DNA of 63,249 nucleotides, the filler included, from Deltaproteobacteria bacterium (lineage in GTDB: Bacteria; JACQOV01): assembly GCA_016202395.1 (NCBI GenBank). It is 3 parts of 3 records of this genome, joined end to end, with 100 filler letters (N's around TTAATTAATTAA, not from the genome) between each part and the next. Parts side by side here need not be neighbours in the genome. Positions count along the whole stretch, not along the records: positions 44,837 to 63,249 come from JACQOV010000059.1; 2 more parts are not named here. One strand, written 5' to 3'. Positions within the stretch are counted from its first letter, which is position 1. Each line of letters opens with the position of its first letter. Below the pieces are notes generated by a model. That model searched no databases, was not told the DNA's origin, and worked only from the letters and a program-made list of their open reading frames with translations. The position numbers and the translations under genes were made by a program. Positions 1 to 63,249 of the stretch are shown piece by piece.

Positions 1-169
1 AGCCTTAGAGGGGTCAAAAATCTTGTGAGTGAAGCGAGAAAAAACATTCCCGTGAACTTTTCCCACCGATAGGTCCAAAATTTCTTGGAGTTGCTCCAGG
101 AAGATAAGGGTGGGCAAGTTTCAGGATTGCATTGACTTTGGGGGGAGTGTTTGAAAGAATGATCCGAAC

Positions 170-1540
170 ATGGCGTCTCCGAAGGACAAATCGAGTCTCT
201 TGATTGCGGATGAAGATCCTGTGAGTCGCCGACGCATTCGTGAGGCTCTCAAGCATCAGGGATTTGTTGTAAAGGAGGCTTCCTCTTTAACAGGGGCTCT
301 CGGGAAATGTCGGGCCGATTCTTTTGACATCATTATCACAGAGCTTTGGCTTCACTCCGAGAAAACCGCGCCGGCTGTGAGAGCTTTTAAGATGTTGCAA
401 CCCAACGCAAAGGTGATTGTCCTCACGGGGGTTTCTTCTGTGGAGAACGCTGTGGACGCCTTTCGGAATGGAGCCAGCGATTACGTTGTAAAACCGGTTA
501 TCCCGGAACAAATTATTGCTAGCTTGCACAATGTTCATTTGGAGAGGATCATGGAAACGGGAAAGCAGAAAATCCCGGTCCAACTCATGGATGTTCCTCG
601 TTCTGTTTTGAATCGCGATGCAACCCAATTGCCCAAGAAGATTTTAGGGATTTTTCTGGAGTTCCTCCATTCACACATGGGATGTGTTACCGTCGATCCT
701 GAAGGAAAAAGATGGGTTCGGCAGGGCGTTTCAGAATCCTATCGTCGGCGGTGGTTCGCTTATCTAGAAAATCGTGTCAAACAGCCGTTAGATGAGGTGT
801 CCGATTTAATAGCCTTGCGGTCTTGTCGCTTAGATCCCAAAGGGAAGAGATGGCATCTGCTCTATGTCCCTCTTCTGGTAGAGCGGATCTCTCAGGGGGG
901 ATGTTTGATGTTGCGCGACGGAAATCAGCGGTTTTTTTCAAAAAAAGAGCAAGGACAGGTCCGATTTATTGCAAGTCATATCGCAATTTCATGGCCTAAG
1001 CCCACAGAATATACCGATTTTTTAAGCCTGGCCTATTTTGATCCGCTGACTGGATTGCTCAACACGCGATTCCTGGATCTAGCCTTGGAAAAAGAGATGA
1101 CTCACTCGAAGCGTCAGCACAGCCATTTTTCCATACTGTTTATCGATCTGGATCTTTTTAAAGAGGTGACCGACGGCTATGGCCATCTTATGGGAGGAAA
1201 GGTTCTTCGAGAGTTTGCGGAGGTGTTGCAAAAGGCGGTTCGGGACCAAGATCTGGTCTTTCGATTTGGAGGAGATGAATACGTGGTGCTTCTAACTCAG
1301 GCGACACATTCGATAGCTTTGAAAATCGCAGAGCGAATTCGGAGCGCCATTGAAAGGCATCGTTTTCTTTCGAGAGAGGGGATCAATGTCTCGCTCACAG
1401 CCTCTACGGGGGTCGCTTCCTACCCCGACCATGCGGCCAAGCGAAGAGATCTTTTGCACGTCGCGGATCAAGCCATGTATTTAGCTAAGAAGTTTAGCAG
1501 AAATTCTGTTGTTTCTGCTGATAAAGTGGAGGAATCTTGA
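170..1540 (+). CDS. REC-(GAF-like)-GGDEF dinucleotide cyclase, Hypr/GacA-like
   Basis: N-terminal receiver fold (LLIADED, IVLTG, YVVKP); C-terminal DPLTGL, FIDLD, RFGGDEY, ADQAMY; RxxD I-site (RDQD) before GGDEY. Confidence 0.9.
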   Translation: MASPKDKSSLLIADEDPVSRRRIREALKHQGFVVKEASSLTGALGKCRADSFDIIITELWLHSEKTAPAVRAFKMLQPNAKVIVLTGVSSVENAVDAFRNGASDYVVKPVIPEQIIASLHNVHLERIMETGKQKIPVQLMDVPRSVLNRDATQLPKKILGIFLEFLHSHMGCVTVDPEGKRWVRQGVSESYRRRWFAYLENRVKQPLDEVSDLIALRSCRLDPKGKRWHLLYVPLLVERISQGGCLMLRDGNQRFFSKKEQGQVRFIASHIAISWPKPTEYTDFLSLAYFDPLTGLLNTRFLDLALEKEMTHSKRQHSHFSILFIDLDLFKEVTDGYGHLMGGKVLREFAEVLQKAVRDQDLVFRFGGDEYVVLLTQATHSIALKIAERIRSAIERHRFLSREGINVSLTASTGVASYPDHAAKRRDLLHVADQAMYLAKKFSRNSVVSADKVEES

Positions 1541-1584
1541 CATCATAAAAAGCATGACGTATACTTAAAACCAATTTGTACGTC
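1537..1584 (+). promoter_or_regulatory. sigma70 promoter and candidate operator of vapBC
   Basis: TTGACA(1537-1542)-17 bp-TATACT(1560-1565); inverted repeat GACGTA...TACGTC at 1556-1584 overlaps the -10. Confidence 0.7.
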
Positions 1585-1613
1585 TTATAACCCTAACCTT
1601 AGAATGGTGTATT

Positions 1614-1850
1614 GTGCAAAAAAAACTGACCCTTAGGCTCGATAGTTACTTGATAGGACTCGCAAAGGCTCGTTCAGAGCGGATGGGGAGATCTCTCTCT
1701 CAAATGGTAGCGGGTTATTTTGCCCTTCTTTCACAAAAGACTTCATCTACGAGTTTGACCCCGCTGGTTCGGTCGCTCAAGGGATCTCTTCGAGGAGCGA
1801 GGGTGGATGAGGAGGATTACCGCCGACACCTTAGGAAAAAGTACCGATGA
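1614..1850 (+). CDS. RHH-type antitoxin (DUF6364-like)
   Basis: 78 aa, KLTLRLD...SLSQMV; ATGA overlap with the PIN toxin gene. Confidence 0.8.
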   Translation: MQKKLTLRLDSYLIGLAKARSERMGRSLSQMVAGYFALLSQKTSSTSLTPLVRSLKGSLRGARVDEEDYRRHLRKKYR

Positions 1851-2275
1851 AGGTGCTTTTTGATACCAATGTCGTCCTGGATGTCCTGCTCGATAGGAGG
1901 CCTTTTTCAGCCCCAGCGGCAAGTCTCTTTGCAAAAGTGGAGACAGGAGAAATCGAGGGGAGTATTTGCGCAACAACGGTAACAACGATCCACTATATCG
2001 CAGCAAAGGCTGTTGGGACCCAGCAAGCGAGGGTTGAGGTTAAAAAAATAATGGCCCTTTTTGAGATTGCTCCTGTGAATCGCACCGTGCTCGAAACAGC
2101 CATTACAGCTAAATTTCTTGACTTTGAAGATTCTGTTATTCATGAAGCGGCAAGGCATATCGGAGCCCAAGCGATTGTGACCCGCAACCCAAAGGATTTT
2201 AAAGGGGCGGTATTGGCGATTTACACTCCACAGGAATTAGAGGCTATATTCAATCGCCACTTAACAGACCGCTAG
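1847..2275 (+). CDS. PIN-domain (VapC-like) toxin
   Basis: VLFDTNVVLD, DFEDSV, IVTRNPKDF motifs. Confidence 0.9.
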   Translation: MKVLFDTNVVLDVLLDRRPFSAPAASLFAKVETGEIEGSICATTVTTIHYIAAKAVGTQQARVEVKKIMALFEIAPVNRTVLETAITAKFLDFEDSVIHEAARHIGAQAIVTRNPKDFKGAVLAIYTPQELEAIFNRHLTDR

Positions 2276-2291
2276 AACCCACTGGTTTCCA

Positions 2292-2310
2292 CTCTCCCCA
2301 AAGGGGAGAG
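2292..2310. repeat. palindromic element, CTCTCCCC/GGGGAGAG family, intergenic copy
   Basis: ctctcccc-aaa-ggggagag; same core as the inserts in gatB and ahbD. Confidence 0.6.
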
Positions 2311-2325
2311 GATGAAATGTAAACT

Positions 2326-3582
2326 ATGAAAATATCAAGGATACGGGGATTCCGTGATGTTGTGTCACCGGAATCAGACCAATACGAGAAGATCCTTCGA
2401 ACCGCGGAATCGATTCTGAAGCCGGCTGGTTTTGAAAGGGTTTTCTTGCCGATTTTGGAGCCGACCGAGCTTTTCTCAAGAACGATTGGGGAGACCACCG
2501 ATATTGTCGAAAAGGAGATGTACACTCTCATGGATCGAAACGAAGAGTCGCTCACTTTGCGCCCGGAAGGGACGGCCGGAGCGGTGAGAGCCTATATCGA
2601 GCATTCCGAGAAAAATCAGGATCCAACCTGGAAGATCTTCTATTACGGACCGATGTTTCGACATGAGCGTCCTCAAAAGGGGCGGCAGCGGCAATTTTAT
2701 CAATTAGGGGTGGAGATTTTTGGGTGGTCTTCCCCTTGGGTCGACGCAGAACTTCTCTCTCTTTTGCAGGAGCTCTGGAGTCGTTTGGGCTTAAAAGATA
2801 TCCAGCTTCGGTTGAACTCTTTGGGATGCTCAAAGTGTCGGACCGACTATCGCAAGAGATTAATGAATTATCTGTTGCCACTCCAAAACAGGCTTTGCGC
2901 TGATTGTCAGAGACGAATTGAGCGGAACCCGCTCCGTGTTTTTGATTGTAAACAAGAGGGATGTCGTAGTGTTGTTCACGCAGCTCCTAAAACATTGGAT
3001 TCTCTTTGCGAGGATTGCAAGGGCCATCGATCTCGGTTGCTCGAGGGATTAAAAACTTTGCAGGTGTCTTATGAAGAGGATCCATCGCTTGTTCGTGGAT
3101 TGGATTATTACACCCGAACTGCTTTTGAATACACGAGCGATTCGCTTGGCGCCCAAAACGCCATTGCTGCGGGTGGACGTTATGATGACCTCGTTTCACA
3201 ATTGGGGGGGAGGCCCACTCCGGCGATTGGGGTGGCTGCGGGATTGGAGCGGCTCTCATTGCTCCTTCAACCGGATAAGAAAGAGGGGCTTAAACTTTTT
3301 GTGGCTGCTTTAGGAGAGAGGGCGGCTCAGGAGGTTGTCTCTCTGATTCGGAACCTTCGGAATGTCGGGATTTCAGTGGAATGGGATTCGGAAGGAAAGA
3401 GTCTCAAAAGCCAGATGCGCCGCGCCGATCGTTTGCAAGCCCATTACGTCTTAATTTTAGGGGATCAAGAACTCCAAAAGAGGGAGGGGATCCTGCGGGA
3501 TCTTCAAGCTCAAACCCAGGAATCGATTCCCTGGGAGCAGAGTTTAAAAATTCTTATTGACAAGTTGGGTTCAAAACGTTAG
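2326..3582 (+). CDS. hisS: histidine--tRNA ligase
   Basis: LRPEGTA, FRHERPQKGRQRQFYQ, LVRGLDYYT, GGRYD. Confidence 0.98.
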   Translation: MKISRIRGFRDVVSPESDQYEKILRTAESILKPAGFERVFLPILEPTELFSRTIGETTDIVEKEMYTLMDRNEESLTLRPEGTAGAVRAYIEHSEKNQDPTWKIFYYGPMFRHERPQKGRQRQFYQLGVEIFGWSSPWVDAELLSLLQELWSRLGLKDIQLRLNSLGCSKCRTDYRKRLMNYLLPLQNRLCADCQRRIERNPLRVFDCKQEGCRSVVHAAPKTLDSLCEDCKGHRSRLLEGLKTLQVSYEEDPSLVRGLDYYTRTAFEYTSDSLGAQNAIAAGGRYDDLVSQLGGRPTPAIGVAAGLERLSLLLQPDKKEGLKLFVAALGERAAQEVVSLIRNLRNVGISVEWDSEGKSLKSQMRRADRLQAHYVLILGDQELQKREGILRDLQAQTQESIPWEQSLKILIDKLGSKR

Positions 3583-3585
3583 AAT
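3557..3585 (+). promoter_or_regulatory. sigma70 promoter of pyr operon, overlapping the hisS 3' end
   Basis: TTGACA(3557-3562)-17 bp-TAGAAT(3580-3585). Confidence 0.75.
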
Positions 3586-3598
3586 CAGGAAAATCGAT

Positions 3599-3629
3599 CC
3601 TTTAAGCTGATCCGGTGAGATCAGCAAGG
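3599..3629 (+). promoter_or_regulatory. PyrR-binding RNA stem-loop (anti-antiterminator)
   Basis: cctttaa-gctgatc-cggtga-gatcagc-aagg resembles the PyrR binding loop (CUUUAA...UCCNGNGAG...AAGG); lies in the pyrR leader. Confidence 0.75.
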
Positions 3630-3666
3630 AGAAGCAGTGGAAGCAAGAAAAAAGAGATTTACAGGT

Positions 3667-3706
3667 AAACCCCTCAGCGATAGGTTCGCTGCAGGGGTTT
3701 TTTGTT
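3667..3706 (+). terminator. intrinsic attenuator terminator in pyr leader
   Basis: aaacccct-cagcga-taggt-tcgctg-c-aggggttt followed by a T-tract. Confidence 0.8.
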
Positions 3707-3707
3707 A

Positions 3708-3753
3708 TGGGGACATTTTTAAGTGGGGTTTTTGGGTGGAAAAAGTGTCCCCA
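3708..3753. repeat. palindromic element, GGGGACA/TGTCCCC family
   Basis: tggggacattttt...aaaaagtgtcccca; same termini as the carA insert. Confidence 0.65.
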
Positions 3754-3766
3754 CGTGGGTGAATTC

Positions 3767-4312
3767 ATGCAAACTGAACGCAAAATTCTAGACGCCGAAG
3801 CCATGGATCGAGCCCTCAGCCGAATGGCTCATGAGATCCTTGAGAGGAATCAGGGGGCAAAAAACGTCGTTCTCGTGGGTATCCGAACAGGAGGGGTCTT
3901 TATTGCGCAGAGGCTTGGCGCAAAAATTCGTGAGTTCGAGAGAATAGAGGTGCCAATCGGGATCATGGATATCACCCTTTACCGCGACGACATCGCTCTA
4001 AGAAACAAAACGCCTCAGGTTCGAGCGACAGAGATCCCATTTTCACTCGATGATAAAAATGTCGTGCTAGTCGACGATGTTCTTTTCACCGGTCGAAGCA
4101 TTCGAGCCGCCATGGATGCGATCGTTGATTTCGGTCGGCCTCAGACTTTGCAGCTCGCTGTTTTGATCGATCGCGGACATCGAGAGCTGCCCATTCGGCC
4201 CGATTACGTTGGGAAGAATATCCCCACCTCGCGACATGAGAATGTGGAGGTTTCGTTAAAAGAGAGTGGGAAAGAGGATCAAGTTTTGATTAGGGAGGGA
4301 TCCGTTGAATAA
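3767..4312 (+). CDS. pyrR: pyr operon attenuation protein / uracil phosphoribosyltransferase
   Basis: [35 protein letters not shown]; start set at ATG 3767. Confidence 0.96.
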
Positions 4313-5249
4313 CGGCTGGCAAAAAAGGCATCTTTTGGGAATTCAAGGGCTCTCAGCCACTGAGATCGAACAAATCTTAACAACGGCAGCCTCGATGAAA
4401 GAAGTTTCCCAACGCCCCATTAAAAAGGTTCCGACCCTGCGCGGGAAAACGGTTGTCAATCTTTTCTTCGAGCCGAGCACGCGAACACGAACCTCTTTTG
4501 AGATTGCGGCCAAACGACTTTCGGCCGATACGATTAATCTCACGGCCAATACAAGCAGCTTAACCAAGGGAGAAACTTTGGTGGACACGGCCCGGACCCT
4601 CGAAGCGATGGCCCCCGATGTGATTGTGGTTCGTCACTCGGTCTCAGGTGTCCCTCACCTGCTGGCTCGATGGGTTCGCTGTTCCGTCGTCAATGCCGGT
4701 GACGGCATGAATGAACATCCGACGCAGGCGCTTCTCGATCTCATGACGGTGAAGGAAAGGAAGGGGAAGATCCAAGGTTTGAAGATCGCCATCGTGGGGG
4801 ATGTGGCTCACAGTCGAGTGGCCCGTTCCAATATCTGGGGATTTACCAAGATGGGGGCAAGCGTTCGAGTCGCAGGCCCTCGAACGATGCTCCCTTTAGA
4901 GATTGAACGATTGGGGGTAGAGGCCTTTGATCGAGTGGAGTCGGCTATCGAAGGGGTTGACATCATCATGATGCTTCGGCTCCAGCTAGAACGCCAAGAC
5001 GGCGCTTATTTCCCATCCACGCGAGAGTATGCTCGTTTCTTTGGCTTGGATCTGCAAAAGCTTCGCCAAGCGCGACCCGATGTGATGATTATGCATCCGG
5101 GGCCGATCCATCGAGGAATTGAAATCGCTACCGAGGTGGCCGATGGCCCTTATTCAGTGATTTTGGAGCAGGTGGCCAATGGAGTGGCCATTCGGATGGC
5201 TCTCCTTTACTTACTCCTAGGACAAGGGAATGAAGATACGAATCCTTAA
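4305..5249 (+). CDS. pyrB: aspartate carbamoyltransferase catalytic subunit
   Basis: [25 protein letters not shown]. Confidence 0.98.
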
Positions 5250-6528
5250 TGGAAAACTAATCGATCCTGGATCTTCTCACGAAGGGGAGTTCGATCTCTT
5301 GATTGAAAATGGGAAGATCGCAGCCATTGAACGACAAGGCGCCATTCCGAAGCAAGAAGGAGAGACGATTGACGCGAAGGGGCTTGCCATTTTTCCGGGA
5401 TTCGTTGACCTTCACACCCATCTTCGGGAGCCTGGAGAAGAGTACAAGGAGACGGTTCAGACCGGTTGTAATGCCGCTGTCGCAGGGGGATTTACTACCA
5501 TTTGTTGTATGGCGAACACTCATCCGGTGAATGACCACGGAGCGATCACCGAATATATTTTGGGAAAAGCGCGCGAGGCCAATGGGGTCCATGTTTATCC
5601 GATTGGAGCGGTTTCAAAAGGGCTCCAAGGGGAGGAGCTTGCGGAGATCGCCGAGATGAGGGAGGTGGGGGCTGTGGCAATCTCCGATGATGGACGACCC
5701 CTCATGAATGGCAATCTCACGCGGAGAGCGATGGAGTACGCTCGAAATTTTGATCTGCCTATGATCTCGCACTGCGAGGATAAAAATCTTTCCAGCGAAG
5801 GGGTGATGCATGAAGGGTATTGGTCGACACGACTGGGGCTTCCAGCGATTCCCTCGGCCTCTGAGGAGATCATGGTGGCTCGTGACATTCTTCTTGCAGA
5901 GTTGACGGGAGCGCATCTCCACATCGCTCATGTCAGCACGAAAGGCTCAGTGGATCTCATTCGGCGCGCCAAAGAACGCGGGATCCGGATCTCTGCGGAA
6001 GTGACCCCTCATCATCTGATTCTTACCGAGGAGGCCTTACAAGACTATGATACGAACGCGAAAGTGAATCCTCCTCTTCGCTCCGAGAAGGATCGTCAAG
6101 CTTTATGGCAGGGGTTAAAAGAAGGGGTGATCGATTGTATCGCAACCGATCATGCTCCACACGATATCAACTCTAAGAATGTCGATATCTGCCAAGCCGC
6201 TTTTGGAATGATTGGCCTAGAGACCGCGTTCTCTCTATCTTTGCGGTTGGTCGAATCGGGAACTCTTTCTCTGTCCGAGTTGATCGAAAAGATGACGATT
6301 CAACCTGCCAAACTTTTGGGGCTACCGGCAGGGACTCTTTCCATGGGCTCTCCGGCGGATTTAACGTTGGTCGACGGGAGTCGGACTTTTCGTTACTATG
6401 CGAGTTTAGGGGGCTCCAAGAGTCATAATTCCCCTTTCGATCAGTGCGAATTTAAAGGGAAGGTGGTGATGACACTCATTGCAGGCCAGGTCGTCTACAC
6501 CGAGAAAAAAGATGACAAAAAAGATTAA
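5230..6528 (+). CDS. pyrC: dihydroorotase
   Basis: [28 protein letters not shown]. Confidence 0.97.
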
Positions 6529-7660
6529 AGCGATTTTAGCCTTAGAAGACGGTTCTCTTTGGGAAGGGGAATCGTTTGGTGCCGAGGGAGAAACTTCTGG
6601 AGAGGTGGTTTTCAATACCAGTCTCTCAGGGTATCAAGAGATTTTGACCGACCCCTCTTACAAAGGGCAGATTGTCTTGATGACTTGTTCCGAGATCGGC
6701 AACGTCGGTGTCAATTTGGATGACACCGAATCCCATCGCCCATTCACGGAAGGGTTTGTGGTTCGAGAGTACCTCGATCGCCCGAGCAACTGGCGATCGC
6801 TGTATTCTTTAGGCGAGTACATGAAACAGGCCGGTGTAGTGGGGATTCAAGGGGTGGATACTCGAGCGATTACACGTCGGCTTCGAATAGAAGGGGCGAT
6901 GCGAGGGATTATCTCGACTCAGGATTTGGATCCCCAAAGTTTAGTGAAAAAAGCGCGGGAGGTTCCTAGTTTGGTTGGGATCGATCTTGTTAAAGAGGTG
7001 ACCTGTTCGGAGCCTTATGAGTGGGTTGAGGGGTTATGGTCGGGGACACGATACTTATTTTCTCCAGAAAATAAGTATCGTGTCCCCGGAAAAAAAGGGC
7101 CGAAGGTCGTTGTGTGTGATTTTGGGGTGAAGCGAAATATCCTGCGAGGGCTTGTTCATGCGGGGTTTTCGGTGACCGTGGTTCCCGCTTTAACTCCTGC
7201 GCGGCAGATTTTGGATTACACCCCAGATGGGATTCTTCTTTCGAATGGCCCGGGGGATCCTGCGGCTGTAACTTATGCGGTTTCCACAACGCAGGACCTC
7301 GTCGGAAAAGTTCCGATTTTAGGGATCTGTTTGGGACACCAAATCTTAGGGTTGGCTTGTGGCTTAAAGACCTACAAACTCAAATTTGGTCATCATGGAG
7401 GGAATCATCCAGTAAAAGATCTCAAAACGGGGAAGGTTTCGATCACGGCTCAAAACCATGGGTTTGCTGTGGAGATTCCGTCGGGAGGAGGCTCTGAGTT
7501 TGAGGTGACGGAGATGAACTGTAACGACCAAACGGTGGAAGGATTAAAGCATCGGAGGTATCCGATTATTGCAGCGCAATACCATCCGGAGGCCTCGCCG
7601 GGGCCTCATGATGCCGCGCCGTTGTTTCAGAAGTTTCGTGAGATGATCGAAAATGCCTAA
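6512..7660 (+). CDS. carA: carbamoyl-phosphate synthase small subunit
   Basis: [32 protein letters not shown]; start set at ATG 6512. Confidence 0.98.
7041..7088. repeat. perfect 23-bp inverted repeat in frame inside carA (GGGGACA/TGTCCCC family)
   Basis: cggggacacgatacttattttct-cc-agaaaataagtatcgtgtccccg, 48 bp. Confidence 0.9.
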
Positions 7661-10600
7661 ACGCACCGACATCAAAAAAGTTTTAATTATTGGATCGGGG
7701 CCAATTGTGATCGGTCAGGCCTGTGAGTTCGACTATTCCGGAACGCAGGCCTGCAAAGCCCTTCGAGAAGAGGGCTACTCCGTGGTTTTGATCAACAGCA
7801 ATCCCGCAACGATTATGACCGATCCTGAATTCGCGGATCGAACCTACATTGAACCTCTCACCGTGGAGATGATCGAGAAAATTATTGAGAAGGAACGCCC
7901 CGATGTGTTGCTCCCCACCCTTGGGGGCCAATCTGCTTTAAATTTGGCCATCGCTTTAGCCCATCGTGGGATTTTAAAGCGTTATGGGGTTGAATTGATT
8001 GGAGCCAGTGTGGAGGCGATCGAAAAAGCGGAGGATCGAGAAAAATTTAAAAAAGCGATCCAGAAGGTCGGTTTAGAGCTTCCTCAAAGCCGCTGTGTCC
8101 GTTCGGTGAAAGAGGGGCTAGCATTTATTGATTCGATCGGGTTCCCTGCCATTTTACGTCCCTCGTTTACGTTGGGAGGAACCGGAGGAAGCATCGCCTA
8201 TAATCGAGAAGAGTTTGAAGCCGCTATTGAATGGGGGATCGCTTCAAGCCCCGTTCATGAGGTGTTGGTAGAGAAGTCGGTTTTAGGTTGGAAAGAGTTT
8301 GAGCTGGAGGTGATGCGGGATCGAAAAGACAATGTCGTTATTATCTGTTCCATCGAAAATTTCGATCCGATGGGAATTCACACCGGTGATAGCATCACCG
8401 TCGCTCCAGCTCAGACACTCACCGATAAAGAGTATCAAATCCTTCGAGACGCTGCGATCCGGATTATCCGCGAGATTGGGGTCGACACCGGCGGATCGAA
8501 TATCCAATTTGCCGTGAATCCCAAAGATGGCCGGATGGTGGTGATTGAGATGAACCCTCGTGTTTCGCGCAGCTCTGCGTTGGCCTCTAAAGCGACCGGT
8601 TTCCCCATTGCGAAGATCGCTGCAAAGTTAGCCGTGGGTTATACGCTCGATGAAATTCCTAACGACATCACTCGTGAGACACCAGCCTGTTTTGAGCCGA
8701 CGATCGACTACGTGGTGACCAAGGTTCCACGTTTTGCCTTTGATAAGTTTCCTCAAGCCGACGATACCCTGACCACGCAGATGAAGTCGGTCGGCGAGGC
8801 CATGGCGATCGGCAGGACTTTCAAAGAGTCGCTTCAAAAAGCGATTCGATCCCTCGAGATCGACCGGTGTGGATTGGACCCTGTCCTGGAGGGGGACATC
8901 TCACGGCAAGAGATCGAGGAAAAACTCAAACGCCCTAATGCCGATCGTCTTTGGGCGATTGCTGATGCCTATCGCCATGGCTTTACAACGCCGGAGATCT
9001 ATCGGCTCACGGCCATCGATCCCTGGTTTCTAGACAATGTTTGCGAGATCGTTGAGTTTGAAAAAGCGATCCAAAGGGAGAAGAGCGGTTACGGATGGCT
9101 GAAAGAGGCGAAGAGACTCGGATTCTCGGATCGAAGATTAGCAAAACTGACAGGGACGACCGAAGAGGCCATTCGATCGGAGCGAAAAAAGCAGGAGATC
9201 TTTGTAACCTTTAAACGGGTCGATACCTGCGCAGCGGAGTTCGAGGCTCACACCCCCTACCTTTATTCGACCTATGAAAAAGAGGATGAGGCGTTGATTG
9301 GCGATCAAGGGAAGAAGAAGGTCGTGATTCTCGGAGGAGGTCCCAATCGGATTGGCCAAGGGATTGAATTCGATTACTGCTGCGTTCATGGAGTGTTGGG
9401 ATTGCGTGAAGAGGGTTATGACGTGATCATGGTGAACTGCAACCCTGAAACGGTGAGCACCGATTATGATACCTCGGACAAACTCTATTTTGAGCCTCTC
9501 ACCCTTGAGGATGTTTTGAATATCGTCCATCGAGAAAGGCCGGAAGGGGTGATTGTTCAATTTGGAGGTCAAACTCCACTTCGGCTTTCTGTGCCGTTGG
9601 AGAAGGCGGGCGTTCGATTGCTGGGGACCTCCTCTGATAGCATCGATCGGGCCGAGGATCGTGAGCGGTTCCAACAGCTTCTCGAAAAGTTGCGGCTCAA
9701 GCAGCCTCCCAATGGGATCGCTCGCTCTTTGGAGGCGGCGCTCAAAGCGGCGGAGAAGGTTGGTTATCCAATCTTGGTCCGTCCCTCGTATGTTTTAGGG
9801 GGGCGTGGGATGAAGATCGTTCATGAGGGCCGATCCCTTCAGGAGTTTATGGCAGAGGCGGTAAAGATCTCTCCCGAGCATCCGGTCTTGATCGATAAAT
9901 TTTTAGAGGATGCCATTGAAGTGGATGTGGATGCTCTCTCGGATGGAGAGGAGGTCTACGTTGGCGGAATTATGGAGCACATCGAGGAGGCTGGCGTCCA
10001 TTCTGGCGATAGCGCTTGTTCTCTTCCCCCTTTTTCTTTGAGTCCCGAGATTCAAGGTGCGATCCATCAGCAAACCGTGGCTTTGGCCCGAGAGCTTGAG
10101 GTGAAAGGGTTGATGAACGTTCAATATGCGATTTACCGCAATGAGATCTATATTTTGGAGGTGAATCCTCGAGCCTCTCGAACCGTCCCCTTCGTTTCGA
10201 AGGCGACCGGAGTGCCGCTCGCCAAGCTCGCCGCGAAAGTAATGATGGGGAAGAAATTAAAAGAGTTTAATCTTCACGGAACAAAATTTTCTCATGTTGC
10301 GGTAAAAGAGGCGGTTTTTCCTTTCATTAAGTTTCCCAATGTCGACACCATTTTGGGGCCTGAGATGAAATCGACAGGGGAGGTGATGGGGATCGATGCT
10401 GATTTTGGATCGGCCTACGCGAAAGCCCAGATCGCCGCGGGCTCTTCCCTTCCTCTTCAGGGGACGGTGGTGATGACGGTGAAAGATTCCGAGAAATCGG
10501 CCTTTGCGGGGCTTGCCCGTGAGCTTGGCGAGTTGGGTTTTAAGATTTGCGCTACTCAAGGAACCGCCGCCTATTTTTCAGATCAAGGGATCTCTGTTCA

Positions 10601-10865
10601 GAGGGTGAATAAAGTGAAGGAGGGGCGTCCTCACATCGTCGATGCCATTAAAAATGGCGAGATCGCCCTTGTTTTTAACACGGTGTCGAGCCGTGATGAG
10701 CTCCAAGATTCTTATTCGATTCGAAGGACTTCTCTTGTGAAACAAGTTCCCTACAGCACCACACTGGAAGGGGCCCGCGCCATGGTCGCTGGAATCCGCG
10801 CTCTAAAAAAACAGGCCTTGCAAGTTTGTCCTCTACAAGAGTACTTAGCAGCAACCCATCTTTAA
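7653..10865 (+). CDS. carB: carbamoyl-phosphate synthase large subunit
   Basis: [18 protein letters not shown], duplicated ATP-grasp halves, MGS domain. Confidence 0.99.
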
Positions 10866-10922
10866 AAGGTTTTTGCTTTTCGATGAGCGGTGTGGTATGC
10901 ACAGGGTCGTGTGCTTCAAGGA

Positions 10923-13073
10923 ATGAATCCAGATCTCTCGGAGACCCGTCCGATGTCGGTCTCGAGTGAGAAGCGCGACTGGCCGTTGAGGGCGCCGCTT
11001 CGTTACGTGAAGGGGGTGGGGCCGGTGATTGCGGCGGAGTTTGCCAAAAGGGGGATCGAGACGGTTGGGGATGCCATCTATTTTCTCCCCCGGCGATACG
11101 AGGATCGTCGCTTCCTTAAAAAGATTTGCGATTTGCAAGTGGGATCTCGTGAGATTTTTTTGGCGGAGATCGTTCACTCTGCAGAACATGGGATGGGGCG
11201 ATCCCGTCGCAGGCTTTTCGAAGCGGTGGTGTCGGATGGGACCGGTTTTATAACCCTTCGATGGTTTCATTACGCTTTGCCTCTCTTCCGGAAGGAATTT
11301 CAAAATCGGCGCCGCCTTCTTGTCTGTGGCGAGGTGAAGTCGTTCGGGCCTCGGTTCGAGATCCTTCACCCCGAGATCGAGTGGATTAAAGAGGGGGAGG
11401 AGACCGATTCTCTCCATATGCGGCGAATCGTTCCGATCTATCCTGAGGTTGGAAGGTTATCTGCGAAAACGGTCCGTCGAGTCCTCAAATCGGTTGTGGA
11501 TTGCTACGGCCTGCAGGTTCCAGAAAACATCCCTCACGAGATCATTGCGCAACTCCACCTCCCTTCCATCCCAAAAGCGATTGCGGAGGCCCATTTCCCT
11601 GGCCATTCCCTTCAAGAGACAGAGGTGGCCCGAAGGCGGCTTATCTTCGAGGAGCTTTTCCTTTTCGAGTTGGCCTTGGCCTTGCGTTATGAGCGGAATC
11701 GCCACGAAGAGGGGATCGCTTTTTCGATTCAAGAGGATTTGGAGAAGCGGCTTCGCGCCATGCTCCCATTTCGGTTGACCGCGGGGCAGGAGCGGGTTTT
11801 GAAAGAGATTCAGGCCGATTTGGCCTCGGTCCGTCCGATGCATCGTCTTCTCCAAGGGGATGTGGGGAGTGGTAAAACGATCGTCGGATTCATGGCGAGC
11901 TTGAGTGTAGTGAACTGCAGCTACCAGGTCGCTTTGATGGCCCCCACCGAGGTTCTTGCGGAACAACATTATCGAAACCTTTATTCTTACGCCGAGCGGC
12001 TCGGCTTTCGGATGGGGCTTTTGACCAGCGAGGTGAAAGGGAAACAAAGAGAGAAGCTCTTAAAAGAGTTGGGGTCTGGAGAGATTGCTTATCTGATTGG
12101 AACTCATGCGGTCATCCAAGAAGGGGTTCGATTCCATCGTTTAGGATTAGGAATCATTGACGAACAGCATCGCTTTGGGGTGTTGCAACGGACGGCGCTG
12201 CGACAGAAGGGGAAGATGCCCGATCTTTTGGTGATGACGGCCACACCGATCCCTCGATCCCTTGCGATGACGGTGTATGGCGACTTGGATCTCTCGGCGC
12301 TCGATGAGATGCCTCCGGGGAGAAAACCGGTGCAAACGTTTATCTTAACTGACAGAGATTGGGATCGGCTCCTTCGATTTCTCAAAGCCGAGCTCGCCCG
12401 AGGAGGACAGGCCTATTGCATCTACCCTTTGATCGAGGAATCGGAAAAGGTCGATCTTAAAAATGCCACTCAAATGGCGATCCGTTTTTCTCAAGATCTT
12501 GCCCCGGACTTTCAGGTGGGACTTCTTCACGGGAGGATGACGGCGGAGGAAAAAGAATCAGTTTTGATTCGGATGAAGAATAAAGAGATTCATCTCCTGG
12601 TTTCGACCACCGTTGTGGAGGTGGGGATCGATATTCCCAATGCGACGATGATGATTGTCGAACATGCGGAGCGGTTTGGTCTCTCGCAACTCCATCAGCT
12701 CCGTGGGAGGGTTGGCCGAGGTTCTCAAAAATCGTATTGCTTCTTGATGACCCATCCTGGCGCGGCCCTTGGAGCCACGCCAACTTCTCAGCGACTCAAG
12801 ATCTTAACTCAAACCAATAACGGCTTCGTCATTGCGGAAGAGGATCTCAAGATCCGAGGAGCAGGGGAGTTCTTAGGGGTGCGTCAAGCGGGGCTTCCCG
12901 ACTTTCGTTTAGCCAATCTCTTTCGAGACGCTCGCCTTTTGGCCGAGGCTCGCCGCCTCGCTTTCGATCTTATTCGTCGCGATCCTAATTTGTCCCATTC
13001 CTCTCACCAATCTTTGCGCCGAGCCGTTGTCGATTCCTCTCCGAGTCCCCTCAAACTTCTCTTCTCTGGATGA
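10923..13073 (+). CDS. recG: ATP-dependent DNA helicase RecG
   Basis: QGDVGSGKT, DEQH, MTATPIPR, HQLRGRVGRG, EDLKIRG; start uncertain (10890/10923/10953). Confidence 0.97.
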   Translation: MNPDLSETRPMSVSSEKRDWPLRAPLRYVKGVGPVIAAEFAKRGIETVGDAIYFLPRRYEDRRFLKKICDLQVGSREIFLAEIVHSAEHGMGRSRRRLFEAVVSDGTGFITLRWFHYALPLFRKEFQNRRRLLVCGEVKSFGPRFEILHPEIEWIKEGEETDSLHMRRIVPIYPEVGRLSAKTVRRVLKSVVDCYGLQVPENIPHEIIAQLHLPSIPKAIAEAHFPGHSLQETEVARRRLIFEELFLFELALALRYERNRHEEGIAFSIQEDLEKRLRAMLPFRLTAGQERVLKEIQADLASVRPMHRLLQGDVGSGKTIVGFMASLSVVNCSYQVALMAPTEVLAEQHYRNLYSYAERLGFRMGLLTSEVKGKQREKLLKELGSGEIAYLIGTHAVIQEGVRFHRLGLGIIDEQHRFGVLQRTALRQKGKMPDLLVMTATPIPRSLAMTVYGDLDLSALDEMPPGRKPVQTFILTDRDWDRLLRFLKAELARGGQAYCIYPLIEESEKVDLKNATQMAIRFSQDLAPDFQVGLLHGRMTAEEKESVLIRMKNKEIHLLVSTTVVEVGIDIPNATMMIVEHAERFGLSQLHQLRGRVGRGSQKSYCFLMTHPGAALGATPTSQRLKILTQTNNGFVIAEEDLKIRGAGEFLGVRQAGLPDFRLANLFRDARLLAEARRLAFDLIRRDPNLSHSSHQSLRRAVVDSSPSPLKLLFSG

Positions 13074-13104
13074 ATCATGCCAAAAATGTTATACTACGAA
13101 CGGT

Positions 13105-13323
13105 ATGAAAGTGAATCCAAACCTGATATGGGACTATAGTTTTTCATCGCAAGAGATGGAGGCCGAATCCTTCAAACGATGGTATGTAGCACGAGTGCTG
13201 ATGCGAGGAGGGAAAGAAGACATTCGCGCGGTGGGTTTAGAGACGATTCGGCGGCTACTTCCTGACATTTCCATCCCACAACGCATTCGGGAGTTTTGGA
13301 ATTGGTATTTTCAGAAATCTTAA
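13105..13323 (+). CDS. small protein paired with AbiEii-like gene (DUF6922-like, putative antitoxin)
   Basis: LIWDY...RVLMRG...FW pattern; overlaps next gene; TATACT at 13090-13095 just upstream. Confidence 0.7.
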   Translation: MKVNPNLIWDYSFSSQEMEAESFKRWYVARVLMRGGKEDIRAVGLETIRRLLPDISIPQRIREFWNWYFQKS

Positions 13324-13958
13324 CACCACTACAAAAGAGACTGCTCGAGATTTTTACCGAGTACCCTATCTTTAAGGATTTCTATTTCACGGGTGGGACG
13401 GCCCTTTCTGCTATTTATCTTCAACACCGTTTTTCAGAGGACCTAGATTTTTTTACGGAAGTTCCTCAAGGTGTCGCTCGGATTATTCCCATCATCGAAG
13501 AGATCGCTAAAAAGGTGGGGCTCCAAATAGTGATGGGTCGTCGATTCGAAACCCTTTTCGAATGCACCCTTGCTAAAGGTTCAGAAGAGAAGGTGGAATT
13601 CGATTTTGCGCTCGATCTACCGGGACGATTGCAGCCGGTTCGATTAGAGCCTTCTCTGAGACTTTATGTGGATAACGAATTGGATATTGCTTGCAATAAG
13701 TTATCGGCCCTCTATGATCGCGCTGAACCCAAGGATTTTGTGGATCTCTATTTTTTAGTCCAAGAAAAGATGTCTTTTGAAACTTTGCTAGCTAACGCTC
13801 GAAAGAAATTTCCGGGTATAGACGATTACGGTCTCTCTTTGACTTTCTTCAAAGTCAAAGGAGTCGAAAAACTTCCTCGCATGATCAAACCTTTAAAGAT
13901 CCAGACCTTGAAAGAATATTTCCTCGACAAAGCCGCTCAGATGAGCAACCAGATTTAG
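13296..13958 (+). CDS. AbiEii/AbiGii-family nucleotidyltransferase toxin
   Basis: GGTAL, HRFSEDLDFF, K...R..KDFVDLY. Confidence 0.9.
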   Translation: MELVFSEILTPLQKRLLEIFTEYPIFKDFYFTGGTALSAIYLQHRFSEDLDFFTEVPQGVARIIPIIEEIAKKVGLQIVMGRRFETLFECTLAKGSEEKVEFDFALDLPGRLQPVRLEPSLRLYVDNELDIACNKLSALYDRAEPKDFVDLYFLVQEKMSFETLLANARKKFPGIDDYGLSLTFFKVKGVEKLPRMIKPLKIQTLKEYFLDKAAQMSNQI

Positions 13959-14014
13959 TAAGCGCTGTTTTTGACAAAGTGGGTGGGGTGTGATAACTCT
14001 CGTCAACTAAAACA

Positions 14015-14908
14015 ATGGCATACGCCGTTCAAAGACTCCCCGATGATCTTAAAAAGCCCAGGTCCTTTGCGGCGATTCATTCGACGCGAAAGATTTTGCG
14101 GGAGCATCGACTTCACACCGTTTGTGAGGAGGCGCGATGTCCCAATATCGGTGAGTGTTTCTCGCGGCCCACAGCGACTTTTATGATTTTGGGCGATGTT
14201 TGCACGCGAACGTGTCGGTTCTGTTCGGTGGGGAAGGGAAGGCCGATCCCCGTGGATTCGGAAGAGCCGAGGCGATTAGCTCAGGCCTCTAAAACGATGG
14301 GACTTCGACATGTGGTGGTAACCTCGGTCGATCGGGACGATCTCCCCGATGGAGGGGCCTCTCACTTTGCGGAGGTGATTCGAGCCTTGCGGAAGATCTC
14401 TTCGGAGACTACGGTTGAGATCTTGACCCCTGATTTCCAGGGTTCTCAAGGATCGTTGGACCTTATTTTGGCCGATCCTCCCGACATCTTTAATCACAAT
14501 CTGGAGACCGTTCCGGGCCTCTATCGAAGGACTCGGCCTCGGTCGTACTATGAACGGTCGCTAAAAGTCCTCGAATATGTTAAAAGACAAAGGCCAACTC
14601 TTTTAACCAAATCCGGAATCATGCTCGGTTTGGGGGAAAAGAGAGAAGAGGTTTATCCGGTATTGCAAGACTTGAAAACGGTCGATTGTGACATTATTAC
14701 TCTTGGGCAGTATCTTCAACCGACGCGGCATCAGTTGCCGGTGCAGGAGTTTGTTCCTTTGACGATTTATGAAGAGTATAAAAAATATGCGGTGGAACTC
14801 GGGTTCCGTTTTGTCGATGCGGGGCCTTTTGTTCGAAGCTCTTATAACGCTGCTGCCGTATTGGATACCTTAAAGCAAGGACCCTATGCATCGATTTCCA
14901 CGAATTGA
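14015..14908 (+). CDS. lipA: lipoyl synthase
   Basis: [25 protein letters not shown]. Confidence 0.98.
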
Positions 14909-16100
14909 GCGTCTTCCCCCTTACGTTTTTGCGACGATCAACGAGCTGAAACATAAGGCCCGTCAAGCGGGGGAGGATATTATTGACTTGGGGATGGGGA
15001 ATCCCGATCTTCCCACACCTCCGCATATTGTGGAGAAGATGATCGAGGTCTCCTCCAATCCTAAAAATCACCGTTACTCCGTTTCACGAGGGATCGTTCG
15101 CCTTCGAGAGGCGATCTGCAAATGGTACCAAAGACGCTACGACATCGATCTCGATCTAGACACCGAAGCGATTGTGACGATTGGAGCTAAGGAAGGGATC
15201 GCCCATCTTTTGCTTGCGACGCTGGAGCGAGGGGATGTCGTTTTGGTCCCGACCCCGACTTATCCGATTCACAGCTATGCCTCCATCATTGCGGGGGCCG
15301 ATGTTCATTTAGTTCCCTTCACCGAAGGACAAGACTTTTTTGAGTCGTTGGTGGTGGCAACCGAGAGGATCTTGCCTCGGCCGAAGATGGTGGTTTTGTC
15401 GTTCCCTCACAATCCAACGACTCAGACGGTAGATCTCGAATTTTTCAAAAAGGTGATCGATTTCGCAAAGCGATATAATCTTCTTGTCGTTCATGATTTT
15501 GCCTATGCTGATATCGTCTTTGATGGCTACCAAGCCCCCAGTTTCTTGCAGGTCCCTGGAGCCAAAGAGGTAGGGGTGGAACTTTTTTCTCTCTCGAAGA
15601 GCTACAACATGCCGGGTTGGCGATTGGGATTTGTTGTGGGGAATCGGGAGATGATCTATGCCTTGGCCCGGATCAAGAGCTATTTCGATTATGGGATCTT
15701 TCAACCGCTCCAGATTGCGGGGATCTTGGCCCTCAACGGCCCACAAGAATGTGTTTCTGAGATCGTGGAGACCTATCGGGTTCGGAGAGATGTCTTGATC
15801 CAAGGGCTAGCCCGAGCCGGTTGGGTCGTCCCCTCTCCGAAGGCAACGATGTTTGTGTGGGCGAAGATTCCAGAAAAATTTCAGCCGATGGGTTCTATAG
15901 AGTTTACGAAATTTTTGCTTCAGTCGGCCAAGGTAGCTGTTTCTCCAGGAATCGGTTTTGGAGAAGCGGGAAATCTTTACGTTCGCTTCGCCCTGGTTGA
16001 GAATGAACATCGGATTCGACAAGCCACTCGTGGAATTCGAGAGGCTTTGGATCTTGTGCAGCCGCAGGCGCGTCGTCGCGCGCGAGAACAACAAGCTTGA
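14886..16100 (+). CDS. alaC: class I/II PLP aminotransferase (AlaC-like)
   Basis: [35 protein letters not shown]. Confidence 0.85.
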
Positions 16101-16114
16101 ATGAGGATAGAACT

Positions 16115-17431
16115 ATGGGCGCCTCTAAAATTCAAGTCGGCAAAATTCAAATTGGAATGATCGGTTTAGGAACCGTGGGCAGTGGTGTGGTTCAATTGCT
16201 TGAAAAGAACCGTGATCTCATTCGAAGGCGGTTGGGCGCCGATATTCAGATCAAAAAGATTGCGGTGGCTCAAACTCAGAAAAAACGTTCTCTCAAGATC
16301 GCTTCTTCTCTTCTCACAGACAAGGTCGAAGAGGTTTTGAACGATCCGGAGATCTCAATGGTCGTAGAATTGATGGGAGGGATCGATCCCGCTAAGAGAT
16401 ATCTTCTTCAAGCTATTGAAAAAGGGAAGCACATTGTCACTGCCAACAAGGCGGTTTTGGCTCACCATGGAGCGGAGCTTTTCTCTGCGGCCGAGAAGAA
16501 AAAAGTGGGGCTGGGTTTCGAGGCCAGTGTTTGCGGCGGCATCCCAATCCTGCGTGCCTTGAGAGAAGGGTTGGTAGCCGATCAAGTGACCTCTCTCTAT
16601 GGCATTGTGAATGGGACCTCGAATTACATCCTTACGGAGATGACGAGCGAAGGGAGCTCTTTTGAAGAGGTGTTAAAGAAGGCTCAGGAGAAAGGGTATG
16701 CGGAGGCGGATCCCCGTTTCGATGTGAATGGGATCGATTCCGTTCACAAACTGGTGTTGCTTCTCCGTCTGGCCTTCGGGGTTCAGGTGGATGTGGAGTC
16801 GATCTACACCGAGGGGATTGGTCGTGTGGGTCCTTTAGATGTGAAATTCGCAGAAGAGCTCGGTTATCGGATTAAGTTATTGGCGATTGCGAAACTCGAG
16901 GGGGATTCCATGGAGGCCCGTGTTCACCCGACGATGCTCCCGAAGGAGACGCTTCTTGCGACTGTAGATGGAGTTTTCAATGCCGTTTATCTTCTAGGAG
17001 AATATTCAGGCCCTGGACTCTATTTTGGTTCCGGAGCTGGGGGTATGCCCACGGCTACGGCCGTTGTTAGTGATGTTGTCGATATCGCGAAGAATATCCT
17101 GTCGGGGATTGGTGTGAGAGGTTCCGAGAGGATGGTGCCGTCTAAGAAAATTAAGCCGATTGAAGAGGTCCAATGTTCCCACTACCTCCGATTCATGGCG
17201 GTCGATCAACCGGGGGTCTTGGCCAAGATCGCCGGCTTTCTAGGAGAAGAGGGGATTGGAATCGCCTCCGTTATTCAGAAGGGGCGAAAACTTCAACAGA
17301 GTGTCCCGGTGGTGATTATGACCTACGAGGCCAAGGGGAGGGCCGTAGAGCGGGCGTTAGCCAAGGTGGATCAACTCCCTGTTGTGACCGAGAAGTCTTT
17401 GGCGATCCGAATCGAAACAGATCTGGGTTGA
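16115..17431 (+). CDS. hom: homoserine dehydrogenase with ACT domain
   Basis: GLGTVG, VTANK, EASVCGGIP, NGTSNYIL, GYAEADP; start 16115 (or TTG 16097). Confidence 0.97.
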   Translation: MGASKIQVGKIQIGMIGLGTVGSGVVQLLEKNRDLIRRRLGADIQIKKIAVAQTQKKRSLKIASSLLTDKVEEVLNDPEISMVVELMGGIDPAKRYLLQAIEKGKHIVTANKAVLAHHGAELFSAAEKKKVGLGFEASVCGGIPILRALREGLVADQVTSLYGIVNGTSNYILTEMTSEGSSFEEVLKKAQEKGYAEADPRFDVNGIDSVHKLVLLLRLAFGVQVDVESIYTEGIGRVGPLDVKFAEELGYRIKLLAIAKLEGDSMEARVHPTMLPKETLLATVDGVFNAVYLLGEYSGPGLYFGSGAGGMPTATAVVSDVVDIAKNILSGIGVRGSERMVPSKKIKPIEEVQCSHYLRFMAVDQPGVLAKIAGFLGEEGIGIASVIQKGRKLQQSVPVVIMTYEAKGRAVERALAKVDQLPVVTEKSLAIRIETDLG

Positions 17432-17433
17432 TC

Positions 17434-18486
17434 ATGTGGCGTGGCATCTTACATCACTATAAAAAACTTCTCCCTCCTATTGAGGATCGATACATTGTGA
17501 CCCTTCTGGAAGGGAATACCCCCCTGATCCCTGCCTTGCGATTGGTTCAATATCTGAAAATCGATGTGAAACTTTATCTGAAGTATGAAGGGCTCAATCC
17601 CACCGGATCGTTTAAGGATCGGGGGATGACGTTTGCGGTTTCCAAGGCATTAGAGTCGGGACATCGAGCCATCCTCTGCGCCTCCACCGGAAACACCTCC
17701 GCTTCAGCGGCGGCCTATGCCGCAAAGGCCGGCATCGAGGCCTTTGTGGTGATCCCTCAGGGAAAGATTGCGCGAGGCAAACTCTGTCAGGCTATGATAC
17801 ACGGAGCCAAAGTGGTTCAAATTCGCGGTGGTTTTGATGAGGCTCTCAAAATTGTTCGGAAGATCGTGGAGGATCACCCTATGGTATTGGTGAACTCCAT
17901 CAATCCCTTTCGGTTGGAGGGGCAAAAAACGGCCGCTTTTGAGATCTGTGATGCCTTGGGGGACGCCCCTGATTATCATTTTATTCCGGTTGGAAATGCC
18001 GGAAACATCACGGCCTATTGGAGGGGATATCAGGAGTACCAAAAATTGAAGAAGGTCACTCGAAGCCCTAAGATGCACGGTTATGAAGCGGAAGGGGCCG
18101 CCCCCATCGTCAAGGGGCATCCGATTATCGATCCTCAGACGGTGGCCTCTGCCATTCGGATTGGGAATCCAGCGAGTTGGAAAGCGGCAGAAACAGCGCG
18201 GGATGAATCGAAAGGGGTCATTGATTCTGTGACCGACTCCGAGATTTTAGAGGCTTACCGTTGGCTTGCCAACCTGGAAGGGGTTTTCTGCGAGCCGGCT
18301 TCAGCCGCTTCCGTTGCCGGATTCGTAAAATGTTGTAAGAAAAAGATTTTCCGAGGAGAAGAGACGGTGGTATGCACTTTGACAGGACATGGGTTGAAGG
18401 ATCCGGATACGGCGATCCAGAATTCTCCGGAGCCGGTTACGGTTGACGCGGAGCTTGAAGCTGTATTAAAAGTACTAAAACTCTAG
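17434..18486 (+). CDS. thrC: threonine synthase
   Basis: NPTGSFKDRG, CASTGNT, PVGNAGNI, TGHGLKD; start ATG 17434. Confidence 0.96.
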   Translation: MWRGILHHYKKLLPPIEDRYIVTLLEGNTPLIPALRLVQYLKIDVKLYLKYEGLNPTGSFKDRGMTFAVSKALESGHRAILCASTGNTSASAAAYAAKAGIEAFVVIPQGKIARGKLCQAMIHGAKVVQIRGGFDEALKIVRKIVEDHPMVLVNSINPFRLEGQKTAAFEICDALGDAPDYHFIPVGNAGNITAYWRGYQEYQKLKKVTRSPKMHGYEAEGAAPIVKGHPIIDPQTVASAIRIGNPASWKAAETARDESKGVIDSVTDSEILEAYRWLANLEGVFCEPASAASVAGFVKCCKKKIFRGEETVVCTLTGHGLKDPDTAIQNSPEPVTVDAELEAVLKVLKL

Positions 18487-18487
18487 C

Positions 18488-18612
18488 ACAAACGCAATAA
18501 ATGTTGTTATACTTCGTTGGCCTCCTTCAGCGCTCGCTCAGCGTACGCCACAAAGTACGCTTCGCTCGGCTTCAGTCGGCCGCCTTGTCTAACAGACATT
18601 TCTTGCGTTTGT
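18488..18612. repeat. 125-bp palindromic MITE/REP-like element
   Basis: terminal arms acaaacgcaa-t-aaatgt / acattt-c-ttgcgtttgt; inner gcgtac...gtacgc hairpin. Confidence 0.7.
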
Positions 18613-18625
18613 AGGGATATTCGAT

Positions 18626-19579
18626 ATGGATAGAAACTTTGCGTTAGAATTTATTCGAGTGACCGAGTCGGCAGCCTTAGCCTCTGCCCGTCTGATGGGG
18701 AGAGGGGATGGGCGAGCGGCAGATCAAGCTGCGGTCGATGCGATGCGTCGGACTTTGGCCTCCGTGGCTTGTCACGCGGTTATTGCCGTAGGGGAAGGGG
18801 AGAGGGACGAGGCCCCCATGCTCTATCAAGGGGAGATTGTGGGTTCTGGAAATGGGATTCGTTTAAGTCTGGCGGTCGATCCATTAGAGGGGACTAACCT
18901 CTGTGCCACAGGAGGTCCCGGAGCCCTTTCGGTCATTGCTGCTGCCGAAGAGGGGAATTTCCCCGATATGCCCGATACCTACATGGACAAGATTGCTGTG
19001 GGGGCGGAGGCAAAAGGGGCAATCGATATCGATGCTTCGGTGGAGAAAAATCTTCGAGCTGTGGCGGAGGCGAAGCGCAAACGCATTGAAGATCTCACCG
19101 TGGTCATGCTCGATCGACCTCGGCATGAGAAACTCTTAGCAGAGGTTCGTCGAATCGGAGCTCGTATAAAGTTGATCGGAGATGGGGATATCTCCGCTGC
19201 CGTGGCTACGAGTTTGCCTGATACGGGAGTGGATCTCCTTTTAGGGATTGGCGGAGCTCCGGAAGGGGTGATTGCGGCAGCGGCGTTGCGGGCGACAGGA
19301 GGGGATTTTCAGGCTCGGCTTAAACCCCGCAGTGATGATGAAGTGAAACGGCTTCGTAAACTCGGATTTGAAAAGATCGATCGGAAGCTTTCCTTAGAGG
19401 ATATCGCCAAAGGGGAGGTGATGTTTGCCGCCACCGGTGTCACCGATGGCGATTTGCTAAAAGGGGTTCGTTTTATTAGTGGGGGCGCTTTAACCAACTC
19501 CATTGTCATGAGGTCGAAGTCCCGGACGATTCGGGTTATCGAAGCAACGCACCGGTTTGAATTCAAGCCTGTCTATTGA
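18626..19579 (+). CDS. glpX: class II fructose-1,6-bisphosphatase
   Basis: GEGERDEAPML, VDPLEGT, DRPRH, GGAPEGV, ATGVTDG. Confidence 0.97.
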   Translation: MDRNFALEFIRVTESAALASARLMGRGDGRAADQAAVDAMRRTLASVACHAVIAVGEGERDEAPMLYQGEIVGSGNGIRLSLAVDPLEGTNLCATGGPGALSVIAAAEEGNFPDMPDTYMDKIAVGAEAKGAIDIDASVEKNLRAVAEAKRKRIEDLTVVMLDRPRHEKLLAEVRRIGARIKLIGDGDISAAVATSLPDTGVDLLLGIGGAPEGVIAAAALRATGGDFQARLKPRSDDEVKRLRKLGFEKIDRKLSLEDIAKGEVMFAATGVTDGDLLKGVRFISGGALTNSIVMRSKSRTIRVIEATHRFEFKPVY

Positions 19580-19693
19580 CTTGTCCCTTCTTCACATCTA
19601 TTTTACTGTCCGTTTTTGTCCGTGGGTACGCAAAGATTTCTCCAAAATCTCTCCAACCTTAATAATAGAATATTAAAATATTCAATAAAATCA

Positions 19694-19793
19694 NNNNNNN
19701 NNNNNNNNNNNNNNNNNNNNNNNNNNNNNNNNNNNNNTTAATTAATTAANNNNNNNNNNNNNNNNNNNNNNNNNNNNNNNNNNNNNNNNNNNN
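19694..19793. other. artificial contig linker
   Basis: 100 nt of N with central TTAATTAATTAA (stops in six frames). Confidence 0.97.
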
Positions 19794-20141
19794 GACCTCA
19801 AAATCGGTGCAGGCAAAATAACCCTTTCCTTCAATTTTGCGGACCGGATCGTGGATTTTGACAAATTTTAATTTCAGGTTCTCCTGTGTCTTTGGATCCT
19901 GGATAGCAAAAACACCATTTTTAGTGTTTTCCTTAATATGGGCATTCATTGTTTCCTTGATCTGTGCGGCATTAAAGCTCGTGGCCTGGCTCCCGGCATG
20001 CTCATCTCCTGGGTGCTCTTTCTTGGCCGGTTTGCCCGCATGCTCGTCGCCGGGATGTTCACCGGCAAAGATCGGCATCTGAGGAACAATAAGCGCGAAA
20101 CCGATTAGAATCCAAAACACGTGCAGTCTGTTCTTTATCAT
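19794..20141 (-). CDS. exported protein with His-rich repeats, 3'-truncated by the gap
   Basis: SD GGAGGG, signal peptide ending IFA, EHPGDEHAG twice. Confidence 0.75.
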
Positions 20142-20281
20142 AAATTTACCCTCCTTTTTTGGTTGGTTCATAGGTGGAGACCACCTCCACTTGTTCATAG
20201 GACGAGAAAAAGACCGGTTTGATTGCACGATGACACAACTCACTACAATCACAGGACAATCGGCATCACTAGTGTTCCTCC

Positions 20282-20908
20282 TTATATTCTTTGCCCCTCA
20301 ATCAAGAGATAGGCATCCGCCTTCAAATAGGTCGTACGAGTCACCTTGAGCGATTGGATAGAACGAACGTGATCCAAGGTTTTGCGATCGAACCGCGCTC
20401 CATAGACAAACTCGACAAACGGCGCGAGGAGTTTTTGTCGCGCACGTAGGGCTGGTTTTTTTGAGTAGAGGATCTCAATCAAGCGAAACCTCCCGCCCGG
20501 TTTTAAGACCCGTGACATCTCTTTCAGGGCGAGAGGTTGTAGACGGTCAGGCATCACACAGTACATGAAGGTCGAAATGGTCCAATCAAAAATTCCATCG
20601 GCGAATCGGCTTAAATTTGTGGCATCGGCCTCTTGGAGGTCCACTCTGCATTGGGCTTCCCTCACCCGCTTTCGTGCCTGCCCAAGCATCCCCGAACTTA
20701 AATCAATGGCGGTGAGGTTTACAGACTGAGAGTAATGACGCAGGTTGTGTCCTGTGCCGACACCCGCTTCCAAGACCCAACCGTTAACGTCTTTCAAGAT
20801 CTCCGGCCGCCACTTTCGGTATTGCCGCTCCCACGGATAATCGAGGAGGTCATAGAACCAAGAAGTTTTCTGATACTTTGCTCGCAGGCCCTGATTTTCG
20901 TGAGTCAT
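20282..20908 (-). CDS. class I SAM-dependent methyltransferase
   Basis: LEAGVGTG, IDLS, RVLKPGG. Confidence 0.9.
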   Translation of the reverse strand: MTHENQGLRAKYQKTSWFYDLLDYPWERQYRKWRPEILKDVNGWVLEAGVGTGHNLRHYSQSVNLTAIDLSSGMLGQARKRVREAQCRVDLQEADATNLSRFADGIFDWTISTFMYCVMPDRLQPLALKEMSRVLKPGGRFRLIEILYSKKPALRARQKLLAPFVEFVYGARFDRKTLDHVRSIQSLKVTRTTYLKADAYLLIEGQRI

Positions 20909-20943
20909 TTTTAAAGTTTTTCAACGAACGATTAAGGGATGAC

Positions 20944-22278
20944 TCAAATGCGGAGATCATCCGGTAGAGTCTCCTGCTGGTCTTTCTGATAATATTTGGA
21001 CCAGGCGTTATTAAGGGAAAAGACGGCCTGTTTCCCAACGATCTTTGCGGCCCAAAGCGGGATGAGGAATCCTCGGTCGATGCTGAAATACCGATAATAA
21101 TCCATATCGTCGCAGTTCTCATGGCCGGTAACATGGATTGCCGCAAAATTTCCGCAGAATGTGGCCCACGGAAGGCCGACGCACCCAAGCACATAATGGA
21201 CCCATGGAGATTTTTCGTCGCGAAGAACAGTCGGGAGAAGGTCGCGGGTCGTGTCGATCCTCCCCGGCCAGTACTGAATGAATTCCACATGCTCCAGAAA
21301 TGGAAATTTTCTCTTAAACCGTTTGATGACACCGTTGATGACACGGGGTGTGGTCACATCTTTTTTCGAGAACGTCGTCAGAGCGCTCCCTCCCCCGACC
21401 AGGAGCCTGCCATCGCCGGTGAGTCGGTAATAGGTATAAACCAAATCGGAATCCCAACACTGGAACGGCTCTTCAGGAAAGAAAGAGGCTATGTCCTTGT
21501 CCTCAAGAGGCTCACTAATGGCGAGAAAGGTCTGGGCGTGGTACGTATTCAAGCAATAGCGGGTGACGGAACACTTGAGCTTATCGGAACAGAAGATGAT
21601 TTCGTCCGCGGTGACGGAGCCCAAATGAGTAAACGCCGTGTGATCCTTAATTCCTGTGACCTCAGAGGCCTCGTGGATCTCGACCCCCTGGTCGATCAGG
21701 ACGCGCTTAACCCCTTGGGCATACAAGAGGGGATTGATGGCATAAGTGCCGGGATACCGAACACCGCCGGCATAGTTTATGGAACCCAGGACCGTCGGTA
21801 ACTTCCTGCTGTCATAGAGGGCATAAGGAAATCCAAGGAGTTTCCGCGCCTCGGCCTCCTCCTGGACATCCTTCCAACCCGATCGATTATTTCCCAAAAA
21901 GAGACTGTCTTGCTTCCGGAGATCGCAACTAATTCCATATTTTCGAATCGTGGAAACCATGGCCTCAATCCCCTGGGTAGGGGCTTCCCACAACGCCTTG
22001 GCCCCTTCGACACCAAATCGACGCATGAGCTGCAGGAGTTCTAATTCACTGTCCTGAGTGAGAAAACCGGCGCTCTTGCCGGTCGAACTACCGCCAACGA
22101 TATTTCTTTCCAAGAGGACAACCCTTCGTCCTTTTTCACGCAAAGCCATCGCCGCGGCGAGACCGGCCGCGCCGCCTCCGACGACTAACACGTCGGTTTT
22201 GATGTCCCCCTTAAGAGGAGGTTGGATCGGGTCTTTGATTCCCATCAGTGTTGTATACCACCAGTTTTGAAGAATCAT
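20944..22278 (-). CDS. FAD-dependent oxidoreductase (DAO/PuuB-like)
   Basis: DVLVVGGGAAG, GGSSTGKSAG, YYRLT.DGRLLVGG. Confidence 0.88.
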   Translation of the reverse strand: MILQNWWYTTLMGIKDPIQPPLKGDIKTDVLVVGGGAAGLAAAMALREKGRRVVLLERNIVGGSSTGKSAGFLTQDSELELLQLMRRFGVEGAKALWEAPTQGIEAMVSTIRKYGISCDLRKQDSLFLGNNRSGWKDVQEEAEARKLLGFPYALYDSRKLPTVLGSINYAGGVRYPGTYAINPLLYAQGVKRVLIDQGVEIHEASEVTGIKDHTAFTHLGSVTADEIIFCSDKLKCSVTRYCLNTYHAQTFLAISEPLEDKDIASFFPEEPFQCWDSDLVYTYYRLTGDGRLLVGGGSALTTFSKKDVTTPRVINGVIKRFKRKFPFLEHVEFIQYWPGRIDTTRDLLPTVLRDEKSPWVHYVLGCVGLPWATFCGNFAAIHVTGHENCDDMDYYRYFSIDRGFLIPLWAAKIVGKQAVFSLNNAWSKYYQKDQQETLPDDLRI

Positions 22279-22556
22279 GAAACCCTCTGATGAATTAAAA
22301 ACTCAAACAACCTTTGCTTAAATTCCAGATCGAGCGATGGTTTCTTGAAAGTTTTTCCAAATGCGGCCGTCTTGCGATAGGCCGTGATGAACCGTTGACA
22401 ATTCTTGCACGCCTTGAGGTGCCGCTCTACCGCCTTCATGGTGTATGGGTCCAGTTGCCCTTCCAGGAAGTCGTAGGCGAACTGTTCCACCTCCTCACAA
22501 GTCGGTAGCCCCATGAGGCCAAACATCATTCGGATCATTTTATGTTTAACGGACAT
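22275..22556 (-). CDS. zinc-binding anti-sigma factor (zf-HC2)
   Basis: HLKACKNC (HxxxCxxC) plus upstream Cys; overlaps the sigma gene. Confidence 0.88.
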   Translation of the reverse strand: MSVKHKMIRMMFGLMGLPTCEEVEQFAYDFLEGQLDPYTMKAVERHLKACKNCQRFITAYRKTAAFGKTFKKPSLDLEFKQRLFEFLIHQRVS

Positions 22557-23169
22557 ACTGCGCCTCAATCCTCTTTCTCAAAAACAGTCGGGCGCGGTGA
22601 ACCCGATTCTTCATCGCCGGTTTTGTCAATTCCAAAACCTTGCAGACCTCCTCTTCGGGAAGTTGCTCGACATCCCTCAAGAGATAGGCGGTCTTGAGGT
22701 CGTCTGGCAAAAGCCCGATGGACTCTTGGACAAATTGCTGAAATTCCTTTTCCGCAAACTTTTCATCTGGGAGTTTTGCCCAGTCGGAAAATTCCTGTAG
22801 ATGGATGCCGTTTTCATATTGAGGCAAACCCTCCTCCCAAGAAACCAGGACCTTGCCCTTATCGGGCCTAAGTCTCATCAACGACTCATTGATCGTGATC
22901 CGGTACAACCACGTATATAAGGACGAGCCCCCTTTAAAGGTGTCGATCTTTTCCACCACTTTGAGCAACACCTCTTGAACAATCTCCTCGGCCTCTTCCT
23001 GTCGCTTCAAGAACCGCAGTGAAAGCCGGTACAGTTTATCGGACCACCGTGAAATCAACTCCCTGTAAGCCCAGTCGGCCTTCTCGCGAAGGCCACTAAT
23101 CAGGTCATTTTCACTAGTATTAGATGCGGCAACGGGGGAAACATCTTGGGATTTTGGATAACCTTCCAC
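22546..23169 (-). CDS. ECF sigma-70 factor
   Basis: AEEIVQEV, SSLYTWLYRI, region 4 KNRVHRAR. Confidence 0.93.
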   Translation of the reverse strand: MEGYPKSQDVSPVAASNTSENDLISGLREKADWAYRELISRWSDKLYRLSLRFLKRQEEAEEIVQEVLLKVVEKIDTFKGGSSLYTWLYRITINESLMRLRPDKGKVLVSWEEGLPQYENGIHLQEFSDWAKLPDEKFAEKEFQQFVQESIGLLPDDLKTAYLLRDVEQLPEEEVCKVLELTKPAMKNRVHRARLFLRKRIEAQYVR

Positions 23170-23280
23170 GAGGGCCCTGAATTTAACATAATCTCTAAGG
23201 GATTGGAAGACAAAGCGCCCAGAGACTTTTTTGTTTGGCCTGCATCCAAACTGATAGAAACCAAAAAGGAGGAAATAATT

Positions 23281-23709
23281 ATGAAGATCAATATCAAGAA
23301 AGGGATTCTGGCGGGTATCCTGGGGACGGTAGCAATGACCATCGTTGCCACCTTTGGAGCCCCGATGATGGGGTTACCCAAGATGGATATCCCAGGAATG
23401 TTAGCGGGTGTGATGGGGGGATCGGTGACGCTCGGATGGGTCGCTCATTTCATGATCGGGACGATCCTTGCGATCGGTTACGCCTTCGTGGGTGATCGTT
23501 TGCCAGGGCCCTCCGTCATCCGTGGGGCACTTTATGGAGTTGCCCCTTGGCTCATGGCTCAAATCGTTGTAATGCCAATGATGGGAATGGGATTCTTTTC
23601 GGGGGCCCTCGCTCCAGCCTTTGGGAGTCTGATGGGACACCTGGTCTATGGAGCGGTGGTGGGGCTTGTTTATTCAAGCGCCGCAACCTGCCAGACCTGT
23701 ACTGCCTAA
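23281..23709 (+). CDS. four-TM membrane protein (DUF2938/DUF6789-like) with C-terminal CxxC
   Basis: SD GGAGG; GWVAHFMIG and GHLVYG His motifs; ends CQTCTA. Confidence 0.75.
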   Translation: MKINIKKGILAGILGTVAMTIVATFGAPMMGLPKMDIPGMLAGVMGGSVTLGWVAHFMIGTILAIGYAFVGDRLPGPSVIRGALYGVAPWLMAQIVVMPMMGMGFFSGALAPAFGSLMGHLVYGAVVGLVYSSAATCQTCTA

Positions 23710-23728
23710 ATAGAAAGGAACCCAGTTC

Positions 23729-24850
23729 ATGAGTCTCCTGATCGGACTCTTGTGCGGATTATTTTTGGCCTTTGCCAACGGAGCGAATGACAACTTCAAG
23801 GGAGTGGCTACCTTATTCGGGAGCGGGACGACCGACTACCGAAAGGCCCTCCTTTGGGCGACCGCTACTACTGCCCTGGGTTCCTTGGTGGCATTGATCT
23901 GGGCAAAGGGACTTCTTGCTACTTTCAGCGGCAAGGGATTGGTGCCAGATGCCGTCCTCTCCATCAAGAGTTTTCCGTTGGCGGTCGCCTTGGCGGCAGG
24001 CTCAACGGTCTGGCTTGCCACCCGTTTTGGATTTCCGATTTCCACCACTCATGCCCTGATGGGAGGACTCGTTGGCGTGGGTCTTCTTTCTTCTCCGACA
24101 GGGATTAATTTTCGTCATTTATTGGAAAGTTTTGCCCTTCCCTTATTATTGGGTCCCGCAATTGCCGTTCTTGGAACAGCGGTTCTCTATCCCATTCTTC
24201 ACCAATTGAAGGGATACTGGGGAATCACTGAAGAAACCTGTCTTTGTATCGGAAGCGAGATCGTGGCGGTAGTCCCCACGGGCGTCCCTGCAAATGCAAC
24301 GGCCGCCTCAATGACAATCCCAATCCTCACTTCCGGAACACATGCAGAGTGCATCGAGCGATACAAGGGGCGATTGCTGGGAATGGATGCCGCGAGGCTC
24401 CTGGACGGAATCCATTATCTCTCTGCGGGGATTGTGAGCTTCGCCCGTGGCCTTAACGATACCCCGAAAATTGCGGCGCTGTTATTGGCGGGAAATCTGT
24501 TTGATCCAGATCTTTCCATAATCAGCATCGGGATCGCGATGGGAGTCGGAGGTCTTTTGAGCGCGAGGAAGATTGCTCAAACGATGTCGTTGCGCGTGAC
24601 CGAGATGAATCCGGGTCAGGGCCTGACCGCAAATCTTATGACAGGGATATTGGTCATTGCGGGTTCGGGCGCCGGGTTGCCTCTCTCCACAACGCACGTC
24701 TCCTGCGGTTCGCTCTTTGGGATCGGCGCCATCACCCAACGGATCCAATGGAAAACCCTCACTTCGATTCTCCTCTCATGGGTTATCACGTTACCGATGG
24801 CGGCGGTGTTAGGGTATCTGATCTTTTTTGCTTTAAGGGGATTGGTATGA
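23729..24850 (+). CDS. PiT-family inorganic phosphate/anion transporter
   Basis: ANGANDN, PISTTH, GLNDTPK, PLSTTH. Confidence 0.9.
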   Translation: MSLLIGLLCGLFLAFANGANDNFKGVATLFGSGTTDYRKALLWATATTALGSLVALIWAKGLLATFSGKGLVPDAVLSIKSFPLAVALAAGSTVWLATRFGFPISTTHALMGGLVGVGLLSSPTGINFRHLLESFALPLLLGPAIAVLGTAVLYPILHQLKGYWGITEETCLCIGSEIVAVVPTGVPANATAASMTIPILTSGTHAECIERYKGRLLGMDAARLLDGIHYLSAGIVSFARGLNDTPKIAALLLAGNLFDPDLSIISIGIAMGVGGLLSARKIAQTMSLRVTEMNPGQGLTANLMTGILVIAGSGAGLPLSTTHVSCGSLFGIGAITQRIQWKTLTSILLSWVITLPMAAVLGYLIFFALRGLV

Positions 24851-24885
24851 GCAAAAAATATCGCCTCATCGTCATCGGCGCCGAA
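24847..24885 (+). pseudogene. 5' remnant of an FAD-dependent oxidoreductase
   Basis: ATGA-coupled start gives MSKKYRLIVIGA, a Rossmann beta1 strand lacking the rest of GxGxxG, then runs antisense into the gatB 3' end. Confidence 0.5.
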
Positions 24886-24917
24886 CTGACACAAGTCTTC
24901 GTGAAACCCTGTAAAGC

Positions 24918-26393
24918 TCAGGATGACAGTTTGGTTTTAAGCAGCGTGTTGAGCTTTTGGGGGTTGGCTTGGCCACGGGTGGCTTTCATGACCTCTCCCA
25001 CAAAAAAGCCGAAGAGTTTTTCTTTGCCCGCTTTGTAGTCCTGGACTTTATCAGGGTGCTTGGCAAGAACTTGATCGATCACTTGAGCAATGGCCGACTC
25101 ATCGGTGACCTGTTTCAATCCCTTTTTCTCGACAATGGAAACGGCAGAGGCTCCGGTTTGATACACCTCTTTGAAAATCTCCTTGGCCATTTTTCCGCTG
25201 AGAGCGCCATCCCCGATCATCCGAAGCATCTCCGCCAGAAGTTGCGGCGTCACGCGAGATTGCTCAATCCCCCTCCCTTCTTCATGGAGATAACGAAGCA
25301 GTTCGCTCAAAATCCAATTGCTGGCCATCTTCGGTTTATTATAGATCGCGATGGTCTTCTCAAAAAAATCGGCGATCGACTTTGAAGAAACTAAAACAGA
25401 AGCGTCGTAATGAGACAACTCCAACGCCTCGACAAATCGCCTCCGTTTGGCGTCGGGAAGCTCCGGCAATCCTCCTTGGACCTTTTCAATCCAGGCCGCA
25501 TCCACCATCACAGGGATAAGATCGGGCTCGGGAAAGTAACGATAATCGTGAGCCTCTTCTTTGCTCCGCATCGAAAAAGTCTTCTGCGGATCGGCATCCC
25601 AGAGTCGAGTCTCTTGAACGATTCGCTCCCCCGCCGCGATCGCTTGAATCTGCCGATCGATTTCGTATTGGATCGCGGCCTCTACCGATTTAAACGAATT
25701 CATATTTTTAACTTCCACTTTGGTCCCATATTTCTCGCTCCCCTCGGGGCGAACCGACACGTTGGCATCGCAGCGCAAACTCCCCTCTTCCATATTCCCA
25801 TCGCAGACATCCAAATACTGCACCACGGAGCGAAGCAACCGCAAATAGGACCCCGCTTCTTCGGGGCTTCGAAGGTCCGGTTCACTCACAATCTCAATTA
25901 AAGGAACTCCCGCGCGATTGTAATCGACAAAGCTCGAACCCTCGGATCCAGGGATCCCTTCATGGATGAGCTTGCCCGCATCCTCTTCCATGTGGATTCG
26001 GACTAGACGGATTCGTCGAGTAGCCCCCTCACCCTGTCCCTCTCCCCGAGGGGGAGAGGGAACTTTAGTTTCGATGTCTAGATATCCTCCAACTGCCAGA
26101 GGTCTGTCGTATTGGGAGATTTGATAGCCTTTAGGAAGATCGGGATAAAAATAATTTTTCCGAGCAAAAACGGAATCTTTAGAAATCTCGCCATGAAAAG
26201 CGAGCGCCGTCCGAATGGCAAATTCGACCATCCGCCGATTCAGAACCGGTAACGTTCCTGGCAATCCTAAACAGACGGGACAAATCTGGGTGTTGGGCTG
26301 CGCCCCAAAACGGGTGGGACAACTGCAAAAAGCCTTCGTCTCTGTTTTGAGTTGCGCGTGAACCTCTAGACCTATGACCGGCTCGTAATTCAT
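24918..26393 (-). CDS. gatB: Asp/Glu-tRNA amidotransferase subunit B
   Basis: IGLEVHAQL, RKNYFYPDLPKGYQISQ, HMEEDAGK, YRYFPEPDL. Confidence 0.99.
   Translation of the reverse strand: MNYEPVIGLEVHAQLKTETKAFCSCPTRFGAQPNTQICPVCLGLPGTLPVLNRRMVEFAIRTALAFHGEISKDSVFARKNYFYPDLPKGYQISQYDRPLAVGGYLDIETKVPSPPRGEGQGEGATRRIRLVRIHMEEDAGKLIHEGIPGSEGSSFVDYNRAGVPLIEIVSEPDLRSPEEAGSYLRLLRSVVQYLDVCDGNMEEGSLRCDANVSVRPEGSEKYGTKVEVKNMNSFKSVEAAIQYEIDRQIQAIAAGERIVQETRLWDADPQKTFSMRSKEEAHDYRYFPEPDLIPVMVDAAWIEKVQGGLPELPDAKRRRFVEALELSHYDASVLVSSKSIADFFEKTIAIYNKPKMASNWILSELLRYLHEEGRGIEQSRVTPQLLAEMLRMIGDGALSGKMAKEIFKEVYQTGASAVSIVEKKGLKQVTDESAIAQVIDQVLAKHPDKVQDYKAGKEKLFGFFVGEVMKATRGQANPQKLNTLLKTKLSS
26024..26061. repeat. palindromic element in frame inside gatB (CTCTCCCC/GGGGAGAG family)
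   Basis: ccccctcaccctg-tccctctcccc-gag-ggggagaggga; encodes PSPPRGEGQGEG. Confidence 0.88.
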
Positions 26394-26399
26394 AATTTT

Positions 26400-27869
26400 T
26401 CAGGATGACAGTATTTCGGGGCGTTTCTTATGCCAATCGGTGACCTGTTCAAAGGCGTGGGCCACTTGAAACAGGCGTTCCTCGTCAAAAGGCCGACCCA
26501 ACAGTTGCAATCCCAATGGCAACCCTTGGGTATTAAAACCGCAAGGGACCGAGATCCCGGGCAGCCCTGCTAAATTGCACGAAATCGTAAAAATGTCTGA
26601 AAGGTACATCTGGATCGGGTCCGAGGCCTTTTCTCCAATCCCAAAAGCGGGCGTTGGAGAGGTCGGGGTCACGATCAGATCACATTTCTCAAAAGCCCGA
26701 TCGAAATCGCGACGAATCAAGGTGCGCACCTGTTGCGCTTTTCGATAGTAGGCATCGTAATAACCGGAGCTCAACGCATACGTCCCAATCATGATTCTGC
26801 GTTTCACCTCCTCTCCAAAGCCAAGGGAGCGAGTTTTACGATACATCTCCAACAAATTCTTGGCCCCCGAAGAGCGAAACCCGTACTCCACCCCATCGTA
26901 ACGAGCCAGGTTCGAGCTGGCCTCGGACGGAGCAATGATGTAGTAAACGGCTGTGGCGTAGCTCGTGTGAGGCAGGCTCACCTCGATAATCTCCGCACCC
27001 AGTTCTTTCAACGTTTGAATGGCTTTTCGCACCGCCTTCTCTACCTCGGGATTGATCCCTTCCACAAAGTACTCTTGAGGAACCCCCACACGAAGCGACT
27101 TCACCCCTTTTTGGATATGCTCCAAATAATTCGGAACCGGCATGGGAACCGAGGTAGAATCTTTGGGATCGTGCCCCACCATCACCTGCAACATCAAAGC
27201 GCAGTCTTGAACCTCTCGGCCCAGCGGCCCTCCTTGATCGAGAGAAGAGGCAAACGCGATCATTCCGTAACGGCTCACCCGCCCATAAGTGGGTTTGATC
27301 CCCACAATTCCGCATAAAGAGGCCGGTTGGCGAATCGAGCCCCCGGTGTCGGTTCCTAAAGCTCCAAAACATTGCCCCGCAGCCACAGCCGCAGCAGAAC
27401 CCCCACTGGATCCTCCCGGAATCTTCTCCAAATCCCACGGATTGTGAACAATTCCGTAGTGTGAGGTTTCGTTGGAAGAGCCCATCGCAAACTCATCCAT
27501 ATTCGTTTTCCCAAGAGTGACGCTCCCGGCTTCTTTCAGACGGGCTACCACGGTGGCGTCATACGGAGGTTTAAAATTCTCTAAAATCTTGGAACCACAG
27601 GTTGTAAGAACCCCTCGGGTGCAAAAGATATCCTTGACCGCGATAGGGACACCGGTCAGCGGCGTGACACGATCCCCCTTTTGAAGTCGAAGGTCCGCCG
27701 CTCTAGCCTCTTCCATGGCGGATTCCCGCGTCAAAGTGATGTAGGCATGGATTTTAGACTCGACTTTCTCAATCCGATCTAGAATTGCTTGAGTCAGTTC
27801 CACGGAACTCACTTCCCGTTTTTGAAGCAACTCGGAGGCTTGATTTAGAGAGAGTTCATGAAGTGTCAT
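26400..27869 (-). CDS. gatA: Asp/Glu-tRNA amidotransferase subunit A
   Basis: [41 protein letters not shown]. Confidence 0.99.
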
Positions 27870-27874
27870 GGGAG

Positions 27875-28159
27875 TTACTCAATCACCTTGGGGACGCGGA
27901 AAAAGTTCTGAACCGCATCCGGAGCCACGTTCATCACCTCTTGGGGATTCAAACAGGGCCCTGTTTTGTCTTCTCGATAAGGAGTTTTTAAAGGAACCGC
28001 GTGAGAAGTCGGCTCTACCCCTTGTGTCTCCACCGTTTGGAGTTTTCCCACAAACTCAACCATCCGGTTAAACTGCTCCGTGAAGCGCCCCATTTCGGAG
28101 TCGCTAAACTCCAAACGAGCCAACATCGCAATCTGCTCAATCTCTTTTCTTGTAATCAT
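27875..28159 (-). CDS. gatC: Asp/Glu-tRNA amidotransferase subunit C
   Basis: [22 protein letters not shown]; start ATG 28159. Confidence 0.95.
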
Positions 28160-28182
28160 AAAAGGAAAACCCAACGTCTCTC

Positions 28183-28306
28183 GTCATCCCCGCGAAAGCG
28201 GGGATCCAGTTCTTCTTGATTACTGGATTCCCACTTTCGTGGGAATGACGTTGATTCCACCCGCTTTCGCGGGGATGACCTGGATTCCCGTTTACACGGG
28301 AATGAC
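28183..28306. repeat. cluster of four GTCATyCCCG...GGGrATCCAG REP-like units
   Basis: units at about 28183-28210 (forward) and 28222-28250, 28253-28279, 28280-28306 (reverse). Confidence 0.9.
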
Positions 28307-28317
28307 AGCAAAAGTGT

Positions 28318-28629
28318 CTACTTACCTCCAAAACTCGAAACAATATCCTTTATAAAATTGCGCCCCGATCCTGCAAGCATCTCCAGCTCTCCTTCGTCGA
28401 GCCAAACGCCTTGGCAACTTTGGCACGTGTCGACTTTGACAGTTCGGAACAAAACTTCTTTGAGATCTCCTCCACACTTTGGGCACTTCATCCAATGAAG
28501 ATTTTTTCCTTGTTCCTTGGCTTGTTGAGTTCGCTGGTGATCGAGCCTGGCTCTTAAAATCTGAAGTTTCTCATCCTCTTCTTTTGTGAAATATTCCTCT
28601 TCTGCGGAACTCGGTTTTTGCGTTGCCAT
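28318..28629 (-). CDS. zf-TFIIB-like zinc-ribbon protein
   Basis: EEEYF, CPKCG, CQSCQGVWLDEGEL. Confidence 0.85.
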   Translation of the reverse strand: MATQKPSSAEEEYFTKEEDEKLQILRARLDHQRTQQAKEQGKNLHWMKCPKCGGDLKEVLFRTVKVDTCQSCQGVWLDEGELEMLAGSGRNFIKDIVSSFGGK

Positions 28630-28640
28630 AGCGTCTCCTC

Positions 28641-30767
28641 TCAAGCTCTTTGGAGCTGTGCGTATCGGACTAAAAACTTTTTCATCCCTGTCTGCGGGAA
28701 ATGGATCGAAACCTTCAACGATTCACTCTTCCCTTCGGTTCCCCGAATCACCCCCACTCCATACAACGGATGACGAACCCTCACGCCAATTTCCCAATCA
28801 CAGGCCTCACCGTCCGAAACAATCTCCCTTTTTGGCTCCTCAAAAACTGCCGGAGCCAATCCCCCTTTCCTCGTAAACTCACCCGGAATCTCCGCAAGGA
28901 AACGGGATCTTCGAGCCGGACGTTCTTGCCCATAGATGCGACGCCATAAACAATGGCTCAAAGCAAGGCGTTCTCTAGCCCGTGTCATCCCAACATAGCA
29001 AAGTCGACGCTCTTCTTCCAGCTCCTCCCAATCATCGAGGGAATGAACGTGAGGAAAAAGCCCCTCTTCCATCCCAACCATGAAGACCACATCAAACTCG
29101 AGCCCCTTGGCAATGTGGAGCGTCATCATCCACACCCCCCTCTCTTCTCGATTCCGATCTTGAGAGGTGGTGAGCGCTAACTGCTGCAGAAAATCGGCGA
29201 TAGAGGCCGACTGCGTCTCCTCTTGAAACTCTTGCACCGCGTTCAAAAACTCTTGTAGGTTTTCAACTCGGGCCATCGATTCCTCGGTGTTAGCCTCCTC
29301 CAGCATCTTGAGATAACCGCTCTCGAGAAGAACTTTATTCACTAATTCATAAGGGGAGATCGCGGAGAGACTGCTGCGCCATTCCTCCCCCATTTTCAAA
29401 AATGCCGCAACAGAGGTGGCCGCTTTGTTGGAAAGGAGTCCATTCGAAAGGGCCAGGGGCAACGCCGAATGAAGGGAGGTCCCTTTCTCGGCCGCAAGCC
29501 CCTCCAAGATAGCAAGTCCCCCCTTCCCCAAACCTCGAGCGGGAACATTAATGATCCTTCGCAAACTCAAAGAATCTTCAGGATTCACGATCCAACAGAG
29601 ATAGGCCATGATATCTTTAACCTCAGCCCTTTCATAAAACTCCATCCCTCCTAAAAGGGTGTAAGGGATCCTCTGACGACGCAATTCCTCCTCAAAGAGA
29701 CGAGATTGAGCGTTGGTGCGATAAAAAATAGCGATATCAGAGTAACTCTGTCCTTGGTTCTGGCGCCCATCGGTGATCCGATCCGCAACCCACCGAGCTT
29801 CCATCCGGTCCTCGCGAAAAGAGAAGATCTCCACAGGAGATCCAACCCCTTTGCTTGTCCAAAGTGTTTTTCCCTTCCGGCTGGTGTTTTTTGCAATCAA
29901 GCCATTCGCGGCTCCTAGAATGTTTTGGGTCGACCGATAATTCTGCTCTAAGCGGATAAGATGGGCCCCTTCAAAATCCTCTTCGAAACGGAGGATGTTG
30001 GAGACGTCCGCCCCACGCCATCGATAGATCGACTGATCATCATCCCCTACCACGCAGAGATTTCGATGAGAATCGGCAAACTGTCTTAAAAGGAGATACT
30101 GAGCGGGGTTGGTGTCCTGAAATTCATCGACAAGAATATATTGGAAACGCTGCTGGTACTGTTGCAGCACCTCTGGATTTTCTTTAAAGAGCCGCACCAC
30201 GCCCACAATCAAATCGCCAAAATCGAAGGCGTTGTTTAAAAGGAGTTGCTCCTCGTAGCGCTGGAGAATTTTTTGAACCTCTTGACTTCGCGCGTCCCAA
30301 CTCCCGCCGCCGAGATCCTTCAACCGATTCTTGGAATACTCCACGCGAGCCCTCAGATTCGGAAGTGGAAAATCAGAGGTATCGTACCCGCACCCTTCCA
30401 CACACCGCGTGAGGAGCCTGTTTTGATCCGCTTCATCATAGATAGAAAAGGCAGGGGTTCTCCCCAAAAGCTTCGCATGGCTCCGTAAAATTTTAGCCCC
30501 CGCCGAATGAAAAGTGGAAACCCACACTTCTTGGCCTCGATACCCCACCAGATCGGAAACTCTCCGTTTCATCTCCCCCGCCGCTTTATTGGTAAAAGTG
30601 ACAGCCAAAATAGAACCGGGAGAGGCCCCTTTTTCTTGGATGAGACAAGCCATGCGATGGGTAATCACCCGAGTTTTCCCACTCCCGGCTCCCGCTAAAA
30701 CAAGGAGCGGCCCCTCAGTGCGCTGCACGGCCTCTAACTGCTCCGGGTTTAAATTCTGAGTCCACAT
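28641..30767 (-). CDS. pcrA: UvrD/PcrA SF1 DNA helicase
   Basis: AGAGSGKT, TFTNKAA, VDEFQDTN, GDDDQSIY, KGLEF, EERRLCYVGMTRA. Confidence 0.96.
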   Translation of the reverse strand: MWTQNLNPEQLEAVQRTEGPLLVLAGAGSGKTRVITHRMACLIQEKGASPGSILAVTFTNKAAGEMKRRVSDLVGYRGQEVWVSTFHSAGAKILRSHAKLLGRTPAFSIYDEADQNRLLTRCVEGCGYDTSDFPLPNLRARVEYSKNRLKDLGGGSWDARSQEVQKILQRYEEQLLLNNAFDFGDLIVGVVRLFKENPEVLQQYQQRFQYILVDEFQDTNPAQYLLLRQFADSHRNLCVVGDDDQSIYRWRGADVSNILRFEEDFEGAHLIRLEQNYRSTQNILGAANGLIAKNTSRKGKTLWTSKGVGSPVEIFSFREDRMEARWVADRITDGRQNQGQSYSDIAIFYRTNAQSRLFEEELRRQRIPYTLLGGMEFYERAEVKDIMAYLCWIVNPEDSLSLRRIINVPARGLGKGGLAILEGLAAEKGTSLHSALPLALSNGLLSNKAATSVAAFLKMGEEWRSSLSAISPYELVNKVLLESGYLKMLEEANTEESMARVENLQEFLNAVQEFQEETQSASIADFLQQLALTTSQDRNREERGVWMMTLHIAKGLEFDVVFMVGMEEGLFPHVHSLDDWEELEEERRLCYVGMTRARERLALSHCLWRRIYGQERPARRSRFLAEIPGEFTRKGGLAPAVFEEPKREIVSDGEACDWEIGVRVRHPLYGVGVIRGTEGKSESLKVSIHFPQTGMKKFLVRYAQLQRA

Positions 30768-30781
30768 GGATTGCGCTTATC

Positions 30782-32611
30782 TCATTCAACAGTCACGCTT
30801 TTGGCGAGATTACGAGGCTGATCCACGTCGGTGCCTTTAAGCACCGCGATATAATAGGCAAGAAGCTGCAGAGGAACAATAAACATAAAAGGGGACAAAA
30901 GATCATCGATGGAAGGAAGCCCAATCCAATCACTGGCTTTATCTTGAACTCCGCTGTCCGTCCCAATCTCAAACGCCACAATCTTTCCTCCTCGCGCCTT
31001 CACCTCCTCCAGGTTCCCCACGACTTTCGAAAATATCTTTCCTTTGCTCACCAAAATGACCACAGGGACATTCTCATCCACCAATGCAATGGGGCCATGT
31101 TTCAACTCCCCTGCGGGATATCCTTCCGCATGAATATAAGAGATCTCTTTGAGTTTCAAAGCCCCTTCCAAAGCAATGGGGTAATTCACTCCCCGCGCAA
31201 TATAGAGGAAATCACGAGCATGGTAATAACGTTGCGCGAGCCTTTTGAGCTTCTCTTTCTCCTGAAGGATCTCCTCAATGCGCTTGGGGATTTGAAAGAG
31301 TTCCTTAACGATCTCACGACATCGCTCCAAAGGCAAAACTCCACGGCGCTGCCCCAAATGCAAAGCCAATAAAAACAGTGTGACCATCTGGGTGGTAAAA
31401 GCTTTGGTGGAGGCAACCCCTATTTCAGGGCCCGCATGAGTGTACAACACATGATCGCAATGCCGAGAAAGGGTGGAACCCACCACATTGCAAATGGCGA
31501 GCGACCGAATCCCTAAACGTTTCCCCTCCTGAACGGCCGCCAAAGTGTCCGCCGTCTCACCCGACTGAGAGATAGCGAGAATAAGGCTTTTAGGGGTAAA
31601 AACGAGCGGCCGATACCGAAACTCCGAGCTGAGGTCAACCTCCACCGGCAATTGAGCCAACTCCTCAAACCAAAACTTGCCCACGAGACCTGCGTAATAG
31701 GAAGTTCCACAAGCAACGAGGGTCATCCGTTGCAAAGCTCGGCATTCCTCCTCGTCTATTTTAAGCCCCTCGAGAAAGGTCTCCCCCGTTTCTGGGGATA
31801 TCCTTCCGCGTAAAGTATCAATAATGGCCTCGGGCTGCTCGCAAATCTCTTTCAACATAAAATGAGGATAACCTGCTTTTTCCGCCATGGCCGCAGTCCA
31901 AGTGATCTTCTGAGGAGAACGTTCCCGTTTTTCGCCTCGCAGGGTTTCAATGCTAACTTTGCCGGGGATAATCTCTGCGATCTCTCCATCCTCCATGAAA
32001 ACAACATCGCGAGTCTGATTGAGGAGAGCGGGGACATCCGAGGCGATTAAATTTTCCCCATGCCCCAAGCCAATCACCAGGGGGCTGGCTCGGCGAGCCG
32101 CAATCAAACGGGTGGGATCCTTCTCTGAGAAGACCCCGATGGCGTAAGATCCCTCCACCTTTCCTAAAGCCTTCCGAACCGCATTTTTTAAATCGATTCC
32201 CTGATTCGCATAATCCTCAATCAAGTGAGAGAGAACCTCGGAGTCGGTTTCCGAGGCAAAATGGTGGCGTCGCTCCTCTAAAAAACGCCGCAGCTCTTCG
32301 TAATTCTCGATGATACCGTTATGAACCACGACAACCCCTCCGGCCATGTGGGGATGCGCATTGGTCTCACAGGGGCGGCCATGGGTGGCCCACCGAGTGT
32401 GGCCTAACCCCAAATTACCGTTGATCGGAGACTTTTTTAGCGCTGCCTCCAGATTAGAAAGTTTTCCCTCACAGCGCCGCAACTGCACCCCAGTCCCATT
32501 CATGACCGCAACTCCCGCAGAATCATACCCTCGATACTCGAGGCGTTTCAAACCATCGAGAAGGACTGGGGTGGCCTCGCGATGACCGATGTACCCTACA
32601 ATCCCACACAT
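30782..32611 (-). CDS. glmS: glutamine--fructose-6-phosphate aminotransferase
   Basis: MCGIVG, HTRWATHG, SQSGETADT, PRNLAKSVTVE. Confidence 0.99.
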   Translation of the reverse strand: MCGIVGYIGHREATPVLLDGLKRLEYRGYDSAGVAVMNGTGVQLRRCEGKLSNLEAALKKSPINGNLGLGHTRWATHGRPCETNAHPHMAGGVVVVHNGIIENYEELRRFLEERRHHFASETDSEVLSHLIEDYANQGIDLKNAVRKALGKVEGSYAIGVFSEKDPTRLIAARRASPLVIGLGHGENLIASDVPALLNQTRDVVFMEDGEIAEIIPGKVSIETLRGEKRERSPQKITWTAAMAEKAGYPHFMLKEICEQPEAIIDTLRGRISPETGETFLEGLKIDEEECRALQRMTLVACGTSYYAGLVGKFWFEELAQLPVEVDLSSEFRYRPLVFTPKSLILAISQSGETADTLAAVQEGKRLGIRSLAICNVVGSTLSRHCDHVLYTHAGPEIGVASTKAFTTQMVTLFLLALHLGQRRGVLPLERCREIVKELFQIPKRIEEILQEKEKLKRLAQRYYHARDFLYIARGVNYPIALEGALKLKEISYIHAEGYPAGELKHGPIALVDENVPVVILVSKGKIFSKVVGNLEEVKARGGKIVAFEIGTDSGVQDKASDWIGLPSIDDLLSPFMFIVPLQLLAYYIAVLKGTDVDQPRNLAKSVTVE

Positions 32612-32614
32612 AAC

Positions 32615-34012
32615 CTATTCCCCCCTACCGTTTAAAAGTTTATTACGACGGCGTTCAGACCAACCTTCGATAATCTTCTGTTCCCCGCGAGCGACAGCCA
32701 GCGCCCCCGCCGGAACATCTTTCGTAATCGTCGATCCCGATCCGATGTAAGCGTTTCGCCCTACACGAACTGGAGCCACCAATTGGGTGTCACTCCCAAT
32801 AAAAGCCCCCTCTTCGACGACTGTGGGATGTTTCTGAGCGCCATCATAGTTGCAGGTGATAGTGCCACACCCCACGTTGACCTTCGCGCCAATCTCCGCA
32901 TTTCCAAGATAGCTGAGATGAGCCGCCTTGGTCCCTTTGCCCAAACGCGATTTTTTAATCTCCACAAAATTCCCCACGCGAACTCCCTCTTCCAAAATGG
33001 CCCCCTCTCGAAGATGAGCGGAAGGCCCCACTCGAACCCCCTCTTGAATCTCCGATTTTTCGATGACCGAAAAAGGATAGATGCGAGCGAACCTCCCCAC
33101 AAAGGAATCGGAAATCCAAGCATAGGGCCCAATCTCAGACCCCGAGTGAATTTGAGTCGTTCCCAAAAGATGAGTCCCCGGATGAACTATCACATCGGGT
33201 TCCAGGGTCACCGTTCGATCGATTCGAACCGACGGAGGATCCCAAATCGTCACCCCCGATCGCATCCATTGTTCCACGATCCTCTGATTTAAGATCGCAT
33301 CGGCCCTGGCCAAATCAACGCGATCGTTGATTCCTAAAATCTCCTCTTCATCCCCCAAGGTGGATTCGACTTGGAGCCCTTTTTTAATCGCTATCGCAAT
33401 GAGATCGGTGAGATAGTACTCCTTTTTCGTGGAGCTCCGTTGGACCTTAGGCAAAAATTTTCGCAAGAAGGAGGTCTGAAAACAGATCACGCCGCTATTG
33501 ACCTCGCCAATCTTCTTTTCAATAGGTGTGGCCTCTAGCTCCTCCACGACTTTAAGGAGGGTTCGATCGTTGTCCCGAACGATCCGCCCGTAACCCTGGG
33601 GATTGGACACCTTCGCCGTTAACACCGTTAAAACCGCTCGAGATTTTTGATGCTTCTGGACCAATTTTTTGAGAGTCTGCTCACGAAGGAGAGGGGCATC
33701 TCCACACAAAACCAGAAGATGGGTCATGGCACGATCGACGGTTTTCAAGGCCACCTTCACGGCATCGGCCGTCCCGTTCTGCTTTTCTTGAATCACAAAA
33801 GGGAGATCCGGAGCGCTCAACTGTTTCTCGACCTCTTCAGCCCCATGCCCCACTACAACAATCGTCTGCGATGAACCGACTCCTCGGGCCAGCTCCAGGG
33901 GATAAGCAAGAAGGGGAATTCCACCTAAACGATGCAAGACCTTCGGGATCTCAGATCGCATCCGGGTTCCCTTCCCGGCAGCCAAGATCACCGTCGCCAA
34001 TTTAAGATTCAC
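32615..34012 (-). CDS. glmU: bifunctional GlcNAc-1-P uridyltransferase/acetyltransferase
   Basis: ILAAGKGTRM, GYGRI, EYYLTD, GNFVEIK, CNYDG; start GTG 34012 with SD. Confidence 0.98.
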   Translation of the reverse strand: MNLKLATVILAAGKGTRMRSEIPKVLHRLGGIPLLAYPLELARGVGSSQTIVVVGHGAEEVEKQLSAPDLPFVIQEKQNGTADAVKVALKTVDRAMTHLLVLCGDAPLLREQTLKKLVQKHQKSRAVLTVLTAKVSNPQGYGRIVRDNDRTLLKVVEELEATPIEKKIGEVNSGVICFQTSFLRKFLPKVQRSSTKKEYYLTDLIAIAIKKGLQVESTLGDEEEILGINDRVDLARADAILNQRIVEQWMRSGVTIWDPPSVRIDRTVTLEPDVIVHPGTHLLGTTQIHSGSEIGPYAWISDSFVGRFARIYPFSVIEKSEIQEGVRVGPSAHLREGAILEEGVRVGNFVEIKKSRLGKGTKAAHLSYLGNAEIGAKVNVGCGTITCNYDGAQKHPTVVEEGAFIGSDTQLVAPVRVGRNAYIGSGSTITKDVPAGALAVARGEQKIIEGWSERRRNKLLNGRGE

Positions 34013-34266
34013 TCCCCTACCTCCATCACAACGGGGTATTCTAGCACAGCTCCTCCCAAAACCCCAAGAAGGGGCACCAACCCTTTGAAAGTGTGAAGAA
34101 AAACCACCTAATCTATTAGCAATACTGAAACCAATATTGGTTCTAGAACCGGGGGTCAGGTTCAAGTATTCAATTTCAGCAAATCAGCAATATTGCTAAT
34201 TTGTCGTAACAGACTTGACTCCTGTTTTAAATGAGGTGTACTATATTGTTTCATTTTTAGCGCTAT

Positions 34267-34860
34267 ATGGAGAAAAAACTGAAACCACTGGATGTGCTAG
34301 ACAGGCTGCAACAAAGGCAAGTTCGCATCTTTTCACCTGAAGAATTTCGCCGCATCTTTTCAGTTTCTTTAAGGGCAACTCAGGAGTTTATTAAGGACCA
34401 CCAAAAAGATCTCTTCGTGAAGCTTCGCAATGGTCTTTACACGCTTCGAATGAACTTCCCTAATGAATTCGAAATTGCAAATCGACTCTACCAACCCTCC
34501 TACGTTTCTTTTGAATATGCTTTGGCACACCATCACATGATCCCAGAGGTGGTATACACTATCACATCAGCCACCACAAGAATCACTCGGTCCTTTGTGG
34601 CGCGGGGCATGCTTTTTGAGTATTCCAAAATTAAGTCCATGGCCTATCGAGGGTACAGTTGCGAAGGAAAAGACGGGGCTACCATCCTTGTTGCGGGGCC
34701 AGAGAAAGCCTTGGTGGATTATCTCTATTTCGTCGATCTAAAATTAAAGGCTTGGAATGATAGGCTGGCTCTTCGAAAAATAAATAAAAAATTAGTGCTT
34801 CAATATGCTTCTTACTTTGAGAGGGAAAGTCTTAATAAACGAATTAAGGATCTGTTATGA
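34267..34860 (+). CDS. type IV TA antitoxin, AbiEi-like
   Basis: LRNGLY, PSYVSFEYAL..H.MIPE, PEKALVDYLY. Confidence 0.87.
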   Translation: MEKKLKPLDVLDRLQQRQVRIFSPEEFRRIFSVSLRATQEFIKDHQKDLFVKLRNGLYTLRMNFPNEFEIANRLYQPSYVSFEYALAHHHMIPEVVYTITSATTRITRSFVARGMLFEYSKIKSMAYRGYSCEGKDGATILVAGPEKALVDYLYFVDLKLKAWNDRLALRKINKKLVLQYASYFERESLNKRIKDLL

Positions 34861-35600
34861 TCGAAATAAAACAATTTCAACGGCTTGCAGATCACCGGAT
34901 GACGACTGTGGAAAACGTCGTACGCGAGTTTTTCCAAAATCTCTTTTTATCTTATTTATATCAGCAAAAAAACTCTGAAAAACTTCTCTTTAAAGGAGGG
35001 ACCGCTTTACGGCTGATCTGGCAATCCCCTCGTTTCTCAGAAGATCTCGATTTTACGGGATATAAAATTTCCACATCCCAAATTGAATCTATTATAGAAT
35101 CAACCTTGGATAAAATTGAAAGGGAAGCTTTTCAGGTGGATATAGAGGAGTCCAAAAAAACTACAGGTGGCCACCTCGGAATTTTTCATTTTGCAGGGAA
35201 TGGTTACAAAAGCGCTCTTCAAATTGAGATTTCGCTGCGTGAAAAACGGGTTTGCGGAGTAATGACCTCCATTGTTCAGCCTGAGCTGCTCCCCCCTTAC
35301 ACCATTGTCCATTTGGATGAAAAGATCGTCGTTCATGAAAAGATCCTCGCATGCCTTACCCGTGGCAAGCCGAGGGATTTTTTTGACCTCTATTTTATAC
35401 TCAGGAGCCGAATGGCATTTAAAGAAGTCTTCCGTGAAGACAAAACCCTCCAATCGAAACTTTTGGCGAAGGTCTCAAAAGAACGCTTAGATCTGCGAAG
35501 TGAGCTAAAACAATTTCTGCCCGCGAGTCATCGTTTGCTTTTGAAAGACTTTAAATCCTCATTGTTAAGAGAAATAGAGAGAAGCTTCCCAGAAAGATAA
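34857..35600 (+). CDS. type IV TA toxin, AbiEii-like nucleotidyltransferase
   Basis: FKGGTAL, RFSEDLDF, EK...R.KPRDFFDL. Confidence 0.9.
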   Translation: MIEIKQFQRLADHRMTTVENVVREFFQNLFLSYLYQQKNSEKLLFKGGTALRLIWQSPRFSEDLDFTGYKISTSQIESIIESTLDKIEREAFQVDIEESKKTTGGHLGIFHFAGNGYKSALQIEISLREKRVCGVMTSIVQPELLPPYTIVHLDEKIVVHEKILACLTRGKPRDFFDLYFILRSRMAFKEVFREDKTLQSKLLAKVSKERLDLRSELKQFLPASHRLLLKDFKSSLLREIERSFPER

Positions 35601-36217
35601 TGGCGCGCTACATTCGAAAAGACCGGTGGTATCAAAAGGCGAAGAAGGAGGGGTATCTTTCAAGGGCGGCCTATAAACTTTTGGAGCTCAACCAGCGGTA
35701 CCCTCTTTTTAAACCGGGGCAGAAGGTTTTGGATCTCGGCTGCTGGCCTGGGGGATGGAGCCAGGTGGCTCTCCAACAGGTTGGCCAAAAGATGGAAAAG
35801 GCAGGGAAAGTGGTGGGCATCGATTTGGCTCCCCTCCAAAACTTTTCTCACCCTCGATGGGAATTCCTACAAAGAGATCTTTATGACGCATCTTTGACGC
35901 AAGAGATTCTTGACCGATTTGGAGAGTTCGATCTCGTTCTCTGTGATGCTGCGCCAAAATTGACAGGAATCTCGGTAACCGACGCTCAAATGGCCCTTGA
36001 ATTGACACAAAAGGTGATTGAGATTACCCAAAAAGTTCTTCGCGCTGAAGGGGACTTTGTCCTCAAATTTTTCAGCTTCAATGAGCTTGTCCCTCTGATA
36101 AAAGCTCTAGAAAACCGGTTCGAAAAAGCCAATCGCATCAAGCTGGAGGCCTCCCGAGGTGGCTCTTCCGAGCAATATTTCATCGGAAAATCTCTCAAAA
36201 AAGCAAAGATGCCTTGA
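35600..36217 (+). CDS. rlmE: 23S rRNA Um2552 2'-O-methyltransferase
   Basis: SRAAYKL, LDLGCWPGGWSQ, DAAPKLTG, ASRGGSSE. Confidence 0.93.
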   Translation: MARYIRKDRWYQKAKKEGYLSRAAYKLLELNQRYPLFKPGQKVLDLGCWPGGWSQVALQQVGQKMEKAGKVVGIDLAPLQNFSHPRWEFLQRDLYDASLTQEILDRFGEFDLVLCDAAPKLTGISVTDAQMALELTQKVIEITQKVLRAEGDFVLKFFSFNELVPLIKALENRFEKANRIKLEASRGGSSEQYFIGKSLKKAKMP

Positions 36218-36280
36218 TCTCCCCTCTGAACTGTGGTATGAACGAAGGGGCTTAACTCCCTAAAACAAAAAGTTTTTTCG

Positions 36281-37045
36281 GTGAAACCTTATAACGACGA
36301 ACCGTTCCTTTTGAAAAATCCGAAAGGGGGAGCTGCCGCTCTTCTGATCCATGGTTTTACAGGATCCCCAGGGGAGATGTACCCTGTCGGTCAAGGGCTT
36401 TTCGAAAAAGGGTACACGGTGGAGGGGATCTTGCTCCCTGGACATGGAGCCGATCGGCTCCAACAACCTAAGATCTCTTGGGAAGATTGGGTAGAGACCT
36501 GCGAGGCTGCTTTGACGAAACAGTATTATCAAACTCAAGAGCCGATTTTTTTGGTGGGTCTATCGATGGGAGGACTCCTCTCCCTCCTCCTCTCGATTCA
36601 ACATCGAGAAAAGGTTCGTGGGGTGGCTTCTCTGGCTGCCCCCACCCGTGTGAGTGATTGGAGGGCGCGCTATCTTATCCCGTGGCTTCGTCGGGTCCCC
36701 TTCACAGGACGCTTGAGCTATACCAAAGAGAACCGGGATATCTTGTCAGAATTTCCTTGGAGTGGGCCGGAGAAAATCTCCTTCCAAGCCCTTTTTGCTT
36801 TTCTAGATCTGATGCATCAGGTTCGCGCGCAACTTGAAAAAGTGACAGTCCCTTTGCTCGTGATCCACTCTGAAAAGGACCACACCGCGCCCGTCGCCTC
36901 GGCCCATGAGATTTACGAAAAAGTTCGATCTGAGGTAAAACGGTTAGTCCTATTAAAAAAGTCTTATCATGTGATTTCGGCGGATTGTGAAAAGGATCAA
37001 GTGATCCAAGAAATGACCACTTTTTTCGAATCGGCACGGAGGTAA
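36281..37045 (+). CDS. alpha/beta hydrolase (carboxylesterase/monoacylglycerol lipase-like)
   Basis: HGFTG, GLSMGG, D and H triad candidates; directly upstream of glpK. Confidence 0.88.
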   Translation: MKPYNDEPFLLKNPKGGAAALLIHGFTGSPGEMYPVGQGLFEKGYTVEGILLPGHGADRLQQPKISWEDWVETCEAALTKQYYQTQEPIFLVGLSMGGLLSLLLSIQHREKVRGVASLAAPTRVSDWRARYLIPWLRRVPFTGRLSYTKENRDILSEFPWSGPEKISFQALFAFLDLMHQVRAQLEKVTVPLLVIHSEKDHTAPVASAHEIYEKVRSEVKRLVLLKKSYHVISADCEKDQVIQEMTTFFESARR

Positions 37046-37047
37046 TT

Positions 37048-38529
37048 ATGACTCATTACGTTGTCGCTATCGACCAGGGAACCACCGGAACAAAAGCGGT
37101 TGTTCTTGACAGACAACTCCGAATTCGGGGCACGGCAAGTCAGGAATTCACACAACATTACCCCAAACCGGGCTGGGTAGAGCATGAGCCTGAGGAGATT
37201 TGGCAGACCTGCCAGAAAACCTTGGCACGAGCCCTTCGCGCGGCAAAAGCCACTGCTGCGGACATCGCTGCTATCGGAATTACCAACCAACGAGAAACCT
37301 CCGTTCTCTGGAATAAAAAAACAGGGAAACCGGTTTATCGAGCCATCGTCTGGCAAGACCGACGGTCTGCGGACATCTGCAAAAAACTCAAAGAAGAAGG
37401 GGTCGAAGAGATATTCCAAAAGAAAACGGGGTTAATTCTCAACCCTTATTTCTCTGGCACCAAAGTCGCCTGGCTTTTGCAGCATGTGAAGGGGCTTCGT
37501 GAAAAGGCGCAAACCGGAGAGATCGTTTTCGGAACGATCGATAGCTGGCTCGTCTACAAACTGACGGGGGGAGAGATCCACGTCACCGATGTTTCAAACG
37601 CCTCGCGCACCCTTCTCTTAAATCTCAACACACTGAATTGGGATGCCGAGCTTCTAAAAATTCTCTCGATCCCACGCGAGATGCTGCCGGAGGTGCGCTC
37701 TTCTTCCGAAGTCTACGGCACCACTGCCAAAAGTAGCGGCCTCCCTGCTGGGATTCCCATCGCGGGGATTGCGGGGGACCAACAGGCGGCGCTTTTTGGC
37801 CAGGCCTGTTTTGAGATTGGATCTGCTAAGCTCACGTTCGGCACCGGCTCTTTTTTATTGATCAACACGGGGGATCGGATCGTCCCTTCACAACATCGAT
37901 TGCTCACAAGCGTTGGATGGAAGATCCGAAACAAAACCACCTATGTCTTGGAAGGTTCCGCTTTCATTGCCGGAGCGATGGTGCAGTGGCTTCGGGACGG
38001 ATTGGGGATCATCAAGCACTCCTCTGAAGTGGAGGCCTTAGCCAATTCGGTCCCAAATAGTGGAGGTCTCATCATTGTTCCAGCGCTGGCGGGGCTGGGG
38101 GCTCCCTATTGGAGAAATGAGGCTCGAGGCCTCCTTTGGGGGCTCGATCGAGGAACAACCAAAGCTCATATCGCCCGAGCGGCCTTGGAAGGGATTGCAT
38201 TCCAGAATAACGACCTCGCCAAAGCGATGGAAGAGGATATTGGAGAGAGGCTGACTTTATTAAAAGTGGACGGGGGCGCCTGTTCGAACGATCTTCTCAT
38301 GCAATTCCAGGCCGATGCCATGAATACCGAGATCGTGAGACCTCAGATTACAGAGACCACCTCCCTTGGGGCCGCTTTCTTGGCAGGCCTCGCTGTCGGG
38401 ATCTGGAAAAAAATGGACGAGATCCGAGCCACGTGGAAAACCGACAAGCGTTTCCATCCAAAGATCAAAGAACAAGACCGCGAGCTGGCTTTGCGCCGCT
38501 GGGCCGAGGCTGTCCGCCGTTCGTTTTGA
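37048..38529 (+). CDS. glpK: glycerol kinase
   Basis: IDQGTT, GITNQRET, YFSGTK, TDVSNASRT, GDQQAALFGQ. Confidence 0.98.
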   Translation: MTHYVVAIDQGTTGTKAVVLDRQLRIRGTASQEFTQHYPKPGWVEHEPEEIWQTCQKTLARALRAAKATAADIAAIGITNQRETSVLWNKKTGKPVYRAIVWQDRRSADICKKLKEEGVEEIFQKKTGLILNPYFSGTKVAWLLQHVKGLREKAQTGEIVFGTIDSWLVYKLTGGEIHVTDVSNASRTLLLNLNTLNWDAELLKILSIPREMLPEVRSSSEVYGTTAKSSGLPAGIPIAGIAGDQQAALFGQACFEIGSAKLTFGTGSFLLINTGDRIVPSQHRLLTSVGWKIRNKTTYVLEGSAFIAGAMVQWLRDGLGIIKHSSEVEALANSVPNSGGLIIVPALAGLGAPYWRNEARGLLWGLDRGTTKAHIARAALEGIAFQNNDLAKAMEEDIGERLTLLKVDGGACSNDLLMQFQADAMNTEIVRPQITETTSLGAAFLAGLAVGIWKKMDEIRATWKTDKRFHPKIKEQDRELALRRWAEAVRRSF

Positions 38530-38667
38530 AACCGTTCGCAAACGTGGAGATCCCTTAACGGAGAGGTGTAAAGTTTTATGCACAAAGCTCCAGGGTCTTG
38601 TTCTTAAAAGAAAAACCTCACAAAACGGTCATAAAAAGCCACTCTAAAGTGTAAATAAAGTTGGCAA
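38485..38667 (+). repeat. 183-bp direct repeat, copy 1 (glpK 3' end plus downstream DNA)
   Basis: aligns without gaps to 44554-44736; 5 mismatches by manual count. Confidence 0.95.
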
Positions 38668-38755
38668 TCCTGAAACGATTGCCTCACTCAAACCTTCTTG
38701 AATTTCGTCAACAATTTAAGATACTTATGCCTTTCCAACCCCCAAGAAAAAATCT

Positions 38756-38771
38756 TGGCATAAAATTTGCA
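38756..38771 (+). promoter_or_regulatory. sigma54 (-24/-12) promoter
   Basis: TGGCATAAAATTTGCA = GG-N10-GC, about 55 bp upstream of ATG 38826. Confidence 0.7.
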
Positions 38772-38825
38772 TGTACTTTGCAGTTGAACATCATTATATG
38801 GATCCAGACAATAAGGGAGGAGCCC

Positions 38826-41819
38826 ATGAGTAAAAAGTTCAAGGTCATATTTATACTTTTGATAACCGCTGGGATACAGGGACTGTACGGTTTCGAAGGG
38901 TTAAAACCGATCCCTTCGGACATTGAGATCATTCCATTACAAAGAGCTGTCCCAACCCCTTACAACTGGATTCGGAATGGTTCCTTTGAAAGCGCCTCTC
39001 TGGACCCCATCAATCTTACTCCGGACGGATGGGAGGTCTCTGAAGGCTTGGTTTCTCAAACGCAAGAAGACAACAAGGATGGGATCTTCTCAGTCTATGC
39101 ACCCGGTTTCTTCTCCCTATCTCAAGTCGTTGAAAATTTTAATGTGCTAAAAGGTGAAAAAGTTGCATTGGGTGCCTGGGTGAAATCCACTGAAGCAGGC
39201 CGAGTGAAGGTCAGCCTAGAAGATGGCGTATCCGATCCTGAGAAGGCTTCCATCTGGAATAGTGGATTAGACGAGTGGGAGTTCGTGACTGTTAAAATAG
39301 TCGTCGATCCTGAAGCCACACAGTTAATCGTAAGAATTGAAAATGATCCTCCTTCATCCGAGGGAGCCTACATCGATGGGGTCGTACTCTATCAACTGAC
39401 GAAAGACATTGCGTTCACGCCAAATCCATCCGACGATATCAAGATGCCGTCGAATTTAATCTACACAAATTTGACAACTCCATCGGTTGGGATCGGCAAA
39501 ATTCCCGAGGTGGGGATTTTAGATGTTGCCGGGGATGTGCATACCCAAGGGAAGGTTTACTCCCAAGGAACTGAGCTTCTGAATCAAACAAGTGCCGATG
39601 AGTTGTATGTTAACGTGACGGGTGACACCTTGGATGGGAATCTCACCGTGGGCGGAACCATTTCGGCTCAATCGGTTGTTTCCAGTGGAATTATAACATC
39701 GGGTGATGCCGAGGTTTTAACGACTTCCGGAGGGATCATTCGGGGAGATCTTGGTATCAATGGCAGCTTATTTTTTACAACGGATCCAGTAACGGGACAA
39801 CCCATTCCCTACCTCACTCAAACCGAAGCTGATCAAAATTACGTCAGCCTCAATGGTGACGACGTCATTAATGGTGACATTTACATTACAGGCAATGTTG
39901 GGATCGGCACAACAGCACCAACGGGAAACCTCCATCTGGCCAATGAAGCTGCGGGGGATCTCCTTATCCTCGAAAGAACCGACACAAACTATCCAGCCAA
40001 GTGGAAATTGGCTGTCTCTGCTAGTGCACAAGGAGATTTCGCGATCCTGGATGCAATGAATGACAACGTCAGACGATTTCTTATCGACAACCAAGGCCAT
40101 GTTGGTATTGGAACCAGCTACCCCGTTGATAAGCTCCACATCGTAAAGGATGAGGGACCTTCTGCCCCCTATGGGCTCGTTATTGAAAACCATGGGGCAG
40201 ATCCTGGTATCCAGTTTCGTCCTACCCAAGACCTGGCTACTGTCTACATGACAGGAACTGCCGAAGGGCAATTCTCCCTCGAAGCTACAGATAATATCAA
40301 CCTCCGAACCAATAACGCGAATCGCCTAAAAATCGATAGCTTAGGCTATGTTGGAATTGGAACGGAAAATCCAGCAACGATTCTGGATGTCTCTGGCCCG
40401 CTGAGATTTGGGGCCTATACCAAAGCCACTTTGCCACCTGCTGGGGTCCCAGGCCGTTTAGCTCGAGTCACAGACGAGGTGCGTGGCTTATGGATCGACC
40501 AAGGGGACAAATGGCATCCTCTCATGGGATCGGTGTATCCTCAGTGGTTTGGTGCCGTAGGAGATGGAGAACATGACGATACCTCTGCTATCAAAAGCGC
40601 ATTGAATGCAAGTCAATCGGTTGAGCTCCCTTGTGGAACCTACATAATTTCAGAACCCCTTACGATCCGCTCAGATCAGCAAATTCAAGGGAATGGACCT
40701 TGCAGCAGAATTAAAGCGGATGGTATCAGTTTATTCAAGGGTGGCCTACTGACGATATGGGGTGAAAATAAAGAAAATAAAAGTAGAATAAGCATTAAAA
40801 ACCTGGCACTTGATGGGAACAGGTCTAAATATGAGGACAGTGGTATTGATGCTGAAATAAATGGGATCCATCTTGGAGGTGCAGATCATGTCATCATTGA
40901 CACAGTGTGGATTGAAGATATACCTAGCGTAGCGGCTTATGGAAATGATAGTTCCTTTGGGGATGGGATCACTATCTCTGGAAAAGATAATGAGTATGCC
41001 ATTTATCATGTAACTATCAACGATGTCATCATCCGAGGGTTTAGCCGTAACGGCATCTCTCTCACCAACCCAAGTGGGGTGGCCATTTCTAACTTCGTGA
41101 TTGATAACAATGGCTACTCGGCTGATCCTGGGGTCGGCATTGACATTGAACCGGATGGGGAAGCTAGTGTTAAGGAAATTGCGATTTCCAATGGAACGAT
41201 TACCTACACTGAATATGGAATTGGCCTAATAGCAAAAGAAACTCCCGGCGATGGAAAACCCGAACCTCGCAATATCTCTCTGAGTAATATATCGGTCTTT
41301 GAAACAAACCACGCAGCTTTCAATATCCATGGGCTAGGCATATCGCTCAGCAACTGTACAACTATAAATACCAACAAAGTGGGAAATACTACAGGCGCTA
41401 TTCATATCACTGCAATCACAGGAGGAAGTGCTCCTCTTGTTCGCTCCGAGACCATCACTATAACAGGATGTTCTATCCGAAACTCGTATGGTCACGGGAT
41501 CAGCCTTGACGGCGTTGAAAACGTGACTTTGAGTGGCAACACAATCGATGGAAGTGCCAGTAGCGGAGTCAAGATACTATTTGATAAAAATTTTTCCAAT
41601 GAAAACATAACAATCAGTGGAAATACCATCACCCATAATAATGAAAGTGGGGTCGGGATTGAGCCGGATTCTGCAGAGAGTGTGTTGAAACATCTCACAG
41701 TTGTAGGAAATACAATAGTAAATGATCCAAATCAAGGAAAGGCGATCGTCGACAACGCCACATTCTCAGACAAGACGACATGGATATTTTCATCAAATAA
41801 TCTTTACCCATATCCATAG
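38826..41819 (+). CDS. secreted fibre/tailspike-like protein with C-terminal right-handed beta-helix
   Basis: SD GGAGG, signal-like N-terminus, CBM-like NGSFE domain, repeated GxVGIGT, FGAVGDGEHDDTSAI (pectate_lyase_3-type), repeated SGNTI beta-helix coils. Confidence 0.8.
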   Translation: MSKKFKVIFILLITAGIQGLYGFEGLKPIPSDIEIIPLQRAVPTPYNWIRNGSFESASLDPINLTPDGWEVSEGLVSQTQEDNKDGIFSVYAPGFFSLSQVVENFNVLKGEKVALGAWVKSTEAGRVKVSLEDGVSDPEKASIWNSGLDEWEFVTVKIVVDPEATQLIVRIENDPPSSEGAYIDGVVLYQLTKDIAFTPNPSDDIKMPSNLIYTNLTTPSVGIGKIPEVGILDVAGDVHTQGKVYSQGTELLNQTSADELYVNVTGDTLDGNLTVGGTISAQSVVSSGIITSGDAEVLTTSGGIIRGDLGINGSLFFTTDPVTGQPIPYLTQTEADQNYVSLNGDDVINGDIYITGNVGIGTTAPTGNLHLANEAAGDLLILERTDTNYPAKWKLAVSASAQGDFAILDAMNDNVRRFLIDNQGHVGIGTSYPVDKLHIVKDEGPSAPYGLVIENHGADPGIQFRPTQDLATVYMTGTAEGQFSLEATDNINLRTNNANRLKIDSLGYVGIGTENPATILDVSGPLRFGAYTKATLPPAGVPGRLARVTDEVRGLWIDQGDKWHPLMGSVYPQWFGAVGDGEHDDTSAIKSALNASQSVELPCGTYIISEPLTIRSDQQIQGNGPCSRIKADGISLFKGGLLTIWGENKENKSRISIKNLALDGNRSKYEDSGIDAEINGIHLGGADHVIIDTVWIEDIPSVAAYGNDSSFGDGITISGKDNEYAIYHVTINDVIIRGFSRNGISLTNPSGVAISNFVIDNNGYSADPGVGIDIEPDGEASVKEIAISNGTITYTEYGIGLIAKETPGDGKPEPRNISLSNISVFETNHAAFNIHGLGISLSNCTTINTNKVGNTTGAIHITAITGGSAPLVRSETITITGCSIRNSYGHGISLDGVENVTLSGNTIDGSASSGVKILFDKNFSNENITISGNTITHNNESGVGIEPDSAESVLKHLTVVGNTIVNDPNQGKAIVDNATFSDKTTWIFSSNNLYPYP

Positions 41820-41949
41820 GAGCGAACAAGAGTGTCGGGAGGGTCTTCAAAGACTCTTCCAAAAGATTCCGGAGCCTGAATTGATCCGCTCGATTGTTGT
41901 CATTGAACAGTATCGCATTCGTAAGCGCTTGCTGCCCATCCAAAATTGA
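41820..41949 (+). pseudogene. C-terminal remnant of DUF5615-like PIN protein
   Basis: frame reads ...LIRSIVVIEQYRIRKRLLPI*, no start or N-terminal half. Confidence 0.45.
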
Positions 41950-42008
41950 ATCTCTCAAAAACAAAATTCTCCAAAGTAACAAAGGCAAGGGGTCAGGCCG
42001 TTTGTTGA

Positions 42009-42347
42009 CTAGCACACGAAGTTTCTGTGAAGGTAATCGATTAAGGGAGGGAATTGAAATCGCCTGGCGTAAGCTTTTAGCTTTTTTCGGTCGAGTCGCC
42101 AGCGCCTCCCTCTTTTGGGAGGGAACCGAAGTGGTGATCTCGGAACTAATGCGAGGTACACCAAATCCAAGAATGCTTTCTCAGGCTCCGCGATAGGGTA
42201 AGATCCTAACCCGATTCTCTTCATCTCATAGCCCCATATCAGACGCTCTGGCAGATGGTGAAAGTGAAAAGCTCCCAGGGGAGTTTGGTAACGTTGATGT
42301 CCCTTTGCTGAAACAGCATAGAGGACTGCTGGAACTTCCTCGATCAC
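42009..42347 (-). pseudogene. AbiEi-like antitoxin, C-terminal fragment
   Basis: IAEPEKAFLDLVY present; N-terminal wHTH and PSYxS block missing. Confidence 0.7.
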
Positions 42348-42358
42348 ACCCTGATCCG

Positions 42359-42568
42359 CTAAAGCGCTATAAAGTGAAACGTCAGCCTTTCTTGAACCTT
42401 TTCCTTTAACTTTTCAAAGGGTTGAGGATCCTCGTACCATCGGATCATCTCTTCCGGCAAAAATGGCAAAACCTGTTCCTTGAAATCGGAACAGGAAAAT
42501 CTCTCCACCCGTGGCGATCGATGAAAAAACTCTCGTATTTCTAAAGATCGGTTTGTCATAACCCTCAT
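42359..42568 (-). pseudogene. possible toxin (AbiEii-like) C-terminal fragment
   Basis: FKEQVLPFLP-type helical tail next to the AbiEi fragment; no catalytic motifs. Confidence 0.35.
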
Positions 42569-42689
42569 ATGTCAAATAACTGACTCTTTTGTCAATTACT
42601 TGAATTATGAGGCACGATAGAAGTATTGGGGCCAACCCCTCTCAGTGGAAGCATCCATTCCGTCGATATCGGGGTCAAGGGCTTCTTCA

Positions 42690-43115
42690 TTACTCCTGTT
42701 TTATGATTTCACAGAGCCGTCTCGGAGTGACTATTTCGATGCCTTGGTGCGATCCTAAATCTAAGAGATCGCCATCGCCTGTAACGATGTAATCGGCTTT
42801 CCCAGCAATGGCAGTCGAGATGACTATGTTATCCTCAGGATCCCGTTCAATCACACTCAATGATGGAAGATCTCTCACCACCACAGAATACTTAGCGAGG
42901 TTTGAGAAAACCTTTTCCATCTGGCTTGAATTGAAGTGATATTTCTTTTTGATCCTGGGATAATTAAAAACCCTCTCCGCTTCTTCCAACATCGCAAGAG
43001 AAGTTACCAGAATCAACTCTCCTCCCTCCCACATCTTGGCAATCTTGTAGGAGAACCCTTTGGAGTGGATAGTACCGCTAATCAGGACATTGGTGTCGAC
43101 AACAACCCGAATCAC
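42690..43115 (-). CDS. PIN-domain toxin (TIGR00305-like)
   Basis: VVVDTNVLISG, RDPEDN, IVTGDGDLL. Confidence 0.9.
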   Translation of the reverse strand: MIRVVVDTNVLISGTIHSKGFSYKIAKMWEGGELILVTSLAMLEEAERVFNYPRIKKKYHFNSSQMEKVFSNLAKYSVVVRDLPSLSVIERDPEDNIVISTAIAGKADYIVTGDGDLLDLGSHQGIEIVTPRRLCEIIKQE

Positions 43116-43381
43116 TGTTTACGGACCGCTTTCAAGGCTTCCTCGACATCTGCCGCTACCTCCTCCTCGGAGTAGGATCGATTCTTCGACCGAATCTGGT
43201 CGAAGATCCCCATATCTTTCTCCCTCTGCTTCCGATAGTTTTCAAACTCCTCAACCGGCATTAGAACCGCCATCGATTTCTTCCCCCTTTTGATGATGTA
43301 CTCTTTCCCTTTATAGAAGACTTCCTCGAGAATCTCACCGAGATGCCCTCGGACTTCCAGTGCTGTGAGCGCCTTTACCAT
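43112..43381 (-). CDS. Phd/YefM-family antitoxin
   Basis: TALEVRGHLGEILEEV, IIKRGKKSMAVL; SD GGAGG; start ATG 43381. Confidence 0.88.
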   Translation of the reverse strand: MVKALTALEVRGHLGEILEEVFYKGKEYIIKRGKKSMAVLMPVEEFENYRKQREKDMGIFDQIRSKNRSYSEEEVAADVEEALKAVRKQ

Positions 43382-43406
43382 GAACTGCCTCCTTCTTTCT
43401 ACATCA

Positions 43407-43434
43407 ATTATAATGATTGTAATAATTATGTCAA
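43407..43434 (-). promoter_or_regulatory. sigma70 promoter of phd-PIN
   Basis: TTGACA-16 bp-TATAAT on minus strand. Confidence 0.7.
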
Positions 43435-43471
43435 TTAGAGAGAGTTCATTAGGTTTGAACAAGTTTTTAAA

Positions 43472-43493
43472 ATATGATACTATAATATCATAT
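43472..43493 (+). promoter_or_regulatory. palindromic operator over -10 and start codon of MNT-HEPN operon
   Basis: atatgata-ctataa-tatcatat; TATAAT 43481-43486 lies 5 nt before ATG 43492. Confidence 0.65.
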
Positions 43494-44082
43494 GGCTTTT
43501 TCGGGTAAATTCGTCGTAAGGATAGATCCTCAACTCCATGAGAGCTTGAAGGGGAAGGCCCAGAGAGATCAGGTTTCATTGAACCGTCTCTGTGCCACTC
43601 TGCTTCAAGAAGGTCTGGAGGGGACGTCCCAAATCCCAAGGAATGAATCTCGATGGGCCCCTCTGCTCCAACCGTGGGTGGATGCATTAAGGAAGCAGTT
43701 TAATGAAGACCTGATCGGCGTCGTTCTCTTCGGCTCTCGCATCCGAGGAGATGCAACTTCTACTTCCGATTTAGATCTATTGGTGATATTGTCAGACGAG
43801 ATCAAGATTGAACGTCGACACTACCACTGGTGGGATAGCCTGATGGCCTCGGAGGTCCCTTTTGAAATCAACCCCCACTTCGTCCATCTTCCAAAAGATG
43901 AGATGCGCTCCAATGGGATATGGTATGAAGTGGCCCTTCATTCTGAAATATTTTGGGAAAAGGATCGCATCGTTTCAAAAAAACTCGACCAACTGCGAGA
44001 GGTCATCGCTTCAAGCAAAATTCAACGTTTCTGGACGAATGGACACCCTTACTGGGTGAGGAGCAACCATGAAAAACACTGA
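43492..44082 (+). CDS. HicB-like RHH domain fused to minimal nucleotidyltransferase (MNT) antitoxin
   Basis: SGKFVVRIDPQLH...SLNRL; LFGSRIRGD...SDLDLLV. Confidence 0.85.
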   Translation: MAFSGKFVVRIDPQLHESLKGKAQRDQVSLNRLCATLLQEGLEGTSQIPRNESRWAPLLQPWVDALRKQFNEDLIGVVLFGSRIRGDATSTSDLDLLVILSDEIKIERRHYHWWDSLMASEVPFEINPHFVHLPKDEMRSNGIWYEVALHSEIFWEKDRIVSKKLDQLREVIASSKIQRFWTNGHPYWVRSNHEKH

Positions 44083-44479
44083 TCTTGTTACCGATTATAT
44101 CAACCGAGCTGGGCATCGACTGGAGGCGGTCCGGCTACTTTTTCAAAAGAACAGCTTTGCCGATGTGGTGCGCGAATCCCAAGAGGTTGTGGAGCTTTGT
44201 TTGAAGGCCCTTCTTCGAGCTTCGAATATCGAGGTGCCTCGCATTCACGATGTCAGCGCCATCCTTCAAGATCAAAAAAGCAGACTCCCCCAGGTCATTC
44301 AACCCCAGGTCGACCATTTAGCGAAGATCTCGAAAAGTCTGAGACGCGATCGCGAATTGGCCTTTTACGGAACCGAGGATTTAACCCCCTCCGATTTTTA
44401 CAATCAAGAGGATGCGCAAAAAGCGCTCGATGGAGCCTCCTCTGTCTACGATCTCTGCCAATCGGCCTTGGAAGATTGA
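44069..44479 (+). CDS. HEPN-domain protein (toxin)
   Basis: SQEVVELCLKALL, PRIHDV, RELAFYG; coupled to MNT. Confidence 0.88.
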   Translation: MKNTDLVTDYINRAGHRLEAVRLLFQKNSFADVVRESQEVVELCLKALLRASNIEVPRIHDVSAILQDQKSRLPQVIQPQVDHLAKISKSLRRDRELAFYGTEDLTPSDFYNQEDAQKALDGASSVYDLCQSALED

Positions 44480-44553
44480 ACCAGGGAGTTGCTAAGAAAA
44501 TTGGGTTCCTAAAGAAACAGGGTGGCCGCGGAGGAAATCTTGAACAGACATTC

Positions 44554-44736
44554 CTGGCTTTGCGCCGCTGGGCCGAGGCCGTCCGCCGATCGTTTTGAAA
44601 CCGTTCGTAAACGTGGAGATCCCTTAACGGAGAGGTGTGAAGTTTTATGCACAAGGCTCCAGGGTCTTGTTCTTAAAAGAAAAACCTCACAAAACGGTCA
44701 TAAAAAGCCACTCTAAAGTGTAAATAAAGTTGGCAA
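44554..44736 (+). repeat. 183-bp direct repeat, copy 2 (runs into gap)
   Basis: still encodes LALRRWAEAVRRSF* of glpK. Confidence 0.95.
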
Positions 44737-44836
44737 NNNNNNNNNNNNNNNNNNNNNNNNNNNNNNNNNNNNNNNNNNNNTTAATTAATTAANNNNNNNN
44801 NNNNNNNNNNNNNNNNNNNNNNNNNNNNNNNNNNNN
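44737..44836. other. artificial contig linker
   Basis: 100 nt of N with central TTAATTAATTAA. Confidence 0.97.
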
Positions 44837-44900
44837 GTCATGGGGCTTCCCCCAGGCGTGCTCCACAGTCCGCGCGCCTGGGGGTCCCCCGCCCCATGCC
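44837..44900. repeat. GC-rich palindromic element at contig start
   Basis: catggggc..cccccaggcg / cgcctggggg..gccccatg. Confidence 0.65.
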
Positions 44901-44966
44901 ACCCGCGAGGCCAAACAAGAAAAATATTGGTGAAGGTTGGAAAAGTTCAGAGCGGCTCCGATTTAC

Positions 44967-45068
44967 CGTCATCCCCGCGAAAGCGGGGATCCAGTTCTTT
45001 CGACAGGCATTCTCGTTCCCCGCTTTCGTGGGGACGAGGTCTGGATTCCCGCTTCTGCGGGAATGACG
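44967..45068. repeat. cluster of three REP-like units, same family as 28183-28306
   Basis: cgtcatccccgcgaaagcggggatccagttctt identical to 28182-28214; inverted unit at 45041-45068. Confidence 0.9.
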
Positions 45069-45069
45069 A

Positions 45070-45828
45070 ATGACGATGGAAAACATGATTTACATAGCGC
45101 CGTTGTTTTTTCTAACGGCCCTCGTTTACGCTACCGTGGGGTTTGGAGGGGGATCCACCTATCTTGCCCTGTTGGTTCTATTTAATTTCCCCTACGAATC
45201 GATGCCGAAGGTTGCTTTGCTTTGCAATGTCATCGTGGTGTGCGGAGGGCTGTATCACTATATTCGGGCAGGAGATTTCTCGATGCGGCAGGTTCTTCCT
45301 TTCGTTCTTTCCTCGGTTCCCATGGCCTATTTGGGTGGAAAGGTCCCCATTGAGAAAAAGTTATTTTTAGTATTGCTTGCGGTCTCTCTGGGGATTGCGG
45401 GGCTCCGGCTTCTTTGGATTCAAAAAGATTTCACTTCTCGAGAGAAGATTTCTTGGCAGACCGCGTGGTTTGTGGGGCTTCCTGTAGGAGGGGTATTGGG
45501 TTTTGTCTCTGGGTTGGTAGGGATTGGTGGAGGGATCTTTTTGTCCCCTCTTTTTTACCTGTTGGGTTGGGGGCAGGGTCGACAGATCGCCGCATCGGCC
45601 AGTTTTTTTATCTTGGTCAATTCTCTGGCTGGGCTGTTAGGGCAGTGGAGCAAGGCAGGCGTTGCGCTGGACTTGCCCGTTCTCCTCCCCTTGAGCTTTG
45701 CCGTTTTAGTCGGAGGACAGATCGGTTCGCGTTGGAGCGTGGGAGTTCTCTCATTGTCTGCGCTGCAAAGGATTACGGCTTTGTTGATCCTGTTTGTTGC
45801 GGGCAAGATTTTGTGGGGTTTTCTATGA
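45070..45828 (+). CDS. TSUP (TauE/SafE) family transporter
   Basis: GFGGGSTY, SGLVGIGGGIFLSP, GGQIGS; start may be 45076 or 45085. Confidence 0.9.
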   Translation: MTMENMIYIAPLFFLTALVYATVGFGGGSTYLALLVLFNFPYESMPKVALLCNVIVVCGGLYHYIRAGDFSMRQVLPFVLSSVPMAYLGGKVPIEKKLFLVLLAVSLGIAGLRLLWIQKDFTSREKISWQTAWFVGLPVGGVLGFVSGLVGIGGGIFLSPLFYLLGWGQGRQIAASASFFILVNSLAGLLGQWSKAGVALDLPVLLPLSFAVLVGGQIGSRWSVGVLSLSALQRITALLILFVAGKILWGFL

Positions 45829-47009
45829 GGACTGTTGAAGAGGCTCAAACGATCGTGACGAGCGAGATTCCGCGGGGGCCTGGACGGCGGATTCCTCTGC
45901 GCAAGGCCCTTGGGCGCGTTTTAGCCAAGGATGTTTTTTCTCCGATCGCTTCCCCTTCGTTCGATTCCTCCGCCATGGATGGCTACGCCGTTTGTGGAGA
46001 TTCGAAACAGCTCTCGGTGGTCGCGGAGATCGCTGCAGGAGATCGGTTTGAAAAGAGATTGCGTTCAGGGGAGGCGGCACGAATCATGACAGGCGCGATT
46101 ATTCCCACAGGGACCACCGGCGTCATTCCTCAAGAGGAGGTGGTTGCGGAGGACAGAAAAATCTTCCTCTCGCGCAAAATAGAGCGAGGGGAGAACATTC
46201 GCCGTTGTGGAGAAGAGTTGAAGAAAGGGGATCTAGCCCTCTCAACGGGGATTTTACTCAGTCCTGCCGCAGTCGGCTTCTTAGCCTCTTTGGGGATTCC
46301 AACCGTCGATGTGTGGGTTCCGCCTCGCATCGCCATCCTTTCGACAGGAAGTGAACTGGTTCGGCGTTCTTCTCTTTGGAGGGCTGGAAAGGTATTCGAG
46401 AGTAATTCTCTAACATTGACTTGCGCGCTTCAGGAGTTTTCGATCGATGCCAAGATGATAGCTCCTATCCCCGATGTTCGTTCTCGGTTGGAAAGGGCTA
46501 TCGCTAAGGCCCTTGAAGAAAACGATTTCCTATGGATTACTGGAGGGGTTTCTGTGGGGCGATTCGATTATGTGAGGCCAATTCTTGAAGATCTGGGTGT
46601 GGAGCCAATTTTTTGGAAAGTGGCTCAGAGGCCGGGCAAACCGCTCTTTTTTGGCCGGAAAGGGGATCGATTCATCTTCGGTTTGCCGGGCAATCCGGCC
46701 TCAAGCCTGGTTTGTTATTACGAGTACGCTCGTCCCGCTCTTCGTAGGTGGCTTGGATTTGAAGATCTTTATCTTGAGGAAGAGAAAGCCAGAATCACCG
46801 TTCCTCTTTTGTCCAAACCGCGGATCACACAGTTCATTCGGGGAGTGGCTTCACGCAATCATCGAGGGTTATCGGTTCGTCCCGCTGGGGATCAAGGGTC
46901 TCATCGAATGGGGACTTTTGCTCAGGCGAATTGTTTGGTTGTTTTGCCCTCTAGAAAAAGGGTGTATAAAAAAGGGGATTCGGTTTTGATTCATTGGATC
47001 CCCCGATAG
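45825..47009 (+). CDS. moeA: molybdopterin molybdotransferase
   Basis: SAMDGYA, IMTGA, STGSEL, TGGVSVG, GLPGNP; start ATG 45825. Confidence 0.96.
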   Translation: MRTVEEAQTIVTSEIPRGPGRRIPLRKALGRVLAKDVFSPIASPSFDSSAMDGYAVCGDSKQLSVVAEIAAGDRFEKRLRSGEAARIMTGAIIPTGTTGVIPQEEVVAEDRKIFLSRKIERGENIRRCGEELKKGDLALSTGILLSPAAVGFLASLGIPTVDVWVPPRIAILSTGSELVRRSSLWRAGKVFESNSLTLTCALQEFSIDAKMIAPIPDVRSRLERAIAKALEENDFLWITGGVSVGRFDYVRPILEDLGVEPIFWKVAQRPGKPLFFGRKGDRFIFGLPGNPASSLVCYYEYARPALRRWLGFEDLYLEEEKARITVPLLSKPRITQFIRGVASRNHRGLSVRPAGDQGSHRMGTFAQANCLVVLPSRKRVYKKGDSVLIHWIPR

Positions 47010-47018
47010 GAGAGAGCG

Positions 47019-47264
47019 ATGCAAATCACGGTCTACGCCTTTGCGACGCTTCGAGAAAGATTAAATCGTTCTAAAATCGCTTTAGAGGTTCCACAAGGGG
47101 TCTCGGTGGGCTCCCTCTGGGAATATTTAGGCATCGACTCCCAGGAGTCTTCCCGTTGGTCCAAGCAGGTTCTATTTGCAATCAACCGGGAGTACGTCTC
47201 TTCGGACACCCTTCTTCATGAGGGGGACGAAGTGGCCCTAATCCCCCCCGTTGCAGGAGGATAA
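47019..47264 (+). CDS. moaD: molybdopterin synthase sulfur carrier
   Basis: FATLRE...GDEVALIPPVAGG C-terminal GG. Confidence 0.95.
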   Translation: MQITVYAFATLRERLNRSKIALEVPQGVSVGSLWEYLGIDSQESSRWSKQVLFAINREYVSSDTLLHEGDEVALIPPVAGG

Positions 47265-47687
47265 ATGGATTCCGTTACGATTGTCTCAGAGCCGTTCGAT
47301 GCTCCGAAAGCGTTGGCGCAGATGCAACATGGGGATTGTTGTGGAGCGCAGGCCTCTTTTTTGGGGAGGGTGCGTGAGGAGAATAACGGGGAAAAAGTTC
47401 TTGGCATCGAGTATGAATGTTATGTGCCCATGGCTGGAGAAGAGGCTCATCGAATCCTTCAAGAGGCTAAAGGTTTGTGGCCGATTCACCGGGCGCACAT
47501 TTATCATCGGATAGGGAAGGTTTTAACGGGAGAGACCAGCCTTTTTGTGGGGGTGATGTCGCCGCATCGAGGTGAATCTTTCCAGGCGCTTCAATACATC
47601 GTGGAAGAGATCAAAAAGAGGCTCCCTATTTGGAAGAAGGAGATCCCACTTGCCCATAGGAGGATGGGGTCAGTTTTAAGTTTTTAA
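47265..47687 (+). CDS. moaE: molybdopterin synthase catalytic subunit
   Basis: GAQASFLGRVR, YECYVPMA, HRIG, PIWKKE. Confidence 0.95.
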   Translation: MDSVTIVSEPFDAPKALAQMQHGDCCGAQASFLGRVREENNGEKVLGIEYECYVPMAGEEAHRILQEAKGLWPIHRAHIYHRIGKVLTGETSLFVGVMSPHRGESFQALQYIVEEIKKRLPIWKKEIPLAHRRMGSVLSF

Positions 47688-47762
47688 GTAACGATTAGGA
47701 GGATGTGGTCAGCGTTACTTAAAAACTTAAAACTGACCCCATCCTCCTCGAGGGAGATTTCT

Positions 47763-48344
47763 GTGAACTCGAATAAAACCGCCGTCGTTTTAGCGGGAGG
47801 GAGAAGCCGTCGCTTTGGTCGCGATAAAGCTTGGGCTTTGTATGAAGGGAAAACTTTAATCGAGATCGTCATTGAAAGATTGAAATCGGCCCATTGCGAT
47901 GTTATTCTCTCCGGGTCGGATCCTCGTTTGAAACAACTCTCTTTTCCCGTGATTGAAGATGAACATCCCTTCGAGGGACCTCTTCAAGCTCTGAAGGGGA
48001 TTTGGGAGAAGACCTCGAATTCGAGGATTTTACTGGTCGCTTGCGACATGCCGTTCCTTTCGCCCGATGTCATTCAAACCCTTTGGACCACTGATTCCCA
48101 TTCGGATATCGTCCTTTTACAAGGAGAAGAAGGACCTTCCCCGCTCCCCGGCGTTTATGATCGAACCACTTATCCTTTTGTCACATCCTTGATCGAAAAG
48201 GGGCGAAAAGATTTGAAAGCGCTCTGGAACAGAGATTTGGCCGTTTCAGTAGTCACACGACAACTCCTTCACCGGTTAGATCCCCTCGGAAAATCCCTTT
48301 GGAATATTAATACTCCACAAGACCTTTCTTTCTTGGTAGAATAG
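47763..48344 (+). CDS. mobA: molybdenum cofactor guanylyltransferase
   Basis: VLAGGRSRRFGRDKA, ACDMPF, NINTPQD; start GTG 47763 or ATG 47703. Confidence 0.93.
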   Translation: MNSNKTAVVLAGGRSRRFGRDKAWALYEGKTLIEIVIERLKSAHCDVILSGSDPRLKQLSFPVIEDEHPFEGPLQALKGIWEKTSNSRILLVACDMPFLSPDVIQTLWTTDSHSDIVLLQGEEGPSPLPGVYDRTTYPFVTSLIEKGRKDLKALWNRDLAVSVVTRQLLHRLDPLGKSLWNINTPQDLSFLVE

Positions 48345-48348
48345 CCCC

Positions 48349-49110
48349 ATGTTTGGATCTCAGGAAAAGGGTCGGAGTTTGGAGCATGGGCATAGTCTGC
48401 AAGAGATTCGCGAACGGCTGGAGGTTCGCGGAGGGGACAGTTATTTAGGCGATGCCATATTGGGAGCCATTGATGGCTGTGTCACCACATTTGCCATCGT
48501 TGTGGGAGCCATGGGGGGGAGGCTCTCCGCAGGAGTGGCTCTGATCTTGGGGGCGGCTAATCTGATTGCCGATGGAGTGAGTATGGCTGTGAGCAATTTT
48601 CAGAAAGCGAAAAGCGAGAGAGAGCTGATCGATCGGATTCGGAAAACCGAAGAACGACATGTCGAAGAAGTTCCAGAAGGAGAAAGAGAGGAGATCCGGC
48701 AGATCTTTGAGAAAAAGGGTTTTGAGGATCCCATTTTAAGCGAGATTGTCGATAAGATCACTCGAAATCGGACTCTCTGGATTGATACGATGCTCACAGA
48801 GGAATACGGATTGGCCTTGAAAAGCCCCAGTGTGTGGAGAAGCGCGTGGGTGACTTTTTGGGCGTTCATCTTTGTGGGTGGAATTCCGTTGGTCCCATTC
48901 TTCTTTACTGCTTTTCTTATGGAAGGACAGATGTTTTTAGCAAGCTTCATCCTAACGGGCGTGGCTTTCTTTGGCGTGGGTGTTTTGAGGGGCAAACTAG
49001 TTCATCGGCCCCTTTTTCTTTCGGGCCTAGAGACCTTTCTTGTCGGAGGAGTGGCCTCTGGGCTTGCCTACGGGGTGGCCCATCTCCTTCGAGGCTTCGT
49101 TGCGTCTTAA
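48349..49110 (+). CDS. VIT1/CCC1 family Fe2+/Mn2+ transporter
   Basis: GAIDGCVTTFA, ANLIADGVSMA, EREEIRQIF, EEYGL. Confidence 0.92.
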   Translation: MFGSQEKGRSLEHGHSLQEIRERLEVRGGDSYLGDAILGAIDGCVTTFAIVVGAMGGRLSAGVALILGAANLIADGVSMAVSNFQKAKSERELIDRIRKTEERHVEEVPEGEREEIRQIFEKKGFEDPILSEIVDKITRNRTLWIDTMLTEEYGLALKSPSVWRSAWVTFWAFIFVGGIPLVPFFFTAFLMEGQMFLASFILTGVAFFGVGVLRGKLVHRPLFLSGLETFLVGGVASGLAYGVAHLLRGFVAS

Positions 49111-49144
49111 CAGCCTGTTAGCACATTTCTGAGCAAACAGCTCG

Positions 49145-49354
49145 TTAAAAGGCTCCCTTCGAGATGATGACGCGGATCACTGTGACGATGTAGCACACCA
49201 TGCCTAGAAGGATCATTGGGATGCCGATGACAAAAAACAGGGTCATGGTAATCCGGTGGAAAAGGGCCGCGCTGATGATTCCTAATAACAATCCCGTGAT
49301 TTCTAAGGCGCAGCCGATCCACAGCCAACGCATCATTTTAGGGTCATTCATCAT
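49145..49354 (-). CDS. small two-TM membrane protein, copy 2
   Basis: 69 aa hydrophobic; near-identical to 50021-50227; overlaps NapC-like stop. Confidence 0.75.
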   Translation of the reverse strand: MMNDPKMMRWLWIGCALEITGLLLGIISAALFHRITMTLFFVIGIPMILLGMVCYIVTVIRVIISKGAF

Positions 49355-49952
49355 CGGAGTATACCTCGTGAATTACATCATGACATCCCTTGTCCATGCA
49401 GCTTTGTTTATTAGTTTTTAAACGGACCCTCATCTTCGGATCTTGTTGGTGGTACTCCGTTTCCTCAAATTTTTTCGCCCCTTCGTGGCAGCGCAGGCAT
49501 TCTCGATTATTATAAGGCTGGTAGATTTCGATCTTTTTGGGCGCTCCTTTAAAATAATGCACATTCATATGCAAGAGCCCTTGGATCTTTGCTTTGATCG
49601 GGCCGTACAGGGTGTAATCGGTGTGGCACTCATAGCAGGCCTTCTCTTTGTGAACCCAATTGTTTTGGTAATGGATGGTGGGGATCCTCTCGTCGTCATC
49701 TTCTTCAAGGCTTTCTCCATAGGCTTCCATTTCATGGCACGAAAGGCAGAATGAGACCTCTTTAGAATTTTCCATATTGATATGAACGGCTGCAGAGAGG
49801 ACAAGAGCGGGAAGGGCAAGGGCGCCGAGCAAGAGAAGAACTTTTCCTAGGCGCTGCATAAACCACTCGCGTTGGGCAAGGAGGACCGCGAGAAGGACAA
49901 TGTTTAGCGCCATGAGGCCAACGATGACATAGGGCCCTGCGGCAAACGTCAA
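49344..49952 (-). CDS. NapC/NirT-family tetraheme cytochrome c, copy 2
   Basis: two N-terminal TMs, FCLSCHEM, CYECH, CLRCH, CMDKGCH. Confidence 0.88.
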   Translation of the reverse strand: MTFAAGPYVIVGLMALNIVLLAVLLAQREWFMQRLGKVLLLLGALALPALVLSAAVHINMENSKEVSFCLSCHEMEAYGESLEEDDDERIPTIHYQNNWVHKEKACYECHTDYTLYGPIKAKIQGLLHMNVHYFKGAPKKIEIYQPYNNRECLRCHEGAKKFEETEYHQQDPKMRVRLKTNKQSCMDKGCHDVIHEVYSDDE

Positions 49953-50020
49953 GTTATTCCCCTTTCAGGCCCCAATATATCAAATCCTGAGACAAAATGT
50001 GAGCCGTAGGAGATCTTGCG

Positions 50021-50227
50021 TTAAAAAGCGCCCTTCGAGATGATGATGCGGATCACTGTGACGATGTAGCACACCATGCCTAGAAAGATGGTTGGGATGC
50101 CGACAACAAAAAACAGGGTCATGGTGACCCGATGGAAAAGGGCCGCGCTGACGATTCCTAATAACAACCCCGTTATTTCTAAGGCGCAGGCGACCCACAG
50201 CCAACGTATTTTGGGGTCATTCATCAT
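50021..50227 (-). CDS. small two-TM membrane protein, copy 1
   Basis: MMNDPKIRWLW...IISKGAF; paralog of 49145-49354. Confidence 0.75.
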   Translation of the reverse strand: MMNDPKIRWLWVACALEITGLLLGIVSAALFHRVTMTLFFVVGIPTIFLGMVCYIVTVIRIIISKGAF

Positions 50228-50867
50228 TGGAGTACACCTCGTCAGTTCCCTCATCGGAGTACTCTTCGTCAGGGTACACCTCATGGGTCACATCATGGCA
50301 TCCCTTGTCCATGCAACTTTGTTTGTTGATTTTTAGCCGCAGCAGCATCTTAGGATCCTGTTGATGTTGGGGGAGATTCTCAAATCTCTTAGCCCCCTCA
50401 TGACAGCGGAGACACTCCCGATTGTTATAAGGTTTGTAGAGCGCGATATCCTTGGGGGCCCCTTTGATATAGTGAACGTATATGTGCATTAATCCGCGAA
50501 CCTTCGCTTTGATGGGCCCAAACACCGTGTAGTCGGTATGACATTGGTAACAAGCCTCCTTCTGCTCAACCCAATTGTTCTGGTAATGGATGGTGGGAAT
50601 CATCTCATCATCGTCTTCATGGAGGCTATCGACATAAGGCCCCATTTCGTGGCAGCCCAGACAGAAGGAAACGCTTTCAGAGTTTTTAATGTTCAGCGCG
50701 AACGTTGCTGCCACCACAAGGGTGGGGAAAACGATGACCACCAAAAAGAACAGGACCTTTCCCATTCTTTGCAGGATCCACTCGCGTTGAACGAGGAGAA
50801 CCGTCAGAAGAACAATGTTCAACATGGTAATGCCGACAACGATGTAAGGTCCTGCTGAGCTAAGCAT
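50217..50867 (-). CDS. NapC/NirT-family tetraheme cytochrome c, copy 1
   Basis: FCLGCHEM, CYQCH, CLRCH, CMDKGCH; acidic repeated tail. Confidence 0.88.
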   Translation of the reverse strand: MLSSAGPYIVVGITMLNIVLLTVLLVQREWILQRMGKVLFFLVVIVFPTLVVAATFALNIKNSESVSFCLGCHEMGPYVDSLHEDDDEMIPTIHYQNNWVEQKEACYQCHTDYTVFGPIKAKVRGLMHIYVHYIKGAPKDIALYKPYNNRECLRCHEGAKRFENLPQHQQDPKMLLRLKINKQSCMDKGCHDVTHEVYPDEEYSDEGTDEVYSNDE

Positions 50868-50873
50868 GATTCA

Positions 50874-51284
50874 TTATTTTAAGGTTAGGAGCCACTCCAC
50901 CAGTGTTTTCCGCTCTTCAGGGGTCCCCTTAAAGCGCTTTTTGTGTTTTCCCCCCTTATCGTCGGCCACTTGCTTTCTGATGAATTTATCCAAAAAATCG
51001 GCGGTGCATTCTATTTTACTGTCTTTCTTGCTGCAGAGATTGGAGAGATCGGGAGGCTCGACTTTTTCTCCTCCTTCTTCCTCCTCCGCCTCTTCATCCT
51101 TTATCTCTACCTTTACGATGCCTACGGATTTCACCGTGTGGCACGCATTACATTTGTAATCTAGAAAGACCTTTTTCCCAGGGAGATCCGCAGAGTAGGC
51201 TGTTTGGAGATTGAGCAGATAAAAGAGGGTCCACCCTAACAGCCATGCTAAAGAGATCCACAACACTTTAACCGCCACCTTCAT
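50874..51284 (-). CDS. monoheme cytochrome c, copy 2
   Basis: SD GGAGG, signal/anchor, GKKVF..YKCNACH, PPDLS, KHKK. Confidence 0.88.
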   Translation of the reverse strand: MKVAVKVLWISLAWLLGWTLFYLLNLQTAYSADLPGKKVFLDYKCNACHTVKSVGIVKVEIKDEEAEEEEGGEKVEPPDLSNLCSKKDSKIECTADFLDKFIRKQVADDKGGKHKKRFKGTPEERKTLVEWLLTLK

Positions 51285-51301
51285 TGATTTCCTCCTTCTA
51301 T

Positions 51302-51718
51302 TTATTTGGACGGACAGAGGGCCACGAGCCAGTCGACCAACATCTTTCTCTCTTCAGGAGTTCCCTTAAAGAGTTTTTTGTGCTTTTTCTCATCCTTATT
51401 GGCCTTGGTTTTCAGTATCCATCCCTCCAGATCTTTGGTCCAATCTATTTTACTCTCTACTTTGCCGCTGCAGATATCGGAGAGATCCGGGGGCTCCACT
51501 TTCTCTTCTTCATCCTCGGCGTCTTCCTCCGCCACCACTGCTTGTTTTTCCTTTGCAATGCCTTGAGAGGTTACAGTGTGACAGCTCTGGCATTTATACT
51601 TTTGAAAGATCGCTTTTCCATCGGCAGAATAGGCTGTTTGGAGATTGAGCAGATAGAAGAGGGTCCACCCTAACAGCCATGCCAAAGAGATCCACAATGC
51701 TTTAACCGCCAGCTTCAT
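51302..51718 (-). CDS. monoheme cytochrome c, copy 1
   Basis: SD GGAGG, GKAIFQKYKCQSCH, PPDLS, KHKK; start ATG 51718. Confidence 0.88.
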   Translation of the reverse strand: MKLAVKALWISLAWLLGWTLFYLLNLQTAYSADGKAIFQKYKCQSCHTVTSQGIAKEKQAVVAEEDAEDEEEKVEPPDLSDICSGKVESKIDWTKDLEGWILKTKANKDEKKHKKLFKGTPEERKMLVDWLVALCPSK

Positions 51719-51790
51719 CGATTTCCTCCTCCTATTTAGATGGATTCCCGTGTGGACTTTGGTATCCACACGGGTTTCCTTCTTTAAAGT

Positions 51791-53038
51791 TTAAAACATC
51801 GTCCTAAAGTTCAACAAGAAGTCATGTGCCGGTTCTGTATGGCCTGTCTTTTCCCCCAAAACATCAAAACCCGCGTAGAAGGTGAGTCTCATATTCTCGC
51901 GGATCTGATAGGTGAGACTCGGGGTAATCTTATGAAGTTCCGCTCCGTTGAAGTTGTCGATTGGGACGGTTCGATCCCATGCAATTCCAGGAACCCAGGG
52001 ATACTTTACATAGGCTCCAAGGAGCGTCCAGCCGTAGAACTTGCCTTCAACAGGGGTTGCGGCCAGCGTGACATTGTCATCTTTGCCATAGACATAGCCC
52101 CCTTGAATATCGACGTTTTCACCATAACGCACATTCAACGACGGAAAAAGCCGCCAGTAGTCGTTCCGTTTTTGAGCGGTGTCTGTGTTTTTGGTATCCG
52201 TTCCCCAAGCATAGTGGAGAGTGACGCTGCTCCCTTCAAATGCGCTTTCCATGGCTTCGGTCACCTCAAGGCGCGCCCCTGTCCAATAGTTGAGGAAGTT
52301 ATTTTTTTCAGCGCCACTGGATCCGGGTGAAATGCCTGCGTACCAAACGACCGGCCCTTTTTCACCATAGTAGGTGATCCCAGGGCGGGCCGAGGTGACA
52401 TCCACGCTGTCTTCGCCAGTTCCATTAGAGGCTTTGAGCCGCAGCGCTTCATTCTTTAGAGCGGGAAACAGAGGGAGTCTATTAGGAAATGAAGCGAACA
52501 ATACGGGGCTCACGTTTCCAACTTGGAAATTGACATAATCTCCCACTAGGTTATGAAATCCAAGATAGAACCAGTTGAATTTGAATGCATCCTTTGAGAA
52601 TTCATTCTCGATAAAGATCGAGACATTCTTGAAGATGCTTCCCGCGACAAAAAATTGGAGCCAGTCCGGGTTTCCGATCGTGAGTTTGGTTTCTTTGCTA
52701 TCATTGCTTTCAATATCAAGACTGTTCGTTTGAATCCGAAGTGGCGTCACATTGAGACGGGCCCCCAGCCAATTTTCAACTTTCCCAAGAGTGAGCCGTC
52801 CTTCTCCACCCAATGCCTTCATCCCAACGGTGTCTCCATCCCCTTCGGGATCATCCGGGCTTTGATAGCCATTGCGCAAAAATCTTTCACCGTAATAATT
52901 CAGCCGGGGAAAGATGTTATGGCAGGTGGAACAAGGCTCTCCATATTTTCTGGAGAACTGAGAGACGGCGCTCGCCTCTCGTGGCCAGAAAATAAAGAGG
53001 CCCATCGCTATAAGAGTTAAAGATAAGACATATTTCAT
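51791..53038 (-). CDS. Cyc2/ExtI-like fused monoheme cytochrome-porin
   Basis: signal peptide ending ASA; FSRKYGEPCSTCHNIFPRLNYYGERFLRNGY; beta-strand-rich body; C-terminal Phe. Confidence 0.8.
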   Translation of the reverse strand: MKYVLSLTLIAMGLFIFWPREASAVSQFSRKYGEPCSTCHNIFPRLNYYGERFLRNGYQSPDDPEGDGDTVGMKALGGEGRLTLGKVENWLGARLNVTPLRIQTNSLDIESNDSKETKLTIGNPDWLQFFVAGSIFKNVSIFIENEFSKDAFKFNWFYLGFHNLVGDYVNFQVGNVSPVLFASFPNRLPLFPALKNEALRLKASNGTGEDSVDVTSARPGITYYGEKGPVVWYAGISPGSSGAEKNNFLNYWTGARLEVTEAMESAFEGSSVTLHYAWGTDTKNTDTAQKRNDYWRLFPSLNVRYGENVDIQGGYVYGKDDNVTLAATPVEGKFYGWTLLGAYVKYPWVPGIAWDRTVPIDNFNGAELHKITPSLTYQIRENMRLTFYAGFDVLGEKTGHTEPAHDFLLNFRTMF

Positions 53039-53108
53039 GGGGATCCTCCTTCTTTTGGGGTTGAATTCAATCATGGCCTAAACTTAGCATTCTACTCTTT
53101 TAAACGGG

Positions 53109-53124
53109 TATGACCTGCGTCATG
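53109..53124. promoter_or_regulatory. Crp/Fnr-type box upstream of cytochrome-porin operon
   Basis: TATGAC-CTGC-GTCATG. Confidence 0.7.
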
Positions 53125-53217
53125 ACTTCATATGTTTCTAAACATCCGCAGAGACAACTCTAAATCAGCTGTTTTTTGAAGTCAATAAAGGCCCAGGAGT
53201 AAATGGGGTAGAAAGAA

Positions 53218-53307
53218 TATGGCGCCCCTGGCCCGATGTAGGCCATGGTTTTTTTCGGGGGGATTTGAGCGAAGGAGGCTCCGCTCACCCAAACCAGGGG
53301 CGCCATA
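53218..53307 (-). ncRNA. candidate structured RNA or palindromic element (unassigned)
   Basis: 14-bp perfect closing stem tatggcgcccctgg/ccaggggcgccata with internal hairpins. Confidence 0.4.
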
Positions 53308-53371
53308 AACATTGCCAGTTCGCCCAAAGTAATCGATTCTTGCCAAGGTAATCGATTCTTGAAAGAGTGGG

Positions 53372-53409
53372 TATGATAGGCATCAATCTATCCTATGATT
53401 TATATCATA
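53372..53409. promoter_or_regulatory. tandem Crp/Fnr-type boxes
   Basis: TATGAT-AGGC-ATCAAT (53372-53387) and TATGAT-TTAT-ATCATA (53394-53409). Confidence 0.7.
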
Positions 53410-53779
53410 GGGTTCCCACACCGGAGGGGAAAAAGTGAAAGATCGCGGACTTTGGGATAAAGAGAACCTCGACCTCTGTTTGTGCAGTGCAGGTGGCGCA
53501 ATAAGGGGTTGTGGAGAGGAGGTGGTTGAGTCCGATCAAAAGGAGTTGGTCTGGATCGGTTCCCACAGAGAGGGTCTCAGGAGCGCTATTGGATAAGGTC
53601 ACTTTCCCTTTCTTAAGCTGGAAGAAACCGTAGGGTATATGATTTTTGTAGAAAAGGATTTGTCCTTCTTTGAAGTGGAGGGTTTCTCCGCGAGATTCTA
53701 ATTCGCGCAGACGATGAACCACTTCACCGTAAGTTGTTCCGTCGATTAAGCTCTTTTTACAACAAATATCGGATGGCAT
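53405..53779 (-). CDS. stand-alone cNMP-binding (Crp effector-like) domain protein
   Basis: FKEGQILFY, GFFQLKKGKV, YCATCTAQTEVEVLFIPK; no HTH. Confidence 0.75.
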   Translation of the reverse strand: MPSDICCKKSLIDGTTYGEVVHRLRELESRGETLHFKEGQILFYKNHIPYGFFQLKKGKVTLSNSAPETLSVGTDPDQLLLIGLNHLLSTTPYCATCTAQTEVEVLFIPKSAIFHFFPSGVGTL

Positions 53780-53780
53780 G

Positions 53781-54890
53781 TTAGGCGGCTCCTCTTAAAG
53801 TTTTGGGTTGATAAACACAAAGGGGCTCTTCTCCCAGGAAATCGCCCGTGGCATAGTAAGCTCGCGCTCGACATCCCAAGCAGACCTTCTTGAACTCGCA
53901 TTCACCACATTTCCCTTCCAAAAGATCGACATCGCGAAATCGGTTGAAAAGAGGAGAATGGTTCCAGATCTCTGAAAAGGCCTGGGTTTTAACATTCCCC
54001 GCGCTTAGCGGAAGATAACCACAGGGAAAAACCTCTCCAGTGTGCGACACAAAACAGATCGATGTGGCTGCGAGGCAGCCTCTCGTGAGCGTATTCATCT
54101 GATGTTTATCCCCCTCACCCGACCTTCGGTCTCCCTCTCCCCTTTGGGGTGAGGGGGGAACGTTTCGCAATCGATTCTGTTGTCGGATCACGCGAAAATA
54201 ATGCGGGGCGCAGGTCGCTTTCAGATGGAGCCGATTATCGAGAGAGCGCTCATAGAGCCAAACTAAAATCTCTTCGTACTCTTCAGCAGAGATTTGATGA
54301 GACTCCGCGATTTCCAATCCGCAACCGACCGGGACTAGCAAAAAGAAGTGCAACGCGTCAGCCCCTAGTTCTACCGCCATGCGATAGATATCGGGGACCT
54401 CTTTTGCATTGTGTCGTGTGACGGTAGAGTTGATTTGAAGGCTCATTCCCAGGGCTTTGAGGCGGGTGAAACCTTGGAGGGCCGCTTCAAAGGATCCTGC
54501 TTGTTGGCGGAACGAGTCGTGGGTTTCCGCGGAGGCTCCATCGAGACTAATGGCAACACGGCGTATCCCAGAATCGACGATAGTTTTCGCTGTTTCTCCA
54601 TCGATCCTCGTGCCGTTGGTGGCCAGCGCCACCGGGAGTTCCAGCTTTTGAGCCTCTCTCGTGATATCAAAAATATCCGGTCTCATTAAGGGCTCCCCTC
54701 CGCTCAGGACAAGGATCGGTTGGCCTACTTCTCGAATCTGTTGGAGAAGGGATCGGCATTCCTCAAAGTCGAGGTCATTTTTCATCAGGTTCCGGCTCAC
54801 ATCGAGTCGCCGACAATGGATGCACTCGAGATTGCAACCTGCCGTGGTTTCCCAGAAGAGGAGCCTGAGATCCGGTTGGATGGCATTCAT
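53781..54890 (-). CDS. ahbD: radical SAM/SPASM heme b synthase (AhbD/NirJ2-like)
   Basis: FWETTAGCNLECIHCR, KATCAPHYFR, GCLAA, CGEC..KKVCLGCRARA. Confidence 0.88.
   Translation of the reverse strand: MNAIQPDLRLLFWETTAGCNLECIHCRRLDVSRNLMKNDLDFEECRSLLQQIREVGQPILVLSGGEPLMRPDIFDITREAQKLELPVALATNGTRIDGETAKTIVDSGIRRVAISLDGASAETHDSFRQQAGSFEAALQGFTRLKALGMSLQINSTVTRHNAKEVPDIYRMAVELGADALHFFLLVPVGCGLEIAESHQISAEEYEEILVWLYERSLDNRLHLKATCAPHYFRVIRQQNRLRNVPPSPQRGEGDRRSGEGDKHQMNTLTRGCLAATSICFVSHTGEVFPCGYLPLSAGNVKTQAFSEIWNHSPLFNRFRDVDLLEGKCGECEFKKVCLGCRARAYYATGDFLGEEPLCVYQPKTLRGAA
54110..54158. repeat. palindromic element in frame inside ahbD (CTCTCCCC/GGGGAGAG family)
   Basis: ccccctcaccc-gaccttcggtc-tccctctcccc-ttt-ggggtgaggg; encodes PPSPQRGEGDRRSGEG. 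Confidence 0.85.
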
Positions 54891-56089
54891 TGGAGTCCAA
54901 TCTCCTTATCGGTGAGGTAACAACTCGGATCAGGGGCCCAAGGATCTCCGTGCGCTCTTTCGGCACGGACCCGCATTGCCCCTCCGCAAAGATTCAAGAA
55001 ACGACAGGAGCTACATCGCCCCTTGAGCCACCGTTTTCGATCTCGGAGCTTGCCCAAAAGGGGTTCGGATTCGTCTTGCCAGATCTCGCTAAAAGGGCGT
55101 TCTCTAACGTTCCCTAAGGTGTAATCCATCCAAAACTGATCGGGGTGAACATTGCCAACGAAATCGACACAAGCGATGCCAGTGCCGGAACTGTGGAGCC
55201 CTCCACCGTTCCAAGTCAGCATCTGGTGAACCTCCTCAGATCGTGGATCCTTTTCCTCCAGCATTTTGAGGTAAAGATAGGGGCCATCACAGTGATTATC
55301 CACCGTGAGGATCTCAGTATCGAGTCCCCTTTGATAGAAGCCGCGCGTTCGTTCCAGGATCGTGTCCACCGCTCCTCGCGCCTCTTCCGGAGTGAGATCC
55401 ACCAGGCCGTGCCCTCGTCCCGAGGGGACCAGATGATAAAAACAGGCCCTCCGGATCCCTTCTTTTTCGATGAAGTCGAAGATCTGATTCAGATCATGAG
55501 CGTTTTGGCGCGTGAGGGTCATCCGAAGTCCTACCTTTTGCCCCCGTTCCACCAGAAAACGCATCCCCTGGACCGCGCGATGGAAGGCCCCCTCCATTCC
55601 TCGGAAACGATCATTCGTCTCTCCCACTCCATCGAGGCTGATCCCTACGTAAGAGAGTCGGGATTCAACGATATGATCTGCCATTTTTTCATCAATGAGG
55701 GTCCCGTTGGTCGAGATCACCGTGTGAGTTCCCATGGAGCGGGCCTCATAGGCTAAGGCAAAGAGGTCCTTGCGCAGCAGAGGTTCCCCTCCAGAAAACA
55801 GCAGGGTTGGGATCTGGTATTTACCGAGGTCTAGGATCATCTTCCATGCCTCTTGTGAGTCCAATTCCCCTGGGTATTTCTTGGCCTCGGAGTCGGAGTA
55901 GCAATGGACACATCGGAGGTTACAGGTTCGGGTGCAGTTCCAGACAACGACTGGGCGACGTTCCTTGGCCGATTTGGCGAGTTTATGAGCCTGCTCCGGG
56001 GCAGGGGAGAGGTTTTTTAACGCCTTTCCATAGCGATGGGGCTGCGAAGCGGTCTCTTTGCCACAAAATAGGGCGGAAACATCGATCAT
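54887..56089 (-). CDS. ahbC: radical SAM/SPASM Fe-coproporphyrin III synthase (AhbC/NirJ1-like)
   Basis: RPVVVWNCTRTCNLRCVHCY, CFYHLV, LTVDNHCDG, HPDQFW, DPSCYL. Confidence 0.9.
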   Translation of the reverse strand: MIDVSALFCGKETASQPHRYGKALKNLSPAPEQAHKLAKSAKERRPVVVWNCTRTCNLRCVHCYSDSEAKKYPGELDSQEAWKMILDLGKYQIPTLLFSGGEPLLRKDLFALAYEARSMGTHTVISTNGTLIDEKMADHIVESRLSYVGISLDGVGETNDRFRGMEGAFHRAVQGMRFLVERGQKVGLRMTLTRQNAHDLNQIFDFIEKEGIRRACFYHLVPSGRGHGLVDLTPEEARGAVDTILERTRGFYQRGLDTEILTVDNHCDGPYLYLKMLEEKDPRSEEVHQMLTWNGGGLHSSGTGIACVDFVGNVHPDQFWMDYTLGNVRERPFSEIWQDESEPLLGKLRDRKRWLKGRCSSCRFLNLCGGAMRVRAERAHGDPWAPDPSCYLTDKEIGLQ

Positions 56090-56123
56090 AGAAGGAGTTT
56101 ATGCCTCTTTCCTCTTTGTTGCA

Positions 56124-56161
56124 TATGATGACGATCATGTGGCCGTATGACTTTGTTCATG
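56124..56161. promoter_or_regulatory. tandem Crp/Fnr-type boxes between ahbC and regulator
   Basis: TATGAT-GACG-ATCATG (56124-56139) and TATGAC-TTTG-TTCATG (56146-56161). Confidence 0.7.
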
Positions 56162-56237
56162 CCCCTTCCATTCACTTTTAGACCCGGCTTAGCGAAGGAA
56201 TTGACTTTGATGGCCGAGGGCTTTATGCTTTAAAAAA

Positions 56238-56945
56238 TTGAAGAACTCCCCACTCCATTGTCAAACTTGCGCAAGTCGCGGGACGAGCGTTTTCTGCGAT
56301 GTCACCGAGGAACATGCTCGTGAAATCGATCGTTCCAAAACCACCAATAGTTATAAGCCCTACCAAGTCATTTTCTATGAGGGGAACGAACCTTTTGGTG
56401 TTTTTTGTGTTAACTCCGGAAAAGTGAAGATCTATAAGATGGATACCAATGGGCATCAACAGATTGTTCGACTATCCGGAGCCGGGGACATCATCGGTTA
56501 TCGGTCTCTTTTGAGTAATGAGCCTTACCATGCGACTGCAGAAACGTTGGAGGAGGCCACGATCTGTTTTTTCGACAAGAAAACCTTTTTCCATGTTTTA
56601 GAAACTCACCCGACCACCGCTTTTCATGTGATGGGCCTTCTCGCTCGTGATCTTCGACATGCGGAACAACAGATGGCCAGCATCGCCCACAAGAACGTTC
56701 GAGAGCGCCTCGCGGAATTGCTTCTGGTCTTCCGCGTGAAGTACGGCGAGAAAGCAAAAAAGGGGATTCGATTGAACATCTCGCTCAGCCGAGAGGAGTT
56801 GGCGGAGCTGATTGGAACCACCCAAGAATCGGTCATTCGGTTGATCAGTGAATTTAAGCAAGATGGGCTCATCGATGTTCAAGGGCGGGAGATCACATTG
56901 TTAGATCTTCCTCGTCTCCTCTCCACCGCGAACCTGCCTGAATAA
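56238..56945 (+). CDS. Crp/Fnr family regulator with N-terminal Cys cluster
   Basis: CQTC-x8-C, cNMP barrel, HTH LSREELAELIGTTQESVIR. Confidence 0.93.
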   Translation: MKNSPLHCQTCASRGTSVFCDVTEEHAREIDRSKTTNSYKPYQVIFYEGNEPFGVFCVNSGKVKIYKMDTNGHQQIVRLSGAGDIIGYRSLLSNEPYHATAETLEEATICFFDKKTFFHVLETHPTTAFHVMGLLARDLRHAEQQMASIAHKNVRERLAELLLVFRVKYGEKAKKGIRLNISLSREELAELIGTTQESVIRLISEFKQDGLIDVQGREITLLDLPRLLSTANLPE

Positions 56946-56953
56946 AAGAAAGT

Positions 56954-57811
56954 TTAGAGGTATTCTCGCATCTTTTGGAGTCGATCGAGAAAAAAATCTC
57001 TCCCCCAAACCTCAATCGTCTTTAATTCGGGAGCCTTAAGAAATCGGGCGACATCATTTTTAGCCGTTTGCCAATCGATCGATTTAATCTTTTCCTTCAT
57101 TTCCTTCAGGTACCATTCCTTATCAGCGATAAGTTGGATTCCTTCCCAATGGCCTACCTGTCGGCAGGCGTTCGTCAGAAATTCAAAATTAATCGGTGTT
57201 TTTCTGCTGACATACCAAACAAAGTCGTACCAATCCCTCCCCTTCACATATTCACGACACAAAAGGGCATGGGATTTCCCTGCGAAAAGGCTGGGAAGGT
57301 CTTGAAGGGTCACGGGGAATGGGAATGGAAAATCAAGATATTTGGTTTCAAACCCTCCTGCTTGAGGAGGGTTGCTGTCGACCTCGAGTTTGACTCTCAA
57401 GCTTTTGGGTTTCCTATCGGTGGGGAAATGTTTCAGCGTCAACACCTTGCCGATGGAGTCCTCCTTTAAGAATGCTTTCCTCACGTTCTCATCCGCTTTG
57501 GACCGATCTTGAACGGTGATGGTGATTCCGTAGGTTTGAAATTCTTCTTGTAAAGCATGAAGATAAGGAGCGAGTTGGAATGAGGAATCGCTTCTTCTGA
57601 GTAAGAAATCGAGGTCTTCTGAGAATCGCTGTAAGCTGTAGAAAATTCTCAGAGCTGTTCCTCCTTGAAACGCAGCCTGTTTAAAGAAATCAGTTCGACT
57701 TAAACCGGCTAAAGCGATCTCTTGGAGAATTTCCTTCAAGGAATGCTCCTCTTCTTGCCAGGTTGAGCATTGATAACTCTCTAATCTCTCTTGGAGGATC
57801 CTCACACTCAT
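56954..57811 (-). CDS. type IV TA toxin, AbiEii-like
   Basis: FQGGTALR, RFSEDLDF, KSHALLCR..KGRDWYD. Confidence 0.9.
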   Translation of the reverse strand: MSVRILQERLESYQCSTWQEEEHSLKEILQEIALAGLSRTDFFKQAAFQGGTALRIFYSLQRFSEDLDFLLRRSDSSFQLAPYLHALQEEFQTYGITITVQDRSKADENVRKAFLKEDSIGKVLTLKHFPTDRKPKSLRVKLEVDSNPPQAGGFETKYLDFPFPFPVTLQDLPSLFAGKSHALLCREYVKGRDWYDFVWYVSRKTPINFEFLTNACRQVGHWEGIQLIADKEWYLKEMKEKIKSIDWQTAKNDVARFLKAPELKTIEVWGRDFFLDRLQKMREYL

Positions 57812-58443
57812 AGTTTTAGATCCTTTCTTACCCCTTTGAAGAACTTTAATACTCGACGACTCCGGAATGTTTCTTGGATCTCTTCAAGCTCGCGGGGATC
57901 TGTTTGTGTCAGAAATTCTTCATCGATTCGTAGCGATTGCATCAAGGGTCGAACACCTCTCCAGTCTTTTTTGTAGGCGTATACCATATCCGCGAGCGCC
58001 TTCCAAGGTTTGGCGATGAGATAAACAATTTTCCCTTCGGTTTCTCGGACCACCCTTGTTAAAAAAGGATCGCAAGGAATTCGGGTGTAACTGAAGAGGC
58101 CCAAAGGGATGTCCCAGTGTCGAGATCGTTTCAAGGAGGCTGATGTAATCGTGTGAACGGCTTCGGGGATCCAACCGTGTTGCGATAAGGCCGATTCGAA
58201 GCTGATGTACGAGGGGCCGTAGATCTGCTGGGCCAGCCAAAACAGATTTAGGGGTTGACGTCGGTATCTTTCAGCGAGACAATAAAGCCCCCTTCGAATG
58301 TGGATCAGTTCCTTGTGAGCGAGCGCTCTTTTGATGAGGCCGTACCGTCGGTTCGGACTCCCCTTCAGGAGGTTCATCAACTCCGTGTCACGAAAACAAT
58401 CGAAAGGAATCTGCTCCCGGATAGGTTCGATGATCTTGCTCAT
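57808..58443 (-). CDS. type IV TA antitoxin, AbiEi-like
   Basis: IRRGLY, PSYISFESAL..HGWIPE, PWKALAD. Confidence 0.88.
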   Translation of the reverse strand: MSKIIEPIREQIPFDCFRDTELMNLLKGSPNRRYGLIKRALAHKELIHIRRGLYCLAERYRRQPLNLFWLAQQIYGPSYISFESALSQHGWIPEAVHTITSASLKRSRHWDIPLGLFSYTRIPCDPFLTRVVRETEGKIVYLIAKPWKALADMVYAYKKDWRGVRPLMQSLRIDEEFLTQTDPRELEEIQETFRSRRVLKFFKGVRKDLKL

Positions 58444-58446
58444 TTT

Positions 58447-58510
58447 TGTAAGATACTGTTATTTTATGACAGTTTTTAACAAAGATAGTGCATTTTGTGG
58501 CTCTTGTCAA
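58447..58510 (-). promoter_or_regulatory. sigma70 promoter and imperfect inverted-repeat operator of AbiE operon
   Basis: TTGACA(58510-58505)-17 bp-TATCTT(58487-58482); imperfect 35-bp palindrome 58447-58481. Confidence 0.7.
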
Positions 58511-58748
58511 GTCAGGCTTCCAAAGACTCAGCTGAGCAGAAATTGAAGGTCCTCGGAGGTCCAGTTTCGCAGGAGGCTTGCATGCTTTTCATGAATGACC
58601 CCGCTTGAATTGTTGCGGCGCCGCAACAATTGCGCGTTTACATATCCCGTTCACCCTAAGCCTAAAGAGATTAATAGGGCGCTACACTAACACACCGCTC
58701 CTTTCTTTTCGACAGGGAATTTGATAGTTGCATGGGGTTGGAGAGACT

Positions 58749-59798
58749 TTGAGTATATTTTCCAAGACATTTATTGTGGCGCTATTTCCTTCGTTTGTTT
58801 TCGCGAAGACGGTTTATGTTCATTTGGATTATCTCGGATCTTTAAATCTAGTGACCGGAGAGTCTGGAGAAGCGCTTCAGAAGTTTTCCTATGATCCCTT
58901 TGGGGAAGTTGAAGAAGATTCCTGGCCGCCAAACCCATTTCCTCTTTACGCTACTTATCCATGGGACAGAGAAAGCGCTCTCTATAACGCTTCGGCCCGC
59001 TCGTACGATCCCATCACCGCTCGATTTCTCTCTCCCGATCCTTATCTGGGAATATTTCGATCGGATTTTGAGCCGACTCGTCCTAAAAGTTTAAATCCCT
59101 ATTCTTATGTTCAAAACAATCCCGTGAATGGGATCGATCCTCAGGGTCTCTCAGTGGAGTCCCTCGGCTGGGGGAATTTTAAGGTAACACCTCACTTCAC
59201 CTATAGGATGGCGCTCACGCCCGAAGGAATTGGGGTTCGTGTTCAACTGGGAGGAGGGTTTAGCTCTGAAGGAGAGAATGAGGTTTTAGAAACGTTAGTA
59301 GAGCTGGCGGGGGTCTTTCCTCATGAGATGGAGATTCTTCTGAGATCCGACTTTGAAATCATCATCAGTCTGGCCAATCTCAATGATGTGGGAAGGTTTC
59401 TAGGGTATGAGGAAAGAGAAGGGGTGGTGGGAGCGGGTTTCACCGTGTGTCAAGCCCCTTATTGTATCGTCTCGTTGGGGAATCTGTTTTTTGGTCGGGA
59501 TTTGAAGACTCCTGAGGAGAGAGTTTTATTACGAGGGATCGTGGCTCATGAGGTTTTTGGACATGCGGTCGATGGAGTTTGGGAGGGGGCGATGAGTCTG
59601 AGGGAGGAAGTGGGGGAGGAGCAAGGGAGAGACAATGAGAGGCGAGCTATTGCGGTTGTGAAGACCACATTACCGTTATTAGCCCAGGATCCTGAGGAAG
59701 AGGGGAGATTCCAGCAAGCTCTGGAGGCTTATGAGGATCATTTAAGGACAGGAGATGTGACTCCGATGCTTCTCTTTTTAAAGGGGGATATGCCCTAA
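58749..59798 (+). CDS. RHS repeat-associated core protein with C-terminal HExxxH domain
   Basis: HLDYLGS, YDPFGE, ARSYDP, RFLSPDP, YSYVQNNPVNGIDPQGL, VAHEVFGH; start TTG 58749 or 58728. Confidence 0.85.
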   Translation: MSIFSKTFIVALFPSFVFAKTVYVHLDYLGSLNLVTGESGEALQKFSYDPFGEVEEDSWPPNPFPLYATYPWDRESALYNASARSYDPITARFLSPDPYLGIFRSDFEPTRPKSLNPYSYVQNNPVNGIDPQGLSVESLGWGNFKVTPHFTYRMALTPEGIGVRVQLGGGFSSEGENEVLETLVELAGVFPHEMEILLRSDFEIIISLANLNDVGRFLGYEEREGVVGAGFTVCQAPYCIVSLGNLFFGRDLKTPEERVLLRGIVAHEVFGHAVDGVWEGAMSLREEVGEEQGRDNERRAIAVVKTTLPLLAQDPEEEGRFQQALEAYEDHLRTGDVTPMLLFLKGDMP

Positions 59799-59953
59799 GG
59801 ATTCCAATATTGTTTATTTTCATAGAGTTATACAAATTCGCGCTGATCGGCGCGAATTGGGATGATGATGATCTGCGTGTGCGAATTGGAGTTTAAAAAT
59901 CTGTTTGCTTTTCAATAAATTCTGTGATATTAGGGAAACACTGGCTGAAAACT

Positions 59954-61495
59954 ATGGAATCCACCAAACCCATTCGAAAAATCGCGCTTATTTCTCCCAA
60001 TCCTCGATTCCCGGATTTTGAAGGTCGTTTGGTGATGGCTGAAAATACCCTTCCACTCATTGGCACTGTTCTGAAGAATGCAGGTTATGAGGTCGAGGTT
60101 TTTATGGAGCGGATTGCTCCGATTCCGTGGGAACGAGTTTTGGAAGCAGATCTTGTGGGTTTCTCTGCAATCACCTGCACGGTTAACCGCGTTTATGAGA
60201 TGGTTAAAAAAATTAAGGCCCACAAGGATGTTCCCACCGTCTTAGGGGGTCCTCATGCTTCGATGATTCCGGATGATGCGGTTCGGTATGTGGATTATGT
60301 GGTGAGGGATGAGGGGGAAGAAACCATCATAGAATTATTGGAGGCTCTCAACCATGGAGGGGATATCCGTGGTATCCAAGGGATTTCATACCTCAAAGGT
60401 GGCAAGCCCCACCATAATTCCCCGAGGGAACTTGTAAAGAATTTGGATACGATTCCCGATCTTTCGTTAGTTCATGGTTACGATCGATTGAATCCCATCC
60501 AATTACTTTTCAAGGGAATAGGTCATTTCCATTTCTTGGAGACTTCTCGTGGCTGTCCTTATCCCTGTAAGTTTTGTTGGCGGATTGGTGGCAAAACGAT
60601 GCGGCATCGCAGTCCTGAAGTTGTGATTGAGGATTTAAAAAGAAAAACAAGATTCTTCCCAGGTTTTCCGAATTGGGTTTTTATCATTGACAGTTATTTT
60701 GGAGTGAATCGACAGAAATCGAAGGAGGTATTGCGACAAATCATTCAAAGTGGAGTCAAAGCTCGCTCGTTCGTATTTGCTCGATATGAAATAGCAGAGG
60801 ATCTAGAGATGCTGGATCTTATGAGAAAAGCGGGTGTTATGTGGATATTCATGGGGATAGAGTCCATCAGTGATAATACCTTGACTCATTTCGATAAAAA
60901 ACAAACCATTGAAAAAGTAAAAAAATCTCTCAAGATAATTCGTAGTTATGGAATTCATGTGTGTGCTAGTTTTATTTTGGGGAATGATGAGGATTCTTCT
61001 GATACTTGGTTGAAAACAGTTCAGTTTGCTAAAGACAATGAGGTTACTTGGGTTATGCTGAATATATTGACTAATTTCCCGAGTGGCCATGAGGAATTAA
61101 TTCCATCTCATAGAGTATTTCAAAAGAATTGGGATTATTACAGTGGCCAATTTGTTCTTCACTATCCTAAAAATATAAAACCGAGTGAACTTCAAAGTCG
61201 AGTTTATGATGCCTACCGTTACTTTTACTCTAGTCGGGCGATTTTAACGAATCTTGCCAAAGGAAAAATAACAACTGCTTTTTTCCAAACCTATTGTCGC
61301 TTTCGGATTAGACCCTTCCTTGAAAAAATGAAATTTTATATCCCTTATTTAAAACAGATTGAAGATGGATTGTACGATGCGTCAGGTTGTCTGATAGAGT
61401 CAAAATTGATTTCACTTAAGAAAAGAGAGGCGGTTCCTTCTTTTAATCGACAGCCTATGGAGTCTGATCTCGAAGTAGTTTCGCAAGTGGCATAG
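59954..61495 (+). CDS. B12-binding radical SAM protein
   Basis: VLGGPHAS, EGEET, TSRGCPYPCKFC, GIES; start ATG 59954 or GTG 59924. Confidence 0.92.
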   Translation: MESTKPIRKIALISPNPRFPDFEGRLVMAENTLPLIGTVLKNAGYEVEVFMERIAPIPWERVLEADLVGFSAITCTVNRVYEMVKKIKAHKDVPTVLGGPHASMIPDDAVRYVDYVVRDEGEETIIELLEALNHGGDIRGIQGISYLKGGKPHHNSPRELVKNLDTIPDLSLVHGYDRLNPIQLLFKGIGHFHFLETSRGCPYPCKFCWRIGGKTMRHRSPEVVIEDLKRKTRFFPGFPNWVFIIDSYFGVNRQKSKEVLRQIIQSGVKARSFVFARYEIAEDLEMLDLMRKAGVMWIFMGIESISDNTLTHFDKKQTIEKVKKSLKIIRSYGIHVCASFILGNDEDSSDTWLKTVQFAKDNEVTWVMLNILTNFPSGHEELIPSHRVFQKNWDYYSGQFVLHYPKNIKPSELQSRVYDAYRYFYSSRAILTNLAKGKITTAFFQTYCRFRIRPFLEKMKFYIPYLKQIEDGLYDASGCLIESKLISLKKREAVPSFNRQPMESDLEVVSQVA

Positions 61496-61538
61496 TATCT
61501 TAGCGGTTCTTTTTGAATTTCAAAATGGAGGTTTTATA

Positions 61539-63249
61539 ATGGTACGGATTGTGCGTTGGGTCTTGAATCACCCTGCGGCGTTTATATTGATGGTTTTATT
61601 GCCCACTCTATTTTTTGCTTGGCAACTCCCAAAATTAGAAGTCAATAGTGATGTGCCCGCCATGTTCCATTCTGATGACCCTGATCTTGTCTACTATGAA
61701 GGATTCTATAAAGAGTTTGGGAATGAGGAGTTCTTTGCGGTTCTGTTTCGGTGTGAAGATGTATTCGACTTGCGAATTTTGAGAATGATTGATCGCTTGA
61801 CTAAGCGATTTGAAGAATTACCAGGCGTTAATCAGGTCTTTAGTGTCACAAGCTTTAGCTCTGCTTATAATAAGGGGGACACGCTTGTTGTAGGGGCTTT
61901 GGAAGATGAACTTTCATATCTACAACCTTCAGATATGGAATCAATCCGAAATCGCATATTATCCGATCCTCTTTATCAGAAAGTCACTATTGTTCAGAAA
62001 GATGGAAAAGGTGCGAGTATTAATATTGCTCTCGATAAATTAGCTAGCCAAAAGTACAAAAAGAAAGTCGCCTCAGAAATACGGAAAATCATAATGGAGG
62101 AGGAAAAAAGAGAAGGGATCAAGATGATCATGGGAGGAATCCCTTTTTATCTTGTGTCTGCAGATGAAGCCTTTATGCGAGATAGTCGTCTCATGGTTCC
62201 TGTCCTTGTAAGCATCGTCTTTTTTGTCCTTTTCTTAATTTTTCGAAGTTACTGGCTTCCATCGGTTCCATTGATTGTTGCTGGCATAAGCATTGTTTGG
62301 ACTTTTGGCTTCGTCGTGGTTATGGGAAAATTTATAACCTCCATTTCAGAAATCGTTCTACCCCTCATTTTAATTTATGGAATCCTTACTTCGGTCCATT
62401 TTCTGAGTGCTTATCGGCAGATGGTCTTGAAAACTCAAGATCGGCGTGAGGCCATTCTAAAAACCGTGGCTCATATCACTCGGCCCTGTTTATGGGCGAG
62501 TGTGACAACGGCGATAGGATTTCTGTCACTTCTCACCAGTTCTGTCACAGTTATCCAGGATTTCGGTTTGTACGCATCGTTTGGAGTGATGGTTTCTTAC
62601 TTGTTAACATTTACGTTCCTTCCGTTAGGTCTGGATTGGTTAGGTTGGAAGATGCCATCCCTGGTAAAGAATAAGAGCGGATCCTCTATTCAAGAGTTTG
62701 TGGAAATCATATCGGGGTTAGCTGGTCGATATTCTAGATCCATCGTGGTTGGAACGGTAGGAATCATTGTCCTTTTTGTTTTTTGGATGGGCAGAGTGAC
62801 GGTGGACACAAATTATCTAAGTCTTTTTAGGGAAGATACGGAAGTTATACAAAGTGAGCGGCTCGCTTCAGAGTTTTTTGGTTCGTGGGCTCCCATTGAG
62901 TTTTCTGTGCGGTATAAAGATGGAAGAGACGTTTTGGATTATGCTGCATTACAGGAAATTGCAAAGTTACAAACTTACTTAGAAAGTTTTCCTCCCATAG
63001 ATAAAAGTCTATCCGTTGCTGATATGTTAAAGAAAGCGAATCAGGAACTTCATGGTGGGGATCCGAATTTTTATGTAATACCTTCCGATAAAATGGCCAT
63101 TGAGCGGTTAGCAATATTTATGCAGGATCTCGGGGGACGGAAAGGTTTAAGCAGTTATCTCGCAAATGACTGGAGTCGAATGCGTTTAACGGCTCGTAGC
63201 CATATCTTACCTTCAAAAGAATTCGTAGCGCTTTTTGAGGAAATTGAGA
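61539..63249 (+). CDS. MMPL/RND-family transporter, runs off window (absent from the ORF track)
   Basis: SD GGAGG then MVRIVRWVLNHPAAF...PKLEVNSD...DDPDL..Y..F.KEFG; later TTAIGFLSL and IQDFG motifs. Confidence 0.85.
   Translation, partial: MVRIVRWVLNHPAAFILMVLLPTLFFAWQLPKLEVNSDVPAMFHSDDPDLVYYEGFYKEFGNEEFFAVLFRCEDVFDLRILRMIDRLTKRFEELPGVNQVFSVTSFSSAYNKGDTLVVGALEDELSYLQPSDMESIRNRILSDPLYQKVTIVQKDGKGASINIALDKLASQKYKKKVASEIRKIIMEEEKREGIKMIMGGIPFYLVSADEAFMRDSRLMVPVLVSIVFFVLFLIFRSYWLPSVPLIVAGISIVWTFGFVVVMGKFITSISEIVLPLILIYGILTSVHFLSAYRQMVLKTQDRREAILKTVAHITRPCLWASVTTAIGFLSLLTSSVTVIQDFGLYASFGVMVSYLLTFTFLPLGLDWLGWKMPSLVKNKSGSSIQEFVEIISGLAGRYSRSIVVGTVGIIVLFVFWMGRVTVDTNYLSLFREDTEVIQSERLASEFFGSWAPIEFSVRYKDGRDVLDYAALQEIAKLQTYLESFPPIDKSLSVADMLKKANQELHGGDPNFYVIPSDKMAIERLAIFMQDLGGRKGLSSYLANDWSRMRLTARSHILPSKEFVALFEEIE

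Follow-up and report, generated by a model that had tools for sequence, protein, structure and literature searches.

We report that P0001, a 456-residue receiver/GAF-like/GGDEF protein encoded at positions 170-1540 (+ strand) of the window, i.e. the whole stretch of 63,249 nucleotides analysed here, belongs to a small clade that has threonine (T334) and glycine (G343) at the two positions with which GGDEF enzymes read the purine base, and keeps the catalytic, metal-binding and phosphate-binding residues of an active cyclase. Among cyclic-dinucleotide synthases, the GGDEF enzymes are the most abundant class and, to our knowledge, the swap of an aspartate for a serine is the only natural route to a new GGDEF product, cGAMP, known so far. 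A branch of cGAMP-making GGDEF proteins is thus already known; what appears to be new, judging from the sequences, is the replacement of both base readers by smaller residues.

The open reading frame and its translation, together with Pfam matches, define the layout of the protein, and two homologues, P0270 and P0002, share its start. The gene begins 169 bases into the window. Its host is an uncultured groundwater bacterium, and the CarB encoded in the window has its best matches (65-68%) in Geobacteraceae, Nitrospirae, Thermodesulfovibrionales, Manganitrophaceae and Dadabacteria. An N-terminal receiver (Response_reg, PF00072, E 1.4e-18), atypical in its acceptor loop, spans residues 11-119 (200-526, + strand) and is followed by a middle domain at about residues 140-278 (587-1003, + strand) that is GAF-like by homology. 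A Pfam search of P0001 gave no match to this middle domain; GAF_2 and GAF_3 were matched in 7 and 4, respectively, of 31 aligned relatives, and the AF2 model of the region has helices and a 5-6-stranded sheet (pLDDT 74-90). When the whole AF2 model was run through Foldseek, the matches were PleD, DgcR, WspR and GGDEF domains, none of which identifies the middle domain. The catalytic domain, residues 288-445 (1031-1504, + strand), is modelled with pLDDT 88-97 and belongs to the GGDEF family by a significant match (E 1.4e-43; score 148.9 bits, cut-off 23.8) that covers the whole length of the PF00990 profile (1-160 of its 161 positions).

The motif of this domain in P0001 is FKEVTDGYGHLMGG, and the residues around it read FSILFIDLDLFKEVTDGYGHLMGGKVL...RDQDLVFRFGGDEY. 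An earlier note on this DNA had placed T334 at codon 1169 and G343 at codon 1196, and both placements are confirmed by translation and by an ungapped HMMER alignment to the Hypr GGDEF domain 6d9m (FKGVNDTHGHLVGS). T334 (codon ACC, 1169-1171, + strand) is aligned with Asn and is the counterpart of PleD N335 and GmGacA N339, which read the sugar face of the base; G343 (codon GGA, 1196-1198, + strand) is aligned with Ser and is the counterpart of PleD D344 and GmGacA S348, which read the Watson-Crick face. The survey of homologues that the note had called for found the pair in all four members of the clade, which are 58-91% identical, so that with four protein records it is not private to this assembly. 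Furthermore, over 1045-1387 a contig of 343 bases from a second study shows 13 differences, none of them in the codons of T334 and G343. Asn occupies the position of T334 in each of the 97 other rows of the domain alignment (64/64 Hypr-clade rows and 33/33 canonical rows). Relative to its own lineage, the Asn-to-Thr change is unique and the exceptional one of the pair, and the change at 343 is Ser-to-Gly, which has recurred in other lineages.

The pair was also sought more widely. A scan of 185,579 species genomes for FKxxTDxxGHxxGG, a pattern that is blind to variants such as FRxxTD, gave 20 matches, about the number estimated by chance, with none of the 20 inside a GGDEF domain; the shorter pattern FKxxTDxxGHxxG gave a single match in 401 genomes of one phylum, with an in-frame stop within it. 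A search with the region of residues 316-372 returned the clade and one Ser-type protein and nothing else. Searches with P0001 itself retrieved 26 loci from genome contigs, the best 43% identical in the GGDEF part only, and 30 loci from metagenome contigs, the best 36-40% identical. In those parts of the literature on Hypr and GGDEF specificity residues that were covered, no work on Gly or Thr variants came to light.

The rest of the active site is conserved. As had been read from the sequence at the outset, the metal-binding Asp region FIDLD (D326-L327-D328, 1145-1153, + strand; invariant in alignments A1 and A2), the catalytic GGDEY motif (residues 367-371, 1268-1282, + strand) and the RxxD I-site five residues ahead of it (R358-D361, 1241-1252, + strand; invariant in A2) are all present, and all four clade members share them, with either GGDEY or GGDEF as the motif. 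Identical throughout the clade are D326, D328, K331, D335, H339, R358/D361, R365, GGDE[Y/F], K440 and R444, and the phosphate-binding Lys/Arg residues and full I-site of P0001 are intact. Over residues 286-450, at the positions that relatives conserve, just three changes are common to the whole clade: Y301F, N334T and K425R. Degenerate GGDEF receptors (PopA/PelD type) combine a degenerate catalytic motif with a retained I-site; P0001 also keeps its I-site, yet its motif is whole and none of the metal and phosphate residues is lost. A putative second I-site arginine, R389 of the AERIR segment (1334-1336, + strand), is Arg in 4/4 members and 27/27 relatives, with R391 likewise retained; by our own count along the 6d9m alignment, rather than as output of a tool, R389 would be the counterpart of GsGacA R393. 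At the cross-dimer position (GmGacA Y304, PleD R300), located by aligning LTGLLNTRFLD with LTGLFNYRYLD of 6d9m, all four members have Thr (T299 in P0001, codon ACG, 1064-1066, + strand), which is also seen in many Ser-type relatives. Ser-type enzymes are described as needing GGDE[F/Y], and cGAMP synthesis as going with non-Arg cross-dimer residues, with Tyr, Ser, Ala and Gln listed for mainly-cGAMP makers (PMC6456294). The T/G clade agrees with these Hypr features, its cross-dimer residue being non-Arg and its motif GGDEY in two members, GGDEF in the other two and never GGEEF.

Comparisons with solved structures and phylogenetic trees both bear on the provenance of P0001. Among solved structures, the closest to P0001 is the GacA-type Hypr GGDEF domain 6d9m (E 2.8e-43), followed by DosC (E 3.6e-35), and its end-to-end relatives are all Ser-type REC/GAF-like/GGDEF proteins (E ~1e-60), with a full-length identity of only ~30%. 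In a domain tree built with the trait columns removed and with a sample of N/D proteins as outgroup (33 of 135 rows; the letters denote the residues at the two base-reading positions), all N/S, N/G, N/T and T/G rows fall into one 74-row clade (SH-aLRT 91), and the 33 N/D rows all lie outside it. A constrained tree has the T/G clade as sister to 68 other rows, again apart from the 33 N/D rows. An AU test of placement inside the Hypr crown against placement as its sister gave p-AU 0.62, and with the other Hypr rows held as one group the likelihood was slightly above that of the free quick search. Bd0367 is absent from these trees, and neither of them singles out a sister group of the T/G clade, whether among the N/G relatives or elsewhere. 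Both trees place the T/G clade within the non-Asp (Hypr) clade or as its sister, and away from the canonical rows. The earlier note's assignment to the GacA lineage is supported by the 6d9m match, the Ser-type end-to-end relatives and both trees, and the segments it had listed as GacA-like do align to 6d9m, RFLDLAL with NYRYLDISL and AERIR..IE.H.FL..EG with AERIRRSIEGHTFLAAEG. Its description of P0001 as a Hypr enzyme holds for descent, in that the protein clusters with Ser-type enzymes apart from Asp-type cyclases, but not for the defining residue. In the published accounts, Ser or Thr at the PleD D344 position defines Hypr GGDEFs (PMC6456294, PMC8835794); since Gly343 lacks this defining Ser/Thr (GmGacA S348), P0001 is a Hypr relative and not a member by the published definition, and Thr334 likewise stands in place of the Hypr sugar-face Asn (GmGacA N339). 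The guanine readers and cross-dimer Arg of a canonical diguanylate cyclase (DGC) are absent too, with Thr, Gly and Thr in place of Asn335, Asp344 and Arg300.

The founding Hypr GGDEF GMP-AMP cyclase is GacA (GSU1658 of Geobacter sulfurreducens; Gmet_1914, PDB 5VS9/6D9M), which P0001 resembles in size, in the REC ... GGDEF layout, in GGDE[F/Y], the non-Arg cross-dimer residue, RxxD and the AERIR Arg, and in having hisS downstream, as do gacA-like genes of Desulfuromonadales. In contrast to GacA, P0001 has Gly for Ser348, Thr for Asn339 and Glu for the acceptor Asp, a residue that is dispensable in GacA, where D52A is active and R393A overproduces cGAMP (PMC6456294). The conserved neighbour hisS (2326-3582, + strand) is 47% identical to hisS of three Desulfuromonadales loci (L029, L238 and L241), in all three of which hisS directly follows a gacA-like gene in the same orientation; this bears out the earlier note's remark on closeness to hisS. 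With its end at 1540 and the start of hisS at 2326, the P0001 gene occupies the position of a gacA orthologue; unlike at the gacA-like loci, a DUF6364/PIN_3 toxin-antitoxin pair (1614-2275, + strand; PF19891, E 9.3e-18, and PF13470, E 1.9e-24) separates the two genes. hisS was not found within 6 kb of the gacA-like gene in two myxobacterial loci, nor beside it in the 1.5-kb flanks of three Nitrospirota-type loci. Rfam and Pfam searches of the 63-kb window detected no cGAMP or c-di-GMP riboswitch and no PilZ, EAL or HD-GYP gene; there were no Rfam matches at gathering scores and four weak ones at E up to 1, none of them GEMM.

Full-length homologues are also seen in myxobacteria, such as Myxococcus vastator (L027, 31% identity over residues 1-450) and Anaeromyxobacter (L030). 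Like P0001, MxGacA (MXAN_4463) and other myxobacterial Rec-GGDEF Hypr enzymes have Thr at the cross-dimer position, but they differ in having the N/S pair, an Asp acceptor and no hisS within 6 kb; the receiver of MxGacA is described as an orphan, and the Hypr enzyme GacB as having c-di-GMP bound at its I-site (bioRxiv 10.1101/600031). Bd0367 of Bdellovibrio bacteriovorus is of the same Hypr class and, unlike P0001, has Ser at the specificity position; its I-site is reported to bind c-di-GMP and cGAMP, and its specificity position controls the product, because S214D yields almost only c-di-GMP (PMC9140294). The canonical REC-GGDEF DGCs PleD and WspR share the fold, catalytic residues and I-site with P0001, but have N335/D344 and the cross-dimer Arg R300, all three of which P0001 lacks, and it falls apart from the 33 N/D rows. 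Gly is also found in the uncharacterised N/G relatives, eight proteins in five clusters (P0124, P0133, the P0149 cluster, P0218/P0273 and P0142), which are like P0001 in clade, architecture and Gly, and unlike it in that both Asn and the Asp of the acceptor site are retained. GGDE[F/Y] and RxxD are intact in every one of them, and the starred branches of the tree force at least two origins of the Ser-to-Gly change, which suggests that Gly at the Ser position is tolerated in nature.

The clade departs from its relatives in the receiver too, a feature absent from the earlier note. E58 (codon GAG, 341-343, + strand) is aligned with the acceptor Asp of DgcR (6zxm) and is Glu in all four members, which thus lack a phosphorylatable Asp; among the other aligned relatives 25/27 have Asp and 2/27 Glu. 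The receiver residues D14, E15, T86 and K108 are retained, and position 62 is H or S in the clade as against Pro in 25/27 relatives. WspR D70E, which is used as an active cyclase, likewise carries Glu at the acceptor position (PMC8835794).

The GGDEF domain of the clade is under purifying selection, with a constraint matching that of Ser-type relatives. At ~60% overall identity, its identity is 68.5-69.7% in T/G pairs and 69.7-70.9% in Ser-type pairs, and at ~76% overall identity 84.8% and 83-84.2%, respectively. In contrast, the receiver at ~60% overall identity is 54-56% identical in T/G pairs and 66-73% in Ser-type pairs. Changed codons in contigs of the second study are 16 synonymous against 3 non-synonymous, and in those of a third study 5 against 1. 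That the T/G pair might reflect an assembly or sequencing error, or a decaying pseudogene, is barely credible: the four protein records are independent, the second study's contig has both codons unchanged, its synonymous changes predominate and the reading frame is open over its full length. We found no evidence in support of either and regard both as ruled out as far as sequence data reach.

On the function of P0001, we tentatively favour, at somewhat under an even chance, an active cyclase with a relaxed or shifted purine choice. Such a protein would be a GacA-lineage dinucleotide cyclase still selected as an enzyme, with all the parts for Mg-NTP phosphate binding and 3'-OH attack kept, with both base-hydrogen-bonding side chains made shorter (Thr for Asn at the sugar face and Gly for Ser at the Watson-Crick face), and with Thr rather than Arg as the cross-dimer stacking residue. 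We infer that it still dimerises and joins two purine NTPs and has lost the remaining guanine-directed reading; the product mix would therefore be set by stacking and cellular NTP pools, and might be cGAMP and c-di-AMP over c-di-GMP, or another purine dinucleotide. Going by the GacA and GacB data, control would not pass through Asp phosphorylation, E58 replacing the acceptor and perhaps mimicking its phosphorylated state, and may rest instead with the GAF-like domain in the middle and with cyclic dinucleotides bound at the intact I-site (R358, D361 and R389). Against an active cyclase, Gly343 would make the gap at the Watson-Crick face longer still, strong conservation of the GGDEF domain would also fit a binding role, the 63-kb window shows no riboswitch or PilZ, EAL or HD-GYP gene that would point to a downstream pathway, and Asn335 and Asp344 of PleD are reported to be essential or important for activity (PMC7288161; bioRxiv 10.1101/2025.08.22.671821), with Asn335 also contacting the alpha-phosphate (bioRxiv 10.1101/2025.08.22.671821). 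The PleD results also speak for a cyclic-dinucleotide receptor or scaffold that would act through its I-site, with poor substrate binding, a receiver always 'on' or inert, and a GGDEF fold retained for dimerisation and partner binding. This is doubtful, though of appreciable probability: the 'Goldilocks' model as described predicts that NTPs bind poorly when the Watson-Crick face cannot be contacted (PMC6456294), the Asn is invariant elsewhere, all three I-site residues are retained, and the receiver, without its acceptor Asp, is less conserved than in Ser-type pairs. However, the catalytic, metal and phosphate residues are kept in all members down to 58% identity, and the motif is not a degenerate one of the kind described as typically marking inactive binding domains (PMC8835794); moreover, the base readers alone are altered, while a decaying active site should be less selective, and Gly variants with intact motifs arose at least two further times.

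An ordinary GacA-type cGAMP synthase of unchanged product range, in which Thr would bond the N3 edge of the purine and a water or backbone amide would stand in for the Ser hydroxyl, seems unlikely. P0001 does match GacA in placement, architecture, hisS synteny, GGDEY, I-site and a cross-dimer residue other than Arg, the domain constraint equals that of Ser-type enzymes, and the Asn-to-Thr and Ser-to-Gly changes, each of one base, would leave the site small and polar or neutral. Yet the Ser is reported to be critical for accepting both GTP and ATP (PMC8835794), and Ser-to-Asp changes switch the product in GacA (PMC6456294) and Bd0367 (PMC9140294), from which it follows that this position steers the product; an Asn invariant in all 97 relatives is also unlikely to be replaceable without effect. 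Quite improbable is that the pocket, which would be enlarged because both readers are shortened in the same direction, takes an NTP that other GGDEFs reject, such as a bulkier or modified purine or one in another base orientation, giving a cyclic dinucleotide new for GGDEFs, under a phospho-mimic receiver and c-di-GMP cross-inhibition.

The T/G clade has kept the catalytic residues and removed both readers, and nature thereby provides a test case for the Goldilocks model of how substrates are recognized. Should P0001 be active, a further means of gripping the base has to be added to this model, and GGDEF enzymes may make a broader set of products than presently assumed; were its product indeed a new dinucleotide, the Gly-type relatives would represent a first step along the same path. 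If it is inactive, it would exemplify a transition from cyclase to receptor in which the catalytic motif still looks perfect, and would be a caution that intact GGDEF and I-site motifs do not by themselves establish activity. In either case, the recurrent Gly-type relatives widen the question beyond one small clade.

The gene at 170..1540 (+) is an open reading frame encoding P0001, a protein of 456 residues with a receiver domain (residues 11-119; Pfam, E 1.4e-18) and a GGDEF domain (residues 288-445; E 1.4e-43). The GGDEF stretch quoted in the earlier note, FIDLDLFKEVTDGYGHLMGGKVL ... RDQDLVFRFGGDEY, is exact in P0001 and gives T334 (codon ACC, 1169-1171) and G343 (codon GGA, 1196-1198), positions equivalent to PleD N335/D344 and to N339/S348 of Geobacter metallireducens GacA (GmGacA). 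An AlphaFold2 model made from 31 aligned relatives has a mean pLDDT of 81.3, with values of 88-97 in the GGDEF domain, and at residues ~140-278 it shows a middle domain in which helices surround a sheet of 5-6 strands. The middle domain has no Pfam match in P0001 itself; because aligned relatives match GAF_2 (7/31) or GAF_3 (4/31) in this region, it is designated GAF-like by homology.

Close relatives of P0001 are few. A word-indexed search of 5.8 billion clusters recovered P0002 (75% identity) and P0003 (58-59%), beyond which all full-length matches showed at most 34% identity, and a cluster look-up added P0270 (91%), a protein of separate origin. All four proteins of this T/G clade read T..G. 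An exhaustive HMMER run against 1.84 billion representatives added no member, and its best full-length matches, self excluded, were 31-38% identical. Strains 90-99% alike to the gene (170-1540) were found in groundwater or freshwater runs (X5, X6; two further studies); the runs containing the gene stretch are labelled as groundwater or freshwater metagenomes, and the best of them may be the source of the window itself. Logan contigs from the second-study run span 1045-1387 with 13 differences that leave both the T334 and the G343 codons unchanged; the changed codons among all listed differences are 16 synonymous versus 3 non-synonymous, and those in the third-study run 5 versus 1. The X5 strain and P0270 have H312R and I382M in common. 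The earlier note had allowed that the pair might be private to this assembly; given the four clade members and the second-study contig, it is neither private nor a chance occurrence, and an artefact is exceedingly improbable.

To gauge the rarity of each residue, pairs were counted in the best GGDEF domain per protein of 280 proteins (fetched matches plus six translated loci), a sample biased towards P0001 relatives: N/D in 137, N/S in 118, N/G in 8, N/N in 6, N/T in 5, T/G in 4, and N/R and V/R in 1 each. The N/G proteins fall into five clusters (P0124; P0133; P0149/P0271/P0272; P0218/P0273; P0142), retain GGDE[F/Y] and RxxD in 8/8 cases and are variants of Ser-type REC/GAF/GGDEF enzymes that seem unstudied so far. 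The T/G clade is thus not alone in having Gly where Ser-type enzymes have Ser. Position 334 is Asn in 64/64 other Hypr-clade rows and 33/33 canonical rows of a 109-row domain alignment, and the exceptional change of the clade, as read from these alignments, is Thr for Asn at 334. Besides this change, conserved positions within residues 286-450 show just two clade-wide departures, Y301F and K425R, both conservative. When FKxxTDxxGHxxGG was back-translated and scanned for in one genome per species (185,579 species), 20 matches came up versus ~17 by our own chance estimate, none of the 20 in a GGDEF domain; among 401 genomes from the phylum to which a Geobacteraceae genome belongs, FKxxTDxxGHxxG gave a single match, carrying an in-frame stop. 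A recurring non-GGDEF peptide, FKLNTD(G/S)(E/F)GHS(E/V)GG, was seen among the scan matches at loci L218, L222, L224, L226, L232 and L235 of Solirubrobacterales genomes, one of which has three copies.

Among 177,635 distinct PDB sequences the top match of P0001 is 6d9m (E 2.8e-43, 151.5 bits), a T4-lysozyme fusion of the GmGacA Hypr GGDEF domain, followed by DosC (3.6e-35) and PleD (~3e-27). The segments RFLDLAL and AERIR..IE.H.FL..EG, which the earlier note had described as GacA-like, do align to it. In the ungapped alignment the Asn of FKGVNDTHGHLVGS faces T334 and the Ser faces G343. In the published account of that structure, Ser348 makes a Watson-Crick-face hydrogen bond and Asn339 a sugar-face one, and these are the sole two specific base contacts (PMC6456294).

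A domain tree was built from 109 GGDEF domains after removal of rows with <140 aligned positions (276/280 left) and of three trait columns, sampling 25/25 rare-class, 51/116 N/S and 33/135 N/D rows. A quick IQ-TREE run (LG+C20) recovered a 74-row clade (SH-aLRT 91) with all N/S, N/G, N/T and T/G rows and zero N/D rows, within which the T/G rows form one clade (support 99), so that they group with Hypr-type rows apart from all 33 sampled N/D rows. Placement of T/G outside the other 70 rows is not rejected (p-AU 0.619), and the constrained tree, which beats the free quick tree by 9.97 log-likelihood units, joins T/G as sister to the remaining 68 distinct rows; the two share a stem of 0.275, and their group contains no N/D row. 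On the tree evidence, the clade therefore either belongs to the Hypr crown or is its sister. A full-length tree of 46/96 receiver-bearing relatives under the plainer LG+G4 model gives the T/G clade a long stem (1.06) and does not resolve its sister group; its starred branches require N/G to have arisen twice or more. The label of Hypr/GacA-like enzyme divides: in descent, domain architecture and genomic position P0001 is kin to GacA, but with Gly343 it lies outside Hypr GGDEFs, which the literature defines by Ser/Thr at position 348. In the literature passages covered on Hypr GGDEF specificity, we found no study of Gly or Thr variants at these positions.

The remaining catalytic machinery is conserved. 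D326, D328, K331, D335, H339, R365, GGDE[Y/F], K440 and R444 are identical in 4/4 T/G members, and their PleD counterparts are reported to bind metal and phosphate (PMC7288161). The I-site is complete as well (R358, D361 and R389 of AERIR), and the earlier reading of an intact metal Asp, GGDEY and RxxD holds; R389 matches, by our own count along the 6d9m alignment, GsGacA R393, whose change to Ala is reported to raise cGAMP 30-fold (PMC6456294). All four members have Thr at the cross-dimer position (GmGacA Y304, PleD R300), where Arg is described as going with c-di-GMP and any of Tyr, Ser, Ala or Gln with cGAMP (PMC6456294). The GGDEF domain of the clade is constrained as strongly as in Ser-type enzymes: at ~60% overall identity, T/G pairs are 68.5-69.7% identical there versus 69.7-70.9% for Ser-type pairs, and at ~76%, 84.8% versus 83-84.2%. 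P0001 and P0003 are 79% identical over core residues 320-372, against 58-59% overall. The middle domain is somewhat more conserved in T/G than in Ser-type pairs, and the receiver less so (54-56% versus 66-73%). The receiver of P0001 retains D14, T86 and K108, while its phospho-acceptor is Glu (E58) in 4/4 T/G members, as against 25 Asp and 2 Glu in the other 27 relatives, and the Pro four residues past the acceptor is lost in the clade. As GacA D52A reportedly has full activity in vivo (PMC6456294) and WspR D70E serves as an active cyclase (PMC8835794), loss of the acceptor Asp need not abolish function.

In P0001 the residues holding Mg, phosphate and the attacking hydroxyl are kept and both hydrogen-bonding base readers are shortened, a selective pattern that fits changed base choice better than decay. 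We tentatively regard P0001, at somewhat under an even chance, as a predicted active cyclase of the GacA lineage with relaxed or adenine-shifted purine choice. Its control would lie with the GAF-like domain and with cyclic dinucleotides bound at the I-site, not with phosphorylation. The published model supplies the main argument against activity: Ser combined with GGEEF is described as inactive, the Watson-Crick-face residue being too distant from Mg (PMC6456294), and Gly343 makes that gap wider. Asn335 of PleD, moreover, is reported to be important for activity and to touch the alpha-phosphate (PMC7288161; bioRxiv 10.1101/2025.08.22.671821), and P0001 has Thr there. For these two reasons a GGDEF domain serving as a cyclic-dinucleotide receptor, although unlikely, retains appreciable weight. 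An unchanged cGAMP synthase is less probable still.

The gene is followed by DUF6364/PIN_3, hisS (2326-3582), pyrR, pyrB, pyrC, carA and carB. Its closeness to hisS, pointed out in the earlier note, recurs in Desulfuromonadales, where gacA-like genes adjoin hisS at 3/3 loci: in the MAG L029 (Desulfuromonadales), 120 bases separate the end of a Ser-type gene from hisS, which aspS follows, and in one Geoalkalibacter (L238) and one Geobacteraceae (L241) genome the best P0001 match is a Ser-type gene with hisS adjoining on the same strand. No hisS was seen within 6-kb flanks of gacA-like genes at myxobacterial loci, or within 1.5-kb flanks of the best P0001 matches in Nitrospirae, Thermodesulfovibrionales and Manganitrophaceae genomes. 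DUF6364 (78 aa) and PIN_3 (142 aa; together 1614-2275, stop and start overlapping) part the P0001 gene from hisS, these being direct neighbours in the Desulfuromonadales relatives; the pair looks like an inserted toxin-antitoxin module. Window CarB is 65-68% identical to proteins from several phyla. Directly 5' of pyrR (3707-4312) and pyrB/pyrC/carA/carB, at 3595-3706, is a match to the PyrR binding site RNA (RF00515; E 0.02) that scores 42.2 bits, below the gathering score of 54; it is plausibly a real attenuator.

The 63-kb window has neither a riboswitch nor another cyclic-dinucleotide gene. It does encode three AbiEii-type nucleotidyltransferase toxins (13296-13958, 34857-35600, 56954-57811), at least one with an upstream ORF lacking a Pfam match (34267-34860), and, at 38661-41819, a protein of 1052 aa that combines a carbohydrate-binding module with pectate-lyase-like beta-helix domains. 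Two adjoining radical SAM/SPASM genes beside an ORF of 427 aa that lacks Pfam matches (51791-56089 (-), 56238-56945), with a divergent Crp-family regulator gene, may form a peptide-maturation cluster. Two adjoining NapC/NirT-type multihaem cytochrome genes (49344-49952 and 50217-50867, - strand) are noteworthy in that GacA governs extracellular electron transfer in Geobacter.

Follow-up and report, generated by a model that had tools for sequence, protein, structure and literature searches.

A run of seven genes in the genome of a deltaproteobacterium (Deltaproteobacteria bacterium, GCA_016202395.1) raises the question of whether a haem-bearing porin related to Cyc2 belongs to an electron path across the cell envelope and, if so, in which direction electrons would flow. 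The window analysed here (63,249 nucleotides, along which all positions are counted) consists of three contigs with N runs between them, and positions 49145–53038 lie entirely inside one of these, C36.

The seven-gene operon

As the initial annotation had described, 49145–53038 is filled by seven co-oriented genes; all are on the minus strand. With gene starts corrected by RBS read-out before calculation, the gaps from the porin to the last gene are 72, 17, 6, −11, 68, and −11 bp; the seven-gene operon was confirmed as real and is presumably co-transcribed. The first gene (51791–53038) encodes a Cyc2-like fused monohaem cytochrome-porin of 415 amino acids with a signal peptide (called by eye and from the N-terminal helix of the predicted structure), a single CxxCH at residues 36–40, a C-terminal Met-Phe, and the anticipated β-barrel, predicted with 16 strands (pLDDT 92.8). 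All 112 aligned porin homologues share C36, C39, and H40, and the barrel prediction is confident, so the observation is not a product of chance. Between the porin and the next gene lies a 10-bp hairpin (51747–51774), the T-run of which is on the non-coding strand and which therefore would not serve as a terminator for the operon, though it is possibly an mRNA stability element.

The porin is followed by two monohaem cytochromes c, c1 (51302–51718, minus strand) and c2 (50874–51284, minus strand; 68% identity with c1). Assignment of c1 to class I is based on PF00034, alignment, and a predicted class I fold (Z up to 7.1). It possesses a signal peptide, an acidic insert, and an invariant His at the distal-ligand position; across c1 and c2 the invariant His aligns at or beside the distal-ligand position of c551, and the mature chain of c2 has no Met. 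Judged from these alignments, both cytochromes are probably bis-His.

The remaining four genes form two pairs, each with a tetrahaem protein of the NapC/NirT/NrfH family and a small protein with two transmembrane helices. The first tetrahaem (N1; 50217–50867, minus strand) was assigned through PF03264 (E 7.6e-12) and alignment to NrfH (2j7a), and the second (N2; 49344–49952, minus strand; TTG start) shares 67% identity with it. Both pass the PF03264 cut-off (45.7 and 45.5 bits compared to 24.1) and score below the cut-off of every NCBIfam equivalog. The reading of these genes as two NapC-type quinone modules stands in that two NapC-type tetrahaems are present, though the haem motifs are three CxxCH and one CX4CH rather than four of the usual form; the CX4CH is a predicted haem site. 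Each protein has two N-terminal transmembrane helices and a CxxCHxM, and N1 has four further invariant His. Like NrfH of Desulfovibrio vulgaris, they belong to a tetrahaem quinol-dehydrogenase family with CxxCHxM at haem 1 and a Lys near the quinol site, but the similarity is weak (profile E 7e-4) and a His aligns with the Asp of the NrfH RDVY, the haem-1 distal residue. The small protein m1 (50021–50227, minus strand) overlaps the N1 stop, carries a loop His, matches no Pfam family, and is a candidate accessory membrane subunit; its partner m2 (49145–49354, minus strand) is 87% identical. Both match the small-protein profile weakly (E 5e-4 and 9e-5), and 227 bp of DNA in the m2 region is 90% identical to the m1 region, pointing to a local duplication.

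A divergent relative of Cyc2

The best structural match of the porin was the phosphate porin OprP (2o4v; Z 24.9, rmsd 3.2, 311 aligned), the top Foldseek matches were general porins, and no Pfam or NCBIfam family matched at E ≤ 0.01. The Cyc2 fused cytochrome-porins, among them Acidithiobacillus ferrooxidans Cyc2, Cyc2PV-1, and Cyt572, have the motif AXPXFAR[Q/K][T/Y] (Keffer et al., 10.1101/228056). The porin resembles it in its signal peptide, one N-terminal CxxCH, a PxL, an OprO/OprP-like 16-strand barrel (>365 amino acids, where the definition has ≥365), and family descent. The N-terminal AVSQFSRKY and the terminal Phe seen initially are both present, but the claim that the N-terminal motif matches the Cyc2 signature did not hold: the clade motif is A[TV][SA]Q[WF][SA]RK[YT], in this porin Ser stands in place of the canonical Pro and Ala, and the canonical motif occurs upstream of CxxCH in 0/112 family members and 0/31 further close relatives with a CxxCH, compared to 43 of the 94 distant matches. 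The PxL after CxxCH, found in 107/112 members, is at an offset of 3 and not the published 4. As the motif differs, the porin would fail the database filter of Keffer et al., which overlooks a clade with a divergent motif.

Kinship with Cyc2 was nonetheless supported at the level of family descent, CxxCH, and PxL. The porin profile aligned to the Cyc2 of a rus operon (L211) over the N-terminal 141 columns (probability 96.6%, E 5e-10) and to 48 distant proteins, the majority of which carry the canonical motif, over 387 columns (probability 100%), though these 48 had been collected with the porin family's own profile. In a tree, 36 porin family sequences formed one clade (SH 0.98) among distant Cyc2-like proteins and far from rus-type Cyc2. 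Sequence comparison thus indicates a porin homologous to Cyc2 but in a divergent clade, in which haem attachment is predicted from the conserved site and the protein is at most a candidate Fe(II) oxidase; the function of distant Cyc2 homologues has likewise been called uncertain (Keffer et al., 10.1101/228056).

The resemblance to OprP also bears on a quite unlikely alternative, in which the porin would be a channel selective for anions and coupled to a reductase or sensor of some solute other than iron (oxyanion or quinone), as discussed for Geobacter ExtI in the part of that paper drawn on here (PMC5877670). Conserved residues of the porin could suit such a channel (Arg45, Arg94, and Arg412 invariant; Arg187, Arg296, and Arg304 nearly so), but the conserved acidic positions are equal in number to the conserved Arg, and bona fide Cyc2 likewise models on OprP (Keffer et al., 10.1101/228056). 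Met414 is near-invariant as well (111/112). ExtI is similar in that it, too, is an outer-membrane protein resembling phosphate porins and is encoded among cytochrome genes, but the link to ExtI drawn by the initial annotation was not supported. The ExtI model NF040900 had no match in the genome at E ≤ 1, and the same part of the paper names Ext proteins other than ExtI as haem proteins and reports no haem motif for ExtI.

Recurrence of the NapC module and likeness to the mto cluster

The porin family is rare (1/301 and 3/401 genomes in two phylum samples). Where GTDB porin loci had room, the porin was directly followed by a c1/c2 homologue in 15/36. Conservation of the gene set could be seen in 5 of 41 porin-bearing genomes (G000, G048, G079, G099, and G088), where porin, cytochrome, NapC, and small protein occur together, with the porin split over two contigs in G099 and the NapC pair divergent in G088. 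The NapC subfamily was present in 9/41 porin genomes and absent from 32. The porin-NapC grouping was seen again in Fidelibacterota (L019), in Acidobacteriota (L028), and in two further lineages.

In metagenomes, the best 80 of at least 516 NapC loci were compared, with ratios counting loci with room. These relatives share the CxxCHxM (80/80) and the CX4CH (79/80), and most loci had a monohaem cytochrome upstream (55/60), a small ORF downstream (57/68), a large barrel (44/51), and a cytochrome with ≥7 haems (19/20). Among these 80 loci the module comes after MtrA/MtrB-like genes, and none had this porin beside it (0/80). The neighbouring decahaems pass the DmsE/MtrA cut-off, one neighbouring barrel is MtrB/PioB-like (ESM Atlas), two loci (L112 and L152) possess MtrC-family genes, and two others (L109 and L145) hold the module together with a c1/c2-type cytochrome beside Mtr-like genes.

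These distributions allow the possibility of a chance grouping under one promoter, in which the NapC module would function independently of the porin-cytochrome pair, to be weighed. The scarcity of the module beside the porin among both genomes and metagenome loci would fit, as would the other partners of the Ignavibacteria porins, but recurrence across phyla despite the rarity of the family and the c1/c2-type cytochrome riding with the module in L109 and L145 make this the least probable of the explanations considered.

The initial annotation did not recognise the arrangement, but it mirrors the mto cluster of the iron oxidiser Sideroxydans lithotrophicus (mtoA, mtoB, mtoD, imoA, and pmcA), in which MtoD is bis-His and ImoA a proposed quinone reductase (PMC13390432). 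In each, a single cluster encodes a conduit through the outer membrane along with a pair of monohaem cytochromes and a NapC-family tetrahaem that has CxxCHxM. The operon differs in having a one-haem 16-strand porin in place of decahaem MtoA and MtoB, in monohaems that are paralogues and both probably bis-His, and in a NapC that is duplicated and has two transmembrane helices, the CX4CH haem motif, and a small partner. The c1/c2 cytochromes are candidate orthologues of MtoD, to which the likeness is by profile (E 0.0026) and by fold (4xxl at Z 5.8, among ties). By analogy, the operon would work like mto but is not mto. Since the module stands beside MtrA/MtrB-like genes elsewhere, the porin would fill the MtrAB slot in an mto-like cluster.

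MtrCAB clusters with passenger CymA or MtoD are known, and no inner-membrane quinone oxidoreductase was found near acidobacterial mtrCAB (Baker et al. 2022, PMC8805035). The operon is similar in that periplasmic and inner-membrane cytochromes are exchanged modularly around a conduit, with the same NapC subfamily beside MtrA/MtrB/MtrC-like genes, but its conduit is Cyc2-like. In turn, compared to Cyc2 systems, the porin is partnered with a NapC module and not with cyc1, rusticyanin, or an oxidase. The module also draws attention to a membrane subunit that lacks annotation and offers a candidate quinol dehydrogenase for soil MtrAB-like operons. Overall, the envelope-spanning electron path that had been proposed is backed by the barrel fold, the invariant haem site, homology to Cyc2, the recurrence, and the same module beside MtrAB-like genes.

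Regulation and the direction of electron flow

A palindrome, ATGAY-N4-RTCAT (53110–53123), ~79 bp upstream of the porin start, is a candidate Crp/Fnr-family operator. It is centred near −42 from an extended −10-like hexamer (53086–53081) identified by eye; a generic promoter scan did not list the porin promoter. A second copy (56125–56138) lies between ahbC and a divergent Crp/Fnr-family gene (56238–56945, plus strand). The product of this gene, a candidate activator of the operon, is Fnr-like: it has one central Cys besides three that are N-terminal, and its best NCBIfam score, 92.9 bits to FnrL, does not reach the cut-off. The palindrome also precedes feoB, a 2-oxoacid:ferredoxin oxidoreductase, and two other multihaem clusters, and is not upstream of the caa3 oxidase, ACIII, or nasA. 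Eight of the 14 genome copies fall outside long ORFs, which leave 17% of bases (binomial p 8e-4, post hoc, the palindrome having been defined after the porin site was seen), compared to 0–4 for other spacers. Its outer base differs from the E. coli Fnr consensus, and an Fnr site would be expected near −41.5. Among porin loci it is not family-wide, occurring in 1 of 37 upstream regions (shuffle mean 0.53), with one more in G400. These sites would fit Fnr-like control of the operon.

Upstream, AhbC-like and AhbD-like radical SAM haem-synthesis genes (53781–56089, minus strand; 499 and 433 bits compared to NCBIfam cut-offs of 650 and 500) are, from the shared palindrome, probably in the operon's regulon. 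The other neighbours are VIT1, MobA, MoaE, MoaD-like ThiS, and MoeA. All of the neighbours named by the initial annotation, including the Fnr-like regulator, are present, but VIT1 and the Moco genes are convergent on the opposite strand and have no homologue in 39/39 porin loci, so a role for them in the pathway is not supported.

Absences elsewhere in the genome carry little weight because the assembly is 89% complete. One haem-copper oxidase (caa3 type) and ACIII are present, and RuBisCO, bd, cbb3, and CdhC were not found. None of the four PF00384 matches is a respiratory nitrate reductase, none of the CxxCH proteins is a 10-haem ORF, the operon has no decahaem MtrA/MtoA or MtrB/MtoB, and no NrfA-like gene is near it. 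For menaquinone synthesis, a MenA-like gene is present but scores below cut-offs, the best MenB score is 171 compared to 343 bits, and MqnA/D were not found (no PF02621).

As the initial annotation rightly stated, the proteins by themselves do not reveal the direction. The favoured reading, for which belief and doubt are about evenly balanced, is low-oxygen electron export from quinol to a soluble acceptor. The Fnr-like regulator would turn the operon on at low oxygen, and the NapC tetrahaem, held by its own two helices and the two of its small partner, would oxidise quinol at the CxxCHxM haem. The bis-His monohaems would carry electrons over the periplasm and reduce the single haem plugging the periplasmic mouth of the barrel. 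From this haem, electrons would reach a soluble acceptor that has entered the pore (an oxyanion, a humic quinone, or chelated Fe(III)); in relatives they would pass instead to a multihaem protein that is secreted. The computational support for this model lies in the order of the genes, their predicted folds and haem motifs, the homologies, the conserved neighbourhoods, and the palindrome. Attachment of haem, contacts between the partners, co-transcription, regulation, the direction of flow, and the substrate are inferred. Several points stand against export: a mineral surface lies beyond the reach of a single haem at the periplasmic end, and the operon has no extracellular cytochrome; the palindrome is not shared across the porin family, and the menaquinone genes score below cut-offs or were not found; assayed Cyc2 homologues in the cited papers oxidise Fe(II), and mto, by analogy the closest architecture, is from an iron oxidiser; and the NapC module adjoins the porin in so few genomes.

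Electron uptake, the second choice, is possible but unlikely. Here, the porin would be a divergent Fe(II) oxidase, with c1/c2 delivering electrons to caa3 or the NapC pair acting as Mto/ImoA-like quinone reductases, a source of extra energy for a heterotroph at low oxygen. Homology to the rus-operon Cyc2 and, at full length, to canonical-motif proteins favours this, as do a parts list equal to that of mto and the presence of caa3 and ACIII. A low potential is no bar, since a Cyc2 with a potential of −130 mV retains the ability to oxidise Fe(II) in vitro. But the defining motif is absent and the clade is distant from rus-type Cyc2, genes of anaerobic type share the palindrome with the operon whereas the oxidase does not, and, with caa3 the sole haem-copper oxidase and no bd, cbb3, RuBisCO, CdhC, or nitrate reductase found, Fe(II)-derived electrons would be without an evident sink under active Fnr.

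The palindrome common to feoB and ahbC, together with the adjacent VIT1, could instead suggest an assimilatory ferric reductase, in which Fe(III) chelates are reduced at the outer membrane and FeoB imports Fe(II) for haem with no energy conserved. This is very unlikely, as the duplication of both cytochromes and quinol modules suggests a high flux, the convergent VIT1 is not shared by other porin loci, and in other loci the inner module is paired with conduits of the MtrAB(C) type.

With export as the favoured reading, a broader and more tentative proposal, leaning slightly towards doubt, would be that a Cyc2-type haem-porin under Fnr-type control sends electrons out of the cell and stands in for MtrAB on an inner-membrane module common to both, made up of the NapC-type tetrahaem (CX4CH) and the unannotated two-helix protein. 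The module may then be the missing quinol dehydrogenase beside acidobacterial Mtr clusters, and the Ignavibacteria porin may feed a T9SS-secreted octahaem cytochrome. Cyc2 serves as a marker of iron oxidation; if the porin exports electrons, Cyc2-like genes are not one-way markers. As porin, shuttles, and quinone link occur together in the operon, the whole path is expressible in Shewanella or E. coli, where its direction is measurable.

Operon layout and the relation of the porin to Cyc2

The seven co-oriented genes described in the initial annotation were present on the minus strand at 49145–53038, wholly within one contig (C36) of the three joined in the window, from a host genome of 1.9 Mb that is 89% complete. 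From the intergenic gaps alone (72, 17, 6, −11, 68, and −11 bp; two starts corrected from the ribosome-binding-site read-out) we infer co-transcription. The two monohaem cytochromes (c1/c2, 68% identity), the two NapC-like proteins (N1/N2, 67%), and the two small proteins (m1/m2, 87%) are local duplications, so that the basic unit is a porin, a cytochrome, a NapC-like protein, and a small protein.

The barrel assumed for the first gene product was recovered by prediction (AlphaFold2, pLDDT 92.8), with OprP as the best structural match (Z 24.9, rmsd 3.2, 311 residues); the text of Keffer et al. (10.1101/228056) names OprP as a Cyc2 template. The porin and 92 homologues received no Pfam or NCBIfam name, apart from one weak LbtU match. 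Sequence search found no solved structure for the porin, the ESM Atlas returned hypothetical-protein clusters only, apart from one in which 20% of the members carry Porin_O_P, and a plasmid search gave a single match of 52 residues. Homologues numbered 140, of which 120 were listed and 112 aligned, with 37–81% identity to the porin among the 120 matches listed (query excluded). C36, C39, and H40 are invariant across the 112 aligned homologues, and Met414, retained in 111 of them, may be the sixth haem ligand.

Keffer et al. define Cyc2 by AXPXFAR[Q/K][T/Y], sequences without PXFAR[Q/K][T/Y] having been removed according to their text. This canonical motif occurs in 0/112 members of the porin family, which carry A[TV][SA]Q[WF][SA]RK[YT], and in 43/94 distant matches to the family profile. 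The profile aligned with 48 of the distant proteins, themselves retrieved with that same profile, at a probability of 100% over 387 columns. The reference Cyc2 was recognised because, in an Acidiferrobacterales genome, it heads the operon cyc1-cup-coxBA-ctaB-rus-ctaG (gene order after the text of PMC10654088); it matched the family profile over 141 N-terminal columns (probability 96.6%, E 5e-10). In a FastTree phylogeny (129 sequences, 360 columns), the 36 porin family members included grouped in a single clade (SH 0.98) that lies within the canonical-motif proteins, a long way from rus-type Cyc2. Judged from these profiles, homology to Cyc2 is clear despite the absence of the motif; the Cyc2 likeness first proposed thus stands as homology, while the canonical signature does not. 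The suggested kinship with ExtI falls away, since no match to the ExtI family was found for the porin, and the proteins listed as haem-bearing in the text of the ExtI paper (PMC5877670) are other Ext subunits. By sequence, the porin is a Cyc2 homologue that lacks Cyc2's defining motif, and neither an Mto nor an ExtI protein. For a Cyc2, the text of PMC13692758 puts the haem of the barrel on its periplasmic side, at −130 mV.

Both c1 and c2 belong to the class I monohaem cytochromes. Because one His, invariant in 17/17 aligned relatives, aligns at or beside the distal ligand of c551, and the mature chain of c2 lacks any Met, bis-His ligation is likely. They are not regarded here as MtoD orthologues. 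N1 and N2 pass PF03264, align with NrfH (CxxCHxM included), and have two transmembrane helices. Their three CxxCH and single CX4CH, with four more invariant His, are predicted to be enough for four haems. The m1 and m2 products are two-transmembrane proteins with a loop His that weakly matched a small-protein profile contaminated by upstream wrong-frame residues (E 5e-4 and 9e-5); m1 was the sole match of this profile among 1,946 host ORFs, a set without m2.

Distribution of the porin and of the NapC module

The porin was sampled in 39 GTDB loci and 41 genomes (host counted), of which one, G048, entered by chance from a search for relatives of the host. With a prevalence of 1/301, 3/401, and 2/4 genomes in three phylum samples, the family is rare and patchy across phyla. 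Of the 36 loci with room (among the 39 GTDB loci), 15 have a c1/c2 homologue behind the porin. The NapC subfamily is present in 9/41 porin genomes and adjoins the porin in five: the host, G048 (immediately after an Fnr-like gene), L019 (of the Fidelibacterota), G099 (where two contigs share the porin), and L028 (Acidobacteriota, with the NapC pair divergent). VIT1 and Moco homologues occurred in none of the 39 porin loci and were rejected as parts of the system; a more likely client of the Moco genes is the NasA/NirBD-like cluster on contig C3.

Other family members have other partners. In Ignavibacteria and Bacteroidota (L008, L011, L014, L015; e.g. L015:8001–11506) the partner is an octahaem cytochrome whose C-terminus carries a T9SS sorting domain (PF18962 in 4/6 scanned), often together with a two-component system, and is possibly a secreted surface cytochrome; iron-reducing Ignavibacteria are known (text of PMC7399161). 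Further partners include a 13-haem cytochrome b fusion and a pentahaem cytochrome with a molybdopterin subunit. A full-length member (L029:7905–9185) comes from a contig attributed to Candidatus Yanofskybacteria, a group in which an outer membrane is not expected; this contig is probably misbinned.

For the NapC side, at least 516 metagenome loci were available, and the best 80 of these were used (35 clusters at 70% identity). Among these 80, and counting only loci with room, a monohaem cytochrome lies upstream of NapC in 55/60, a small ORF downstream in 57/68, a cytochrome with ≥7 haems nearby in 19/20, and a large barrel in 44/51, the barrel profile having four seeds, all from within the same 80 loci. 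The metagenome operon (L075–L154; e.g. L075:868–5317, L097:439–5245, and L112) comprises a DmsE/MtrA decahaem, a barrel, a monohaem c, a NapC-type tetrahaem with CX4CH, and a small two-transmembrane protein. Decahaems of which the full length was scanned score above the DmsE/MtrA cut-off. The barrels (670–890 aa) are MtrB-like, divergent, and mostly missed by Pfam and NCBIfam, with 2/30 scanned barrels or fragments passing the PF11854 cut-off; one barrel, compared with the ESM Atlas, has scores of 0.98 for MtrB/PioB clusters and 0.99 for clusters from Acidobacteriota. MtrC-family genes are present in L112 and L152, and monohaems of the c1/c2 type occur in L089, L109, and L145. This operon, widespread in metagenomes, is a candidate inner-membrane partner of acidobacterial Mtr systems; the text of Baker et al. 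(PMC8805035), on modular passengers of mtrCAB, places no inner-membrane quinone oxidoreductase near acidobacterial mtrCAB clusters.

The porin–NapC set thus occurs in 5/41 porin genomes, and in none of the 80 best among the 516 or more metagenome loci. From the conservation on both sides, a single inner module appears to occur with two kinds of outer-membrane conduit, which is the strongest argument for the porin as an electron conduit. The seven genes very probably form one redox chain; unlinked parts without a common chain are the least probable of the readings considered.

The arrangement, unrecognised in the initial annotation, has a precedent in the Sideroxydans mto cluster, for which the text of PMC13390432 gives MtoAB, the two monohaems MtoD (bis-His) and PmcA, and NapC-type ImoA. 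The adjoining of cymA and mtrAB/mtoAB is documented in the text of PMC6295460, and related literature includes PMC7029218 and PMC10734462. The operon would work like the mto/Mtr pathway, but a Cyc2-like protein stands where MtrAB would. No published description of a Cyc2-like porin and a NapC-type protein in one operon was found in the literature passages covered, drawn from a library with few subscription journals; material possibly relevant to novelty includes the alignment and tree files behind 10.1101/228056, together with supplementary tables in PMC8805035 and PMC6295460.

A candidate regulon and the direction of electron flow

The palindrome ATGAY-N4-RTCAT sits 79 bp upstream of the porin gene, and contig C36 has candidate sites at 8274, 8559, and 11289. 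The motif also precedes ahbC/fnr, the putative barrel and 8-haem cluster on C43 (C43:10123), the 4-haem/FeS/NrfD cluster on C71 (C71:12525), a 2-oxoacid:ferredoxin oxidoreductase (C10:7556), feoB (C9:3482), and a pntA-like gene (C14:5740), and is absent before the caa3 oxidase, ACIII, nasA, and the C87 porin of the host. Overall, 8/14 copies in the host lie outside long ORFs, which leave 17% of bases (p 8e-4, for a motif chosen post hoc), and other spacer lengths give 0–4. These sites may mark a regulon with a variant Crp/Fnr-type site. As a feature of the whole porin family the palindrome was rejected (1/37 homologue upstream regions, with one more in G400). A gene for a stand-alone cNMP-binding domain (53405–53779) separates ahbD from the porin operon, and two more palindrome-like sites lie nearby (53373 and 53395).

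The regulator beside the operon has an Fnr-like Cys cluster, and Fnr-type regulators act without oxygen. The most likely route, given roughly even confidence, would carry electrons from quinol to N1/N2, on to c1/c2 and the porin haem, and finally to a soluble acceptor inside the pore. Export is favoured because, with Fnr active, quinol needs a sink, whereas electrons from Fe(II) would find none evident; Fe(II) uptake through the porin chain, raised as a possibility in the initial annotation, is unlikely. A channel-reductase for a non-iron anion is more doubtful still, and an assimilatory ferric reductase slightly more so again.

Host metabolism and other gene clusters

Besides the caa3 oxidase and ACIII, the host has citrate synthase, oxoglutarate dehydrogenase, and an assimilatory-type NasA/NirBD cluster. 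No RuBisCO, CdhC, NiFe hydrogenase, bd, or further haem-copper oxidase was detected in this 89% complete genome. Searches with ATP-citrate lyase, and with TIGR03508 over 8 genomes, had no match, but neither did their controls, so that these two absences carry no weight. The host looks like an aerobic heterotroph equipped with several multihaem conduits for low-oxygen periods; for menaquinone synthesis, a MenA-like gene and the best MenB match fall below cut-offs, and MqnA/D was not found. On C3:2616–8898 (L062), a fused gene for a 4Fe-4S domain and a DmsC membrane anchor stands before those for the NasA-like molybdoenzyme and NirB/NirD, which is uncommon in clusters of assimilatory type.

A possible second conduit lies at C43:5278–10038 (L063), where an unannotated 447-aa protein ending in Phe is encoded ahead of an 8-haem cytochrome of 939 aa that bears PKD domains, and of ccmE. 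C87 (L064:7747–15276) encodes a Porin_5 protein, a 13-haem ExtM-like cytochrome, and a two-component system. At C89:11642–12685 (L067:7643–8686), a 347-aa protein with an N-terminal CxxCH and a terminal Phe, shorter than the operon porin and missed by its family profile, adjoins a lipoprotein-like gene with a CX4CH motif. C71:9616–12481 (L065:4617–7482) holds a 4-haem cytochrome, a 4Fe-4S protein, and an NrfD/DsrP-like subunit, with no catalytic partner adjoining.

Elsewhere in the window, the two copies of a 183-bp direct repeat on contig C34 (38485–38667 and 44554–44736, 97% identical) flank a block that holds toxin-antitoxin genes and encodes a beta-helix protein. Toxin-antitoxin modules are many (PIN, AbiEi/AbiEii, and HEPN/MNT; 1847, 13296, 34267–35600, 42690–44479, and 56954–58443), and an RHS-core gene lies at 58728.
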